The notes beneath the pieces were generated by a model. It was given only the letters and a program-made list of their open reading frames with translations. It was not told the origin of the DNA and did not search any database. A DNA stretch of 64,000 nt from positions 2,356,001 to 2,420,000 of the forward strand of contig CM039006.1 in the NCBI GenBank assembly GCA_017499595.2, read 5' to 3'. The position numbers were made by a program, and so were the translations under genes. Positions within the stretch are counted from its first letter, which is position 1, and every line of letters starts with the position of its first letter. This document shows, piece after piece, positions 1 through 64,000 of this stretch. Source of the DNA: Psilocybe cubensis. Taxonomy: Eukaryota.

Positions 1-570
1 AAACTATGGTTTCTGCACTTGCTAAATATATCCCACGGACTAGGGTGAGCAATTTCGCGAGGATACTTGACGTTCTTCTTAAGGATTCCAGGACACCTCG
101 CTATCATTAAGAGCGCGCTACTATGGCGCGCACGCAGAAAGACCCGTGAACAAAGCGATACACACCCTTCAGAACACAAACGGCAGAAGCCCCCGTCTCG
201 ACCTGGTCATGGGAGGGAAACGCCTGCAGCCATACATCCACGATGCTATTGTTTCAATTTCGAATAGAGGGAAGATTGCGCAGTTTCATGTCTTTGTCAA
301 GAACCATTGCAGGCTCCCCCCTAACAGAAGCATTCGGAGATGGAGAGTGCGCAATTGGAAGGGTGATATTGTTGTCTTTAAGAAAGGAAAACACCAAGAA
401 TTGGTAAACCTCGGGGGGCGCGACAGAATTTTAGCTGATTTTGCGACCAAAAGGTGAGGCCGGATGCCAATATGAAGTTTGACGACACTAACAACCCCTA
501 GTTTCATTCAATCAGTGAATCAAACCAGGCCATTCAAAATCCCGAAAAACCTGTTTTTTGTAAAGCATTA
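1..570 (+). CDS. Partial intron-containing gene of unknown function, probably transposon cargo
   Basis: ORF 146-457 (..FHVFVKNH..WKGDIVVFKKG..LVNLGGRDRILADFA..) is bounded by GT donors at ~46 and ~453. The 5' end probably lies outside the window. Family not identified. Confidence 0.4.
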
Positions 571-3500
571 GCCTGCATGAAAGCACCGACAACGAATCCA
601 CAGACCAGCGGTGCACAAAGACTGTCTGCGTTAGTAGACTTCGTGTTATCTTCGGTCACACTTGCACGATAGCATTCGGTCGTCATTTCATAGCAGAAAA
701 GTCCCCCGTAGTACTGTTGTTTACGTTGTACGCTACGGTAGACTATTGCTGCGCTTTTTCGGTCTGTATGTGGTACTTCACCCTCCAGATGTCCATTCTG
801 CGGAGGGCCCGCCCTTGCGGATGATGGCTAGTATCTCGGGCGTAAGTATAGCGTGCTAAGGAGAAGTTGTAGATCAAAACCTGGTGCTTAAGAAAGAGAG
901 ACAGAAGACGAAAAACGTACTCTCGCGAAATGATGACCTTCTGTATATGTCATGGTTTGCCCTAAAACGTTGATGCAACCGATGGAATGGAGAGGACACA
1001 GCAAAGGACGGGCGTTGCAACTCTGTGTGAGGAGTGAGTACTGTGCGCAGCCGTCTTCGTTCAGCCACGTACATTAATGTTGCCCCAGTTTCCCGCTCGA
1101 GCCTACACGTCTCCACGACTGAAGTACATGCGTTCGTGTCGGGCGACGATGGACCCCTCGCTGGCCATCCAGGTTCGACGACTTGCTAGCCAAAGTTTGG
1201 ATGTGGCAAATCAGTGGAAGCGTCAAGGTAAGTGAACCTGCTACTTACTTGATTGGTATTTTATCGTGCACTCTCAGCGATGCTCGTTCTGCACAGAGAG
1301 AAGGATGCGAATGTCATCCACCTGCGCAATGTGCATGGAGGATATGGGAATCAGGGTCTGTCAGGTATATCAGCGAATGCCATGGGACATGCGACGTAAA
1401 CAGACTTACCCAGTCATACGTCTGCGTATACGCGCTCTACACATCATGCAATGCAATTCTGATAACCTATTCCCATCCAGAGGGCCCTATCCGTGCGAAA
1501 GGGGTTGTGGAGTTGAGTTGGAAGGAACACCGGTATCCGAACGATGACAAGTCCGGGATCTTGTTTGCTTAATAGCGCATAGTGCGGATCGTTGGTGTTC
1601 GGGATAGGAGATGGGCTATACTATGTAAGTTACTACAGAAAATTAGGTAGACAGAACGAAACATACCTGTGTAGAACAAGAGGAAGGAAATGGTGAAACG
1701 AACGACTTGAGTGAGAATCGTGTGCGTCTAATCGCATGGTTAGCAAACGGCGGGTACACTGGAGTTGCGACTTACCAGACATGCTTCGAAACTTTTGCGA
1801 TGTCTTGTTCGCTGACCTGTATCTGCGCTGAATGACTGACCCAATATACAACACTGTGCAGAAAATTGTGTTACTTACGGCGAGCGTAGAGATCTCATAC
1901 GTGCTTAACATCTGTGTTGGCACTTCGATTACACCTCACGCACAATATCATTCGGTCCCCATTTCGCTCCCTGTAGTAGTATTTGTATTATTTACATGGT
2001 ACACTACGCTAGACTGCCTACATGGATAGCAGCGCTACTCGGTCTATATGTGCTACTTCACCCGCTAGATGAGCATGGTTGGAACAGAAGAAGAAGAAAG
2101 CGTGAGAATATGGCCAGCACGCCAACAAGTACCGCAGAAGTTCGATGCCGCTCATGCCGTCGCCAAATTGGTGATGCGCATGATTGGTGGCACGGCATCA
2201 GCGGCATCAAACTTCTGTCCTGTATCATGGTGATTTTGTGACGGTGTGACGCCTTTCATCCTGTCCCTCAAATGCGGCGCGTTGTATCGTATGTAAATTG
2301 GTTAAATGATGGACACAATTCATGTGCTAGTATTATACGGAAGCGTAGGTCAGAACTGTATTTGCTATCAGCGGAGAGAAAATAGTGTTTCCATTCATGA
2401 TACGTTATTGATCCATCCACCGAAAATGAGTTTAAAATAGAAAATGAAGTCTGGTAGATAAGTCCCCGCTTTCATACCGTATTGAATCTTCCAGCATCCC
2501 ATCCAAATAATCGACTTCAAAATATCCAGGCATATGACCCCGCGTACACTTAGGAGTTCCCCCAGATTTTCCAGCCGACGGACTCGCATTTCCCTTTTCT
2601 TTGAACGAAAAGAGCACATTCTTTAACGCATCCTTGACCTACGAGAATGTTCGTCACGATACTTGTAAGGACAATCAAGAAAAACACTTACAGCGAGGTA
2701 TGGCCAAAATATTAATGAGTGATCCACCTCCAAGTGTTCTCCCTGTTGCGAAAGAAACCGCGAGCGTCGGATGAACTTGATTTCTTCCGGAGGGTTTCGC
2801 GGAACACATAGGGGTGAGAGCTGAGAAAGTCGAAATTCGATTCTCGGAGTGATAAGTGGAAGTGGCGCTTTATTGAACATTTTTGCTATGAGAGGTGCCA
2901 CAACTGGGTTTGGGGCAGTCTGTAAGTTGCAATGGAGGTGTATGCAATCAAGGATTCACGACGCTTTATAAGAAGCAAGAACAAAGGCAATCTCCGCGAC
3001 AAAATATCCTGACCAATCTTGACAAAGGTATTAACTAAATGAGCGCTTTATTCGCTCAACACCCATCTGAACATAGAAAATGATCTACCAATGAGATATA
3101 TAGAAGCTAGAGAAGGTCATGTATTTCTACATACCCACACTTACCCCGGAATGCAAGATTTTGGGAAGGTGATTTCATGATTTCAACTGGCGGAGATCAT
3201 CAATGATCAATGGGATAACATATAGTTTTAATATCTACTGTCGGTCATACCGCCATAACAACGTTTATCGTCATTATGACGGTGCCAAAGGGTGTGATTA
3301 CGTGGCTGCATGAGCAACATTAGAATTGTTTGCTATGTCAAAGCGCTCCTGTGACAATGCCATCTTTATCCCCTTTCCCATAACTCTTTGACAAAGAGAA
3401 ACAAGATAAGATGGATCTTTGTTCAGAAAACATTTAAAAGGTCGATAGGTTAATATGTACTCAGTACGATATTTCCTGCTGTAAGAAACTTCATGATGCC

Positions 3501-5206
3501 CGTGACGAGGGAAGGCCACGATGTAATTCTGAAGCATATCGTCATCGTTTCGTGGCTGATCCGTACTAATCATTCCTACAGGTCGATAACCACAGTGATG
3601 ACAATGACTATCAGAATCAGAAGCAAATGATCGAAGCAAAGTTGAAAGAACTAGTAAGTATTTTAGAACATCATTTTATTAAATCATGACAAAACTTTGC
3701 GATGACAGATTTCAATGATGCGGGCTGTATTTTGTGACACCCATGGTAGACGCGAAAACGACGATGAAGACGGAAAAAATAGTGAACAAGACGAGCAAGA
3801 CGAGGACTTGGATCCTTGGCCGGCGAACAGCAAACGCTCAAGGTGCGTTCAATGGCGGCTGGGGCGCAAAACTAAGCGATCTCGAAGGAATTTCAGGCGC
3901 AGAATGAGGGGTGCTTCGCGCTCTCCCAACAAGCTCCGCGGGTCCGACTCCGACTAGTGGGCAGACAACGAGGTATGGGGTTGTGCGCTGGGCAATGGCC
4001 GTGTTAGACTGTTGAACGAGATTTTAAACCACCCACTGGCAGGACAAATTGGGGTTGGAAAGTCACCGAAGATTATTATATCAAGTAGAGCTTGGGTTAA
4101 TAAATTTAGTATATCAATTGCAGATATTGATGAAGCGACATACTTCATAGATTGAAGAGAATTATTAGACGGGAACATCTCGCGTGTTCGAGAGAGTAAA
4201 TTTGGCTTACAGTACGTGTAAAACAATTGAGACTGGTGCCGCTCGAATACCTGATAGAAAAAAGACGGAGCCAATCTATAGTTGCATAAGCAGGAGACTC
4301 GACGGGAGCCATGTGCAAATCCTGTATATTCCAAGTCCCGATATCGTGAAATCCAAATTAAAACGGCAACCTGCAAAGAGGGTACCTCGCAGACCGGGTG
4401 CTTACAGTAGGCAGCGTCGTACAAAACATAAAGTTATGGCAGCATTCAACGTTCAATTCTTGAATGTAGGTGGGTGCGTCGTTGAATAAGTGAGGTCTGT
4501 AAAGCAATGAGGCGGCACATGTGCTGTAGAATATGTTTCCTGCACTGATAGCAAAGATGATTCCTCACCTATGTTTGTGACGCTCGAATACGGGTCTGGC
4601 AGGCGAAGAGGCGGCGGGTGTGCTGTAGAAGGTGTTCTTGGCTTGTGTTTCCTGCCTGATAGTAATAAAATACGATTCGCACCTATGTTTCTGCGTAATT
4701 CACTATCTAAATGAATTGTAGTTCCTCCTCGTTCTGTGTCGCTCACCCGACTATTTCCTCTGCCCTTCCAAGCCGGGTCTATGTCACTTGAACTAAAATT
4801 GTATTACTAGAGTACGCAGCTAGCTAAGTTTATGGTATTAGAGTCTACACTAAAGTGCTACTACTACAGTAAGCTCGTATGCGAACCATCTCTACGTACG
4901 ACGTGCTTCATAGGAGTGAGTGTTGAGAGAGAGGTGGAAAGGCGTCACACCGTCACAAAATCGCCATGATACAGGACAGAAGTTTGATGCCGCTGATGCC
5001 GTGCCACCAATCACGCGCATCACCAATTTGGCGACGGCATGAGCGGCATCGAACTTCTGCGGTACTTGTTGGCGTGCTGGCCATATTCTCACGCTTTCTT
5101 CTTCTTCTGTTCCAACCATGCTCATCTAGCGGGTGAAGTAGCACATATAGACGGAGTAGCGCTGCTATCCATGTAGGCAGTCTAGCGTAGTGTACCATGT
5201 AAATAA

Positions 5207-5510
5207 CACATAAGACAGTTTATTTATAACGTACATTACCTAAGATTTAATAATAAGGATATTACGTGAGACACGGTGGATTTACTCCCGCTACCTAATT
5301 AGGAGATTAGCGTGATGTACGTGTGATTTATCCTGGCAAATCATAGCGTACATGACGTGCCATTTAGCACTAAATGGAGCCGCCGGGTGGCATGCGGGAT
5401 CCGCGTGTCGGGCTGCACGGGAAAAACACGGGCCGCAAATGAACCGGACGGGTCCATCTACATCCCGTGTATTGCAAGCAGACGGATCCGTTTTGACCCG
5501 TGTTGTGCTG
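5207..5510 (+). repeat. Left TIR of the KDZ element (304 bp)
   Basis: Reverse complement of 20569-20872, with no mismatch seen by eye. The inner part is rich in ACGGG/ACGGRTCC motifs. Confidence 0.95.
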
Positions 5511-5651
5511 AGACGGGTCCATTCATCCACCCGCTTCTGTATTCCGACAAATATCCGCCTTGAAGAATCATACATCGGATGACCGTTAATATATGTAATA
5601 AGGTGTATAGATTATACTGGCAGCACATTCCTTTCCACATACCCTGATAGC

Positions 5652-6931
5652 ATGGATTATGCCTTTGAGCTAACCCAATCCCTCTCAAACTACATGAAGG
5701 CACAAATAGCTAGTCGTCTTTGGCATGCAGAACTGCCTAATCAAATCCGGGAAAACTTCAGTGCTGAGACCATGTTTGAGTGCAATCTAGCTGTGGAGGT
5801 GATTTTGCAGGCATTTGAAAATCAAGGTATGCAATCAATAAGCTTTGAAAATTGAGATTAAATAATGTGTGAATGGCAGAATATACGACGTGGGATGCAG
5901 AAGAATATTTGACTCATCTCAGTGCACGTTGCACGGGTCAGAATTTTACCGTTGAGGCTCGCCTGAAAGACAAGTTTTCTCCGGTGCATTCCGCGTTACA
6001 GTACCAAACCCTGCCCGGAACTGTGGTCGATAGTGCAGGCAACATATTGGTGTGGTACCTGCCAGGTATTTTGTCAGAGACAAGGGTGGTGAGTTTTAGA
6101 AACAGACCAATTAATTCATATATTATGCTTTCTAAAGAGTAACAGGAGAGTATGTGGAATTCATTACGGGATATTGAAACAATGATTCACAAGGCGGTAC
6201 CTTTGGCCACAAGCTGGAGGGTCAATGACAGTTACTTTCGACATGAGCCAGGTTGGGTTCAACCTGGAAATATTAACTTCTCCCCGGCATGGTTTCAGCA
6301 AGGCCATGAGGTGAGAAACTTGTATGCTAATTATTATACTGCCTCATATTTTCCTCAGACGTCCAACCCGCTTGAGGTCTCCTTGGACTTGTGTAATCCA
6401 ATTGGACAGGAGTTTATACGAGACACGACGACATCTTCGGCTTTGCTGGGAGCCATCTTGAGCATTATACATCCCGAGCAGTACCGGGCGGGAATGAAAT
6501 TTCTTCAACGGCTTGCTGCGGAACCGGAGCTTGTCCATAAGGCTGAAATATTGAAGCAAATTCTCACAATTTGGAGTTCGCCCTTTGGAGTCATGACCGT
6601 GATCAGCAACCGAGATACACCATACCATCGGGATAATGGGTCGTGCTACTCATGGTACGATTTTTTGATGCCGCTTGGGAAGGGTGAACACGGACGGCTT
6701 GAGCTTCCGGGCCTTGGACTTCGGTACAAGTATGATCCCATGACCCTTGTTGCAATTACCGGCAGGTTGCTTCAACACGGCGCGGTGTGCGATGGAGACA
6801 GGGCAGTCATAGTCTATTACATGCGTAGGACTGTATTTGAAGAGCTGGGAGTCCAAGAGGCAGGATGGTCTACTACGTACGATCTTTTTGCAAATTTACC
6901 GGCCACCAACGCTTTTGATTTTGAAATATGA
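5652..6931 (+). CDS. Fungal TET/JBP-family 2-oxoglutarate/Fe(II) dioxygenase (putative 5mC/6mA-oxidising enzyme), about 4 exons
   Basis: HxD in NRDTPYHRD, distal His in LLQHG, 2OG-binding Arg in GDRAVIVYYMR, plus 'ILVWYLPGIL' and 'FSPAWFQQGH' segments typical of KDZ-linked TET/JBP proteins. Introns at about 5828-5879, 6090-6145 and 6311-6358. Confidence 0.9.
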
Positions 6932-7017
6932 TCAGTTTTTGACTTGGAAGTTGGGTTTGGGGAAGATTTTTTTATATTTCCAAACCAAAACAGTACGAAA
7001 GCTACAGCACAACCAGA

Positions 7018-7294
7018 ATTCTCTGTCCCAGGGTGTTTCCGACGCGTCCGCGCTGAGCTCTTCCAAGGTTACCGGAATCATCGGACTCCGCCGTCGTATT
7101 ACCGGCGGAAAAGGCATCATCCGCCTCCTCTTCGATGTCCTGTGCGAGAGGTGGGCAACTAAGATTCCTCATCCCAGGGTGTTTCCGACACGTCCTCGCT
7201 AAGCTCTTCTGAGTTACCGGAAGCATCTGACTCCTCCGTCGTATCACCGGCGGAAGACTCCTCATCCGCCTCCTCTTCAAAGTCCTGTGCGAGA
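7018..7294. repeat. Diverged tandem duplication of ~130 bp covering the 3' end of the 7159-8783 gene
   Basis: 7018-7149 resembles 7164-7294 (CCCAGGGTGTTTCCGAC...GTCCTGTGCGAGA in both). Confidence 0.8.
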
Positions 7295-8783
7295 TGCTCT
7301 AAAAACGTAGCTGGTGTAGAGGATTCAGTGGTATCAGACGTACTATCAATATCATCCTCTTCTCCCGGAAAAACAGGTCTTGACCTTGCGTTAAAAAGGA
7401 AGGCATTGCTGGTGTGTGCATTTGACGGAGGGCTGACGGAACCGGGCGTAGGCAGAGTATCTGTTGGGAGATGAATATTTGCAGTGTTGGAGGGTGGCGA
7501 ATGATACCAGAGTGGATGAAAAGGTAGTTCCTTGACGGCAATAAAAGAATAAAAAATGTCGTTGATGTAAAATGAAGCGACTTTGAGCTTTGAGACCTCG
7601 AAGGACCGGGCTTGAGCCGTTATAGCGCCCCAACTGTCAGGAGAAGGGTGAACGGGATGCTGAAATTTGTATTTGGCTGAAAGCCCCTTGCCGTTAGAGA
7701 ACGGGAGCTCCTTAGAGTCAATCCACATCTTCTCCAATACAGAATATCTGCCCAAGGCGGCCGAAGAAGTAGTCACTGCTTTATGGGCATTCTTCATTTT
7801 GTCCGCCACATTCCGGCGCAGGTGAGCCAACTCCCTCATTACGCCCGTTAGGATAGGCTGACCGCAGCGGGGACAGTAGGGCGGTCTGTGGTCAGAAATT
7901 GCAATTGGGGATGTTTCATCCCGCGTGTTTGCAACACGGGTCGGCGGATTGGGTTTCCCCGTGGGCGGTGAAAACGCGGAGCCGTGCTTTCCCGTCAACG
8001 CGGATCCGTGCTTCCCCGAGGTGGGGACGGATGTCCGTTCAGCCGCCTTTCCCTTGCCCTTGGGATTGTTTTCTTGATTTCTTGGAGGCCCAGAGGTGGA
8101 TGAACTTGCGCCCTCCTTAGCTTCTTTCCTCTGATTGTTTAGCCGGAGTACCTCTTGTTGGTATTCAGGCAGAACCACCTGGTGGGAAGGACGCAAATCA
8201 GATATAATCCACAGCAATAAAAAAACATACCTTGTTCCAAAATTCTCTTGCTTGCGATTCAACGGTAACAAAGGCAACTTGCCACTCATCGCCTTCAGCA
8301 AATCCGTCCCTCCACCAATATCCCCAGCTCTTGGTCTGATTTAAAATTTCATCATCTTCCCATGCTGACCAGCTTTGATTTAGAGATTCAAATAGAACAG
8401 CTCGATGGTGGGGAGTTCGGTTCAAAACGGCATGTACGCTCTGATTGAGAATTTCTGATATAAAAAATGGAATATCGACTTGGAATCCATTGACATAGCA
8501 GTATCCGAGTACTCTCAGCAGTATAGCCTATCGAGCAGTTCTCAATGCAAGATATAATAGTTCAAAATTACTGTCTTACCACCTCTAGGTCAAGCAAATA
8601 CATCCATTTTTGGCGACGCACGGAGGAAACAGAGTCTCCGTTTGCAATGAACAAACGGTATCCGGCACGGATCCGTGCACCACAAATATGGACATGAACT
8701 TTGGCCAGAGCACGTCGCTCATCATAGGTAAGGAGATGATGTTCGTCCTCGACAGGAGGTTTAAAAAGCCGCGGTAAGTGCAT
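7159..8783 (-). CDS. Multi-exon cargo gene of unknown function (CxxC motif, acidic C-terminus)
   Basis: Consecutive minus-strand ORFs 8568-8852, 8198-8425 and 7159-8301 are separated by GT..AG introns. Contains YCPRCG and a D/E-rich tail. The start MHLPRLF at 8783 is inferred. Confidence 0.6.
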
Positions 8784-8827
8784 GAATTCAACAAGATGAG
8801 ATACAACAAGAATGTTCAAAGAACTGG

Positions 8828-11800
8828 TTAATCTGTAATTATAAATCTCCACACGGACGGATACTCCGGGTTAATTTGACGGAAGACCTTATCCGCGGCC
8901 CGCCCCAGATCATTCCACATGGCAATCTGCTTTTGAGCATTTGCCCTGTGACCAACTAACCTGTCAGGAACAAAATCATGCCGTGCACGCCATGTCTTTG
9001 CCATATACACATAAAATCTGACAGTCCATTCCATTTCCTTTTTTGTCAAGGCCAGCTCCTCTTGCCATCTATTCCTCTGAGCTCGCGCGCGGAGCCAGTT
9101 TAGCCTAAAGACTAAGAAGCCCTTGAGAAAAAAATTAGAAATACAAATAGCAGTACTCACACTCATTAACGTATAATTGATTATCATTGTCCAGGCCCTG
9201 ACGGGATCTCCAAATCCAACTTAGACGGTCCGAGCTTCCTCCGCGAATGTTCGGATCCGACACGGCATTACTATGCTTGCAATCATGGACTTGCAGAATG
9301 GGATATTGTTTCCGAATATTATCCTCGTCTCGCACGCCAGCAGATAAATAGATCATCTTCTGACGGTTTGTGTTGTAGAGTCGCCGGTGCAATTTCCAGG
9401 AAGCATTCAAAAGCTTGACGCCATCCCAAGCACGAGTCCCCATATAGACGGAGTCGGCGGTCCGAACCTGATATTTATACTGCCAAGAAAGCTGGATCAA
9501 GGCTGACCGGACCGCTTCCAGACAGTCCTCTGCGTGGCCATGTCTTATTTGAAGTTCAAGTTTGCGAAGCCCTTTTAAAATGAGGTTTGTTCCCGCGTCA
9601 AGGCCGTCAAAGAAATCTTGTTTGACGGCGGAGGGAAACGGAAGCGGCTGTCGTTCCGGATCCGCGCGGGTAATGTTGACATTTCCAAGATCAGGATCGT
9701 CGTTGTCACTGACTTCATAGTCAAGTATGGGAGCGATGTCCCCTTGAATATCCTCCAAGACATCTTCGCCCATGAAGGTCATAGCGGATCGACAGAAGGC
9801 TTCAACGCGGGTCCGCATGGAGCGACGTTTATTGACCAAGTCAAGTTTCTGCGCGGTGGAAGGATGCTTTCCGAGCTTTCTGACATGGTCCCTGAGCTCC
9901 AATCTAAAAACATGTTAAATTCTGTAGGATGCAATTGAAATAATCGTACTGCGCTTGCTCCAGTTTTAAGCCGGATGATATCCATGCTGCCTTTCCAGTA
10001 GCACCATTAGATGTAAGTTCCATATTTGAAAGATGCAATTCAATTTCTTGGCGTCCAGCAGCCGTTTTCACTTTGCTTGCCATTACCTTGCCAACAGCGT
10101 CGGCCACACCTTGTTCTCGGTCCGCTTCTGCTTTTGAAATTTCATCTTCCCAAGTGTTGATGAGCCCGGAATCTTGTTGATCCGTGATACCCCTATAAAA
10201 TCGGTCTGTGATTCCGGACTGTTCCCGTGCCCGTTTGAACTTTGCAGCAATTGTTGCAGCCATATTAATGGTCTTCTTCCAGTTGGAATCCCCCATGTGG
10301 TCGTCCAAAACCTCTGCTCGATGGGCAGTGGTAGCGGAACGTGTACTCCGGGATGTGTCATTTAACACGGACCACAACGGCTCCAGGATTTCTCCGTCAA
10401 TGATTCCCACACCCGGGACATAGGTGGATGCGTAGTTGTAAAGACATTCCGTCTTGTGCCCGTGGACGTGAAATAAACCAATTGCAAAAATCATTTTAAC
10501 AGAAGGTGGCCAATGCATTTTTGTGGACTCTGAGAGACGCCTTGCCAAGTTAACGCAATATTGACAGTTTATATCGTAGATTTCCAAATGTTTTGTGATT
10601 CCCTGTGTGTTGGTAGTTTCCCTGGCCTGAGTCAAAGACCAATCCATGTGCATCTGCTTTTCACCTTTGTCAAAATCGACAACGCTGGATGGACAGAAGC
10701 ATCCGTGCCTAGCGCAAGCGTGTGCCCCAATTCCACGTACTCTCTTACCCGGGCTGACTCTGTTTTCAGCTTTCTGGGCGTGGTAGTTATGACATGTTTG
10801 TTCCTGATATTTTTTGACACGGAAAGTAAGCATCCGCCGTAGAAGATTTTGACACGGAGCGTAAGCATCCGCCGTGAAAGATAAATCATGGTAGATAACG
10901 CACCCGTTTATAACGTGGAGCAAGAGAAATTGCTTCCTTAATGTGCTCCTTGTAAGGGCCCGGAGCAGTCATGTATCCTTCTCCAACGCTCAACCAAACA
11001 TCGTCTCCCTCGTTTTTCTGATTGAGGTGATCTGCTTTGAAATTACCATCTGCAACATAACTACGTATGTACAGATTGCTACTTGCTGTTAATTGTAGTC
11101 ACCCTTGAAGAATAACTAAAACTTGCCTATCAGCATCATCAATCCAGGTATCAGGTAGGTTTATTCCAGGCTGTGGACAGGCGGGGCAGAATAAGGCCAA
11201 CTTCCCTCTCCTATCTTCAACTTCGGGATGATCCTCGGTCCGCGTCATTTGTGGTACAGGCGGACCATCTAATCCGCCGTGTCCCAGAGACGGGTCCGTT
11301 GACATTCCGACTTCTTGAGACGGACTATCAGATCCGCCGTCAATTGGATCAGATACATTAATACCCATCCTCTCTGGTGATGAATCATGGCAATGACGAT
11401 AGTAAGGGACCACCGCTTCTCTTGTATGCCCTTCTCCGTATTGTCGTCTCAGGACAAGGTCCCTGTATTCTCTACTAAGCCTTCTCAATTCACGATAGCG
11501 GTTCAGCACCTTTTTTGGAAACGCTGGCGAAGTCAGTCTTCGCAACTTTTGGTAATACTGATAAGCCGACGTTTTGCACTCGAGGTTGTCCATCCGAAAG
11601 TCCTCAAGGACCTCAACTGTGAACACAGTTTGAACGTTTTCAAAGCTGGCTGCAAATAATCCCATCTCCAGATACTGTAAATCGATAGACGGAAGGCGGA
11701 CGGACCGGCATGTGCATGTTCGCACGGGCAGATAATGGACTCCGGAGGTGTGCACAATTGCCTTGAAAGGAATTCCATTGTTGTCTGCTGCCTTTGGACG

Positions 11801-12711
11801 AGGTTGGTCCAGATAGGTTGTATCGACTTCCTCGAATAGATCATCGTCTTCATCGTCTCCATCGTCCAGCTCAACCAAATGGGGTACCTCCGGGTCCGCC
11901 AGAAGCTGAGCCGTAAAGGATTCTTGGTCATTGCTCGCAGGAAGCGGATCCAGGTCCAATCCGTGTTCATCTTCAAAGACGGGCGAATTGTTTCCGCCGT
12001 GCCCATGACTCCCGGATGAATTGTTTCCGCCGTCCCATCCTAGGTGGCTCGGATCCGTGGGATAAGGACAACGTTTCCCATTATGACCCAAATACAACTT
12101 GACACCCACTTCCCACAGAGCTCCCGGACGGAAATATAGACCCGTCCACTTCTCAACGCGGTGGAAAGGTGTAAATTGATGGTTTCTTCGCAGGCATTCA
12201 GAACACAAAATTCTAGAGCCAAAGCATTGGCAACATCTCCACACTCCAGACATTCCTTGACATTGCTGACACTGTCCATTCAGATCCGGATCCGGGGCTT
12301 CTCCTCCAATCATTGTTCCAAGATACACCTCTCGTTTCGGGAGCCATTCCCTCAGGTAATCATTTTGAGACTGGATAGGTAAAGTCATCCTGATCATTCT
12401 ACTGAAAACATGTTAAAACATACCTTTCCTCCCGTTCTGTCGTCATCTAGCTGTCTCAGGTTATCAAGTACCTGCTGATCAGTTAGATCTCCCGGATAAT
12501 GAGGTATTTCTTCTTCCAGAATGTTGTGTTCATGGTTTTGGAAAGAGTAAGTCGTTGTTTGAGGGAGGTTTGTTGATGATGATTCTGCAGGAAGTTTGTG
12601 GATCCTCGGCCGCCCTCTCTTTCGTTTCTTGGCCCCACTAGACCAGGAGGCCTCCCGAACATTGGGAAACTCCTCATCCGATCCCCTATCAGGTACTTTC
12701 TTGAAGCCCAT
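8828..12711 (-). CDS. CxC2-domain Kyakuja/KDZ transposase, multi-exon
   Basis: N-terminal Cys cluster (CQQC..CCQC..CSEC..H..PFHRVEKW), CxC2 region (IVHTSGVH..C.C; FCPACPQPGINLP) and KDZ core motifs DGNF, CARHG, GEKQ..MD, YDINCQY, FHVHGH..C, DGEILEPLWS. C-terminal WLRARAQRNRWQEE. No stop seen in the main exons. Confidence 0.93.
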
Positions 12712-13590
12712 GGATGTTGGAAACAAAGAGTCTGACAGCCTGTGAGCGCAGATCTAAATGTAGTATAACATGTTTATTTCTGTAGATAAATTTCCCTCAA
12801 TTATGCCGTTTTAAAGAGGAGAAAAATAGCTTTCATATGACTTATCTTGCAGCATATTTGGATGAGTGAGTGAAATGTTATGAACAAAACTTAATCCAGA
12901 GATGCACAAAATGGACGTGATCCCATCATAAATGTACAATATGATGCAGAACGACCCTTTCAGAACCACACTTTGGAGTGTTTTTGAAATATCTTTTCAC
13001 TGGCTGGCCCCTCATTCCTCCGGCGTATATCATATGAAAGATATTTTTAATAGCTACCGAATGACATTTTTTGTAGAATGTGAATCCTCGTATTTAAGGA
13101 GATATTCTCAATATACTAGAAAATGTGTCAAAATGAGCTCACTGGGATCATTATATTTTTTGAAAAAAATTATGCATTTGAATACCTCTCATGGTCTCTG
13201 AGATGACTGCCGTTTTGGGTTTCACAAGTTTTGGGTGAGAAGACGTGAATTTGCATTTTGTGTTTCTGTATCTTTACAGCCATCTGACAAGAATTTAAAA
13301 CCTTGTAAAATTATCTTTATATAAAGCGCTAAATGTTTACAAAATTCCATGTTTATTGATTGAATGCAGAGGGAACTATTGCAAAATCATGAGGTCAATG
13401 TATGTGACAGCGACCAGCATGCTTTGATCATCGTGGCCGACGATGAAGCGGGATTACCTGATTGGGAAAAATATGACATCACATCATTTATTTAGTATGA
13501 TCGGAAGCTTATTTTATCTCCGTATAACGTGAGATTTGACCAGATCACACAGATACTCATCGATAAGCTACTTGTTACATCACTGCAATT

Positions 13591-15901
13591 ATGCCCACCA
13601 ATGCATCCCCCGACGCGGATCCGCTTCCTTCTACCGCAAATGCCACAACCCACAACGGACCCAGAAACGGACAGACGGCGGAGGGTGACTTTCCGCCGGA
13701 AGAATCAAATATTTGGACAACAAAGGAAATGCGCGTGTTGAAAAAGCATGTACAGCCCTACAAAGATACATCAAAGTCATCCAAAGCAGACTACATACAG
13801 AACACTGTCATACCTGAGCTGCAAGCTACATGGGATCACAGATACTCTAGACGTGCTAGGAAGGAAGATAAGCAACTACACAAAGAATGGAAGGTGAAGA
13901 AGCATGTGAGCTCGTTGTTTCTTTGAAAATTTTGTTACACACATAAACCATCACAATAGCGAATATTTAATTGGTTTAGAAACCATGCGTCAAATCGAAT
14001 TGGTGTAAAATTGGAAGGATTGAACTCCCGTATAACCTTTCAGACGGTATTCCGTGAGGAGAAGTCGGCAGAGATTGACTCCGAGGTTGCGCTTCTATCA
14101 GGGAATGCTGCTCGTAGAAGTAAAGATTGGATGAAGTTTTATCAACAAGGACGTAAGCAGGTTGAGGCCAGATTGACTCAGGAGGAGCGGGACAGGTTCA
14201 TGGAGATCCTCGAGGAATGGAATAAGAAAGGTGTTTCAAAATCAATGAAGGCAAAGTGAGTCGGTGGAACTTGTTTCCGCCGTCAATCTGACATCTGCAG
14301 GACTGCTGCCAGGCAAGGCAGAAAAATACTTCGACAAATGGAGAAACTTAAGTGGCAGAGAATGGGTATGAGGTCCATTACCTTTGAGGGGCATTATGAT
14401 ATTGAGGGTAAAATCGAATACTCAATGTAAGTGTTAAACACGGCATGAACAAGTTCCGCCGTGAATGCTTACGGCGGAAACTTTATCCGCCGTAAACACC
14501 CTACGGCGGATAAAGTTTCCGCCGTAAGCATTCGCGGCGGAATAATTTGGCCCGTATTAATGTTGACTGATGGGCATTGAAGGACCCAGACAAGCGATCT
14601 AGCACTCGACGATGTCAGAATTCCTTCCTTTGGGCAACTCTTTCCATCCGAGTTGGCCGCTTTTCGCAGAGCGTTTGTTCAATACCTCGTCCACATTTCA
14701 GAAATAGAGAAGGGTGTGGCCAATCCAGCACTGCCAGATGCATCGTTTCATGAAAAATCCCTCAAGTTTAGCAGCAATGGATTTCCAATAGTACCTAGTC
14801 CTATCTATGGCTCAACTGGGAGAGAAGTCGCTTATGCACAAAAGTCAATTATTAGAATTTACATGAACAAGGTTTATGGTGTGTAATTTGTCTATGTCCT
14901 CAACAAACTTGCTAACTATGTATACAGCTTTAGCCAAGGACAGGCCTGGTTCAAGTGTTCCTTGGGATGCTCTTGAAAGGCGTTCTGCAGAAATGATTGA
15001 TCCAGAGTATTGGCCAAGTTCAATCCCCGTGACGGATCCGAGCCGGCTCCGCCTGGAGTCAACCTCTGCAATTCTCAAGCTATGGAGGGACCGTCAAGCC
15101 CAAGGAGACATCCCCTTTAAATTTTCAAAGGTTTTTGGAAATGGCTATGATATTATGGAACCTCTCTATCCGTCCAACTTGTTTGACGGCCTAGAAGCCC
15201 ACCCGATACCTCCACCTCCTGCAGCAATAACCAAACGTCGCCTGAGGCAAAAAGCTATACGACTTCAAACCCAATCTTCAAGCGACTCTGAATCATCCAA
15301 TCTGTCAGAGTTTGATAATGGACGGGGCAGTCCGGCATCCGCGATGCCACGCACTACTGCCAGATTTGAAGTCACGCCAGAGACGGATGAGACTCCTACC
15401 GACGCACCTTCAAGATCTAGCGAGCCACCCTCTCTACCAAGTAGATCCAGCCCAACAATTGTCAATCCATCATCCAGCCCAACTCCAGAGGTTGAGGAGG
15501 CGCCTCCCAAGCCAGCTAGAAAGATTATGCCAAGAAAAAGAACAAAGCCATATGTCGGAACGGCGGAAATGGACGGACCCGATGAAGAGAGTTCTGTACC
15601 CCCCCCAGTTAAGCCAAAACCAACTAGAAGGATTCAACCTAGGAAAAGAACAAAGCCCTACTCAGATCCACTTGACACAGTGGAAGAAGATGGAGTCCAA
15701 ACAGGAACAACCCAAGACACGGATAATACACGGGCCGGCAGGGACGTGACTTGTGATGCCTTTGTGGAGACAGTAACAAGTCCAGATACGGATGAAACAC
15801 GGGCCCGCAGGAATGTGACTTCGGATGCCTTAGCACTTCAGGAAGCAAGTCTGCTTGCTGTAGCAGGTAAAAGACAAAGAAAAAAAACTTTGAAAGCCTA
15901 G
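13591..15901 (+). CDS. KDZ-associated alpha-helical/HMG-like protein with a disordered S/P/T-rich C-terminus, multi-exon
   Basis: Exons include ..RIFNWFRNH.. and FREEKSAEIDSEV..WMKFYQQGRKQVEARLTQEERDRFMEILEEWNKKG (HMG-box-like pattern). ORFs 13591-13926, 14011-14259, 14653-14886 and 14876-15901 are linked by GT-AG introns. Confidence 0.65.
14454..14542. repeat. Intronic 89-bp near-perfect hairpin built from TCCGCCGT units
   Basis: 41-bp arms (14454-14494 and 14502-14542), one mismatch, 7-nt loop AACACCC. Confidence 0.9.
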
Positions 15902-16166
15902 CTGTTGAAGTAGATTCATGATACCTATTGAATGTGATGCTTTTTATTCTTATCTTGATGTTTCTCAAACATGTTTTCACACAAAATCAAAACAGAAAGC
16001 GGGTTCATTAAAAATCATCAAGTGCTACTTTTTGGGAGAGATATAAAACAGATGAGCACATGAGAGTAAAAACTATATACAGTCCAAATATTAAAAATTG
16101 TACAATGCAATCTATGAGACAAGGCAAAAAAGGAGACCAAAAAAAGTTACAAAGATTTGAAATACA

Positions 16167-18741
16167 CTACTTTTTTTGGGCCTTGGGTTTTTTGGGCGAG
16201 CGCGATGCTTCAGCCAGAGTCGTTTCCGCCTTTCGCTTCCGTCCAGCCCTTGTCTTTGTGGCTATGTTCGACGCGGGCAGCGTGGACGCCACGATCTCAA
16301 CATCCTCCTCCACAATTTCAACCTCGTCGCTGTCCGAGGGATCAGACAACTCCGATGAGTGTCCATTCCCGGATGGCCCAGCCTTGGAGGATGGCTTAGC
16401 CTTTGACAATGGCTTAGCCTTTGAGGATGGGCCGGCCTTTGACGATGACGATGGCGCGGCCTTTGACGATGGTGCACCCTTTGACAACGGTGCGGCCTTT
16501 GACGTCGAACTTCGAGGACGTGGAGCTGGGAGAGGGGGTGGTGGAGACAGGGAAAGGACGGGTGGTACCGGTGGGAGCGAGGGTCGGCCAGCTGGGGGGG
16601 GCGAAGGCGCTTCTGGAGTCGAACCGGGCAAGAATAGCTCTGTTGGTGGCGCAGACACGGCAGGGAAGACGGGTGCGGGTGGAGGTGGGGGTGGGGAAGG
16701 GAGGACAGGTGCTGGCGGTGGTGGAGGAGGGGAAGGGAGAATGGGTGCTGCTGGAGGTGGAGGTGGGGAAGGGAGGGGTGCTGGCGGTGGTGGTGGGCTG
16801 GGGGATTGTGGCGCAGAGGTGGGTTCACGGGTCCGCGACGGACCCGATTCTTGTTCGACCTCCGTCTTGGAGGGTTCTGCTGCCTGTTTGGGGGCGGGAT
16901 TCCTTTGTTCATCCTGCTCCAGCAAAACCCCGACCACGTACTGAACGTCCTGGATCGCCTGCTTGATGTTGTTGAACATCGTGACGGAAAGCGAAGTGTT
17001 TCCTGCCACTTGTTCTTTTGCCGTGGTCCACTCGGCCTTCAGCTCTTGGAAGCTGTCCTCGACGGTCTTCATCCTCTTCTCCACCGCCAAGTTTGTCTCG
17101 GCGAACGTTGCAATCCGTGCGTTTATCGCCGTCATGGACGCGGAAAGGCCATCCATCCGTTCCATCAGTCGGCCTTGTCGCTCAAACAGCTGCACAAGCA
17201 GCTCTCCCACATCCTCGGGGAACGACCCTTCCCCGGCCTTCCCCTTCGCCGGAACATCCTCTCCCTCCTCCAACTTCAACACCTCCCTGTAACTTCCCAG
17301 CGGCGTCGAGAGGTTGAATTGCCCGGCGACAGTGTTGCGTCCCGGGTAGAAACGTCCCGGGTAGAAACTGCAGTGAATCTTGCGAGACTTGCAAGACTCG
17401 CAAGATTGGTGCTTTACGGGGACGAGAGGCTCAGTGCCTGTCTCTCCCTTGACATGGCACGGCACCTTGAATTTGGTGCATCCCGTGCACCTTTCCACCA
17501 TATCCACCATCCCCTCCGGCACCTGGCGCGCTTTCTCGGATCTCGACCGCGCCTTCCTGATGGGGGGGATATTGTCCTGGTTGGCGTCCTTCTTTGCAGA
17601 CCGGGTGAGCATCTTCCGGGTGGGGGTGGTAGGCGGGGCCTCTTGGTCATCGCCTTCGTCGTCCTCGTCGACGTCGGCGTCCGCGTCTTCGTCCGTGTGG
17701 CTTCCTATGATTGCTTTGCTCTTGAACTTCCCCTGCTTGGACTTCGCCAATCTTTCCAGCTTCTCCCTGTACGCTGGGTGACCAGGCATGTTGGAGGCGG
17801 TGATGTGGGGAATGATTTCCCCCTTCCTTGTCCGTGGGCCCCTGTAGTCCGCTGGAGCCAACTGAATGGACTCCATGGGGTCCGCCGCTTTCCGTTTGCC
17901 CTTGTCTTTGTGGGCGTCTGTCACGGGTCCGTCTTCCACCGGGGGTTCGACTGCCTTGCCCTTGCCCTTCTCGGCCCGTCTCTTCTCCGTCTCCTCCTTG
18001 TTCCTCTCCTCGTCTGTCTCCTGCTCCTGCTCCTGCTCCCTCTTCCTCCTCTCCTCCGCCTTCTGCCTCTCCTGCTCCCTGGTCTTCCTCTCCTGCTCCC
18101 TCTTCCTCCTCTCCTCCTTCCTCCTCTCCTCCACCTTCTGCTTCTCTTCCTCCCTCTTCCTCCTCTCCTCCTCCCTCTGCCTCTCCTCCTCCTCCCTCTG
18201 CCTCTCCTCTTCCTCCTCCCTCTTCTTCTTCTCCTCCCTCTTCCTCCTCACCTCCCTCTTCCTCCTCTCCTCCACCCTCTGCCTCTCCTCCTCCTCTTGC
18301 TCCTCCTTTTCCCTCCTCTTCTCTTGCTCTTCCTCCTCCCTCCTCTTCCTCTGTGCCTCCTGGCCTTGCTGGTATGCCTTGAAATTTGCGACTTGATGAT
18401 GCAAATTTGCCCAGTCGACCTCGAACCTTGCTACCTGCTTGCCGTCCTTGCCCTGGCTGGTCTTGTATGAATACACGACAGGGCTTGCGACATAATCCAC
18501 GAGGCGGAAGTTGGCCGCGTCCCTGACGTGTTCTTGACACAGTGGAACCTATTTGGATGAATTTTTTTTGTTCAGTAAGTCTTATGCTCAAGGGATATCG
18601 ATTACTCACCAAGTCCCTGTAGAGCTGCTCCAACTGAGCGTTGAACGCGCTTTCGCCATTGCGGTAGCACTCTGTAAAGGTTTTTTCCCAGTCAGCAAGG
18701 CGTTGGGCGAAGGTGGCGGTGGTGGAAGATGAAGAGGCCAT
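16167..18741 (-). CDS. Zn(II)2Cys6-like DNA-binding protein with an E/R/K coiled coil and a Pro-rich tail (~840 aa, 2 exons)
   Basis: Exon 18741-18610 splices in frame to exon 18548-16167. Six-Cys motif CTGC-x6-C...CESC-x6-C (RCTGCTKFKVPC..SCESCKSRKIHC), followed by a heptad-repeat region. Confidence 0.75.
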
Positions 18742-19224
18742 TGGGAAAGCGTTTTTTTTGGGGGGGAAGACGCGTTAATGGGTGAGGCACGGTAGAACGT
18801 GGGGTGGTGATCGTGGTTGGAGTTAGTCTAAAAAAAGTCTAAAAAAAAGCGGTCCCGCAAAACAAAACCATACACAAACATGTACAATCTGAGTCATGTG
18901 ATTTCTTCACCAGATCCAGTTTGTGCAAAAGTTGCTAAGTTCGATACACGGGTGAATCTATTTCCGTGTCATGGAGAATCCTCGGATAGTATTGTATTCC
19001 GTGAGATATATAAACAAGCCCACCCAGTTGCACTTTCTGGACTGTATGTCCTCCTACAACTTTATTCCCACCTCTAGCAAAAATTCCCCCATTGACTACA
19101 CCAGTCTCAACAATCTTACCAGGCTTCTCGAAAAACTGAAGGAACCTCCTCCCGTAAAACCTATAAAATGTAAGACTAATTGCATTAATTCAAGTAAATT
19201 TAAATTGATTTCTGAGCATCAGCA

Positions 19225-20476
19225 ATGTCTTCAAATATTAGCAACTCTAAGGAAAGCAAACGCACAGCAAGGACGGATGACCTGGCTCCGCCGCCAATGC
19301 CAGTCATTCCAGATAACCTGGCTCCACCCCCTATGCCTGTTATTCCAGCTAACCTGGCTCCTCCCCCTATGCCAGTCATTTCATCTAACCTGGCTCCGCC
19401 CCCTATGCCAGTCATCCGGAAAGACCTGGCTCCGCCGCCAATGCCAGTAATTCCAGCTAACCTGGCTCCACCCCCTATGCCAGTAATTCCAGCTAACCTG
19501 GCTCCACCCCCTATGCCTGTTATTCCAGCTAACCTGGCTCCGCCCCCTATGCCAGTCATCCGGAAAGACCTGGCTCCGCCGCCAATGCCAGTAATTCCAG
19601 CTAGCCTGGCTCCGCCCCCTATGCCAGTCATCCGGAAAGACCTGGCTCCGCCGCCAATGCCAGTAATTCCAGCTAGCCTGGCTCCACCCCCTATGCCAGT
19701 CATTCCAGCTAACCTGGCTCCGCCGCCAATGCCAGTCATCCGGAACGACACGGCTCCGCCGCCAATGCCTGTCATCCGGAACGACTTGGCTCCGCCGCCA
19801 ATGCCAATCATTCCAAATAACCTAGCTCCTCCCCCTATGCCTGTCATTCCACCTACCCTGGATCCTCCCCCTATGCCTGTTATTCCAGATACCCTGGATC
19901 CTCCACCTATGCCTGTCATCCGGGATGATGCGGCTCCGCCGTTGATGGCAGCACATGTTTCATACACGTCTGTCGTCGACAAAATCATTATGGACTCTCG
20001 TCCAGCTATTTCCTCTGAGAGGAAGCAAGGTCGCTATTCTCCACCCCCTGAAGCATGCCACCTGCTCCTTCAAAACCCTTATTTTCGAACCTACGGCAGG
20101 TTTGATCCCATGGGCGGCTACCCCGGTTCGCCTCCCACCCAGTCTGACATTGAGTTCGAGAATGTAACAGATCAGACGGCGTATTTTAACCCTCCTTTTC
20201 TATATGTATGTACTCAGATATTACCAAGCACTAGATACTGACAACTATTTTAGAATTATACCGAGCAGCAGCTACGGGCAACATACGACCAAATAATTGA
20301 CAGTTCCGTCGGCGACAGTAGTTATGACGGAAAGGTTACAACGTTCAAGAACCTCCGGCTGCATCAGCTGCAGTCAGAGATTCTGACTTATAATGCGCTG
20401 GAGGAAATTGACGCTGGGCTGGCAGGGATTGAATCGAGTTTGGAAAAGCATTTGTATACCGGTAGAGATGAATAAA
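19225..20476 (+). CDS. Pro-rich tandem-repeat protein with a helical C-terminal domain (2 exons)
   Basis: 18 full and one partial 12-aa repeats (xxLAPPPMPVIx). Intron at ~20206-20253. The last exon ends ..KHLYTGRDE*. Confidence 0.7.
19276..19947 (+). repeat. 36-bp coding minisatellite (~18.5 units)
   Basis: Repeated CTGGCTCC.CC.CC.ATGCC.GT.AT.C.. units with synonymous variation. Confidence 0.95.
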
Positions 20477-20568
20477 TTATTTTTGGAGCCCTTGTGCTCA
20501 TTGACTTGCAATACCCCATAAATAACCCTCCCTCTCTGGGAAGACACGGGTCAAATGGGTCCGTCTGA

Positions 20569-20872
20569 CAGCACAACACGGGTCAAAACGGATCCGTCTG
20601 CTTGCAATACACGGGATGTAGATGGACCCGTCCGGTTCATTTGCGGCCCGTGTTTTTCCCGTGCAGCCCGACACGCGGATCCCGCATGCCACCCGGCGGC
20701 TCCATTTAGTGCTAAATGGCACGTCATGTACGCTATGATTTGCCAGGATAAATCACACGTACATCACGCTAATCTCCTAATTAGGTAGCGGGAGTAAATC
20801 CACCGTGTCTCACGTAATATCCTTATTATTAAATCTTAGGTAATGTACGTTATAAATAAACTGTCTTATGTG
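20569..20872 (-). repeat. Right TIR of the KDZ element (304 bp)
   Basis: Reverse complement of 5207-5510. Confidence 0.95.
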
Positions 20873-22079
20873 TAAATAATACAAATACTACTACAGGGAG
20901 CGAAATGGGGACCGAATGATATTGTGCGTGAGGTGTAATCGAAGTGCCAACACAGATGTTAAGCACGTATGAGATCTCTACGCTCGCCGTAAGTAACACA
21001 ATTTTCTGCACAGTGTTGTATATTGGGTCAGTCATTCAGCGCAGATACAGGTCAGCGAACAAGACATCGCAAAAGTTTCGAAGCATGTCTGGTAAGTCGC
21101 AACTCCAGTGTACCCGCCGTTTGCTAACCATGCGATTAGACGCACACGATTCTCACTCAAGTCGTTCGTTTCACCATTTCCTTCCTCTTGTTCTACACAG
21201 GTATGTTTCGTTCTGTCTACCTAATTTTCTGTAGTAACTTACATAGTATAGCCCATCTTCTATCCCGAACACTAACGATTCCTACTGACATCTCTGGTTG
21301 GCTGCCACTTCACTTAGGCTACTTCTACAACTGTTTCACCTCCGTTTCGCGGCGGAGCGGCACAGAAAAGACGAGAGCATTGTCGTCCATGTGCGTCACC
21401 TCGCCAGGCAAAAGTCGTGCCCATCACGACGCAGTTCACTAGGACGCTCAGCAACATCTTTGGCGTGCTCGACTACTTAAGTTGGAGCTTGTTCACCGCT
21501 GCCTTCGACGAGGAACGCTCTGATTCTCTAGTGAGGTTGGCGTATGGTCTCCTCAGTGATCTGGCCAAATACTACTCGAACGGACGGCTTAAGCAGCATT
21601 CCTGTCCAATTGGCTTACATCAAACTGCGATCTGGAAGTTGTATTCCAGATGATACCATGAACACCATGCCTCGGGCATGCGAGATTTTTCGAGGGTATT
21701 TTTTGTATCCTTTCCCTCTTACTTACGACTTAGGCTTAGGGACTGCGGACAGTGACGTTAGACGGGTAATTCGGCGGCTTTTACAACAATTATTTTTCTC
21801 CCTGTTGTTCGTATTATAGCTGTTGCTACAATCTGGCTAGGAATATTGCCATGCATAACAGTGTGGACGTCTTTTCCATGGGAGAATCCGCGTACGTACT
21901 CATCCGGGATCTCAATCTAATATCCACTTCTGATAGCTTCCTCTATCGATAGAATTCGCTACGAAGCCCCTGGGCCGCCATCCAACAGCATTTTTTCTCC
22001 AAGGTTTCTTCACATCCGGCATGGTTAGCGCCCTCGGCAGACATATTCACCGGCCTGATCATCGCATCGCTCATTGTAC

Positions 22080-25000
22080 TCATCTTCGTTGCCGTCTTCC
22101 TCCTCCGTGAATGGATGTCGCAGAATGCTCGCCTGGGCGTATTCGAAGAGGAAGAGCTCCCCGATCTGCCCCCCGTTTACGCGCCTCCACCGCAACCACA
22201 ACTGCAACATCAACCCAGGCTCGTCCGCCATTTTGCGCCGCTCGACCCTGCCAGCCTGAACCTTGAGCGTGGAGGGAACGCGCCGCTTTCAATGAGCGTC
22301 AGATCGAGGCTCTACGTATGGAGGCAATGCGTCAGAATCTGGACACAAACATCGCCGTGGACCCCAACAGATGGCGAGCAGACGCCCAAATAGCCGCTCT
22401 TAGGGATAGGAAGAAAAAGATGAATGCCAAAAGCTTCAACCCACATCATACGGTACGCGATGAAAACCAGGGAGAAACGGACCAGGAGGATGTACAATTT
22501 GAATTAGAGCAAGCGAGGAAGAAAAAATTCAACCAACATGTTACAGTGGCGCAGGACGGGGACGAGCCTGGGTTAGTAAGTCCCAGCGAATCGGACGATA
22601 CAGAGGATGATGAGGACGATTTCCATGAAGACGATGAAGTCGACAATGAGGGACATGGGCATGGAAACGGGCGTAGACATCGACGTCCACATCCTCTCCG
22701 ACGGCCTCATTTCGAAGAAGAAAAAGACGACGAAGACGACGAGGAAGACCAGGCAAAGTTGTGCAGTGGGGTGCTACCACCACCACCAACCCCTTTTTGC
22801 GGGTTTTCGATTCGACTGTTGACTCTTTGTTTGACTTTGCCTTTCGATCTGAAGCGGGGAGAATGGCGTGGTATACCCACTGCCCACTTACACCTACACC
22901 AACACCGTTTATCGACTATCGACCTTCACATTGGCTTTTGGTTTGCCAACCCAGTTTGTGTTCTACGGTTACACCCTACGCCTACACCGACGCTGACACT
23001 AGCGCCTCAGCTCATCTTACCTCACACCGACTTGCAGTACGCTCTGAACATCTTACACTGTTACACACCACATATCACACCATAGCATAGCATATCTTAC
23101 ACAACACCCACCAGACAAACTCGAATTCCGACTTATAAACCCAAACCCAAACACGAAATCAAGACGAAATGAAAGCACTAGACACGAACCTGTACACTCC
23201 CATCATCTCATCATCTCATCGTGGCGCTTTTGGTTTTCCCCACTGTATGATGTCTGCGTCTACTTTAACCATTCACTTCGTCCCGCCCACACCGACGTCA
23301 TCGTCGTCGTCTTCATCCGCTGCATCGTCCGCGTCGCTATCCACGCTGCCGACATCGTCGAATCCAACCCCCGCTCGTCGACTCTCACCACCACCACCAC
23401 CACCACCACCACCACCCGCGCCGATCTTTCTATCTCTACCACCACCACCACGGCCGCCGCGCACCTACTCCCATGCACCGACCACCATCACCTGTGATAA
23501 CAAACACGACACTGCACACACCAGCACCCACACACAACCTCACGCTCATACGCACCGCCGCGGAGCTCATCGAACTCGACGTGAAACTGCGCAGTACGCA
23601 CCCGGGCCTCAAAATCCCATCGCTGCCCATCGACCCCGCCGGTCTGCCCCTCGCGCGCGGGTTCATGCGCGTGCGGCTTGATGAGGTGAGGCAGAAGATG
23701 GACGCCGAGGAACAGGCGAGGGATGTGTGAGTGTTTTTTTATTTTATTTTTTTATTTCTTTCTTTCTTTCTTTTCTGGTTTTTGGGGTTTTTTGTTTTTG
23801 GAGTGTGGTTTTTAGAGAGTATGTTTTTTGGATTGTTTTTTTTGTGGGTTTATTTGGATAGATTTCGGTGGAATGGACAGATTCCAGTTTCGGAGGTTCT
23901 CTATTCCATCCATCTTGCAGAGGTACTTTGAACGAGCACGGTTCTGGTTCTTGTTCATGTTGTTGTTTGTTCGAGGGTGTATCCTTCGCCTTCGTCTTCA
24001 TCTTCGCATAGATCGTTTTGGCCGATGCATGCATGTACGGGTTGATTGATACGGGTGGATAGATGGTTCAGGACGGATAGCAGGATGGATAGAAGAACCG
24101 TCGGATGGGCTTTTGCTTTTACTTTTATTTTCTTTGCTTTTATTGTATCCCATTCTTTTTTATCCTATTCTATTCCCATTCTTATCTCTAATTTTCTAAA
24201 CACAACTAACACCCCTTTTCCTCTTTTCCCTCCCTTCCCCTACACTTATTTAACTTACTACAACCTACAAGCCTCCGCACTCAATTCACCCAAACACACG
24301 AAGACATTGCAACATCCTCCTCGCGCTGCTCCCGACGCTCTCGGAGCAGGTGCTGCGCGCGATGGATGTGGATGCGGTGAAGCGGGAGTTGCAGGCACGG
24401 TCGCGGGTGGGTAAAGGGAATAGGGAGCAGCAGGTGTTGGGGATTGGGAATGGGAATACACCAGCACAAGCACCGGCGAATAAGAGGAGTGTGTACCCAC
24501 TTGCACCGTACCCTTCCACTCCACCTCCGCCCCAGCCTCGTCAAACGCCTCCACAACAGGCTCAGGCTCAGCCCCAGCCTCATCAAACGCTTCACGCACC
24601 TGCTCACCATCACCCACACCAGCGCCCGCACCGTTCACACTCTCGCCGCCCGCACCCGTGTTCGTGCCGCGCGCCGCGTCGTTGCATTCCGCGTCGTTGT
24701 ACCCGTTCGCCTGTTTCTTTGCACTCGCCGTACCTTTCGCTTTCAGGGACAGAGTCAGAGTCTATTTCCATCTCGCACGACACGCAGGAGATATCGTCGT
24801 CGTTTGTATCGGACAACGGGTCTGTGAGTCGTAGTTGGGTCGTTGAGGGTTCGGGTGAGGGTTCCGAACAAGGAGGTGCAGGGGAGAGAGCGCCATCGCC
24901 TGCTTTGAGCTCTGTTTCTGGTGTTTCCCGTTTCGCATTCGAATTCGACGGATGAAGGGGAAGGTGGGGATGAAGATGAAGATGGTACGTCACTTCTCTT

Positions 25001-25280
25001 TCGTTGTGGGAGTTTGATTTTATCTGATTAAGAAATGTGTATATGTGTAGGCAGAGAATGTGATTAGTGTGTATACGGACACTGATGCGGATGCTGTTGC
25101 GGTTGCGGATGCTGGAGCGGGAGGATCGGGATCGGATCGGGAGGAGCGGGCGTAGATGCGTTGATCACCTTCGCAGTGCCCTCCAATTCCCACAGTTCTT
25201 TTGCTGTTACTTGCGCCGGGCAGGGAAGTAGATCCAGTGCCCGGACTAGGTCTCTCAACCATCCTAACTATCGCTCTCCG
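22080..25280 (+). pseudogene. Patchwork of short coding-like fragments separated by low-complexity tracts
   Basis: Short protein-like pieces (22318-22760; ELIELDVKLRSTHPGLKIPSLP at ~23560-23730; VLRAMDVDAVKRELQ at ~24350) lie between CCA, poly-T and CA-rich tracts. No coherent gene model. Confidence 0.35.
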
Positions 25281-25284
25281 GGGA

Positions 25285-25430
25285 GGGATGTCGTAACGTA
25301 GTACTAGGATTAACCGCCTATATTTAATGGGAAGTACTCCTGTTTCAGAATAAAGAACTGCCGTTATCGACCTCGGACCCAAACCCAGTATTCGTCGCAG
25401 ACACTTGATCTGCACCTGTTCCAGGAGTCG
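25285..25430 (-). mobile_element. LINE retrotransposon fragment, region C-terminal to the reverse transcriptase
   Basis: LEQVQIKCLRRILGLGPRSITAVLYSETGVLPIKYRRLIL fits the L..vQ..flRrilG......L..EtG..Pi..R pattern of LINE ORF2. Confidence 0.7.
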
Positions 25431-26073
25431 TAGCAATGACCTGCGATCGCTCCTTCTGTAAGTTCGCATATTGTCTGCGCTTTTTTGTTCGAAGCTGAAT
25501 TTTGGAGCAGCTGGTGTATCCACACGACTGGCGCGAAGATGACTTTGTGGTCTTCCACAACCGTGGAGTTCTGCACACTGTCGTCGGTGCATGCCCTTGA
25601 CCAGGTGCGCGCGTTCCACCAGTGCAACCTCGCTGCATCGGATGAGCCCATGGGCCCTTCAGCCGAAGACGTCCAAACCTATGCTTGAGTTAAGGCGGGT
25701 AATTTGCAAGACTTTCGTAGTCAATGGCATACCATTCCTCGATGTCTGGGTCGTGTTGTTTCCTCAGCATTTCTTGGAGCCTGAATTCCCCGTACCTTGT
25801 CAAGATTGATCATCCCACTTGGGGAGGATATAGACACAGATGTTCCCGCTGGCATCGTCGAAGTCTATCGTGTGTTAATTGTATTGCCAAATAATAGACA
25901 GAGAAAAACATACTGCAAGGGTTATTAAAAAGTTGAGAGGAGATGTACCATCGTCGGCTTGCCGATAAGCAAACAGGGAAGACGAGCATTGGGAATATCT
26001 TCATTGGTATGTAATTCTTTTCTCTTGCCGCGAAGGTGTTGAGCTGATGTCATCTTTTAATTACTTGCGTATA

Positions 26074-26790
26074 GCCGGTCTTGGGGCTGGAGTGACGGAA
26101 GCTGTTGCCATCGTGACGCCCATGGAAGTGGTGAAGATTCCTCTGCAAGCTCAACAACATTCATTGGCCGATCCTCTTGAAGCGCCTCGGTACCGTAATG
26201 CTGGTCATGCTGTGTACACCATCATTCGTGAGGAAGGAATCTCGACATTGTATCGTGGTGTCTCTTTGACGCCACTGAGACAAGCTACAAATCAGGGTAC
26301 GTCTTCATTCGTGAATAGCCGAAGAACGCCTTTCTTAAGGCTTGTGTGTCCACCTTAGGTGCCAACTTCACCGCGTACCAAGAAATCAAGAAGCTCGCGC
26401 ATAAGTACCAGCCAGACTTGGTCGAGCTACCATCCTACCAACACATGATGATTGGTCTTATCTCTGGAGCTATGGGTCCGTTCTCAAATGCACCAATAGA
26501 CACTATCAAAACTCGTACGTCCCTTTTTAACTACACTTTCTTAGCCTCTCTTACTCAAATCAATTATATCAGGTCTACAAAAAGCCAAAGCAACTCCAGG
26601 CCAATCCTCCTTCCAGCGCATATTCGCGATCGCGGCAGATATGTGGAAGATGGAGGGCGTGCGGTCATTCTACAAGGGCATCACCCCCGCGTGCTGCGCG
26701 TGGCACCCGGGCAGGCGATCGTGTTCGCGGTTTATGAACGCGTGAGCGGCGTTATTGAGACGATCAGCCCAAGAGTGAGAGAAGATCTCA
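26074..26790 (+). pseudogene. SFC1: 5'-truncated, intron-containing fragment of a mitochondrial succinate-fumarate carrier gene
   Basis: AGLGAGVTEAVAIVTPMEVVKI.LQAQ, RQATNQGANFTAY, GPFSNAPIDTIKTR, RVAPGQAIVFAVYE. Two introns retained, first carrier repeat missing, frameshift at ~26685. Confidence 0.8.
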
Positions 26791-27863
26791 TCTCCACATG
26801 TATCCCTGCATGGTCATCCACTCTTCCTCCAACCCATGTTATCTCCATGGCTTCCAACGACAGGAGCGCGTCTTCCGAGACGATGATGTAGTCAATGACA
26901 GAGCGGCCTCCGTTGGCCTGACTGGAGGTCCACTGTGGGAACGGCGTTCGGTCGATTGGTGTCCCATTCACGACATGCAGAGAATTCTGCCCCATGATTT
27001 CCAGTAGGCGATTCCCTCTAGCAATGCAGGTATTATCTGGAGACACTCGTACTAAGTGCGATCCCGCTGCTTGTTGCAGGCCTATACGCGCGTTCAGGTC
27101 GCCTATAATCATGTATGCCTTGGATCGCAAGACACAAATATTCGATAGCCTCCCCCAGCCATGTCTTAGGGTCCACATGCGTCCAAGATTCCCATCTGGA
27201 GTTCTCTGGCACAAGATACGAGCAGATTAGGATTAGGGATGGGAGCTCAAGGACCAGTATATCTGGGTGCATGATCTCGTCGCATATTCTATATTTTACA
27301 GTGTCCCGTATAATTACAGTGACGCCGCCCAGGGGGTGCCGCCATGGTCGCGATCGTGCCACTGGATGAAAACCGCGAGGTAGATCCAGAATATCCTCTT
27401 GCCCTGGCGCCATGTGTGTTTCCTGGAAGAAGGTAACATCATTAGATAGTACGAGATCCCTATACATTGGCGTATGGATTGATGCCGCGAGTCCTCCGTT
27501 GCAGTTCCAGGAGGCTACGCTGAATCTGGCGCTGTTTGTTTCTATCAGTGCCCGATGTGTGGAACCCGTCATCGCCGCTCTGCTGTTTGCGTATGCCCTG
27601 AAGTCCTGCGCATCCGCATACACCCGAAATCGGAGCCTGATGCGTCTCGCTTTCCTGGCATGCGTAACTGATACCAAACGTTCCATAGCTAGCCCATTGT
27701 CCTGCATCCATTCTCGCCCCATCCGCAGACGCTCAATTCTTTGGCATTGTAGTGGCCCCCGGAGAACATCTGTAAGATTGACGTCTCTTTCTTGCTGAGT
27801 TGCTTGTGTTGACGACATGCGTGGTGTGATTTCTGTTAGGACCGCTGTGAGTGGAGTTTCCAT
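26790..27863 (-). mobile_element. LINE retrotransposon 5' fragment, APE/EEP endonuclease domain, frameshifted
   Basis: Motifs SWNCNG, FFQETH, GGVTVII, IIGDLNARIG, GNRLL..NG, SVIDYIIVS and DH. Frameshift near 27120-27150. Confidence 0.85.
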
Positions 27864-28547
27864 GATAAGAAGAATTTGTTTTTGGTGATGGTGCGTGTTT
27901 TATCTCTTTTTTTTTCCTTTTCTTTTTTTTACTTCTTTCTCTATGTGCGTGTTTTTATTGACATTGACAGTCTTTTTTTTTTCAATAGGATACCTTCCTG
28001 GACACGGAACCCGTACTGGGAGAGTTCACAGAGGAGGATCTCGAGCAGGAGCAGGATACCTACCAGAAGCCGCAGACGGACGCGGACCGCACGGATGGCG
28101 AAGGGTACGAGACAAACACGGCGCCGTCGCAGTCGCGCAGCTCGTCGATACGCATGGTACAGAGTCAGAGTCAGCTGCAGCAGGGACAAGGGCAGGACTG
28201 AGTCAGCAGGTGCCGGTGCAGCAGGTATCCAAACGGCAAATGCGCGTTAATTTGCCTCTAAAGGTGCTGACGACGCTTGTTTGGTAATAAAAAAAATGTT
28301 GTTTCAAGCTTCATGAAATAACATAGGCCACAGATGTCCGCGAATGTTAAGGAGTTTTATTATTCAGAAATGAGATTATGAGTCTTCAATGAGTATGATA
28401 CAAATATAGCGAATCAAATGGTAAAATTCAGGGATATATGTACAATAATACGAAGCGATAGCGATAAACCGAAAGCAACAAGAAAGCAACAAGAAAGCAA
28501 CAAGAAAATGAAGAAAAGATAACAACAAGAAAAACCCGCCGGGGCGC

Positions 28548-29091
28548 CTAGTCGGTGCGGACAGGAGCGACATCGTATGTCTCGCACATTGCGAGATACA
28601 GGGCTCGCGCAGGGTAGGTGGCACGTATTTGGGCCTCGATTGCGATATCGTTGAGAACTTTCTTGCGCTCAAGTTCGAAGCGGTCGAGCTGAATTTCGTG
28701 CGCTTCCGATGTACCAGGCCGAGTACGTGCGCTTCGATTGTCGAGAATTTTTTTCAGGGTTTTAATCTCCTGGCGAACGCGGATGAGTTCCTCGAAATCG
28801 GCGTCGTTGGCTGGTGAGTGTTGAGCCTCCATGTCGCTGATCAACTTTCCTCCTGAAAGGAGCGGTAAGACGCTGTTCAAAGCTACAAATACTCACTGGC
28901 ATACCGCTACGATTTCGCAGAACAACTGGCGCTTCGCTATTTTTGTTGATGTAGCGAGCTATCGCCCCGAAGGCGGGCCCTCCGTACGTGCATAACCACT
29001 CCACGATCTCGCATCCCGACGCGAATCCGTATTTGATGCCGTTGACGAAGGAAACGATGGTGGAAAAGATGTTGGAGACTATTGTGGACAT
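28548..29091 (-). CDS. Small two-exon hypothetical protein with a coiled-coil segment
   Basis: The MSTIVSNIF.. exon ends at a GTGAGT donor (~28896). The second exon reads ..FEELIRVRQEIKTLKKILD..FELERKKVLNDIAIEAQIR.. A GTGA microsatellite lies upstream. Confidence 0.45.
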
Positions 29092-29619
29092 GGTACGAAT
29101 ATCGATGTTGATAGAGGGCGTGATGAGCGAGGACGATGAATGAATGTGTTTGAGCGAGTGAGAGCGAGTGTGGTGAGTGTGGTGAGTGAGTGTGAGTGAG
29201 TGTGGTGAGTGAGTGGGAGTGTGGTGAGTGATAAGAGACTGCGAGAAAGTTGTTCTGAGAGACATCAATTCATAGAAGGCAATGGCAAACGATGGCAAAC
29301 GAATAAAATACATTGATGTGAGTATATACATTGCTACTACAGTGAAATAGAGACTCAGGTTCTAGAAATAAGAAGGGAGAAAAGCAGCTTTGACTGTGTA
29401 GCATTTGTCAATTTATGTGTATGGTAGTAGGACACACCCGAGCCCCAAAAATACATATATTTCACTCGAAAATACGTTTTTTCTCGCTGAATAAACATGC
29501 GTCACTGATACAGCGTTATTGAATGAAGAGCGTGTTCTCGTCGCTGAATACACAAGCGCCTAAGTAGCGTTGGTGAGGTGTGTCGCTTATCACCGAGACG
29601 CCAAAATAGCCGTAAAATC

Positions 29620-30118
29620 GCTGGGCGTGTCGCTCAACGCGCGCCGATCGCGCGTCAAGCGCGCGCTGATCGCGCGAGGAGGCGCGCGCTGAGCGGCACG
29701 ATGAGCGTGTCGATGTCTGTTTGACAATCTGTTTGATTTCAAACAGATATTATGTTTGATTTCTTACACAACTTATGTTTGATGTTTATGGTCGATAACA
29801 TACAGAATATACGGATGATTTCATGCACAAATTATCAAACAGGAGTTATATTTGGAATCAAACACTATTTATCAAACACAATGTACGTTTGTTATCTTAC
29901 AGCGAACTTGACAGATTTTCTGTCAAGCCCGTGTTCTTTGACAAACAGGCGTCAAACATACGTTGTGTTTGATATCACATGCCTATCAAACATAACTTAT
30001 GTTTGATGCTTGTTTGTCAGCAAACACAACTTATGTTTGACATCAAACATCGTCTTCTTACATAATATGTGTTTGATTGACGATGTTTGACATCAAACAT
30101 GTATCGGAGCCCGCAGTG
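29620..30118. mobile_element. Putative right terminus of a CACTA/EnSpm-type transposon with subterminal repeats
   Basis: About 15 copies of TGTTTGA/TCAAACA in both orientations (29718-30100), ending at ..GCCCGCAGTG (CACTG on the minus strand). A GC-rich palindromic tract lies at 29630-29700. No partner end found in the window. Confidence 0.4.
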
Positions 30119-30436
30119 TATGTTATTATTTGAATTATACAAATATATGGTCAAATTTTACAAAAAGGATGCATTCAAAAATATATGACAAAAAAAGGAT
30201 ACATTTGTTGTCAAAAAACATACACAAGACCAGCACCATATGGTCCACCATGTGGTTGGACATGCCGGGTATGATCCACGCGTGATCCGGCAACCTTTTT
30301 GTTTGGTCTTGGGAGCGTAACGCTCTTGCTTTCATTATGTCACAGATCACGTGCAATCAAACACGCTATGTCACATCACACATACGACTGCCAAACATCG
30401 CCGAATACATGTACCACGCGTTGCCATTGTGAAACT

Positions 30437-33400
30437 ATGTCGCAAATGTATGGCAATGGAAAGGAAATGGAAGACACAGGTATGTAACACAGAACTTATT
30501 GTCACGTATATTCTAAATAAACTTCAATTCATTCAGATCAAGTGGATCCTGGTTTCATCTCCTTTTTTACAAAACTTCCCAGCAAGTCTCCTGAATTAGG
30601 AACACTTCGACTGTTTCTTCGCACCTCCAACGACCAATATTACGCGGCGTATGGACCTGACGCATACTATGTGGCACAGAACGTTTATCACACCAACTCC
30701 GTCATTAAGTATTTGGGGGCGGGTGGGCGGTCGTCCGGTTTAGCCAGTGTTTCCATGAAGGTTTCAGTAGCACATATGCTACTTCGCGATGCCCTGACCA
30801 CAAAACAGCTGAGGGTGGAGATTTGGGTACCAGATGCGGGCCAAGGGAAAAAGTCTGTCAAGTTTCGGTTGGACAAGGAGGTGAGCTGCTTGATTTCTCC
30901 ACATTTTGGGTACAAGGATGCAAACGTCGTTCATCGTCCAGGCATCCCCCGGAAACCTACAGGCTGTCGAAGATCTTTTATTTGTCAATTCCGACTTCGT
31001 TTCTGCACCCATTGTGATGGCCATCAAATTGGCGACCGCGCCGTTAGCGGAGTCCACTCACACCAAGGTTCGATCGGTCGGAGTAGCCTTTGCGGATACA
31101 ACGAGTCGAGAGATCGGAGTCTCGGACTTCATTGATAATGAATTATTTTCAAACCTTGAGGTAATGAATTCACTTCCCATATTGAATGCCATCTACCTCA
31201 GCTTTGCATATCTAGTCACTCGTCATCCAACTTTCCGTCAAAGAAGCCGTCATCCCAACTGGCACAATATCTGGCACAACTGATCGCGACATAGATCTCA
31301 ACAAGCTGAGAGCTGTTTTGGATCGATGTGGTGTCGTAGTAACTGAGCGAAAGCCAAGTAAGTTATTTAAACCTTCGTGTTTGAACAATTTTGACTGTCC
31401 AATGGTTTGAAGGCGAATTTACGGTGAAGACTTTATCACACGACCTACCACAACTTCTGAAAAGCCATGTTGGGCCATCTTCGACTGCCGATTCAAGCAC
31501 AACTATATGTAAGCCATTTTTATCACCTTCGAGAATCACCACCCTGACTATTCCTAGCTCAATTGACGTTACCCACCGCTCCATCCGCACTATCTGCTCT
31601 GTTGCTTTATCTATCCCTTCTCAACGACACATCCAATCATGGGATGTATTCTATCAAAACTCATGATCTTGCCCAGTACATGAAGCTCGATGCAAGTGCA
31701 CTTCGAGCTCTAAATTTGGTGGAGGGACCAAACAAACTGGTTTGTTTCTCATTTTTTATTTACAAGTGTTCTCAGAAACGACGAATCATTGTTAGACCTC
31801 CAATCAAAATACAACTCTGTTTGGCGTTCTGGACAAATGCAAGACTGCCCAAGGGTCTCGATTACTTGGGACATGGCTGAAGCAACCGCTGATCAATTTA
31901 CATGAGATATGTACGCACCCATTTTTGTGGTATCACACATCTTCTCACTATTTTCCACTATTTTCTCAGGCAAACGGCAAAATTTAGTTCAAATCTTCGC
32001 GAACGATACGAATAGCCGACGTACACTCCAGGTTAGAAGCGATTTTTGTAGTAGGTTTTTTATCTAACAATCGTCTAGGACGAGTATATGAAAGCCATGC
32101 CGGACCTCCTTCGGATCTGCAAAAGATTTTTGAAGTCGATAGCAACGCTGGAAGACGTTGTCCGGGTCTACCAAGTGGTCCTCAAGGTATCGTTGGTTAC
32201 CTCAAACTTAATTTTTCCTACTGTCTCATATCTTTTCAGATTCCTGGAATGATCGAATCCCTGGGTGGTATTCAGTCTGACGATGAACAGGATTCTGTTC
32301 TCTTAGAAGAAGTATATCTCAATGGTATCAAGGTAAACAGACTTGTCCGTGTGTACCTACACATTTTTTCACTCAAGGCTTTTAGGAATGTGAATCAAGT
32401 CTCGAGAAATATGGTGAAATGGTAGAGCAGACATTGGATCTCAAAGAGCTCGACAACCACAACTATCTTATAAAGCCTGACTATGATCCTCGTCTGCAAG
32501 AGCTGGCAGAAAAGTTGGCAGAGGTGAGGAGATCCATCGATTTAGTAGTATAATCATACTCATAATTTCCAGATACGGGACGGGTTGGACGAAGAGCATC
32601 GCAAAACGGGAGAAGAGCTTGATCTGGAGCTGGACAAGAAACTTCACCTCGAGAATAACCAGGTTTACGGATATTGCTTTAGGTTGACCAAAAATGTCTC
32701 TTTCAAATCTTTTTACGATTATCAACACCCACTCAAAGTGTTACTTTTTTCAGGACGCCAAAAATCTCCCCAAGCGCTATATAGAACTGGGGACCAACAA
32801 GAGCGGCGTTTACTTCACAACGAGCCGCCTCAAACAGCACGCAGAGGATTTCAAGGAAGCTTCCGCAGCTTACGCCAAAACTCAACATGGGGTAGTAAAA
32901 CAAGTCATAGAAATAGCTGGTATGCATAACGTCAATTCCTTTGAGAAGTTTAGACTCATCTGCGTATGGATAAGCTACTTATACCCCGGTTTTGGAGACG
33001 CTAAACACTATACTGGCTCATCTCGATGTCATCCTCAGGTAAGTGATGGAATCATGCATGTGATTCACGTATCAGGCTCACTGCTCCTAGTTTTGCTCAC
33101 GTCGCAGTTAACAATCAATATGTCAAACCGGAAGTTATGAAGCAAGGTAAGCATTGGACTTCAGTTTGGCGTTCTGATTACTTATTCTTACCTCCAGGAT
33201 CCGGAAGCCTTGTCCTAAATGAAGCCAGGCATCCCTGTCTCGAACTCCAAGAAGGGATTGCGTTTATTCCTAACGATGTTGAGATGATCAAAGGTATTTT
33301 CTCCTTTAGAACTGTTGATTATCCGTGAATAATGCGCGCATATACGATACAGACAAAAGTGAATTTCAAATCATAAGTCAGTCTAGACAACTTAATATTT

Positions 33401-34645
33401 CGATATCTCGTTTTGAACGTTTTCTGCCTTTGTAGCTGGACCCAACATGGGTGGAAAGTCCACCTATATTCGTCAAGTGTGTTTCCTCGGTGGTTATACC
33501 TGTTATTGTTCATACCTAATATCATCACAGGTCGGAGTCATCGTTTTGATGGCTCAGATAGGCTCTTTTGTACCATGTGCAAGCGCACAAATACCTGTTT
33601 TCGACTCTATTCTCTGCAGAGTGGGCGCCGGAGACAGTCAGCTAAAAGGTGTATCGACCTTTATGGCTGAAATGCTAGAGACTGCTACCATTCTTCGGGT
33701 AACCAATGATCTCCTTCATAGTGGGTGATATATCAATTAATTCCTGTTGTTTTTTAGTCAGCAACAAGAGATTCGTTAGTCATCATTGACGAACTTGGGC
33801 GAGGTCGGTGATATTACGAATTATTTTTGACGACAATCTCAGTTTTGCTTTAATTAATAAGGTACTTCGACGTACGATGGTTTTGGACTAGCATGGGCCA
33901 TATCCGAGTGCGTTTCAATGTTTGGTTCACCTTTTCTCTATGGGCGACTCAGTTACCTTCCAGATATATTGCCTCTCAAATACATGCATTTTGCATGTTT
34001 GCAACCCATTTCCATGAGCTGACAAGTTTGGACCAACAAATTCCACACGTCAAGAACCTTCACGTCGTTGCACACGTCACAGAATCCGATAAAGGGACTG
34101 TCGATCAAGATATAGCCCTCTTGTATAAAGTGGAACCAGGTAATATACGCATATATTTGAACTTTGACCAGCAATAAATCCGTCCTCTCAGGAATATCCG
34201 ACCAGAGTTTCGGCATTCACGTTGCAGAGTTGGCTAATTTCCCGCAAGATGTTATAAAGGTACTTAAACCACCTCTCAGTTCCATGTTCAACCGCTCAAT
34301 GCCACTGTCTTCCAGCTTGCTAAGAAAAACGCACAAGAGCTAGAAGATTACAACGATAGTGAGCGTCACTAGCCCTGGTTGTCGATACCTAACTAATCCA
34401 CCCTTCTCACAGGCGAACCCACCAAAGAATTTAGTCCCGATGTTGTCAATTCCGGAATCAGCATAATGGAAGATTTTTTCCGAAAATGGTCCTCAGACAA
34501 CGGAGAGAATGGCGACGAAGATGTGAATATGGACGACGACGACGACGACGAAGTCCAGCTCAACAACTTAAAAAAGCATGTGAACGAAATCCGCCCACTC
34601 ATTCAGGAGAACCCGTGGTTACAATCGATCATCACTGCCCTGTAG
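30437..34645 (+). CDS. MSH2: DNA mismatch repair protein MutS homolog 2, many introns
   Basis: [111 protein letters not shown]. Confidence 0.97.
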
Positions 34646-34769
34646 ACTTCTACTTAACATTGCTCGCTTTCACGTCCTATATCATCGTCGTAATGCTGTC
34701 TTTACTCTCTATCTAAGCGCACCTTGTAAATACATAAGTACAATTGATACCATTATATTATACGAATAA

Positions 34770-37806
<3,037 letters not shown>

Positions 37807-37904
37807 CCTCAATACTGTGGAAGGGTAGACCAAGTGTTGGAGGATTTTCTGCATAAAGTGACTCCGATCAATAATTGCATGTGACGACAATCTCTTTCGA
37901 CAGC

Positions 37905-38690
37905 CTCGATGCTCTCAGGGACACCGGTGACCTTTCTTTGTCCATTCTCTCTACCGAAAAGATGTATGTTATCGAATCTATCTCTCATAGCATGTCTCAA
38001 GACAATGAACCCCGACCCCCAGCTGACCGACGTTTCCTTCTTTACTGCTTTCTCGAAGACACGGGGTTTTCAGCGACCATCCAATCGCGAAGAAAGGGTC
38101 CCCAACTTCTCGCAATCTCGTGTATACTCAGATTGTCACGTCTTGATGGAGACCAAACTTATCTGTTTCTCTTGAGCTACTTCGCTGGCATAGATCAATG
38201 CATACAAGACTTGAAGCATCCATAATAACCCGTTGGAGGACTTACAAGTCAAGAATTCATGCTTAAATTCAACCCACTATCGCTGTAGCACATCCTCGAT
38301 TCTCTCAGGCCACCGGTCAGACCTTTCTTTGTCCATTCTCTATACCGAAAAGATGTACGTCATCGATTTTCTCTCTCAATAGCCTATCTCAAGACAATGA
38401 ACTCCGCCCCCCCAGCTGACCATTAATGTCCGTCATTTCTTATCAAGGGCTGTCTCGAAGACACGGAGTTTTTCAATGACCGCGAGGAATGAGGGCTACA
38501 AACTCCTCTCTGTCTCCTGTATATTACTGTCACTTCTTGATGGGGACCAAACTTACCTTGTTCTTTTAATCTAATTTGCTCGCATCGATCGATGGATTCA
38601 AGACTTGAAGCCTCGATAATCACCCGCTGGAGGACTCGACTTGTGTCGAAAATTCATCCTTGAATATTCAAACAACCCAATATTGTTGTA
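37905..38690. repeat. Diverged ~390-bp tandem direct repeat in the NCL1/decarboxylase divergent intergenic region
   Basis: 37905-38290 resembles 38295-38690 (GACCTTTCTTTGTCCATTCTCT..ACCGAAAAGATGTA..CTCAAGACAATGAAC..CCCCAGCTGACC). A third copy, split by the Helentron, lies at ~41055-41095 and 46219-46550. Confidence 0.8.
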
Positions 38691-39103
38691 GGAGCATCGC
38701 TCGTTTTAGCAATCATGGTCAACATGTCAATAGGACACTCAGCTCTGGAGTTTTATGGCACCGAATATCCTATATCTGGAGCCGACTAGAAGATCCCAAA
38801 CCATTGCCCTCATCAATTCCAAGAACTCTTTCACGGCATTGACATCATTCATTCATCATTGCTCGACATGGATTCGTTGATGTGCTGATATTTTTACTCT
38901 CCAAAACAACCCTTTTTGTCAGGTTGATTTATTTTAGACAATACGCAGGGAATAAACGAGGCGGCATGACCCGATGTATTATCTATATAACCTCGATACC
39001 AGTTCACAAATTATTCAGTCGTCTCACCACAACGAAATCAAACGCAGCAGGTATTCTTCTCTCCTCACTTATGAGCTTGACTAACGGTTGGTCTCAATAG
39101 TCA

Positions 39104-40500
39104 ATGGTACATCAAACAGCACTCAGTCGCTACGGTGGATGGCTTCCAAAAAGCCGCAAAATCCACAAGGCTTTTATTGACGAGCAAGTCAAGCGAGCCA
39201 AGCTTAGGCCTGTCAGAAATGTAGAAGAACTCGAGCCATCTGTCGCCGCTTTTAAAAATGCAATAGACTCTGATCCCGTCATGAAGAGTTTAATGACCAA
39301 GATATTCGAACAAGTATCACCGGAGAATCTGGTTCGTTTTCTGGGTTTATGACTGATCAGATTTACCGTCTAATTATTTAACTTTGGATATATTCAATTT
39401 AGATTCCAGATTTTGACAGCTTGGTAACCATGATGAACAATGTTATTGGCGAAGCTCCCAAATTCCAGATTTTACCAGGACTCGAATCAGAGCCCATCGG
39501 TGTTCCAATGTATCTGCTATTTGACTTGCTCAGTAACACTGGTGCTGCATATGATCTCTTCCGCATGCCCGCTTTCAATATCGCCTTGAAAAACGTTCTC
39601 GACGCTTGGGGTGAATATCTCACAACAGATGCATCAAACTCGACCCTTACAGATAAGCCTGAGGGTTGGTTCGGGAAGATAGCCCTAAAGTCGCTCGAGG
39701 ACGGTCGCGGGGACTTCAATTCGACCTATATCACCCCTGATCCCGAGGCTGTCAACCGCGGCTACCAGTCCTGGGACGAGTTCTTCACTCGTAAATTACA
39801 GCCAAACGTTCGTCCTATCGACGATCCCCTGAACAACTGTCTCATCCACAGTGCCTGCGAATCTACACCCTATCGCATCCCATCCCCATCGGAAAGTGTC
39901 AAAGCACACGACCAATTCTGGCTGAAAGGCCAACCTTACTCGCTCTGGGACATGTTCAACTTCGGACCCGGTCACAATGACGAACGCCAATTCTACGTTG
40001 AAAAATTTGTAGGCGGCAAAGTATATCAAGCATTCCTTTCACCTCAGGACTACCACCGCTGGCACAGCCCTGTCAACGGCACGATTGTCAAGACTTTCAC
40101 TCTTCCCGGCACATACTATGCTGTACTACCAGACAATGGTGCAGAGCCAGACGACCCTTCTCTCGAAGAACGTGATCCCCATGGAGCCTTGATCCGTTCT
40201 CAGGCATGGCTCACTATGAATGCTGCACGCGCCATCATCTTCATCGAAGCCGACAACCCAGATATCGGCCTCTTGTGTTTCATCGGCGTGGGCATGGCAG
40301 AGGTGTCTACTTGCGATGTAACTGTCAAGGATCAGCAACAAGTCAAAATCGGCGACGAGCTTGGGATGTTCCATTTCGGTGGCTCATCTCACGCCTTGAT
40401 CTTTGGTCCCCACGTCAATATTACGTTTTTCGACGACGTAGTTATCGACCAACACCTTTGGGTAAACTCTATCATCGCTGGAGTCGAACCCCGCAAGTAA
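39104..40500 (+). CDS. Soluble phosphatidylserine-decarboxylase-family (PsiD-like) pyruvoyl decarboxylase, intact
   Basis: N-terminal GGWLP..., SWDEFFTR, SACES, KGQPYSL, FLSPQDYHRWHSPVNG, IFIEADN..IG, GMAEVSTC and the autocleavage motif FHFGGSS. One coding intron at ~39331-39402. Confidence 0.9.
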
Positions 40501-40804
40501 ATTTCTTTAAATGTCCGATACGAACGTGTTGGACAATAAACCTCACAGTCAATGTTTCTCGCTGGTCTAAGTGTTACATAGGCATATTCAAAAAAATTTG
40601 TGCTACGTATTTTCTTCTGCTGTATCAATAAAATTCAATAAAGTTTTTAAAATTACGGTGTTACCTCCGATTATCCAAGTGTTGGAACATTATGCGAGAA
40701 GCGATCTCATTCTCAACAGCCAAATCATGGTTATATTTGTTCCTGTGCACAAAAAACAGGTCAGACGCATGCTGGTTCCACCACTATCTCTCCAATCATT
40801 CTTT

Positions 40805-41060
40805 ACTCGCAAAAAGGCGCTCGTTGGACATTTCAATTGTCTCAATGAGATCGGTTCTGTCATCCTCGGGCTTGCGGGCGCAGGCTTTTACTCCCTTTCT
40901 CTTCTGATATCATTCTTCAGCGACAGAGATAATGTTATGAACGGACCTTGAATTTGCCCATCGTGGACTGAGGGTAGACCAAGTGTTGGGGGAATTTCTG
41001 CATACAATGACTCCGATCAATTGCGTGTGACAACAATCTCCGTCGACAACAACCTCAGCC
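40805..41060 (-). pseudogene. Duplicated 5' fragment of NCL1 (first exon, intron, start of exon 2 and upstream DNA)
   Basis: Closely matches 37647-37920 (AAAAGGCGCTCGTTGGACAT..CTCAATGAGATCGGTTCTGTCATCCT.GGGCTTGCGGGCGC). Confidence 0.85.
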
Positions 41061-41195
41061 TCGATGCTCTCAGAACACCTTCGTCCATTCTCTATACTTG
41101 TTTTAGTGGGCCACCGCGGAGCGTGGCATGACGAGTCTTTACGATTCAGCGTCACGCTTTGTAATAATATAATATATATATAATATAATATAAAT

Positions 41196-42170
41196 ATGTC
41201 CAACTTTGACGTGGATATTGGTGCAATGGACAAAGTGATATTCAGACTCCAAGGCATAGTTAGCGACAAGATGCTACCACCAATGGCAAAGCCTGCTTTG
41301 TACGTCCACTCCATTGAGGTGAATTAATTACAAATGAGGACTGTTACAGCCGCGACAGAACGGTCAAGCAACAACCATATTTACGTACCGCCATTGCTAT
41401 CACGGGACTCGGAGACATTGTGTTCAATAAGGTGATGGAAAAGCTAGAAGAAGTTTTCCTCCGTTTTGCAAACAATTTTCCCGCGGACAGCGTCAGCGGC
41501 TATGACTCAGTTCTTCACAAAAACACGGGTTTCAATGTTTTCCATGCGCATAGGCAATATTTCACGAAGGTATCCGCATATCAAGACAAATCTGACAACA
41601 TAGGTTTTCATCCCCTGGTCGACCCTGATAACGTGTTGGCGTCCATGGTAGGGGACAGTTTCATCCACGCAATCGATAACAAGGTACAGTTTCTTCGTCG
41701 GGAGATACTTCCTGACGGAACAGCCAGGTATGTTTAGAAAATACCAACAACACATCACAACCAAACTAATATCATGTTGCAACAGATATTATTCTTATAA
41801 TCCTGCCTCCATACGAATTGGAGACATTGTCAAGATCAGTGTTGCCTTTGTCGCATTTCCTGCCCAAGGAAACAAGTACAAATTTGTTGTCGCTCTTCGC
41901 GGAATACTTGTCTTGGACCAGGAGGCAAGAGAGGTAAGCAATGTTACATTGAACAGTCTCATAGCCATTCATAACTTCCAACAGAAAGCTGATATTCTCA
42001 GAATGCGGTCGCGCTATACTCCAGCAAAAAGACAGGTTGCTGTTTTGTGTAGGACAAAGAGGCAGCTGTACAAAGGTCAGATTGACATTGAAGACACGCA
42101 ACAGAGGATGGCACATATGCGCTTAAATGAGGACACAGTCCACAATAGCAATACTATGTCCCAAGATTAA
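41196..42170 (+). CDS. Element cargo gene of unknown function, about 4 exons
   Basis: Exons VIFRLQGIVSDKMLPP / LRTAIAITGLG..F / NPASIRIGDIVKISVAFVAFP..KFVVALRGILVLD, joined by GT-AG introns. A beta-rich fold is inferred only. Confidence 0.6.
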
Positions 42171-42316
42171 TACATATGTACATAGAAAGACAAGGATATC
42201 ATAAATGTGCTGAACGAACAATCAATCCATTTGCGTGAACATTGTAAATAACAAGGAATAATTTGTCAAGTCATTTTCATGACAGAAATTATCTGAAGGT
42301 GTTAGTTGGCACCCCA

Positions 42317-42496
42317 TGGGAGAATCCTGCGTACACTGTACGCAGAATATTCCCACACTCGGCTGAATATCGGCGAGGAAGTCCGTGAGAGAATTCTGCG
42401 TACACTGTACGCAGAATATTCCCACACTCGGCTGAATATTGGGAGAGGTTGACCGTGGGAATATTCTGCGTACACTGTACGCAGGATATTCCCACG
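42317..42496. repeat. Three tandem copies of a ~41-bp palindrome (GTGGGAATATTCTGCGTACA-C-TGTACGCAGGATATTCCCAC)
   Basis: Copies start near 42317, 42385 and 42455, between the convergent 3' ends of the two cargo genes. Related copies at ~44317 and ~44553. Confidence 0.9.
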
Positions 42497-42576
42497 CTCA
42501 TCCGCAAGTCAAACTTACAAATTAAGACAAAAAGAATGAGGACGAGAACACAAGTTTATTTCGAACAAAAATTTGA

Positions 42577-45548
42577 CTAAGGATGGAAGAAATTACAAAT
42601 ATCCATTCCACAAGAGGCTTTGTGGTTGAGGGCGATGCAACCAAAAAATATCTGCCTTTCTGGATAGCAAATACAAAACAGTTGCATGTACACGGTCATC
42701 TTTTTGCCTACATTACAGGAATTAAATTGACAAATACTAAAACTCAAGAGCACACACCTTATACCCCTTTCCCAGGATTTGATAGCTTTTTTGACACACT
42801 TGTGTAATTGGTAAACATCTGCCGCTGTGTAGTAAAAATCTAATGCGATACCGCTGATGCGACGGACACCAAAATGCAAACAATCAAATTCATTGAGCAA
42901 CAATGCCCACGAATTGGCTTCAACAAAGGAAGTCTGATTTGCTTTGGGTAAAAGAGGCAAAGAATAAACCCAACAATGCCTGTTGCCAACCCGTCTAATC
43001 CCAGGAGAGAACAACTCTGGATAAGGATCGTAATCCAGCACAACAAGAACATGACCACGAGATGAACTATACCCAACATTTACGTTGTCCCTGATAGACT
43101 GTATCCTGCTTTGGATATGGCGGTCCATTTTCAAAGTTTGCGATGGAATGGAAAGAACAAATTTCAAGCCACGGGAATGATATTTTGCAAGAAATTTTTG
43201 CGCGCGCTTGAGGTTGGCAGAAGGTTGCAACAGAGAGACTTGATGTCCAAAGGTAGCATTTGGATACAAGCTGTACACCTTCTCAAAGGTAACAAAATTC
43301 ATGACGGCGGCTGCAGTAGAACAAAATTGAAGTTAACATTGTTTTGACACATGACATTGGGGACATACTGCTATGATACCCCAAAATGCACTCTACCACC
43401 GATTGACAAGTCGTAATCAGTTGGACAAAAGAATCTTGGCACCATAGGTTAACGACCACTCCAGTGGTATTGTAATGTTGATGAAGAGGATGTTTCTGAA
43501 GGACGATTTTTTCCATTTTCAAAATTTTTTCCGCTGTGGTGTTGTCCGGATATTTGGGATGCGGCATGATAGTAAATCCAATGGACATCATCCAGGAAAG
43601 AACGGGAAGAGCATATCTGTGCTCGACATACATGTTCATGTCACCCGGAATCCATATATTAGCACGATTGATTACGAAACTTTATGTAAGTAAAGCGAGT
43701 TCTTTTATCCCCACAACCCACTGTACAAAAATATGTCCTTGCCAATTGTCCCCATCAGTAAATCATTGATGCCATCAAAATTGCGTGATTAATACCAGTT
43801 TTTTACTTAACCGGTATGCTTGACTTAATAATTGGTTACTATCATAGAATTTCTGTTAGTTTTTGTTCCTACCAAGGGGATATGGAAATTAAAATACTAG
43901 ATATTAGCTAGGTAGATAGGTTAGCTGCCATATGGTAAAAAACAAAATTAGATACCATTACATTATGACTTTTTAATTGCAAGTTAAACATTTTGACGCA
44001 GATAATCATCGCTCATAACCAAAAATTTTATAATAATGACCTCATTCAACTGATTTAAGGCCATTAATTAGTCACAATCAATTACATACCAACTGTTTTG
44101 CATGCTTTATACACCTCTAACGGCAAGTAGAGGTAAATAGAATGCTTTATTGTTATCAAAAAAAATTTAGCATGAATGACTAGCAGACTGTGGTGGCATA
44201 GAATAAAGAATAATAAACATTATGTATCTAGCTATTATCTTTAATGCCACTTCAAATAACTTGTCATATTAAACTTGTTGTGCTGTTCATACTGGCCATG
44301 AATTAATAAGCAGACTGTGGGAATAACTTGCATATAGTGTATGCAAGTTATTCTCACGGTTGTCGCACTTTGCATTGAGCAACTTGAACTTCTCTGGTAA
44401 TTCCTGATATATTACTGAGATGCATTGCATATACTTTAGGTAAAATACAAGTATTTTTGGCAATAATAATTATTTTCAGTCCTAGTTTAGATGATCTTAT
44501 TATATTTTACTTGCTGTGGTGTTTGTACTGGCCGTGAATTAATAAGCAGGTCGTGGGAATATCCTGCGCACACTGTACGCAGGATATTCCCACGGTCACT
44601 ACACTCAATTTGCATTGAGCACTGGCCACTTTGGTCAAGAGATGGTCATTTTGAATAATGTTTTCCATGCATTGAATGTATTTTGGGGAAGAAATAATGC
44701 ACTAACACTTGCAAATTATGCTTGAAATATGTTTCCACACAGCCAATTGTGTTCACAGCAACATCAAACTATGCCAAAAAGAAATATGCGCACCAAACAA
44801 ATGTTTTTGCACACAATATTGTTTCACTCTTGATGCACTTTTCAAAAATAAGAAAATTATATTTATGGGAAATATGTCCCCACTTGGGCAGCCATACACA
44901 TGAGCATTCTTCCATCAGTTTTCCATACGGGATTCTCCCAGCAGATCTGGAATTCTTCAATATTTAGCAGGTATGAAAATTATAATAGACAAGTTCTTCC
45001 TTACAATTAGGCCTTATAACCTGTGCAGCTATTTTTTGTGTCTGACACAACTAAGCTTGTAGTAGACCTAAGTCATAGTAATTAATCATAACCTTGCCCA
45101 GTATCTGGCTGTGCATTCAGAACATATTAATATATATTAACTATGTTATATAAATCTAGATTAAAAAATATTTTATACAATTGTGAGATGTAAAGTCTTG
45201 TCATGCCATGCTTTGCGTTGGACCACTAAAAAAAGTAAAATGCAAAACGGTGGAACCTGAAATAACCAGGCCAGTCTTGAACTGGAGAAGACGAAACAGC
45301 AAATGTTCATTGGGTTTGAAGATAGGAGCAAATAAATTTTTGGGACGGAAGGCGCGGCACATATAGCCCGAAACGCGGTCGTTTAGCTTCTTGCAAGTCC
45401 AAGAGAAACGGTAGAGGGTTTTCAGATCCATCTGATCCATGTACACATCGTCTATGGGAGGCGGAAAGACTCTAAAAAATAAGTAATAACCAAATGAGAT
45501 AAAACAGTGAACATACTGTTGGAAACGGGGGGATAACGCGGAAGCCAT
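42577..45548 (-). pseudogene. F-box-like plus pol-beta-type nucleotidyltransferase-like gene, interrupted by a nested element
   Basis: Removing 43673-45236 gives an in-frame ..TGLVISGSTVLHF^INRANIWIPGDMNMYVEH.. (hGS...DhD-like, second Asp is Asn). An F-box-like MDQMDLKTLYRFSWTCKKL precedes it. Downstream: VQLIT..VVECILGYHS..MNFVT..YSLYP..KYHSRG. Confidence 0.7.
43673..45236 (+). mobile_element. Nested, inverted, AT-rich 1.56-kb relative of the 41096-46218 element
   Basis: Its first ~105 bp match the reverse complement of 46113-46218 and its last ~47 bp match the reverse complement of 41096-41143. It shares the internal palindrome, has no target duplication, and excising it restores the host reading frame. 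Confidence 0.85.
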
Positions 45549-47329
45549 GGGTAAAACAGTGCGGAGAAAAGTGCATTGTCTATACTACGTCAATAAATAT
45601 ATTAACCGTAAGCCAATAGACGCCCGACGTAGGGGAAGAACAAATTGGTATGCGTGAGAAACGATCCTGAATCAGAAAATCAAATTCAAATAGTACAGAA
45701 CGCCCAGAACCCAAGAACGCGTAATTATTTCTATTTGAACTCTGATTGATGAAGCTACCGATATCAAGGAACGTGTGTGCCTGCACAGTTCTATTTCCAA
45801 CCTTTCAGACCCATAGTTCAAAGAGTGCATTTGTTCCATCTCTAAGTATTAGTACAATATATAAGCACGTTGGCTAGACGGTTCCACATGGTTTTAAAAA
45901 TTAAACAACAACGCAAAAAAGTGAATTGAGTAGGACTATTGTTGTTGGGTATAATTAATTTTATGGAAACGCACATTCACATTGCAATCAAAACAAATCA
46001 AAAACAACCTTTAAAGTAACCAATGGTAAAAAGAAGTCGTAGAATGAATTGGAAAGGGGTTGCTTAGGGGGTCCGGTGACCGCTTAAGGAAAATACCGAT
46101 AGCGGTAACGACATTGATCGCATCAATAATATTTTGATGGGGACAATTGGCGAGGACATTTTTGCTTGCTGGGTTGTGGGGATAAAAGAACTCATCTTTA
46201 CTTACGTAAAGACTCGTAACCGAAGAGACGTATCCAGTGGGTTCTTTCTTTCATAACCTGTCTCAAGACAATGAGCTTCGCCCCCCAGCTGACCATTAAT
46301 GTCCGTCATTTCTTCACTAGGGCTGCCTCGAAGACACGGAGTTTTCAACGACCAACCAATTGCGAAGAAAGGGTCCCCAACTTCTCTCTGTCTCCTGCAT
46401 ATTTGTTGTCACTTCTTGATGGAAACCACACCTATCTCGTTCTCTCGAGAGACTTCACTGATATCAATCGATGGATACAAGCATTACAAGCATTGGAGCG
46501 TCAGAGATAACCTAAGAGTTGAATATCCGTTCAACCCAGCATCGCTGTAGGTACATAACTCCTGAAAGAAACTAAGTATCTCGTGAGTCTCAGCCGAATG
46601 GAAACAAGGGCTATGTTATATTAACCTAAGTATCTCGTGAGTCTACAAAGTATGTCAGTTATATTCTACGAACAAGAGACAACTGCATTTACCTCAGCCA
46701 AATGGAAACAAGGGCTGAGGTACAAACGACGAGACGAGTCACTATATGTGAGGAATGAAAATGAGGAAGCTGATGAGAGAATCAAAGGAAGGTGATGCGT
46801 TGAATAGCTAAAGGAAAGAAAGGTGCTGAGTGCAGCAGATGAACAGGGGTTGCAGGACCGGTGATCCGAGTACAAATAAGGAAGGTATGAGTACAAAAGT
46901 GGAAAGGGGAAAAAGCGAGTAAAATGGATGAAGAAAATAAATCTCATATTCCAACAACTCCCCTCACTAATCACGGTCAGCATGTCAATAGAACGCTTAG
47001 CTCTGGATTTTGATGGCAGCGAATAATCTATCTCTGGAGCCGACTAGAAGATCCCAAACCATGGAAGGGCTCTTTCACGGCATTGTCGCCATGCATTCTT
47101 CAATTCTCAATATGCATTCGTTAATGTGCTGATATTCTTATCCCCTCTTCTCGACGACCCTTTTCTCAGGTCGATTCGGAATACGAGACGGAATGTCCCG
47201 ATCTACCATCTATATAACCTCAATACCTGTCTGCAAAATGCTCAGCCGTCTCACCACAACAAACACAACGCAGTAGGTATGTTTCTCTTCTCACTTATAC
47301 ACTTGGCTTACGGTTTGTCCCAATAGTCA

Positions 47330-48704
47330 ATGGTACACCAAACAGCACTCACTCACTAAGTGGATGGCTTCCATCAAGCCGCGAAGTCTACAAGGCTTTC
47401 ACTGACAATCTAAACAAGCGAGCTTACGATGGGACTGACCAAGGGAAACCACTCAGACCACCCGTCTCCGCTTTTAAAAATGCCATAAACTCTGACACCG
47501 TCATGTCGAGTTTGATGGACAAGATATTCGTACAAGCATCCTCGAAAAATGAGGTTCGTTCTCCGAGTTTACGACTGATCATATCCACCATATAAGTATT
47601 GAAATTTGGGTATTTTCGATCTAGGTCAAAGATTTCGACCATTTGTTAAGACTATTAAACGAGATTGTCGACGCCGCTCCTGAGTTCTGTGTTGTACCGG
47701 GACGCGAAGGAGAACCTATCGGTGTTCCAATGTATGTGCTTTTCGACTTGCTCAGCAACACTGGTGCTGCGTATGATTTATTCCGCATGACCGCTTTCAA
47801 TGCCGCCTTGAAAAATCTTCTCAAGCATGGGGTGCCTATCTCAAGTCCGATGGTTCAAATAATACCCTCACGGCCGAGCCTAATGGTTGGTTTGGGGAGC
47901 TTGGCCTCCGATCACTTGAACAAGACCGCGGCGACTTTGATGCAAACTATATTACCCCTGATCCTACTGCTGTCAACCGCGGATACAAGTCCTGGGACGA
48001 ATTCTTCACTCGGAAATTTCGGGACGGCGTTCGCCCTATTGAGGAATCGCCGTATCCCAACAAGATTGTCATCCACAATGCCTGCGAGTCCACTCCTTAT
48101 TACGTACCATCGTCATCAGACAGTGTTAAGGCGCATGATCAGTTCAGGCCAACCTTACTCGCTCTGGGACATGTTTGACATTGGACCCGATCGCGAGTAC
48201 TACGTTAAAAAATTCGAAGGCGGCAAAGTATATCAAGCATTCCTCTCACCTCAAGACTACCACCGCTGGCATAGCCCTATCCATGGCACGATTGTGAAAA
48301 CATTTATTCTCCCCGGCACATACTACGCCGCCCTTCCAGACGAGGGTGTAAAGAAAGACAACGGTGAACGGAGTTATGCTGGAGCCTTGATCCGTTCGCA
48401 GGCCTGGCTCACTACGCACGCTACACGCGCAATCATCTTCATCGAAGCCGACGACACAGATATTGGTCTCGTGTGCTTCATTGGCGTGGGCATGGCAGAG
48501 GTGTCTACGTGTGATGTAACCGTCAAGGAACAACAGAAAGTTAAACCCGGCGACGAGCTCGGGATGTTCCATTTCGGCGGCTCATCCCACACCTTGATCT
48601 TCGGCCCCAACGTCAACATAAAGTTTTTTGCCAGCGTGAATAAACACGCTTGGATAAATTCCCCCATTGCTATAGTCACCAAGAAACCTAATGCTGACAA
48701 TTAG
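47330..48704 (+). pseudogene. Second PsiD-like decarboxylase copy, disrupted
   Basis: Collinear with 39104-40500, but has TAA at codon 10 (47357-47359) with a 1-nt loss, a 1-nt deletion at ~47823 and an 8-nt deletion at ~48146. The C-terminal half with FHFGGSS is still open. Confidence 0.85.
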
Positions 48705-49568
48705 ATTTCTCTAAATGTCCGATTCGAACGTGTTGGACAATAAGCTCTACATTTAACGTTTCTCCCAGTCCATGTGTTACATACTCATACGCAAAAAACC
48801 ATTGTACTACATATTTTCTCCTGCTGTATCAATGCCATCCAAATAATCCTTTGAGTTTGTGTGACCAGGTGTCGGGGGCACTATGCGACAAGTGATATTG
48901 CTCTCACAACCTGATCATGTCTATATTTCAGATCTGTGTCTTTGCACAAAAGACAGGCCACATGTACGTGTTGCCTCTATCGTTGCTTCTCCTATCGTCC
49001 TTTACTAGGCTTCTATGCATCCAAAACTATTCTTGATCTACTCCTATCATAATTCGTCTCCTGATCAAGCCATTATCCATCGACATAGCTTACAGGGTCT
49101 GATATTCTCCGTTGATCCGCACTTAAGCGCCCATGTAACCTTTACGGCGCTGCTATTTGTTCGTTCGCCTGCCCAATGCTGCGGTGTTCAATACCTTTTT
49201 GTTATCAATCGTCTTCGAAGTTTTGACTCAATATTCCATATCCATAGGCTCATCCCCTTCATTAGTGCACTTGATCCCGGCAGTTTTCGGCTACAATGCG
49301 ACAGTAAAACAGCACAGTCGCCGATCAATCCCATACCCCAAGACTGATATCAGTCACGTCCTTCGAGATTTCATGCTAACCGTAAACTTTCATTCAAATT
49401 GTTATTTCTATGACATCCCTGCAAAATCTCAAGTATTTTTTTTTCTTTCATTTTTTATCGCCCTAAACTTTATGGGGATATTCGAGCACCTCAAAAAATT
49501 TGTTTCGATTTGTTGTGCCATTGGCAGGAGGTTTGTTCACAGGCCTACTTTGTCAAGCTATGCACGGT

Positions 49569-50270
49569 TCAGCCAATGCTGTTAATAATAATATAAAATA
49601 TGACTCACTAGTTCACGGAGACGCCGACGACAGTGTCATGGAAGTCGGTATCGCCACCGTCCTCAGCGTGAACCTAAAAAAGAGTCGTTAATATCTCATT
49701 GTCGGGACTCATGAACACTTATTTTACCATGGTAAAGGTTATGGCGTTCTTTCCACCAATTTGGAACGATTCCTTTTGATTCCAATCAGCTAGAGTACAT
49801 TCAATACAATAGCATAACTTACGAAGGTGTACTTCGGCTCGCTTGGTTTGAAGCTGGAATCCCCGGGTGCCTTGTGGGAGCAGTAGATGGCGATATAGCG
49901 ATCCTCCGTGTAAGGACCAAGACTAAAGACATTTGGGTCCAGTGGCTTAGCGCTTGTAGGCTGAACTGCAGTAACGTTGAAACGGGAGCCATCCTTATTA
50001 GCATCCCAGAGGACTTGAGGGTCCTCAACAAAGTTGGTGTCAGAATCGGTTAGGTAGGTATTGAAACGTTGAGGCCATTCAGCAATCATTTGCTGGACGA
50101 AGAGTTAGTCAGTAATGCCACCCAAATTTAGTCTATATAGACGTTACCCCAAAGATGACTCCGACAGTGTTCTTGGGGAAAGGGACGAGGACGACATCCG
50201 CATCGCTGGGGCCATCGCGTGCAGACAAGTCGATCTTTTTGATTTGAGATTGGCTAGCAAGTGCAGGCAT
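49569..50270 (-). CDS. LecB/PA-IIL-like calcium-dependent lectin, copy A (about 5 exons)
   Basis: Spliced C-terminus ..ITFTM^VHAEDGGDTDFHDTVVGVSVNYIG* resembles LecB GSEDGTDNDYNDAVVVINWPLG*. N-terminal VLVPFPKNTVGVIFG. No signal peptide. Confidence 0.7.
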
Positions 50271-51859
50271 GTTGATGATGAGGCTTCAGAGTTCACTGAT
50301 ACTACATCGAAGACCAGTCGAGGGGTTTTATACGCCTACGCTCCGGCTTTATTTTGTTTAATCGTAATAAATCTATTTTTATTTTACAAGTTTATAAATG
50401 ATGTGAAGGTGTTTTCAGGCCCGTGTCATAAGCAGGATAGTTTCTATAGACTCCTGAACATTTTAGAAACATATAATGAAGGGTTCAATACAATTCTAGA
50501 CGTAACCTAAAATTTTCTGTCAGCGTATCCAATTTCTGTGGTGAAGATAGGTTGACTCTAGAACCTTCGAGGTTTGTGATCATTCCCTTTATGACAAGAG
50601 AGCATCAGCTTGCTGGCGCGACCTCAGGGAGGTCTGAATGGAAAAGATCAGCCGATCCAGGTTGTGCTCTGCCCCCGCAACGATGGAAAATAATTTTATG
50701 ATCCCCGACATATCACAAAACTGGTATTAAAACAAACATTCCACATCACAATGAGCTTGTAATGCATCAGAAATACTTCTATGGCATCTTGTACAGTTAG
50801 TCCTTTGCAAAATACAAGATATCGATAAGAAATAAAAATATAAAGTCCCTGATTGTCTATTTCCATTATCGATTATCATATAATGGCTCGGTGATCAAGA
50901 AAATCGACCTTGTGTAAGACTCAGGGTCCAAAGGTCATCATGAGACATCCATTGGGCGACGATGCCTACCTTGTGATCTATAGTTTTGAACTTCGAACGT
51001 CCAGGGTATAGGGTTTCCTTGGAAAATAAACTATGTGACAGGCAGTTCAAGAGTTTTTGGGGCAGACCAGCGAATTGATATTGAATTCCCAATGCCCAGA
51101 TGGCTGTCAATTCACGACAGGATATGGACCCGAAGGAATGATTTCTACCCTAGTGGTGTATGAACGTAAATATCAGCCTTTACACAGAAGCGAATCGCAA
51201 AGATACGGGTCAACAGAAAGTGATTTTAACTGAACGAGTCTCGGGATGTTGATCTTGGGTCATCCTCTGACGGGCCATTCAGGGAAATAAGAAAGAAACA
51301 TCATGAGATTTGACGTTCGCTGATTAAACGGACAGATCGCTACGAATGTTATCTTGATTGTTTTCAATGCCAAAGAAGGCTCAAGGTTAAATGACTTCAA
51401 TACTCATAATATTTTGTTGGAGTAGAAACTTGACATTGTGCACATAATTTATAGCTGTGTGGTATCCGGAAGGTTATGGGCGGCAATCAGGAACAATCCA
51501 TCCAAAATAAGCGCCGACGAGCCTGGGACGTTTGTTGCTTCACTTTTAACTCATCTCACCATCTACAATAGTTATAGAATATTCAGGTAAATATAATCCC
51601 GGATTGTCGACGACGAGCATGCCAGTGTTGTTCAATAATGTGATGAATAGATCTCCTGTCATAGCTAAATTAATCAAGTTCCAGCGTCTCAATTTCAGCG
51701 ATCCAGTTTTAAACCACAGGCACAAAAAGTTCATTTGTTATTTAATCACATTTTCTGGAATTTACAAGTACAGATTTTCTCCCCATTTTCACAGCTTGAT
51801 CGACACTCGGATACGTTGGAGATTCGTTTGTGTTTCAGTTTACCACGAGTTTCGCAGCG

Positions 51860-52606
51860 TTACTTGGTCATGCTATAGACATTGAGTTAGGCAGTGAATT
51901 TGAATATCCAGATTTACAAAATGTATGACTCACAAGTTGACAGCAACTCCAACAACAGTGTCATGGTAATCAGTGTCACCTCCGTCTTCGGCATTGATCT
52001 GCAGATAAGAACAATCAATTATAGGCCCGAATTGCTGGAAAATAACAGGCTTGACCATGGTGAAAGTAATGGCGTTCTTTCCGCCAATCTTGAATGCATT
52101 CTTCAAGAATCTATTAGCGATATTTAACTCGCCACGTAAGACTACACTTACGAAAGTGTGGCGTGGGTCACTCTGAGTGTAGCTGCTTTGTCCGGCCTTC
52201 TTGTGGGAACAATAGATTGCAATGTTTCGATCCTCGTTGTACGGACCGAGACTGAGAACATGGCTGTCCATGGGCATGGCGCTCTGCGGGACTATCTCAG
52301 TGACGTTGAAGCGGGACCCATCGGACCTGGCATCCCAAAGAACTTGGGGATCCATGACGATGTTGTCGTTGACGTCGAGGAGGTAAGTATTGAAGCGTTG
52401 AGGCCATTCTGCAATCATTTGCTGAAAAAAAAAACAGAATAAGCAAGTCTGGTCTACAGCATGAGAAAAATGTGATCATGTTTTACCCCGAAGATTACTC
52501 CGACCGTCTTCTTTGGGAGGGGGACGACGACGACCGTTGCATTGCTAGGGCCATTGCATGAAGAAAGATTGATCCTTTTGACGAGAGCTTCAGAGGAGAG
52601 AGACAT
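51860..52606 (-). CDS. LecB/PA-IIL-like calcium-dependent lectin, copy B (about 5 exons)
   Basis: Paralog of 49569-50270 with matching intron positions. C-terminus INAEDGGDTDYHDTVVGVAVNFMTK*. Confidence 0.7.
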
Positions 52607-53697
52607 GTTGATACTGAGATGTTGTTGTATACAGATTATCTGACGAAGATGCATACTTTCTCCAGCTTTTATACGTTTTCATCCTCTGGTTGAGACTTGA
52701 ACTGGTGACCTGTAAGCAATTTTCGGCTGACCGAGGACCGAAATTGCAGACTATGCAAGCAGTACAATTACTGAAAAGGTGCACAATTAGCCTTCGCCAT
52801 TGGGAAAATTTGGTTAGTTGGATACTCACTGTAATTCTGGGTATACCCTAGTTCTGTCATACACACTCAAACCCAGAGAAAATTTCGAATGCCAAAAATC
52901 ACTCCAACACTCCAACCTTTCATATTTTACTCAGCGGTAAATATACATACAGCATCAGGCTCGCACCATTGGATAACCAAAGCATCTCTCAAAGAAACTT
53001 TGGAAGGGGTTTAACTTACATCCCACGAACCCAACTGCAGATAACACAATTAAATATATAACGGTGGCGAAAATGGTAATGCACGCACCAAAAGGGGTAA
53101 AGACTTGACACGACGATTTCCACAGCCTCACATACAAGTATTCACAAGAAATTGCACGCGATAAAGAAACGTTTCGTACATTTCAATAAAATGTGTCCTT
53201 AAATCCATTTAAATATAAATGTCTTCGAACTGTCAAAGAAACAGGTTTAAACCAACCAAGGACTTCCGCACCGTCTTGCATGACACAGAACGTGTCAAGG
53301 GCAAATTAGACTCATGCACCCTCTTTTTTCCATAGGAACATCTATATATCAAATGAAATGTCTGGTTCTTCGGCCTATATTCTCTACGGCTTTCAACGGC
53401 AGGCATATTTTTGTTTCGCCTTGACCGACAGGATCGCTAATTTTGGCTATCCAGGGACGAGTCTAGAACTTGTCGTGAGATATAAGCTATTCATTGGAAA
53501 AACATAGGCTGTAAAATTGACTCTTTCTAAGATTCAGTCGAAAAGACTTAAGCTATGCTGCATCCAAAATTGGGTTGTCAATGATGTATTTCCAGTATTT
53601 CGGGCGCCATTAACCCTCTAAAGGCCTGCAGACGTTATTTTCTACGGAAGCCCATCAAACGTGTGTTACGCGTGTTTCTTTCTGCAAGTTAGTAAGG

Positions 53698-55917
53698 CTA
53701 GAAAACATGAGCTCCACGCATTGACTTACATGAAGTTTTGATCTTCATGTGGACAGATTGAGCCCTCGTGAGCTGGTCATAACCTTGAAAGCGCTCCATT
53801 AGTCGTAGAATCACGAAACAGAAAGATAGGAATACACACCAAATTTGCTCAAACTGACACCACGACCACTATCTTTGACTCCGCACCACGCCAAAGCTGG
53901 GTCAAGGTAGTCGCAACTGCGTTCACACATTCATCTCGGCGCCTTTTGATTATCGATGTACTGATAACTACTCACCGATTCAAGAAAACAGTCCCTGTCT
54001 CCAACTCTTCTAGAATTTGCAGGAATGCTTTCTCGGAATCCGGATTGTCATTGGCGTTAGTCCATATCGATGCGGTTAATCCATAACGCGAGTCGTTCAT
54101 GAGTTTGATAGCCTCATCGTCAGAAGACACCTGAGGAAACGGGATCCCCATTTAGGTACGAGAGATGACCAAAAAGCAGTGAAATCCGACCTTTTGAATC
54201 CCAACTACTGGACCAAACGTCTCTTCCTGCATGAAAGATAAGTAAAGTATATTCGTAGAACTACTGGGTTCTCACTGACTTTCATTACATCCATGGCTAA
54301 GGGAAATGTCAATAAACATCATAAGAAATGAGGGGGAGAGACGTACTGTGATCCACATCTACAAGTACTTGTGGAGCGACGTAGGTTGTCCCGCTGTTGG
54401 CCAAATGAGAAAAAAATAATTAAAAACATAGATACCTGTGAACCTACGTTTTTGCCTGAGGAAAGAAGCTTTCGGGGAGCAGATTTTTGGCTCCGGCAGC
54501 GACTGTAAATGAACGATATGGTCATCCGTGATCCGACTTTAATTTACTAAATTCACAGACTTACCTGCGTCGGCGACTTGCTTTCGGATGCGTTCGGCGC
54601 TGGCAAGACTCACAACAGGGCCCAGATTCGTCTCTTTCAATGTTGGATCGCCAAGTCTGTAGGGCTATGGATACTGTGGTAGTCTTTCGCATTACGAATA
54701 CAAGGATACCACGACCAACCTTGGTATGCTCAACAAATTTCTCCACGAAGGTGTCATAAATGGCTTCATGAACATAGATGCGCTTACGATTAATGCGTTA
54801 GTAAGGATGTCAGCTCGCTTCAGATACTGCTAACCTCTACTGCACAGCAACTTTGTCCGGAGTTGAAAAAAGCACCTGACGCAAACATATTTAAAGTGTA
54901 AGTGCAGATAATCATAGCACTCACCGTCTACTAACTCTGGAACGGTATAGTCCAAGTTTGCATCGGCCCTGACGTACGCCGGATCTTTTCCGCCAAGCTA
55001 AATACATGAATTGTGTGACTGATAAAGACATTTCGAAACATGCAATGCTCACCTCCAAAGCTACACCTTTGAACCCTACCGCATTTGCAGCAGTCTTGGA
55101 AACGGAGGCCCCACCTTGGACACTTCCAGTGAACGACACAAAATCAACCGCTGGGTTGTTTATCGCTCTAGTGGTCAATTCAGGCGACATGTGAACTACC
55201 TGAATGATGTGTTCTGGTACTCCTGCCCTTGTTAGCGCAAGTGCGAATCTTTCTGCTGTAAGTGGTGTTTGAGGAGACGGCTTCAAAAGTACGGCATTGC
55301 CGGCGATGATAGCAGGAAGAACCGAGTTCACAGAGACCAAGTACGGGAAACTGAGTATAATCAGAAGAATAATAGATGTGATCTAGATAAGACTCACTTC
55401 CATGGGGCGATAACCAGAACGACTCCGAGAGGGACGCGTTTGATATACCTTCGGAAACCAGGCTTATCGGTACTCTCCAAAGTCACATCAGCAAGACTAG
55501 AGGCTGCAATATTGAGCATGTATTCAGAGCGCTCTAGGAATCCGCGGATTTCTCCTGCGCCCTGTGACACAGGACTTCAAAAAGAAGTTCGTAAGGGTCT
55601 TGGACAGGGGCATGACGGCACTGAACACGACTCACCGGCCCATCTGAAGCGATAGCTCGAGAGGAATTTCATCCGACATTTTCCTAAATTCTTCCTGTAT
55701 CCAGTTATATCTCCTTTACGTTGGTTGAAGCTGACGTGCATACCATGAACTTCCTTCCTATGGCAATTCTTTCCTCAACAGGGACCTTTTTCCAATCTTT
55801 CTGAGCAACAGTAGCATGATGAATGATCTTGTCAAGTTCCTCCGCGGATGGATATGTCCTGGATACATAAGGCTTCTGGCTGTGCGGTGTGATGGTCGTC
55901 TGGATTTCTGGAGCCAT
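53698..55917 (-). CDS. Aldehyde dehydrogenase family protein, many introns
   Basis: GVVLVIAPWN, AIIAGNAVLLKPSPQTP, FVSFTGSV..G, ELGGKD, FFNSGQSCCA, EETFGPV, MNDSRYGLTASIWT. The 3' end is approximate. Confidence 0.92.
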
Positions 55918-56057
55918 GGTGGTTGAGGTCAAAGAGATATTCGGTGGATCTTATCAGTCCCAAAAGGGAACGAGAACATTAAGATCACGTGAGGACGCGT
56001 ACTCTCTGGCTTACGCGGTCTGCAACTCGTCCTTTCTGTTCTCTAACAATCTCCTCC
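55918..56057. promoter_or_regulatory. Very compact bidirectional promoter between the aldehyde dehydrogenase and PUP1
   Basis: Only ~140 bp separate the divergent start codons. Contains TCACGTGA (~55985) and ACGCGT (~55995). Confidence 0.5.
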
Positions 56058-57101
56058 ATGGCTGCGCCCAATGTATATCGACCTACGGGCTTTGACTTTA
56101 CAAATGAACTGAGGTTGGCACCATATAAGCTCTTTACCTCTGCCTGGATAAACGCTCATTCATTCGCTAGGAACAACTTTTTGACCCAGAAAGGGCTACC
56201 TTTGCCCAAGGCTACCAGCACAGGAACAACCATTGTTGGCTGTCTTTTCAAGGATGGAATCGTACTAGGCGCAGATACCCGTGCAACGGAGGGCCCTATT
56301 GTCGCGGATAAGAACTGCGAGAAGGTGCGATCTCCATCTCGGCATCCAGCTGTGCTATCCTTCTGACCGTGCTTCAGATCCATTATATCACCGAGTCCAT
56401 TAGATGCTGTGGTGCTGGAACAGCAGCTGACACAGAATTTACGACCGCCCTCATCTCCTCGAACATGGAACTTCATGCCTTACAAACTGGTCGCAAACCG
56501 CGGGTCGTGACTGCCATGACGATGTTGAAGCAGATGCTATTCAGGTGCGCCCATTATTTCAAGAACATCTAGCTCTGAAGCTAATTATTTCCCAGATATC
56601 AAGGTCATGTTGGTGCAGCTCTCGTTCTTGGGGGTGTTGACGCTACTGGCCCCCACCTATTCACAATTCACCCTCACGGTTCGACAGACAAGCTTCCATA
56701 CGTCACTATGGGTTCTGGAAGCTTGGCTGCCATGGCCGTATTTGAAAGTGGCTGGAAGCCAAACATGGAGGTCTGTTACATTTGCGTATACTTCTTAAAT
56801 TCATATCTCATCGACATATCCTTTGCAGCGGGAAGAAGCCCTCCGCCTAGTCAAAGCTGCCATCGCCGCTGGTATTTTCAACGATCTTGGGTCCGGATCG
56901 AACATTGACGCTTGTATCATTACCGAAAACAACACTGAGATGCTCAGGAATGTCGAGATGCCCAATCAGCGCGTCCAGAAAGAGCGCGACTACAAATTTA
57001 GGCGAGGAACAACGGCTTGGAAGAAGGAAGATGTCAGAAAGTTTGTTGTAGACGAACAAACAACACTTATTGGCGGTGGCGATGAGATGGATACCTCATA
57101 G
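56058..57101 (+). CDS. PUP1: 20S proteasome beta-2 subunit
   Basis: [66 protein letters not shown]. Four introns. Confidence 0.96.
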
Positions 57102-57392
57102 GTCTCTCCATAAGATCATGATTTCCTTTACTCCCTGTACATACCACGCACTTCAAATTCTGATTTGGGACTTGGCTTCAGTTTTGGAGCAATTGTATCC
57201 TGGCACTCACTGGATCTATTCAATGAATTTTCCTATGTTGTCATCTATTCCCTTTTACTGGCGGTAGGTAGCCTTACCATCATCTACTTTTGCTCTAAGA
57301 TGCGCAAGATGCGTGACTCAGGCTCATGATGAATCAGTGAAGCCGCACCAATCACGAGTTTCTGACTCGCGTTGCCCTTGTTCTTGACAGTC

Positions 57393-58383
57393 ATGACGGG
57401 TTCAGACTTCGAACGACTCCCAGGGCACATTCAGCGAGCTATCGACAATGCCTTTAACAAGGCCATCAACCCCAACAATTCATCAAAATTCCTACCTATC
57501 TCAAACACAGCTTCTAGCAATCCTGTATCCACAAGCCTTGGGAACGATGACGGAGGTGGAGGTGGGTTTCTCGTGGATGACAACGAAGACGTTCCAGAAG
57601 ACATCGATGTTGAACCATCCACCTCCAACAGTAGCGATGACCTGATTCCTCTGGACCTAATCCCCACCGCTCTCCAATTTCTCGATCTTCCACCAGACGA
57701 CGAAGAAATCCTAGGCGTGCTCCGGAACGCGGCCTCAGGCTGGTCTTCTTCTTCTTCTTTACAAACACCCAAACCTCTAGATCCTCAGACGCGATTTGTA
57801 AGTCGCGAGGACTGGCGTTCCGTCTGCGCTGTTCTACTTGAGAATCGCGAGAGTGACGACGACGACGACCTTTCAGAGAACGCGCAACAGCGAGACGAGG
57901 ATGAGGACGGAGATACCTTCATGGATGATGACTTTGAAAACTCTGTTTCTTCTGGTGGTGGTGGTGACTCAGATGAGGAATATCAAGGCGAACGCCGTCG
58001 TTCCACACGTACAAGGAGATCAAAGACCTCTCAGCAACGCACAGATGGCCTTTCGCCTGAACATTCCGAAGCTCCAAAGAAACTTACAAAACGTCAATAC
58101 CAAACCTGTCTAGCTACATACGCTCTCTTCTTCCCCGACATCCCAAATGAAGAATTGTTGAAGAAGCGAATACTGGTTTCCGACCTCCAGCGAGTCTCAA
58201 ATCTTCTCGGCGAGAAAACCAAAGCTGAAGAGGTATGTTTCTCTCTCTCTCGGTGCAGCTTATGCTACTTAGATCATCATGCGCCAGATGGTCGAGATGT
58301 TGGAGATGTTCTCGACCTCAAAGGATAAAGCCATGAGTTTTGACGACTTTACTCGGATGATGATTACAGCTAAACTGGCGTAA
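57393..58383 (+). CDS. Fungal protein with degenerate EF-hand/centrin-like (possibly Rad33-like) helical domains and an acidic linker
   Basis: LIPTALQFLDLPPDDEEILGVL..., VSREDWRSVCAVL, DLQRVSNLLGEK..EEMVEMLEMF..MSFDDFTRMM. One intron at ~58233-58288. Confidence 0.6.
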
Positions 58384-59037
58384 CTCAAGAAGGATGGACC
58401 TACGTGATGACTTCCAAGGTTTTGAAGTAATCGTTATGCATGGAACCGCGTCTCCGATGATTCCAACCTCATAGGCGACACGCTTGGGGTATACTTTCAC
58501 TCCATTTACCACCGCTTTCAAAAGCGGCCCCACGAGGTCTGGATATTCCGTTTTCGATGCCACACCCGAAGAAACTCAAAGAAGTTTCATATTTCCATCT
58601 CTCTGATGGGAAATGACCACTGCTCTTGCTCAGAGATGATTGGTGTAGAAAAGACTATCTAATCCGGAAGGGAAACTGATTACATTCCATTAACGCGGAG
58701 GGGTGCCTGGAGAGAAGGACTGCTTCGCTTGCTTCGCTTGCTTCCGACGCTATCGACAATACCAACAAGGTTGGTAAACAATCTTCCTAATAGAATGGTC
58801 GTTTGACTCACTGGGGCTGCTTGAAATGGTTCTCTGAGGTTTATCGCGCCCGACACTGATTAGTACCATTAAAGCGTCAAAATTGTCATTCATCCTCGTA
58901 GCAGTACATCTACAACATCGTGTTCCAAAAGCGTGATTTAAATGATATGTATTCGTAGGGGTGGTCGTCAAACAAAAAATTCTTCTGGTAAATGTGTCCC
59001 AAGGTTGGACCCAACGTGAAGTTATTCGCCAAGCATA

Positions 59038-61629
59038 CTAATGCAAGGAGTATTTGGCCTGATAAAAGACACTCTGGTCAGTATATGGTACGGGCATTTC
59101 AGAATTCCGACACGCACCCGTAAAGATGATCCTTTATATTGCAAAATTGGGATGAAAAGCAAGAACAGACCGGTGACAATACTAGAGAAAAGTTAAGTGG
59201 CATGCACTAGTTTGAAAGTGAAGTAACACTTACGCAGCCTCGCAGCCAAATGTTTGAATAGCACCGTGTTTAAGTGCCCATGGTACTTGGAAGTAAGCAA
59301 CACTGAAGCCTAAACAAAGACATCAACACAAACTACCGACTCAAAAAAATGTATTCATACCTCCAAGTGTACGAGCGAGGTTAATCAGTGCACTGATTTC
59401 TCCCTTTTGCGACATTTCATATTAGTTATTGTCATAATACCTTCGAGGAAGTGAAGTCCTACCTGGTGTTTAGGGAAAGCGTCATTACAATAAGCGTAAA
59501 TGGCGACAGTGTTGATCATGACTGAAAATTCAGCGATACCCCATCCCATCACCAACGCTCCGACGCTGAGATGTTTCTGGAAAGATGCTCCAAGGGTGAC
59601 AAAGCCACAGATATATAGCGGAATGGCAATGTAACAAGCCCTGCACAACACAGCTCAGTAAAGCCGTGAAACGACGATGAGGCACCAAGCCTTACCAAAG
59701 ACGACTCTCAGCTTCGAAAACACCCTTGTTACGTCTGATACTGGCATTCATGATCCAATCGTTAGTGTATCGTCCTACGAGCTCTCCAAGAATAACGGAA
59801 ACCTTTAGAGTTGATGAGTAGAATTTCTACGTAAAGAGGCGTCAGACATACAATCGGTGTTCCATATCCACCAGCAACAGCAAATTCGCTGAACCCGTAA
59901 CCGAAGGGTGGAGGGGAGCCGAGGAAAACAGCGTTTGTGACCTATTACGCGTTTAGTCTTCACAGCATTTCTCAAGAACAAATGGCAACTGCACTGACGT
60001 TGATGCCGATACTGAATCCGAAAACCATGGCCTGGTGAGAAATCAGCCTTAGATTCAGCAAGTAAAATCGCGCGTGGACGCAATATGCTAACCTCAAAAA
60101 TCAAAACCATCAACAAGTGCGGTCTCCATACTAGACGCAGAGGGCTGACAACAGACTCAAACCAGGAGATGCGGTACTTCTGCATCCGCATACCGGTGAT
60201 ACCGACGAGGTTTTCGATTCTAAGTCGGAGGCCTGTCGAAGTAGGCAATGGGATAGGCTTCAAAGTACGATCATACATCCTTCATTTGCGGCAATCAAGC
60301 AATCAGCTCAATGGGCGCTAGGTGGCTGATAATTTTGAGAGACCAACTTACGTTTCTTCCATGAAAAGCGCAATAAGCACCACTACAATCGCGGAGTAGA
60401 TAGAACCAATTCCATATGCCCACCTCCATGTAGTTCGCGCGACGAGGAATCCAAAGGCGAATGGGGAAAGGAAAGGGGAGACCAGGAAACCCATCGTCCA
60501 GATATTAAGTTTCCTCGCCTGGAGATGGAAAGGATACAGATCTGTCACGATATAGAGACCCTAGACATGCCATCAGAATAACCCATTGGTTCAACTAAAG
60601 ATACAGAAGACGTACAGTGACTTGTGGGGCAGTTCTAATTATTATGGATAAGTATGGAGCGTTACCAGGTGGTTAAATTTGATCTTACGCAAAAAAGGCG
60701 GTCAAGCACCGCATAGCTGCAATTTTCTGATGAGTGGCGTTTTTAATCCAAAGGATTAGGAGTACTACAGACCAGTGAAAGTCTTCAGATTAGGGGCAAA
60801 AGTACATCCTACCAGGAAACCTAACGCTAGAACCTATCAGAGACAATGTTAGCTGGAAACTGACGTTAAGGATGGGAAATGAACGTGCCTGGGACCAAAA
60901 TAGGACGGGAAGCCGACCTAAACGTCGAACAAGCATGACTGCAAAAATGCCACCCCATCCTATATATAACTCGTATCAGAGCTGACTGCGTATCGCAACT
61001 CGATGGCAGAGATGTAGTCTTTACCCAGAAGGAAAATACTCCAACTTCCCAAGCACGCATGGCCGTAAGCAAAAAACGACATTAAGAGAACAATGGAAGC
61101 GCGCACTTAGATGTGAGGTTGTTTATGACTCCCGTAGTTGTGTTATATTGCACCGCCAAAGCGAAGATGGCCGCGATTCCTGTCGAAGGAAGTTAGCACG
61201 CTTTTAACGAAAGGGGTCTATGTGGATAGACCATATGCTCAAAGGACCACTCACCAATACCAGAGTCGAAGTCAGGAACGATAGCAGCCAGAGTAATGAT
61301 AATAAGAAGGAGGGTTTTCCTACGGTCGCTCCAGTTCTGTGGATCCAGATCAGAGTCTGTAGGCTGTGGCCAGAGTACTTTAGTGCCATCGGCTGACAAC
61401 TTCAGCTTCGCTGCAACCGCTTCGCCCAGTTCAATCTTCGCCTCACTGTGTGGAAGAAATCAACAAGGTGGATCATTGAGGACTGAAAAGACACATACGC
61501 GGGGTCTATAATCAGACGACCAGCCCGCTTCTCGTGGAAAGAATAGATGTCAATTTCAGAGCCCTCAGTTTGGCTGTGGCTAGCATTAGACTCGGTACCG
61601 TGCTTTTCATCGACCTTTTCTGAAGACAT
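59038..61629 (-). CDS. Major facilitator superfamily transporter (DHA1-like), many introns
   Basis: LWPQPTDSDLDPQNWS..RK, RRFGRLPVLFW, DLYPFHLQARKLNIW..SPF..GFL..WRW, EAESRLW and multiple hydrophobic segments. Confidence 0.9.
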
Positions 61630-62999
61630 CTTTGGATGGCGGGTAAGGAGGAGGACGGGCTAAAGGGTGCAAAAGAACTCATTTGGTGTTCGATTACATT
61701 TATACGCAGAAGCACACGCCGGTTCCATTAGCTCTTTTGGACAAGTCTTCTCTCGGAACAAGTGAGCAATGTAGACGGGAATATCCTTCCGAATATGTGT
61801 CGTGAGTAATTGGAAGACCCTAAGGGGGTTTACAGAATGTGATGGCTGACGAGTGTCATGAACTGCGAACCAGGTGGTGTGAAAGAAAGAATACATTCGA
61901 TTTTGGCTTTTGCCTGCCAGATGCTGATATACATAGCAGCTCGCATAAAAAGGTGCCTAGGTGGTGGGTGAGCACGTCCACAAAGCGCGCATATGAGAAA
62001 AAAATGCCGGAGTATCTGTTTTTCCACTATACACATTCCGGGAGGATGCGAGATGGACTCTGGTACGTGTGGCATTTCTCAGCTCATTCGTTACACGTGA
62101 AGTGAAAAGGAGAGTGATCACCATTTATTATAAGGTCAAGTGAACAAAACTACTATCTGTAGTGAGAAAGCCCGTATACAGTTTTTATAGGGGATACAAC
62201 CAGCCAGAGAAATGTTGTACCCAAAGCAGCATTTCGAAGCACCCGATATCGACCAGATTTCTTGATGAGAAGACACCTTACGATGTGCTCTGCGGAGCGA
62301 AGGAGGAGGAGGAACAGAATTCACGAATCTGAACACTATGCAGAGTGTCCAGTTTGGGAATTTATTGCAAGAACTCGAGCCACAGGAGCATTTGAATAAA
62401 CCTGAGCATGAGCGTTGATGGAATCACCGTGGAGATGGGGTTATATGAAAAACCAGGTCACGGTTCAACAATTCATGCACATGCTTATTGATCCCTTTAT
62501 CAAAATTAGAGGCCTGAATCAGCATTGGAAGAGGCTCTCACAGTAGATATACATATAGATTTCGTTTTTGCAATTGGCTGACGGTGTTCCCTCCTGGCTC
62601 AGGATGCAGTGAGTGCGAGAATCTGCCACTGACTGTACGCATGGCTACGCAATGAGAATACGCATCATCTACAGTCCGATATCATGTCTTCTGAGCGGAG
62701 AAATAGCTTAGGCAGAACTCTTTGAGGAGCGTGAGCACTTCCGACGGTGTTCCCATGAATTTGCACAGAATGAGGTCGTTGTTGAAGAACAAGCCTTGCG
62801 GCCAACCGTGAGAACAACATAAGTCAATGGGCCTTGAAACCAAACAAACGACAACAACCGCTTGCGAAAAGATTGCTCGGCGGTCATTCTCGTGTTCGAG
62901 CACACCAACTCACACTTCAACCACTGGTAAGTTCCGTGCTTTACTTATCTCTTCACAGACTATTAATGTAATACAATAGCCCTTCTCCTCCCAAAAAAG

Positions 63000-63461
63000 A
63001 TGCTTCCTCACGACCTCTGCTCCAAAATCCAAAATGCTTTTCGCGCACGCCACCAAAAGCTTGCTGTGAACCACAGCACCCAAAACCTCGGGATCCTGAA
63101 CATTTTGCTACGAGCAGGCTTCATTTCGAGCATTACACGTGGAACTATTAACGGGCCTAACCCTGCTGAGTTCAACGCCGCTAAGGAAAGCGAGCGTAGA
63201 ATATGGGCCGACCTCAAGTACCGCGACGACCAGCCAGTGCTATCGAACATGGAGCTCATCAGTCTTCCCAGTCGACGGGTGTTTATGGACTTGGCAGGTA
63301 TTCGCGCAATCTGTTCGGGTAGGAGGAACAAGCAAATCCCCCCACTCGGGATGGGTGAAGTGGCTATGGTCAAGACGCAGGACAAGGAACACGAGTGGTT
63401 GGAAGCGAGGGAGGCGCTGCAGATGAAGATACCTGGCGAGGTTATCTGCCGAGCGAGATAG
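63000..63461 (+). CDS. MRPS8: Mitochondrial ribosomal protein uS8m
   Basis: HDLCSKIQNAFRA..ILLRAGFISS..LKY..LISLPSRRVF..EAREA..GEVICRA follows the ribosomal S8 pattern. Confidence 0.9.
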   Translation: MLPHDLCSKIQNAFRARHQKLAVNHSTQNLGILNILLRAGFISSITRGTINGPNPAEFNAAKESERRIWADLKYRDDQPVLSNMELISLPSRRVFMDLAGIRAICSGRRNKQIPPLGMGEVAMVKTQDKEHEWLEAREALQMKIPGEVICRAR

Positions 63462-64000
63462 TGTTGGTAGTTATAGTGCTTATGGTATCTTTGGTGCGTC
63501 CAGGTTATATTGTTTATCGTCAGTCATTTGCTGACGGGTTTCCGGTGGACTACTGCAACAGTTATTCTATTCAACTAATGCTATGTTTTCTTTTTCGGAC
63601 TGTTACACTTGTGCATGAACTAAATTGTCAGTATTTGTCAACCTAGTTCATTGAATACAACTCCAACAAAAAACGTGCGTCTTTATTCGAAGTGCCATTT
63701 TATGATCCTTCATACAGCAGATGACTCCGAAGGATTTCTCAATTTCAAGAACTAAGGCTTATTTCGCCAATGGCAGACCTCACAGTGCACACTGGCCTGT
63801 TTCTGTCGCTTTCCGTCACTGCCATCTTTCGATTCAGCTCAAACCATTGCAGGTAGCTTCTTACACGCCAGTTACTACAGGGTATACGGTCGACTTTTTT
63901 TAAAAAAAATCGTTAAGACTTCTATGAAAAGCTTGGCTCCTTTGTGTTGGTGATCATCAGCTGCCTTTTCGCATTTTATTCGAACTCGTACGTGACAAAA

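Follow-up and report, generated by a model that had tools for sequence, protein, structure and literature searches.

A 64-kb stretch of the Psilocybe cubensis genome, the whole of which is here called the window, contains six genes framed by long inverted repeats. One question then is whether this segment is a complete and recently inserted transposon, and another is what the genes accompanying its transposase could contribute. In our view, positions 5207-20872 (15,666 bp, ~15.7 kb) are very probably a full-length, intact and recently inserted copy of a multi-copy, TET-carrying cut-and-paste transposon of the Kyakuja type (KDZ). The placement in Kyakuja is a prediction drawn from a set of features, namely the 7-bp target-site duplication (TSD), the CA..TG ends, the CxC2 module and a Ser/Asp pair in the TET protein.

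Boundaries and target site

A repeat search of the window finds arms of 305 nt (5206-5510 and 20569-20873) which are 100% complementary. Because the outermost pair, A5206/T20873, is common to the duplication, the terminal inverted repeat (TIR) proper is 304 nt (5207-5510 and 20569-20872), in agreement with the mismatch-free 304-bp TIRs of the preliminary description. Read directly, it starts with CACATAAG and ends with CTTATGTG; its 34-nt tip is present two times in the window, where shuffles predict 0.00 occurrences, and a search of the metagenome contigs did not find it. The inner half of the left TIR holds short repeats, ACGGGTC/ACACGGG by k-mer counts, together with one CGGATCCG at 5483.

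The TAAATAA duplication proposed earlier is indeed present on both sides (5200-5206 and 20873-20879). The empty site adduced in its favour is likewise real and holds a single TAAATAA, but it is a paralogue and not an allele, both flanks being copied in inverted orientation inside the window at 97-99% identity: 1581-1996 matches the right flank (20871-21286) at 99%, 1984-2271 matches the left flank (4923-5210) at 97%, and in the three-way alignment of empty site and flanks the junction reads ...CCATG TAAATAA TACAAAT..., with TAAATAA once. The duplication may be 7 bp long, as judged from a single insertion to which readings of 5, 8 and 9 bp can also be fitted, the 5-bp reading (AAATA, with ends ACAC..GTGT) being a second symmetric one. 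The symmetric 7-bp reading, favoured in the preliminary description, agrees with the 7-bp TSDs and 5'-CA..TG-3' termini given for complete TET-positive Kyakuja elements by Kojima 2025 (PMC12730594, in the sections consulted).

Features of the element and of the paralogous empty site (positions in the window)
Feature	Position	Strand	Basis
Paralogous 'empty site': both flanks copied, inverted; one TAAATAA at ~1986-1992	1581-2271	-	Alignment
Left TSD, TAAATAA	5200-5206	.	Direct reading; single copy in paralogous empty site
Left TIR, 304 nt, tip CACATAAGACAG	5207-5510	+	Repeat search, 100%
Gene 1, TET/JBP dioxygenase, 389 aa	5652-6931	+	Pfam, structure alignment, GT-AG model
Gene 2 (G2), conserved protein without assigned function, 492 aa	7159-8783	-	Spliced model, homologues
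Gene 3, KDZ transposase with CxC2 zinc module, 1195 aa	8828-12711	-	Pfam, spliced model
Gene 4 (G4), conserved accessory protein, 668 aa ('HMG-like' in the preliminary description)	13591-15901	+	Spliced model
Hairpin in G4 intron 3, near-perfect 41-nt arms, TCCGCCGT units	14454-14542	.	Repeat search, 98%
Gene 5 (G5), zinc-cluster protein, ~837 aa	16167-18741	-	Spliced model, P0112
Gene 6 (G6), Pro-repeat protein (ATG 19225 to stop 20241)	19225-20241	+	Tandem array, codon bias
Right TIR, 304 nt, with CGGATCCG at 20589	20569-20872	-	Repeat search and direct reading
Right TSD, TAAATAA	20873-20879	.	Direct reading and three-way alignment

Transposase, TET protein and a shared gene order

The transposase model comprises six exons (12711-12424, 12370-11127, 11078-10904, 10803-9950, 9903-9161 and 9111-8831; stop TAA 8830-8828), and its Pfam matches to KDZ (1.2e-37) and CxC2 (1.5e-21) lie far above the cut-offs, while Pfam gives no SWIM or CxC4 match. 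Mapped on P0099, the spliced sequence shows two apparent differences, each at a split codon and each common to all models. In a 35-sequence alignment DGNF, D612, D646, HxHxH..C and E707/E710 are kept, and the protein departs from the consensus of at least 85% at just three columns; as far as this alignment reaches, the predicted transposase retains every conserved residue of its family. Wherever a Cys-cluster call was made among the database relatives (96 cases), the module is CxC2. The P0001 90% cluster has 39 members, and the 15 listed are separate loci of P. cubensis JR316, spread over contigs of eight different sizes. The young age claimed for the element is upheld by its perfect TIRs and by at least 15 annotated P. 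cubensis loci whose transposase exons are 98-100% identical to those of the window.

Three exons make up the TET gene (5652-5826, 5880-6088 and 6146-6931, GT-AG model), and Tet_JBP is matched at 9.5e-19, far above the cut-off; the original identification of a transposon of the KDZ family that carries TET and has exact ends is sustained, with all three Pfam matches on its side. Exon 3 aligns with residues 200-419 of CcTET (7vpn_A; E=1.5e-27) and retains HRD, the distal His and the Arg, while exon 2 aligns with residues 79-146 (E=0.003), the alignment showing the predicted protein to keep its iron- and 2OG-binding residues. Ser occupies the position of CcTET G331 and Asp that of D337, as described for Kyakuja-borne AG-type TETs (PMC12730594, sections consulted).

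G2 (exons 8783-8622, 8527-8231 and 8178-7162; stop TAG 7161-7159) starts 44 nt past the transposase stop, and its model matches residues 1200-1691 of P0001 exactly. A search of 1.84 billion representatives turned up just two relatives. In seven metagenomic loci the transposase is directly followed, on its own strand, by a G2-like open reading frame (ORF), four of these alignments starting on, or next to, a Met that corresponds to ATG 8783. The public gene models disagree with one another and with the models predicted here. All six genes, described earlier as apparently intact, are open as GT-AG-spliced predicted models; that they are six separate genes is our own reading, and an unsettled one, because 10 of the 15 listed public models join G2 to the transposase.

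G4 (exons 13591-13905, 13960-14255, 14301-14426, 14583-14878 and 14928-15901) and the transposase are divergent, with an 879-nt spacer between them. The W-F-x-N motif of its exon 2, part of which is omitted by the public model P0111, is kept in homologues and therefore supports the 54-nt intron. KDZ elements are reportedly linked to a divergent HMG domain (so Iyer et al. in 2014), and this plus-strand gene had been called HMG-like, a designation which finds no support: Pfam yields no HMG match at E<=5, and no HMG, Myb or homeobox match emerged from Pfam or from the PDB, queried with the exons and two homologue-built profiles. Our literature search found no paper in which Kyakuja and HMG occur together. 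The hairpin in the third G4 intron has a DNA fold of -55 kcal/mol (z = -16).

In a comparison set of 80 metagenomic loci around related transposases, 19 of the 30 loci with enough flank have a G4-like match upstream of the transposase, in 18 of them on the opposite strand, and TET lies downstream in 13 of 17 loci. ORFs with a C6 zinc motif give 17 matches in 16 loci, against none in reversed sequences and none in five shuffles. The recurrence of G4, G2, TET and a zinc-cluster ORF near related transposases is new, and the layout zinc-cluster gene, G4, transposase, G2, TET is common to related elements.

For G6, a comparison with the 80 loci gave no homologue. The gene encodes 18 repeats of a 12-aa unit (x-LAPPPMPVI-xx) and, after them, a unique tail, the tandem array (19276-19919) having a period of 36 nt. 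In the repeat core, 43 variations affect codon position 3 and 3 each affect positions 1 and 2, and therefore the plus-strand frame is under protein-level constraint.

The zinc-cluster gene and the CGG-pair sites

The intron between the two G5 exons (18741-18610 and 18548-16170) is confirmed by P0112 (JR316_0002971, 838 aa, 99% identity). From 17489 downwards the gene encodes C-x2-C-x6-C-x18-C-x2-C-x6-C, and it also encodes an E/R/K-rich stretch, a helical heptad-like stretch and a Pro-rich tail. The earlier label 'Zn2Cys6-like' draws repeated, if weak, support from this motif and from a profile of 14 C6 segments, whose first PDB matches are AlcR, Leu3, Ppr1, Lac9 and Gal4 with the two halves swapped, but the match of a 120-aa G5 segment to Pfam Zn_clus (E=0.0029, 18.1 bits) falls under the 21-bit cut-off. 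Like the fungal Zn2Cys6 regulators Gal4, Leu3, AlcR and Ppr1, G5 has six Cys in two C-x2-C-x6-C halves, one of them K/R-rich, and a helical stretch after the cluster. It differs in the swapped order of the halves (compared with Gal4, Leu3 and AlcR), in the 18-residue linker, in the Pfam score and in its location inside a transposon.

The element is studded with CGG-pair sites, a new observation. All 10 occurrences of CGGATCCG in the window lie inside the element, against 0.58 expected from dinucleotide-preserving shuffles, and 25 of the 30 occurrences of CGGNNCCG do so, against 8.4 expected in the window. Inverted CGG-N2-CCG accounts for 25 sites in the element, compared with 1-11 at other spacings and with 5 sites in the 48 kb of host DNA of the window; 22 of the 25 are in exons, which, as taken from predicted models, form ~75% of the element. 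An own, strongly enriched CGG-pair spacing class is found in 22 of 42 related loci. Zinc-cluster proteins, which pair via a coiled coil, are known to recognise CGG pairs with a given orientation and spacing (PMC10954478, in part), and the enriched motifs are of this Zn2Cys6 site type, although here the putative sites extend over the entire element and its exons, whereas those of Zn2Cys6 regulators lie in promoters. The motif may be a target of the element-encoded zinc-cluster protein.

Quite possibly, though we hold it somewhat doubtful, the sites are instead read by the N-terminal CxC2 Cys cluster of the transposase or by a host factor, G5 being unrelated cargo. Every locus holds a transposase, and enrichment is as common without a visible C6 ORF (14 of 26 loci) as with one (8 of 16), but a missing C6 ORF means little because the contigs are incomplete. 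Two CGGATCCG sit symmetrically in the TIRs, the expected binding place of a transposase; G5 itself has no tblastn similarity to any of the 80 loci, and its linker and low Pfam score point the same way. What speaks for a zinc-cluster reader is, besides the known recognition mode and the PDB matches of the C6 profile, the agreement between loci L055 and L077, whose C6 segments resemble each other and whose site classes, inverted N2 plus everted N4, coincide.

An enrichment without any binding, arising merely from composition, from the retention of CpG in a young, TET-protected element or from short dispersed repeats, seems to us distinctly improbable. The G+C content of the element, 0.52-0.60 in 16-20 kb, is above that of much of the window, the sites roughly track the coding share, and in L021 part of the signal comes from a tandem array with 126-nt spacing. 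Yet the shuffles never reached the observed counts, the same two triplets, with unchanged CpG content, are 2 to 25 times less frequent in the element at other spacings, the orientation and spacing classes differ from element to element, and in L058 29 sites are scattered across 11 kb.

Mobility and known relatives

It is unlikely, though worth weighing, that the element is complete in sequence and no longer mobile, its copies reflecting an ended burst, segmental duplication or gene conversion, and the element being silenced or domesticated. The 15 listed members include several models of reduced length (809-1039 aa), perhaps truncated copies, and the element lies within a gene-dense housekeeping region; against this stand the perfect 305-nt arms, the intact TSD, the empty paralogous site, six open frames, a transposase with no conserved residue lost, and listed copies whose distribution over contigs forms no single block.

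An element of this kind is already published. The TET-positive Kyakuja elements of Agaricomycotina, Kyakuja-1_LB and Kyakuja-2_LB of Laccaria bicolor among them, share with it a KDZ transposase with an N-terminal Cys cluster, the internal AG-type TET/JBP gene, the 7-bp duplication, the CA..TG termini and the agaricomycete host (PMC12730594, sections consulted). The P. cubensis copy adds the shared layout, the CGG-pair sites and the TIRs, the long and perfect repeats being new in comparison with the Laccaria families, which are stated there to be without TIRs. In the main text of PMC12730594 Psilocybe has 0 occurrences, and G4, G2, the zinc-cluster genes and the internal CGG-pair motif are not discussed.

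The large (9-11 kb) KDZ1-3 elements of Cryptococcus neoformans also have long TIRs (139-241 bp), as well as extra ORFs without assigned function and few copies per genome; they differ in belonging to the Dileera clade with CxC1, in their duplications (8 bp in KDZ1, 4-8 bp in KDZ2 and KDZ3) and in that no TET gene is reported in the consulted sections of PMC11343200 and PMC12810828. Transposition has been seen for KDZ1, KDZ2, KDZ3 and KDZx1, of the Dileera and Zisupton clades (same sources), whereas the Psilocybe element is known from sequence alone. The preliminary description saw in it a good model for KDZ transposition; the exact ends and full cargo hold, but the special value is weakened because TET-positive Kyakuja elements are published and Cryptococcus KDZ elements have been seen transposing.

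Zisupton, and KDZx1 of C. deneoformans, likewise belong to the KDZ superfamily of DDE transposases, and Zisupton is said, after Böhne et al. in 2012, to make 8-bp duplications. That our element belongs to the Dileera or Zisupton clade, its 7 bp being an accident of the flanking TG, is very improbable: an 8-bp (GTAAATAA) or 9-bp reading fits the junctions with asymmetric ends, and TIRs and 8-bp TSDs as above are typical of the Dileera-clade KDZ1-3, but both readings destroy the end symmetry, Cryptococcus Dileera carries CxC1 and the Zisupton-like KDZx1 CxC4 with SWIM (PMC11343200, in part) where CxC2 is found here and in all relatives with a call, and the TET residues and CA..TG ends are those of Kyakuja.

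For the Kyakuja-type element preferred here, the following course can be proposed. It would have inserted recently in an AT-rich site in one arm of a host inverted duplication, duplicating TAAATAA. The transposase, with its N-terminal CxC2 and RNase-H-like KDZ core (DGNF...D...E), would bind the TIRs, excise the element and reinsert it at a cut staggered by 7 bp; the TET protein could oxidise 5-methylcytosine on and around the element, countering methylation-based silencing, and G4 and G2 may act as conserved helpers. The 25 CGG-N2-CCG sites, in exons and both TIRs, would be recognised by a zinc protein that the element encodes, the candidate readers being the G5 zinc-cluster protein and the transposase Cys cluster. 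If this is true, these sites would label the entire element as 'self'.

Ends, copies and affiliation of the element

The TET-carrying, Kyakuja-type KDZ transposon of the window is bounded by terminal inverted repeats (TIRs) that had been described as perfect on inspection, and an inverted-repeat scan of 4500-21500 bears this out, returning two arms of 305 nt with 100% complementarity. The junctions read ...CCATG TAAATAA / CACATAAGACAG ... CTGTCTTATGTG / TAAATAA TACAAAT..., and the element proper therefore comprises 15,666 bp with TIRs of 304 nt each, the 305th pair being an A/T common to the near-palindromic duplication. The termini are 5'-CA..TG-3' (CACATAAG...CTTATGTG). The 34-nt TIR tip occurs twice in the window (0.00 expected), both times at the element ends, and the metagenome contigs contain no exact match to it.

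A 7-bp target-site duplication (TSD), TAAATAA, flanks the element on both sides, as initially proposed, and is present in single copy in an empty paralogue, a three-way alignment giving one TAAATAA in the empty site against two at the occupied site. Read symmetrically, this one insertion has a duplication of either 7 bp, leaving CA..TG ends, or 5 bp (AAATA), leaving ACAC..GTGT ends; 8 or 9 bp requires asymmetric ends. The 7-bp reading agrees with published Kyakuja, the single insertion being compatible with 5, 7, 8 and 9 bp. The empty site invoked in the preliminary description thus exists, but as a paralogue, an inverted copy of both flanks that is 99% identical to 20871-21286 and 97% identical to 4923-5210.

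The host sequence here forms an inverted duplication of about 690 bp (97-99% identical), with the insertion in one of its arms; discounting the transposon, 2.65 kb separates the two. We looked around this outer duplication for the ends or duplications of another transposon and found none, and ORFs between its arms gave no Pfam match. Elsewhere in the window two phosphatidylserine-decarboxylase-like genes, about 8.2 kb apart, sit in a diverged tandem duplication (about 75% nucleotide identity), and the AT-rich stretch between them is occupied by repeats of a 60-70-nt unit with the internal palindrome TGCGTACACTGTACGCA, three in tandem and one 2.1 kb off. The two decarboxylase-like genes brought a psilocybin cluster to mind, an idea rejected on account of their housekeeping neighbours (peroxin-3, a mitochondrial carrier, MutS, an NSUN2-like methyltransferase, aldehyde dehydrogenase, a proteasome subunit and ribosomal S8).

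The transposase matches Pfam KDZ (1.2e-37) and CxC2 (1.5e-21). For the KDZ domain (PF18758; gathering score 26.6) a single exon ORF scores 130.1 bits. The best database match, Psilocybe cubensis JR316_0009328 (P0001, 1691 aa), scores 140.6 bits, and its exons agree with the window letter for letter; the N-terminal Zn-chelating module CxC2 (PF18803) of the transposase scores 77 bits against a cut-off of 27. A search with the KDZ-domain ORF returned 96 longer proteins, all with KDZ and nearly all with CxC2; the closest relatives, from Psilocybe, Flammula, Galerina, Laccaria and Coprinopsis, combine CxC2 with KDZ, which lends indirect support to a probable place in the Kyakuja clade. In a 35-sequence alignment DGNF, D612, D646, H681/H683/H685/C689 and E707/E710, among which the putative catalytic residues would lie, are all kept, and only three columns deviate from a consensus of at least 85%; the conserved core residues are likewise present in P0099, the public protein of this transposase, in a second alignment with 20 relatives. 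Our model equals P0099 but for two apparent mismatches, which we take as script artefacts because both fall at split codons and recur in every model tested.

The 90%-identity cluster of P0001 has 39 members. The 15 listed each come from a separate JR316 locus, their contigs being of eight different lengths, and share 98-100% exon identity with the window; the element hence belongs to a multi-copy family whose copies have hardly diverged. Annotated models of sister copies (P0001, P0097-P0111) are inconsistent, ranging from 809 to 1707 aa. Together with the Pfam KDZ, CxC2 and TET matches and the perfect TIRs, the near-identity of the listed copies upholds the original core reading of a complete, apparently young KDZ-TET transposon.

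Complete TET-carrying transposons have been characterised by Kojima (2025; PMC12730594), who reports TSDs of 7 bp for Kyakuja-1_LB and Kyakuja-2_LB. The 7-bp TSD and the CA..TG termini are common to these and to the window element. The Laccaria Kyakuja families are stated there to be without TIRs, whereas the present element has perfect TIRs of 304/305 nt, and absence of TIRs is probably descriptive rather than defining for Kyakuja. The element is a new family member of the published kind, from which its long perfect TIRs set it apart; the main text of PMC12730594 makes no mention of Psilocybe. In Cryptococcus, KDZ1, KDZ2, KDZ3 and KDZx1, of the Dileera and Zisupton clades, were observed transposing, KDZ1 being about 11 kb long with 236-241-bp TIRs, an 8-bp TSD and CxC1. 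We found no literature demonstrating mobility in the Kyakuja clade. Both the 2025 Kyakuja paper and the Cryptococcus elements seen to move make the present one less novel.

Gene content of the element and of its relatives

Coordinates (window positions) of the element, its genes and neighbouring features
Feature	Coordinates	Strand	Product or length	Remarks
Element proper	5207-20872		15,666 bp	TIR, TET→ ←G2 ←transposase, 879-nt spacer, G4→ ←G5, 483-nt spacer, G6→, TIR
Inverted-repeat arms	5206-5510 / 20569-20873		305 nt	
TET	5652-5826, 5880-6088, 6146-6931	+	389 aa	GT-AG introns of 53 and 57 nt
G2	8783-8622, 8527-8231, 8178-7162	-	492 aa	starts 44 nt past transposase stop
Transposase	12711 to 8831, then TAA	-	1195 aa	six exons
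G4		+	668 aa	five exons; divergent from transposase across the 879-nt spacer
G5	18741-18610, 18548-16170	-		two exons; 61-nt GTGAGT..AG intron; supported by P0112
G6	ATG 19225 to stop 20241	+		18 units of 12 aa; 36-nt array
Repeat over G2 end	7026-7294			145-nt unit, 1.8 times
Tandem in transposase intron 3	10812-10882			35-nt unit, twice
Hairpin in G4 intron 3	14454-14542			41-nt arms
Empty site	1581-2271			
Host duplication arms	1581-2271 / 4923-5206 plus 20873-21286			
Decarboxylase-like genes	39403-40500 / 47625-48704			
Tandem duplication blocks	37950-40630 / 46220-48830			
TGCGTACACTGTACGCA repeats	42314-42512; 44551-44610			

The TET protein carries a Tet_JBP domain (PF12851; 9.5e-19, 67.7 bits against a cut-off of 34.9). 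Its exon 2 aligns to residues 79-146 of the solved Coprinopsis enzyme CcTET, and exon 3 to residues 200-419 (7vpn_A; E=1.5e-27) with conservation of HRD, the distal His and the 2OG-binding Arg, so that the 2OG-Fe(II) oxygenase signature (HxD...H plus the 2OG-binding Arg) is complete and the protein is a predicted dioxygenase. In the alignment to 7vpn_A it has Ser at CcTET position 331 and Asp at 337; according to Kojima 2025 (PMC12730594), Kyakuja-borne AG-type TETs keep Asp at 337 and Gly or Ser at 331.

One question then is where the transposase ends, since among the 15 public models listed four stop at the TAA and ten run into G2 by differing splices. We treat G2 as a separate gene because transposases of other species end near the equivalent of 8837-8849, because seven metagenomic loci have a co-oriented G2 homologue just 3' of the transposase, and because the model from ATG 8783 reproduces P0001 residues 1200-1691 exactly. 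Four of the seven homologue alignments begin at or beside the Met aligned with this ATG. The large exon of G2 has only two relatives among 1.84 billion database representatives. A 145-nt unit is repeated over the end of G2, and past the stop tblastn detects the acidic C-terminal tail of G2 a second time, in degenerate form (7148-7019, 74-80% identity).

The Pro-repeat gene G6 might be regarded as a mere 36-nt tandem artefact, frames being open on both strands, a reading ruled out by the variation of the repeat core, which falls 43 times on codon position 3 of the + frame and 3 times each on positions 1 and 2; the bias argues for protein-level constraint on this frame.

For G4 the only database match of near length is JR316_0009877 (P0111), which has a longer first intron omitting RIFNWFRNH... 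with the conserved W-F-x-N part of G4. The 54-nt intron makes the better model, since homologues keep a W-F/Y-x-N motif exactly there. The matches of P0111 in an atlas search were all Basidiomycota clusters without a name, with 104, 76 and 54 members. The earlier label 'HMG-like' found no support: Pfam revealed no HMG, Myb or homeobox similarity at E<=5, nor did a PDB search with exons 1 and 2 or PDB searches at E<=10 with two profiles, built from 11 and from 5 exon segments of homologues, and 11 G4 homologues gave no HMG match in Pfam at E<=1. A homeodomain- or Myb-like helix, suspected from the W-F-x-N, was likewise dropped for lack of a supporting match in Pfam or the PDB. Intron 3 of G4 is filled by a near-perfect hairpin (-55 kcal/mol, z = -16) made of TCCGCCGT units; the unit recurs at 14277 in G4 intron 2 and, in tandem, in transposase intron 3, which at 100 nt is unusually long. 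It thus sits in introns to either side of the shared promoter region.

A 20-sequence transposase alignment retrieved 80 metagenomic loci with related transposases. Where at least 2.5 kb lies upstream of the transposase N-terminus, a G4-like match was found upstream in 19 of 30 loci, 18 times on the opposite strand; where at least 3 kb lies downstream, 13 of 17 loci have a TET match, convergent in eight. Neither G5 nor G6 gave a tblastn match to the 80 loci. The six-cysteine (C6) motif of G5, searched in frames free of stops as C-x2-C-x6-C-x5-20-C-x2-C-x6-8-C, yields 17 matches in 16 loci, against none in the reversed sequences and none in each of five shuffles, and one in the window, in G5. 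In the loci these motifs belong to long ORFs that have acidic and basic flanks and for the most part lie upstream of G4 on the transposase strand, which is the layout of the window.

Among 14 long loci scanned for long TIRs, L012 contains inverted repeats of 165 nt (92% identity) with no matching duplication found, and in L037 an inverted pair of 491 nt lies wholly upstream of the transposase and hence does not flank it. A third, L033, is flanked by an inverted repeat (648-2857 against 15273-17734, about 2.2 kb, roughly 80% identical) with a zinc-cluster ORF on each arm; these are TIRs of exceptional length or else the zinc-cluster gene has been duplicated in inverted orientation. The remaining 11 yielded no flanking inverted repeat, most contigs probably not reaching both ends.

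The zinc-cluster protein and the CGG-pair sites

The G5 model is confirmed by JR316_0002971 (P0112, 838 aa, 99% identity), and only three database clusters, all from P. cubensis, match the protein. The protein combines an E/R/K-rich stretch, the motif C-x2-C-x6-C-x18-C-x2-C-x6-C, a stretch predicted helical by its sequence and a tail rich in Pro, the motif's linker of 18 residues comparing with x(5-12) in the canonical C-x2-C-x6-C-x(5-12)-C-x2-C-x(6-8)-C. The six cysteines are invariant in 14 aligned C6 segments, of which 12 match the Pfam family Zn_clus (PF00172), weakly (E 1.1e-4 to 0.54). The window segment scores 18.1 bits (E=0.0029), below the gathering score of 21, and of the 13 homologous segments only that of L021 exceeds the cut-off, at 22.7 bits. 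Searched against the PDB, the 14-segment profile found AlcR (E=0.0011), Leu3, Ppr1, Lac9, Gal4, Cep3, Pho7, Hap1 and Put3, and 16 of the 28 chains listed are Zn2Cys6 domains; against AlcR and Leu3 its halves align in swapped order. From the weak Zn_clus matches and the PDB matches with halves swapped we infer a divergent, apparently permuted Zn2Cys6-like domain. In that form, below the Pfam cut-off but recognised by the PDB profile search, the initial label 'Zn2Cys6-like' can be retained.

The element is also decorated with paired CGG triplets. The palindrome CGGATCCG occurs ten times in the window, always inside the element (0.58 expected, shuffle maximum 2), with one copy at mirrored positions in each TIR and the other eight in exons, namely those of G2, the transposase and G4. 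No other 8-mer palindrome of the element comes near this frequency, the next occurring four times. The pattern CGGNNCCG is found 30 times in the window against 8.4 expected (maximum 17), 25 of them inside the element. Comparison of spacings provides an internal control: inverted CGG-Nn-CCG in the element numbers 2, 11, 25, 6, 4, 5, 4, 6, 1, 5 and 6 for n=0 to 10, and 48 kb of host DNA contains 5 at n=2.

Related loci are enriched in pairs of other geometries. There are 29 dispersed copies of CGGCGCCG in the 11.3 kb of L058 (0.23 expected) and 11 in L021 (0.33 expected), part of the latter in a tandem array, six of CGGATCCG in L055 (0.36 expected) and 19 of CGGCCG in L046 (1.63 expected), other extremes being 37 CCGCGG in 7.3 kb of L004, 32 CGG-N5-CCG in L061 and 31 CCG-N3-CGG in L026. 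When the 42 loci reaching 5 kb or more were screened for all 256 8-mer palindromes, 12 had one at Bonferroni p<1e-3, every palindrome significant in these being made of CCG/CGG; the same screen on the right-hand host flank (20873-64000) as control gave none. In 22 of the 42 loci one class of orientation and spacing stands out, with 10 or more sites and no less than four times the median class, and in three host pieces of 13-15 kb the peak class has 4-5 sites. The class is inverted N2 in the window element and N0, N5, everted N0, N1, N3 or N4 in relatives.

CGG pairs are the site format read by fungal zinc-cluster proteins, which makes proteins of the G5 type an obvious candidate as readers. 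The Cys cluster of the transposase itself is no less available as a putative reader. Against the G5 assignment, strong class enrichment is no more frequent where a C6 ORF was visible (8 of 16 loci) than where none was (14 of 26), a comparison weakened by the incompleteness of the contigs. Our literature searches found nothing that pairs Kyakuja with a CGG-pair motif or connects KDZ elements with a regulator of the Zn2Cys6 type; the sole match to the latter, PMC7641404, deals with CxC5/CxC6 clusters.

A possible addressing system

We put forward, tentatively and as a proposal that we ourselves consider rather doubtful, that Kyakuja transposons carry their own addressing system, in which a divergent zinc-cluster protein and lineage-specific CGG-pair sites mark the DNA of the element. 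An element-encoded protein with swapped halves, G5 in the present case, would bind CGG-pair sites, tens of which would be spread over exons and TIRs with an orientation and spacing specific to the element lineage, and binding would set the DNA of the element apart from other DNA, for instance to bring in the co-encoded TET or to keep methylation off.

As far as we have searched, two features go beyond the published picture: a shared gene set wider than transposase plus TET, which in the element and its relatives includes the divergent G4, a small gene right after the transposase and the zinc-cluster protein, and the CGG-pair decoration. It is above all the lineage-specific decoration, and then the conserved gene set, that are most worth pursuing. 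The element itself, as a well-delimited, apparently young TET-carrying Kyakuja family in a cultivable, transformable mushroom, is useful and by itself unsurprising; given its exact ends, 7-bp duplication and intact transposase, an excision/integration assay for the Kyakuja clade would be straightforward. If a protein of the element does bind CGG pairs, sequence-specific recognition would be tied to an epigenetic eraser inside a selfish element, and were the proposed addressing system true, it would amount to a sequence-coded 'self' label shielding a transposon from genome defence. Such binding would offer a direct handle on the methylation escape of transposons in mushrooms.

Follow-up and report, generated by a model that had tools for sequence, protein, structure and literature searches.

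Why some fungal DNA transposons carry a TET gene, and how the carrier's own element rather than all methylated DNA would benefit from it, is an open question; the latest survey treats TET function in these transposons as unvalidated and leans to untargeted action (PMC12730594, section 26). The question is raised by the window analysed here, a stretch of 64,000 nucleotides from Psilocybe cubensis, in which an earlier note had postulated a system for escaping silencing: a dispersed octamer that tags one element, a Zn2Cys6-like protein of the element that reads the tag, and a TET eraser that the reader directs.

A mobile Kyakuja-type transposon and its genes

The element is a KDZ transposon of the Kyakuja type that spans positions 5207-20872 (15.7 kb). 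Its perfect terminal inverted repeats (TIRs) are 304 nt long, the left one at 5207-5510 on the forward strand and the right one at 20569-20872 on the reverse strand, and the inverted-repeat match between them extends to 305 nt, at 100% complementarity, when one base of the target-site duplication (TSD) is included. The 7-bp TSD, TAAATAA, is found on both flanks (5200-5206 and 20873-20879), and the termini, CACATAAG...CTTATGTG, with CACATAAG as the first letters of the left TIR, are of the CA..TG type as for Kyakuja. In public runs, an empty-site joint from 5197 to 20871, which skips 15673 nt (the element plus TSD), appears in a contig of X7 and in 134 + 159 reads of X14, and loose-end reads with unlike flanks number 367 at 5207 and 345 at 20872. 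We conclude that the insertion is polymorphic and multicopy in these runs, and that the element is a young, mobile, multicopy Kyakuja-type KDZ DNA transposon. No paralogues of it were found elsewhere in the 64-kb window, and a Pfam search of the flanking ORFs gave no matches. Protein Atlas matches were only to unnamed Basidiomycota clusters.

Our gene models, expression and splicing included, are based on annotated homologues only. The leftmost gene (5873-6928, forward strand) has two exons and encodes a TET/JBP dioxygenase, with the catalytic ORF at 6143-6928. A gene for the postulated eraser is present, and its domain looks intact: Pfam Tet_JBP matches with an E-value of 9.5e-19 (67.7 bits, cutoff 34.9), and H162, R163, D164, H212 and R220, which make up the HxD motif, the distal His and the 2OG-binding Arg, are the same in all 8 aligned sequences. 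Its predicted activity may be oxidation of 5mC, which has been reported for a relative, CcTET (Kojima 2025, PMC12730594, section 26). The KDZ transposase gene follows at 7162-12711 on the reverse strand and includes a CxC2 cluster (Pfam KDZ, 1.2e-37; CxC2, an N-terminal CxC, 1.5e-21); an annotated 1691-aa homologue, 99% identical, maps from 12711 to 7162. Gene 3 (13591-15898, forward strand) encodes a KDZ partner protein of 668 aa, matched by an annotated 668-aa protein at 100% over the query ORF. The 838-aa product of gene 4 (16170-18741, reverse strand) combines a charged coiled stretch with a Zn2Cys6-like cluster, after which comes a helical region; an annotated homologue of 838 aa (99% identity) aligns to 18741-18607 and 18548-16170.

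For comparison we used 80 related KDZ loci from metagenomes, 34 of them long (at least 6 kb), all on partial contigs with uncertain boundaries. The gene set and order of the window element recur among them, and a common set of four genes emerges, encoding a Zn2Cys6-like protein, an HMG/GTF2I-like protein, the KDZ transposase and often TET. A fifth candidate, the ORF that covers 17.9 copies of a 36-nt tandem unit (19276-19919), was rejected as a gene and is treated as an array because it matched none of the 80 loci and is open on both strands.

From an octamer to a CGG-dyad code

The earlier note had counted about 17 exact copies of TCCGCCGT/ACGGCGGA. Searching both strands we found 17, each where it had been placed: at 7087, 9625, 10833, 10868, 11273, 11333, 11993, 12026, 13675, 14276, 14455, 14471, 14486, 14503, 14518, 15560 and 19935. 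All of them lie within the element and none in the 48,334 window bases outside it, so that, for this window, their absence from host genes holds. Against a background of the rest of the window and shuffles the enrichment is strong, with 17 copies observed and, in dinucleotide-preserving shuffles of the whole window, a mean of 1.22 and a maximum of 4 (0 of 100 shuffles reach 17). The motif is element-specific, as claimed: in an unbiased count, ACGGCGGA is the commonest 8-mer of the element, with 17 copies inside and 0 outside. A second private word, CGGATCCG, was observed 10 times where 0.58 were expected, again always inside the element (10 of 10).

The placement of all 17 octamers agrees with the described spread over introns, intergenic DNA and coding sequence. 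Eight are intronic, namely 10833 and 10868 in a KDZ intron and 14276 together with the five at 14455-14518 in two introns of gene 3. Four fall in putative lineage-specific loops inserted into the KDZ protein (11273, 11333, 11993 and 12026) and two in low-complexity parts of gene 3 (13675 and 15560). Of the remaining three, one separates the convergently transcribed TET and KDZ genes as part of their spacer (7087), one is in conserved KDZ codons (9625) and one within the 36-nt array (19935). The coding copies do not amount to a repeated peptide, because their reading differs (S-A-V, [D/H]-G-G or T-A-E).

Close pairs had also been described, and we see them both as direct repeats 33-60 nt apart and as inverted pairs with spacers of 7-9 nt. 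Two tandem 35-nt units with one octamer each lie at 10812-10882 (reverse strand) inside the KDZ intron (~10807-10902), and other copies of the element have a third: an extra 35-nt unit with TCCGCCGT (at 10823) is found in 133 X14 reads and in contigs of X7, X10 and X11. In intron 2 of gene 3 (~14428-14578), a palindromic cluster at 14455-14542 combines five exact octamers and one GCGGCGGA in alternating orientations, separated by 7-9 nt; it is shorter by 63 nt in other copies in public runs. The units of the 36-nt array carry TCCGCC(C/G)C, one of them has the exact octamer (19935), and array length varies among copies. [quoted passage not shown]

As the unit of the pattern, the octamer did not hold up. 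The signal consists of far denser, phased CGG triplets, which also fill the TIRs, and the octamer is the commonest exact word of an element-wide code made of CGG-N2-CCG, CGG-N11-15-CCG and CGGCGG. When all 64 triplets were scanned, CGG alone stood out (z 17.5), the next reaching 6.0 and all others staying below 4. With arrays masked, we counted 93 CGG-N11-15-CCG dyads, compared with a mean of 11.0 and a maximum of 22 in 200 shuffles, and 22 CGG-N2-CCG dyads, compared with a mean of 2.0 and a maximum of 7 (also 200 shuffles). The N11-15 spacing is broad and has no single fixed value, partly because the octamer itself holds two CGGs.

Within the window, 109 of the 119 N11-15 dyads fall inside the element. 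Their density peaks at 19.7 per kb in the TIRs, the left of which has six of them and one CGGATCCG, and is 0.21 per kb in host DNA. Even so, some 97 of the 109 are spread over the 15 kb beyond the TIRs, and the code takes in introns, spacers and the variable loops of proteins. The KDZ gene contains 7 octamers, 11 CGG-N2-CCG dyads and 35 N11-15 dyads, gene 3 contains 8 octamers and 25 dyads, and the TET gene has 2.8 dyads per kb and no octamer. The stretch poorest in dyads (1.1 per kb) is the promoter region that separates KDZ from gene 3, which would not be expected for the sites of a simple activator.

Candidate readers and related codes

The postulated Zn2Cys6-like reader fared less evenly. 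Its gene is present and conserved, in 12 of the 14 loci whose upstream DNA reaches at least 7 kb, 9 of which share the gene order of the window; the cluster itself, CX2CX6CX18CX2CX6C (17370-17489, reverse strand), stays below the Pfam threshold for Zn_clus (E 0.0029, 18.1 bits, cutoff 21). In ORFs of related loci Zn_clus is a recurrent best match (6 of 10), with one passing the cutoff (L053, 23.0 bits) and five weak. Across 14 of 14 cluster segments, compared with the pattern CX2CX6C-loop-CX2CX6-8C, the six Cys and one Lys show little or no variation, and a profile of these segments matches AlcR, Leu3, Lac9, Ppr1 and Gal4, all solved Zn2Cys6 factors. The two halves of the cluster align to solved Gal4-type domains in swapped order, and the loop between them has 18 residues, the usual Zn2Cys6 loop having 5-12. 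A Zn2Cys6-like pattern was found in 15 of the 80 related loci and in 0 of 10 shuffles. Gene 4 had appeared lineage-specific in a tblastn search (0 of 80 loci) and a word search (3 same-species proteins), a view that the cysteine-pattern scan overturned.

The HMG-like gene is conserved too: gene 3 is present in 29 of the 34 long loci, and its family has 280 relatives. Its protein has an HMG-box-like region at about residues 120-205 and a GTF2I-like repeat at about residues 330-400. HMG_box_2 is detected at E<=0.01 in 4 of 45 family members, one of them exactly at the cutoff of 22.4 bits, and the window's own protein has no domain match at 0.01. The GTF2I model matches 10 of 45 members at E<=1, and among solved GTF2I repeats three chains match the family profile at E 0.0028-0.058 and two further chains at higher E-values. 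A complex prediction for the TET ORF with residues 30-480 of gene 3 scored 0.01, which makes no call either way.

The earlier note had also suggested asking whether related KDZ families carry different motifs. They do: 24 of the 34 long loci have CGG-based words or spacings of their own, which differ between families. In 14 of the 34 long loci, and in none of 3 host chunks, a dispersed 8-mer exceeded every shuffle. The inverted dyad that ranked first was CGG/CCG in 17 of the 34, again in none of the 3 host chunks, and its spacing was family-specific. The private words contain CpG in 14 of 14 loci and in the window element, and their flanks are not conserved. Sister loci carry related words, and the patterns track the transposase tree. 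Between loci that are 72-78% identical, motif sites (3-4 per pair) have a per-base identity of 0.88-0.96, compared with a background of 0.73-0.78. Motifs of relatives moderately avoid conserved coding sequence, with 72 of 196 inside HSPs where 103.5 were expected. In some loci the word occurs in tandem arrays, near the contig end in L074 and L072 and internally in L011 and L053.

Ten of the 34 long loci showed neither a private word nor a CGG dyad, and 5 of the 15 loci with the Zn pattern (L022, L030, L048, L078 and L080) had no signal. We considered CpG decay as the cause of the code-less loci and rejected it (CpG observed/expected 0.84 vs 0.79, p 0.16). TET was detected in 15 of the 80 loci and in 12 of the 34 long ones, counts in which absence is unproven as the contigs are partial; in L022, L030 and L043 it has the same position and orientation as in the window. 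With the same caveat about partial contigs, the occurrence of motif and reader genes in loci without detected TET argues for a TET-independent origin of the code.

Readings of the code and known systems

Taking these patterns together, we lean slightly towards the view that the CGG dyads are candidate binding sites of an element-encoded CGG reader and form a self-marking, element-wide code. The likeliest reader would be the Zn2Cys6-like protein, because that fold reads CGG triplets with a specificity set by their spacing and orientation. It would act as a dimer on the dyads, perhaps helped in reading the motif by the HMG/GTF2I-like partner or by the transposase. The reader would mark self DNA, serving transposition at the element ends and activating or de-silencing genes along the element body, much like TnpA of plant Spm and VANC of VANDAL elements. 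The TET cargo may profit from such marking, a step that we do not count within the supported explanation.

That step is central to the full proposal of the earlier note, in which the reader on the motif would recruit the element's own TET, and a self-contained, sequence-specific anti-silencing module would oxidise and remove 5mC on self DNA only. We consider this unlikely. In its favour, the element itself encodes an intact TET domain, which has the same place and orientation in three relatives; every private word contains CpG; and among variants of X14 copies, C>T and G>A (197+189) outnumber A>G and T>C (113+100), which fits a methylated element. From plants, TnpA recognises clusters of CpG motifs and depends on demethylases of the host (preprint 10.64898/2026.08.24.746577), and intronic VANC motifs undergo tandem expansion (PMC5735166), as do the motifs here. 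However, words, dyads and reader genes often occur without detected TET on the partial contigs, the TET gene itself is dyad-poor, and published maps of oxi-mC have been read, tentatively, as a sign of non-target-specific TET action (Kojima 2025, PMC12730594, section 26). The wider form of the proposal is similarly doubtful: a portable, co-evolving module of Kyakuja/KDZ elements that would comprise CGG dyads, a Zn2Cys6-like reader and an HMG/GTF2I-like partner and would aim TET at self DNA in the members that bear it.

The dyads could also be ordinary subterminal and internal transposition sites, used by the transposase or a partner for end recognition and synapsis and with no role in expression or silencing. 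The density peak in both TIRs and the tandem arrays of words in some relatives would suit such sites, CACTA subterminal repeats offering an array-like comparison. Several DNA transposon superfamilies also typically have a gene for a DNA-binding partner next to that of the transposase (Kojima 2025, PMC12730594, section 14, Nuwa). We nonetheless think this quite unlikely: transposition needs no spread of most dyads over 15 kb outside the TIRs, intron units expand and contract among copies, and motif sites are kept above the background identity of locus pairs. Alternatively, the CGG words may be co-opted sites of host Zn2Cys6 transcription factors, with another role for the element's cysteine-cluster protein. 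CGG triplets are the common currency of this large fungal family, and the window's cluster is below the Pfam threshold, but we judge this less likely still, since even close KDZ relatives have different patterns, which follow the transposase tree, the Zn2Cys6-like gene persists in 12 of 14 loci, and dyads are rarest in the promoter region and sparse in host DNA. We give very little credence to a neutral origin of the pattern through slippage, internal duplication or mutation bias. Some word copies do sit in tandem units, yet word flanks are not conserved, only one of 64 triplets is affected, and a like pattern with other words arises in independent families.

A private CGG code with conserved candidate readers offers testable parts, in the form of probes, proteins and natural families with different codes. 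If a self-marking code is true, the plant concept of sequence-specific transposon self-activation, known from VANC and TnpA, would extend to fungi with a different fold; if the TET-aiming module is true as well, a fungal transposon would carry a complete sequence-specific demethylation system. Even without a link to TET, the four-gene Kyakuja architecture and the CGG-dyad signature aid the annotation of these large elements, and the compact pair of reader and site could serve as a targeting tool. In the literature we covered, outside which lies Iyer et al. 2014, reportedly also on TET-bearing Kyakuja transposons of Agaricomycetes, we did not find a CGG code or reader system described for KDZ/Kyakuja elements, nor a paper on Zn2Cys6 proteins encoded by fungal transposons, on Kyakuja/KDZ with HMG, GTF2I or a binuclear cluster, or a relevant one on DNA methylation and transposons in Psilocybe cubensis.

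The closest described elements are the TET-bearing Kyakuja transposons of Agaricomycetes, which share KDZ with CxC2, a TET of the AG type, a 7-bp TSD and 5'-CA..TG-3' termini (Kojima 2025, PMC12730594). The families described there, Kyakuja-1_LB and Kyakuja-2_LB, have no TIRs, whereas the window element has 304-nt perfect ones, a difference from these families and not from the superfamily. The words 'subterminal' and 'zinc' are absent from that paper, and in the passages covered, 12 of the 20 places where it stands, 'motif' refers to protein motifs (PMC12730594).

Gal4-type Zn2Cys6 factors resemble the gene-4 cluster in having six Cys, two CX2CX6C halves and a basic, K-rich half, and their CGG-Nx-CCG sites likewise consist of CGG triplets, with a spacing and orientation that vary from family to family. 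The gene-4 cluster differs from them in its swapped halves, long loop, sub-threshold match and transposon-borne gene, and it has no fungal-specific middle domain.

With known anti-silencing systems the element shares a dense, element-private short motif that differs between related families. In VANDAL21 (Hosaka et al. 2017, PMC5735166), a dense, short, element-private motif likewise occupies introns and non-coding DNA, tandem units are gained and lost between copies, and motifs differ among related families. There, however, the element is a plant Mutator-like one, VANC is an unrelated protein, the motif YAGTATTAY is without CpG and the element has no demethylase of its own; binding and hypomethylation have been demonstrated for VANC (PMC5735166), whereas for the window element both would be predictions. 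TnpA of Spm/CACTA is an accessory protein with clustered, CpG-containing motifs that are family-specific and co-diversify with its lineage, and its binding at element ends leads to hypomethylation and activation (Sasaki et al. 2026, 10.64898/2026.08.24.746577). TnpA sites are confined to the termini and host ROS1/DML enzymes demethylate them (10.64898/2026.08.24.746577), whereas in the window the sites run through the whole element, which carries a TET gene of its own.

The element, its ends and its genes

A perfect inverted repeat of 305 nt (5206-5510 paired with 20569-20873) bounds the element, and reading the ends gave a span of 5207-20872, starting CACATAAG, with a 7-bp duplication, TAAATAA, on both sides. 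Its ORFs match Pfam Tet_JBP (E 9.5e-19), KDZ transposase (1.2e-37) and the CxC2 cluster (1.5e-21), and its closest proteins are hypothetical proteins of Psilocybe cubensis. Section 18 of Kojima 2025 (PMC12730594) gives a 7-bp TSD and CA..TG termini as Kyakuja hallmarks, and the element shares both. However, whereas the Kyakuja families described in that section lack TIRs, the element has TIR arms (5207-5510 and 20569-20872) that are 100% identical across 304 nt; either this family differs from described Kyakuja, or one end was recently replaced by a copy of the other.

Current or recent activity of the element is visible in public sequencing runs. An empty-site joint omitting 15,673 nt is present in one contig from run X7 and 293 reads from run X14, and 367 and 345 X14 reads leave the element ends into unlike flanks (agreement 0.35 and 0.34). 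Contigs nearly identical to the element also occur in X10 and X11, which are far bigger runs labelled as other organisms; these contigs are short, at depth 2-8, with 0-10 differences per 270-840 nt. The flanks themselves (3000-5200 and 20880-23000) are uneven and above single-copy depth in X14 (summed ~180 to 510), and an X14 joint going back 243 nt (4227 to 3985) marks a tandem-duplication variant on the left. No Pfam domains were found in ORFs of either flank; the element may itself be nested within another repeat.

The TET gene (5873-6928, + strand) carries the Tet_JBP match. The KDZ transposase (7162-12711, - strand) corresponds to an annotated 1691-aa protein that maps from 12711 to 7162 at 99% identity. 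Because a 145-nt tandem duplication (7026-7294, 1.8 copies, 87% matches) spans its stop codon, the KDZ 3' spacer duplicates C-terminal coding DNA; one copy holds the octamer at 7087 and a partner, CCGGCGGA, and the other holds TCCTCCGT. Gene 3 (13591-15898, + strand), annotated as a 668-aa protein, had no Pfam match at threshold; a representative protein library yielded 280 relatives of it at E<=1e-3. A 45-member profile of this family matched solved GTF2I repeats (2dzr, 0.0028; 2dn5, 0.0048; 2d9b, 0.058; two further GTF2I-repeat chains more weakly). Pfam GTF2I matched 10 of the 45 members weakly and HMG_box_2 matched four at E<=0.01, one of them with a score equal to the cutoff; in the protein of the window, the HMG-like region falls at approximately residues 150-200.

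Gene 4 (16170-18741, - strand) encodes a Zn2Cys6-like protein with the cysteine cluster CX2CX6CX18CX2CX6C (17370-17489), which scored 18.1 bits against Pfam Zn_clus, under the cutoff of 21. A stretch of ~150 residues rich in E, K and R lies N-terminal of the cluster, and the proline-rich tail is built from DNA repeats of 18 to 39 nt (17980-18351 and 16371-16793). A 36-nt array of 17.9 copies (19276-19919) was rejected as a gene because it is open on both strands, yielding APPPMPVIP-type and GIGGGAR-type peptides on opposite strands. Its length differs among copies (in X14, joints jump back by 288 and 72 nt), and it had no match in 80 related loci.

From an octamer to a CGG-dyad code

The earlier note had counted about 17 octamers scattered through introns, intergenic DNA and coding sequence of the element. 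A pattern search of the window bore this out, with 17 exact TCCGCCGT/ACGGCGGA matches at the same places, all within 7087-19942; dinucleotide-preserving window shuffles averaged 1.22 and never gave more than 4. In an unbiased count, ACGGCGGA is the commonest 8-mer of the element (17 inside, 0 in the remaining 48 kb). The 17 copies have dissimilar flanks, which makes the octamer a short word rather than a longer repeat. Placed on models of TET, KDZ, gene 3, gene 4 and the array, eight octamers are intronic: two in a KDZ intron, carried by a 35-nt tandem unit, one in gene-3 intron 1, and five in the palindromic cluster of gene-3 intron 2. One lies in the spacer separating the convergent TET and KDZ genes, four in KDZ-protein loops absent from most homologues, two within low-complexity gene-3 segments, one in the 36-nt array and one in conserved KDZ codons.

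Element copies vary by whole motif units. The gene-3 intron 2 cluster is 63 nt shorter in some X14 reads and the X7 contig, and a third 35-nt unit brings another octamer to the KDZ intron in 133 X14 reads, with TCCGCTGT in six reads.

The octamer, which the earlier note took as the motif, is indeed private to the element, but it is not the unit of the code. Another private word is the palindrome CGGATCCG, with 10 occurrences (0.58 expected), every one inside the element and two within the TIRs. With the three long arrays masked and 200 shuffles for comparison, we counted 93 CGG-N11-15-CCG dyads (shuffle mean 11.0, maximum 22) and 22 CGG-N2-CCG dyads (mean 2.0, maximum 7), along with 25 direct CGGCGG and 28 direct CGG pairs at N8 spacing (7.3 expected). 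Across all 64 triplets, CGG alone showed such an excess, at z 17.5, followed by everted CCG..CGG at 6.0, all others falling below 4. The host part of the window has no CGG-dyad signal, and the element accounts for 109 of the 119 N11-15 dyads in the window. Their density is highest in the TIRs (19.7 per kb), followed by gene 3 (10.8), the array region (9.3), KDZ (6.3), gene 4 (4.3), TET (2.8) and the KDZ-gene 3 intergenic region (1.1), compared with 0.21 in host DNA. ACGG, CCGG and CCGC together make up 50% of element CpGs versus 24% in host DNA.

Codes and candidate reader genes in related loci

We collected metagenome contigs with a KDZ alignment, giving 80 loci on partial contigs, of which 34 span 6 kb or more. 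When the number of 300-nt bins in which a locus's commonest non-low-complexity 8-mer occurs was compared with 20 shuffles, 14 of the 34 long loci, and none of three host chunks, exceeded every shuffle by at least 2. All 14 words hold CpG and read as including CGG or CCG, for example ATGCCGGA (25 times in L059), GGCACCGA (19 in L053) and CGGCCGAG (18 in L041), and their flanks lack conservation. Among 60 triplets at 21 spacings, CGG/CCG was the top inverted dyad in 17 of 34 long loci and 12 of 19 at z>=6, again in 0 of 3 host chunks. The proposal that related KDZ families carry different motifs was thus borne out: 14 of 34 have their own words, and spacing is family-specific, being N5 in L006 and L024, N3 in L011 and L018, N2 in L033, L038, L053 and L075, N0 in L041, and everted N3 in L046 and L064.

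A word, a CGG dyad or both mark 24 of the 34 long loci; CpG content in the other 10 is not lower. Neighbours in a transposase-domain tree bear related words (ATGCCGGA, ATGCCGGG, ATGCCGAG), and locus pairs 72-78% identical retain aligned motif sites above background, though with just 3-4 sites per pair. In L074 (14003-14962), L011 (5276-5958) and L053 (2037-3317) private words also occur in long regular tandem arrays, whose periods are 34 nt, 24 nt and 18-54 nt. Some of the arrays sit near the end of a contig, and they have the appearance of subterminal arrays.

Relatives of gene 3 lie upstream of KDZ in divergent orientation in 29 of 34 long loci. Tblastn of gene 4 against the 80 loci gave no matches. 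The six-cysteine pattern, present once in the whole window, was found in six-frame ORFs of 15 of the 80 loci (0 in each of 10 shuffles), including 12 of the 14 in which 7 kb or more precedes the KDZ domain. Nine of them repeat the order and orientation of the window element, which read in the direction of KDZ are Zn(+), gene 3(-), KDZ(+), and in L022, L030 and L043 a TET gene follows downstream on the other strand, as in the window element. Pfam Zn_clus was the recurrent best match, in 6 of 10 related ORFs with the pattern, one above cutoff. An alignment of 14 cysteine segments shows six invariant Cys and a nearly invariant Lys; the resulting profile matched AlcR (0.0071), Leu3 (0.013), Lac9 (0.05), Ppr1, Gal4 and Pho7. 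Zn2Cys6 factors made up 8 of its 17 matches, the remainder being mostly Mdm2 RING chains, and alignment to solved Zn2Cys6 domains paired the two cluster halves in swapped order. Around the cluster, the gene-4-like ORFs of other loci also have a basic, low-complexity composition.

A putative element-encoded CGG reader

Gal4-type factors recognise CGG triplets, with triplet spacing and orientation setting specificity, and the cis pattern of the element is exactly of this kind. Because the pattern is Gal4-like, private to each KDZ family and accompanied by a conserved Zn2Cys6-like gene, a putative element-encoded CGG reader that marks self DNA is, from sequence, the most economical explanation. 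Such a reader would mark the element starting at the TIRs and running through its body; that dyads peak in the TIRs suggests involvement in end recognition.

Recruitment of TET to self DNA by such a reader, as the earlier note proposed, is a separate, putative step. An apparently intact TET lies inside the element, every private word contains CpG, and among the ~1147 variant places in X14 reads (3000-22999) C>T (197) and G>A (189) are commoner than A>G (113) and T>C (100), the direction expected of methylated-cytosine deamination in a multicopy element. However, TET turned up in just 12 of the 34 long loci, and in 15 of all 80, the code and reader genes being more widespread, which is a weak counter-argument because the contigs are partial. 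In addition, section 26 of Kojima 2025 (PMC12730594) interprets published oxi-mC maps as untargeted action.

In the literature searched, which took in a term search of Kojima 2025 and the KDZ passages of PMC11343200, no paper joins KDZ/Kyakuja to a dispersed motif or ties it to a Zn2Cys6-like or HMG/GTF2I-like gene. The accessory genes may have been described earlier, for example in the founding paper (Iyer 2014). Two known plant systems offer parallels. Like VANC targets (PMC5735166), the element's motifs are spread through introns, loops and spacers and show turnover of intron units; like the targets of Spm TnpA (preprint 10.64898/2026.08.24.746577, section 4), they are clustered, family-specific CpG motifs. 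The parallels concern logic and not protein family.
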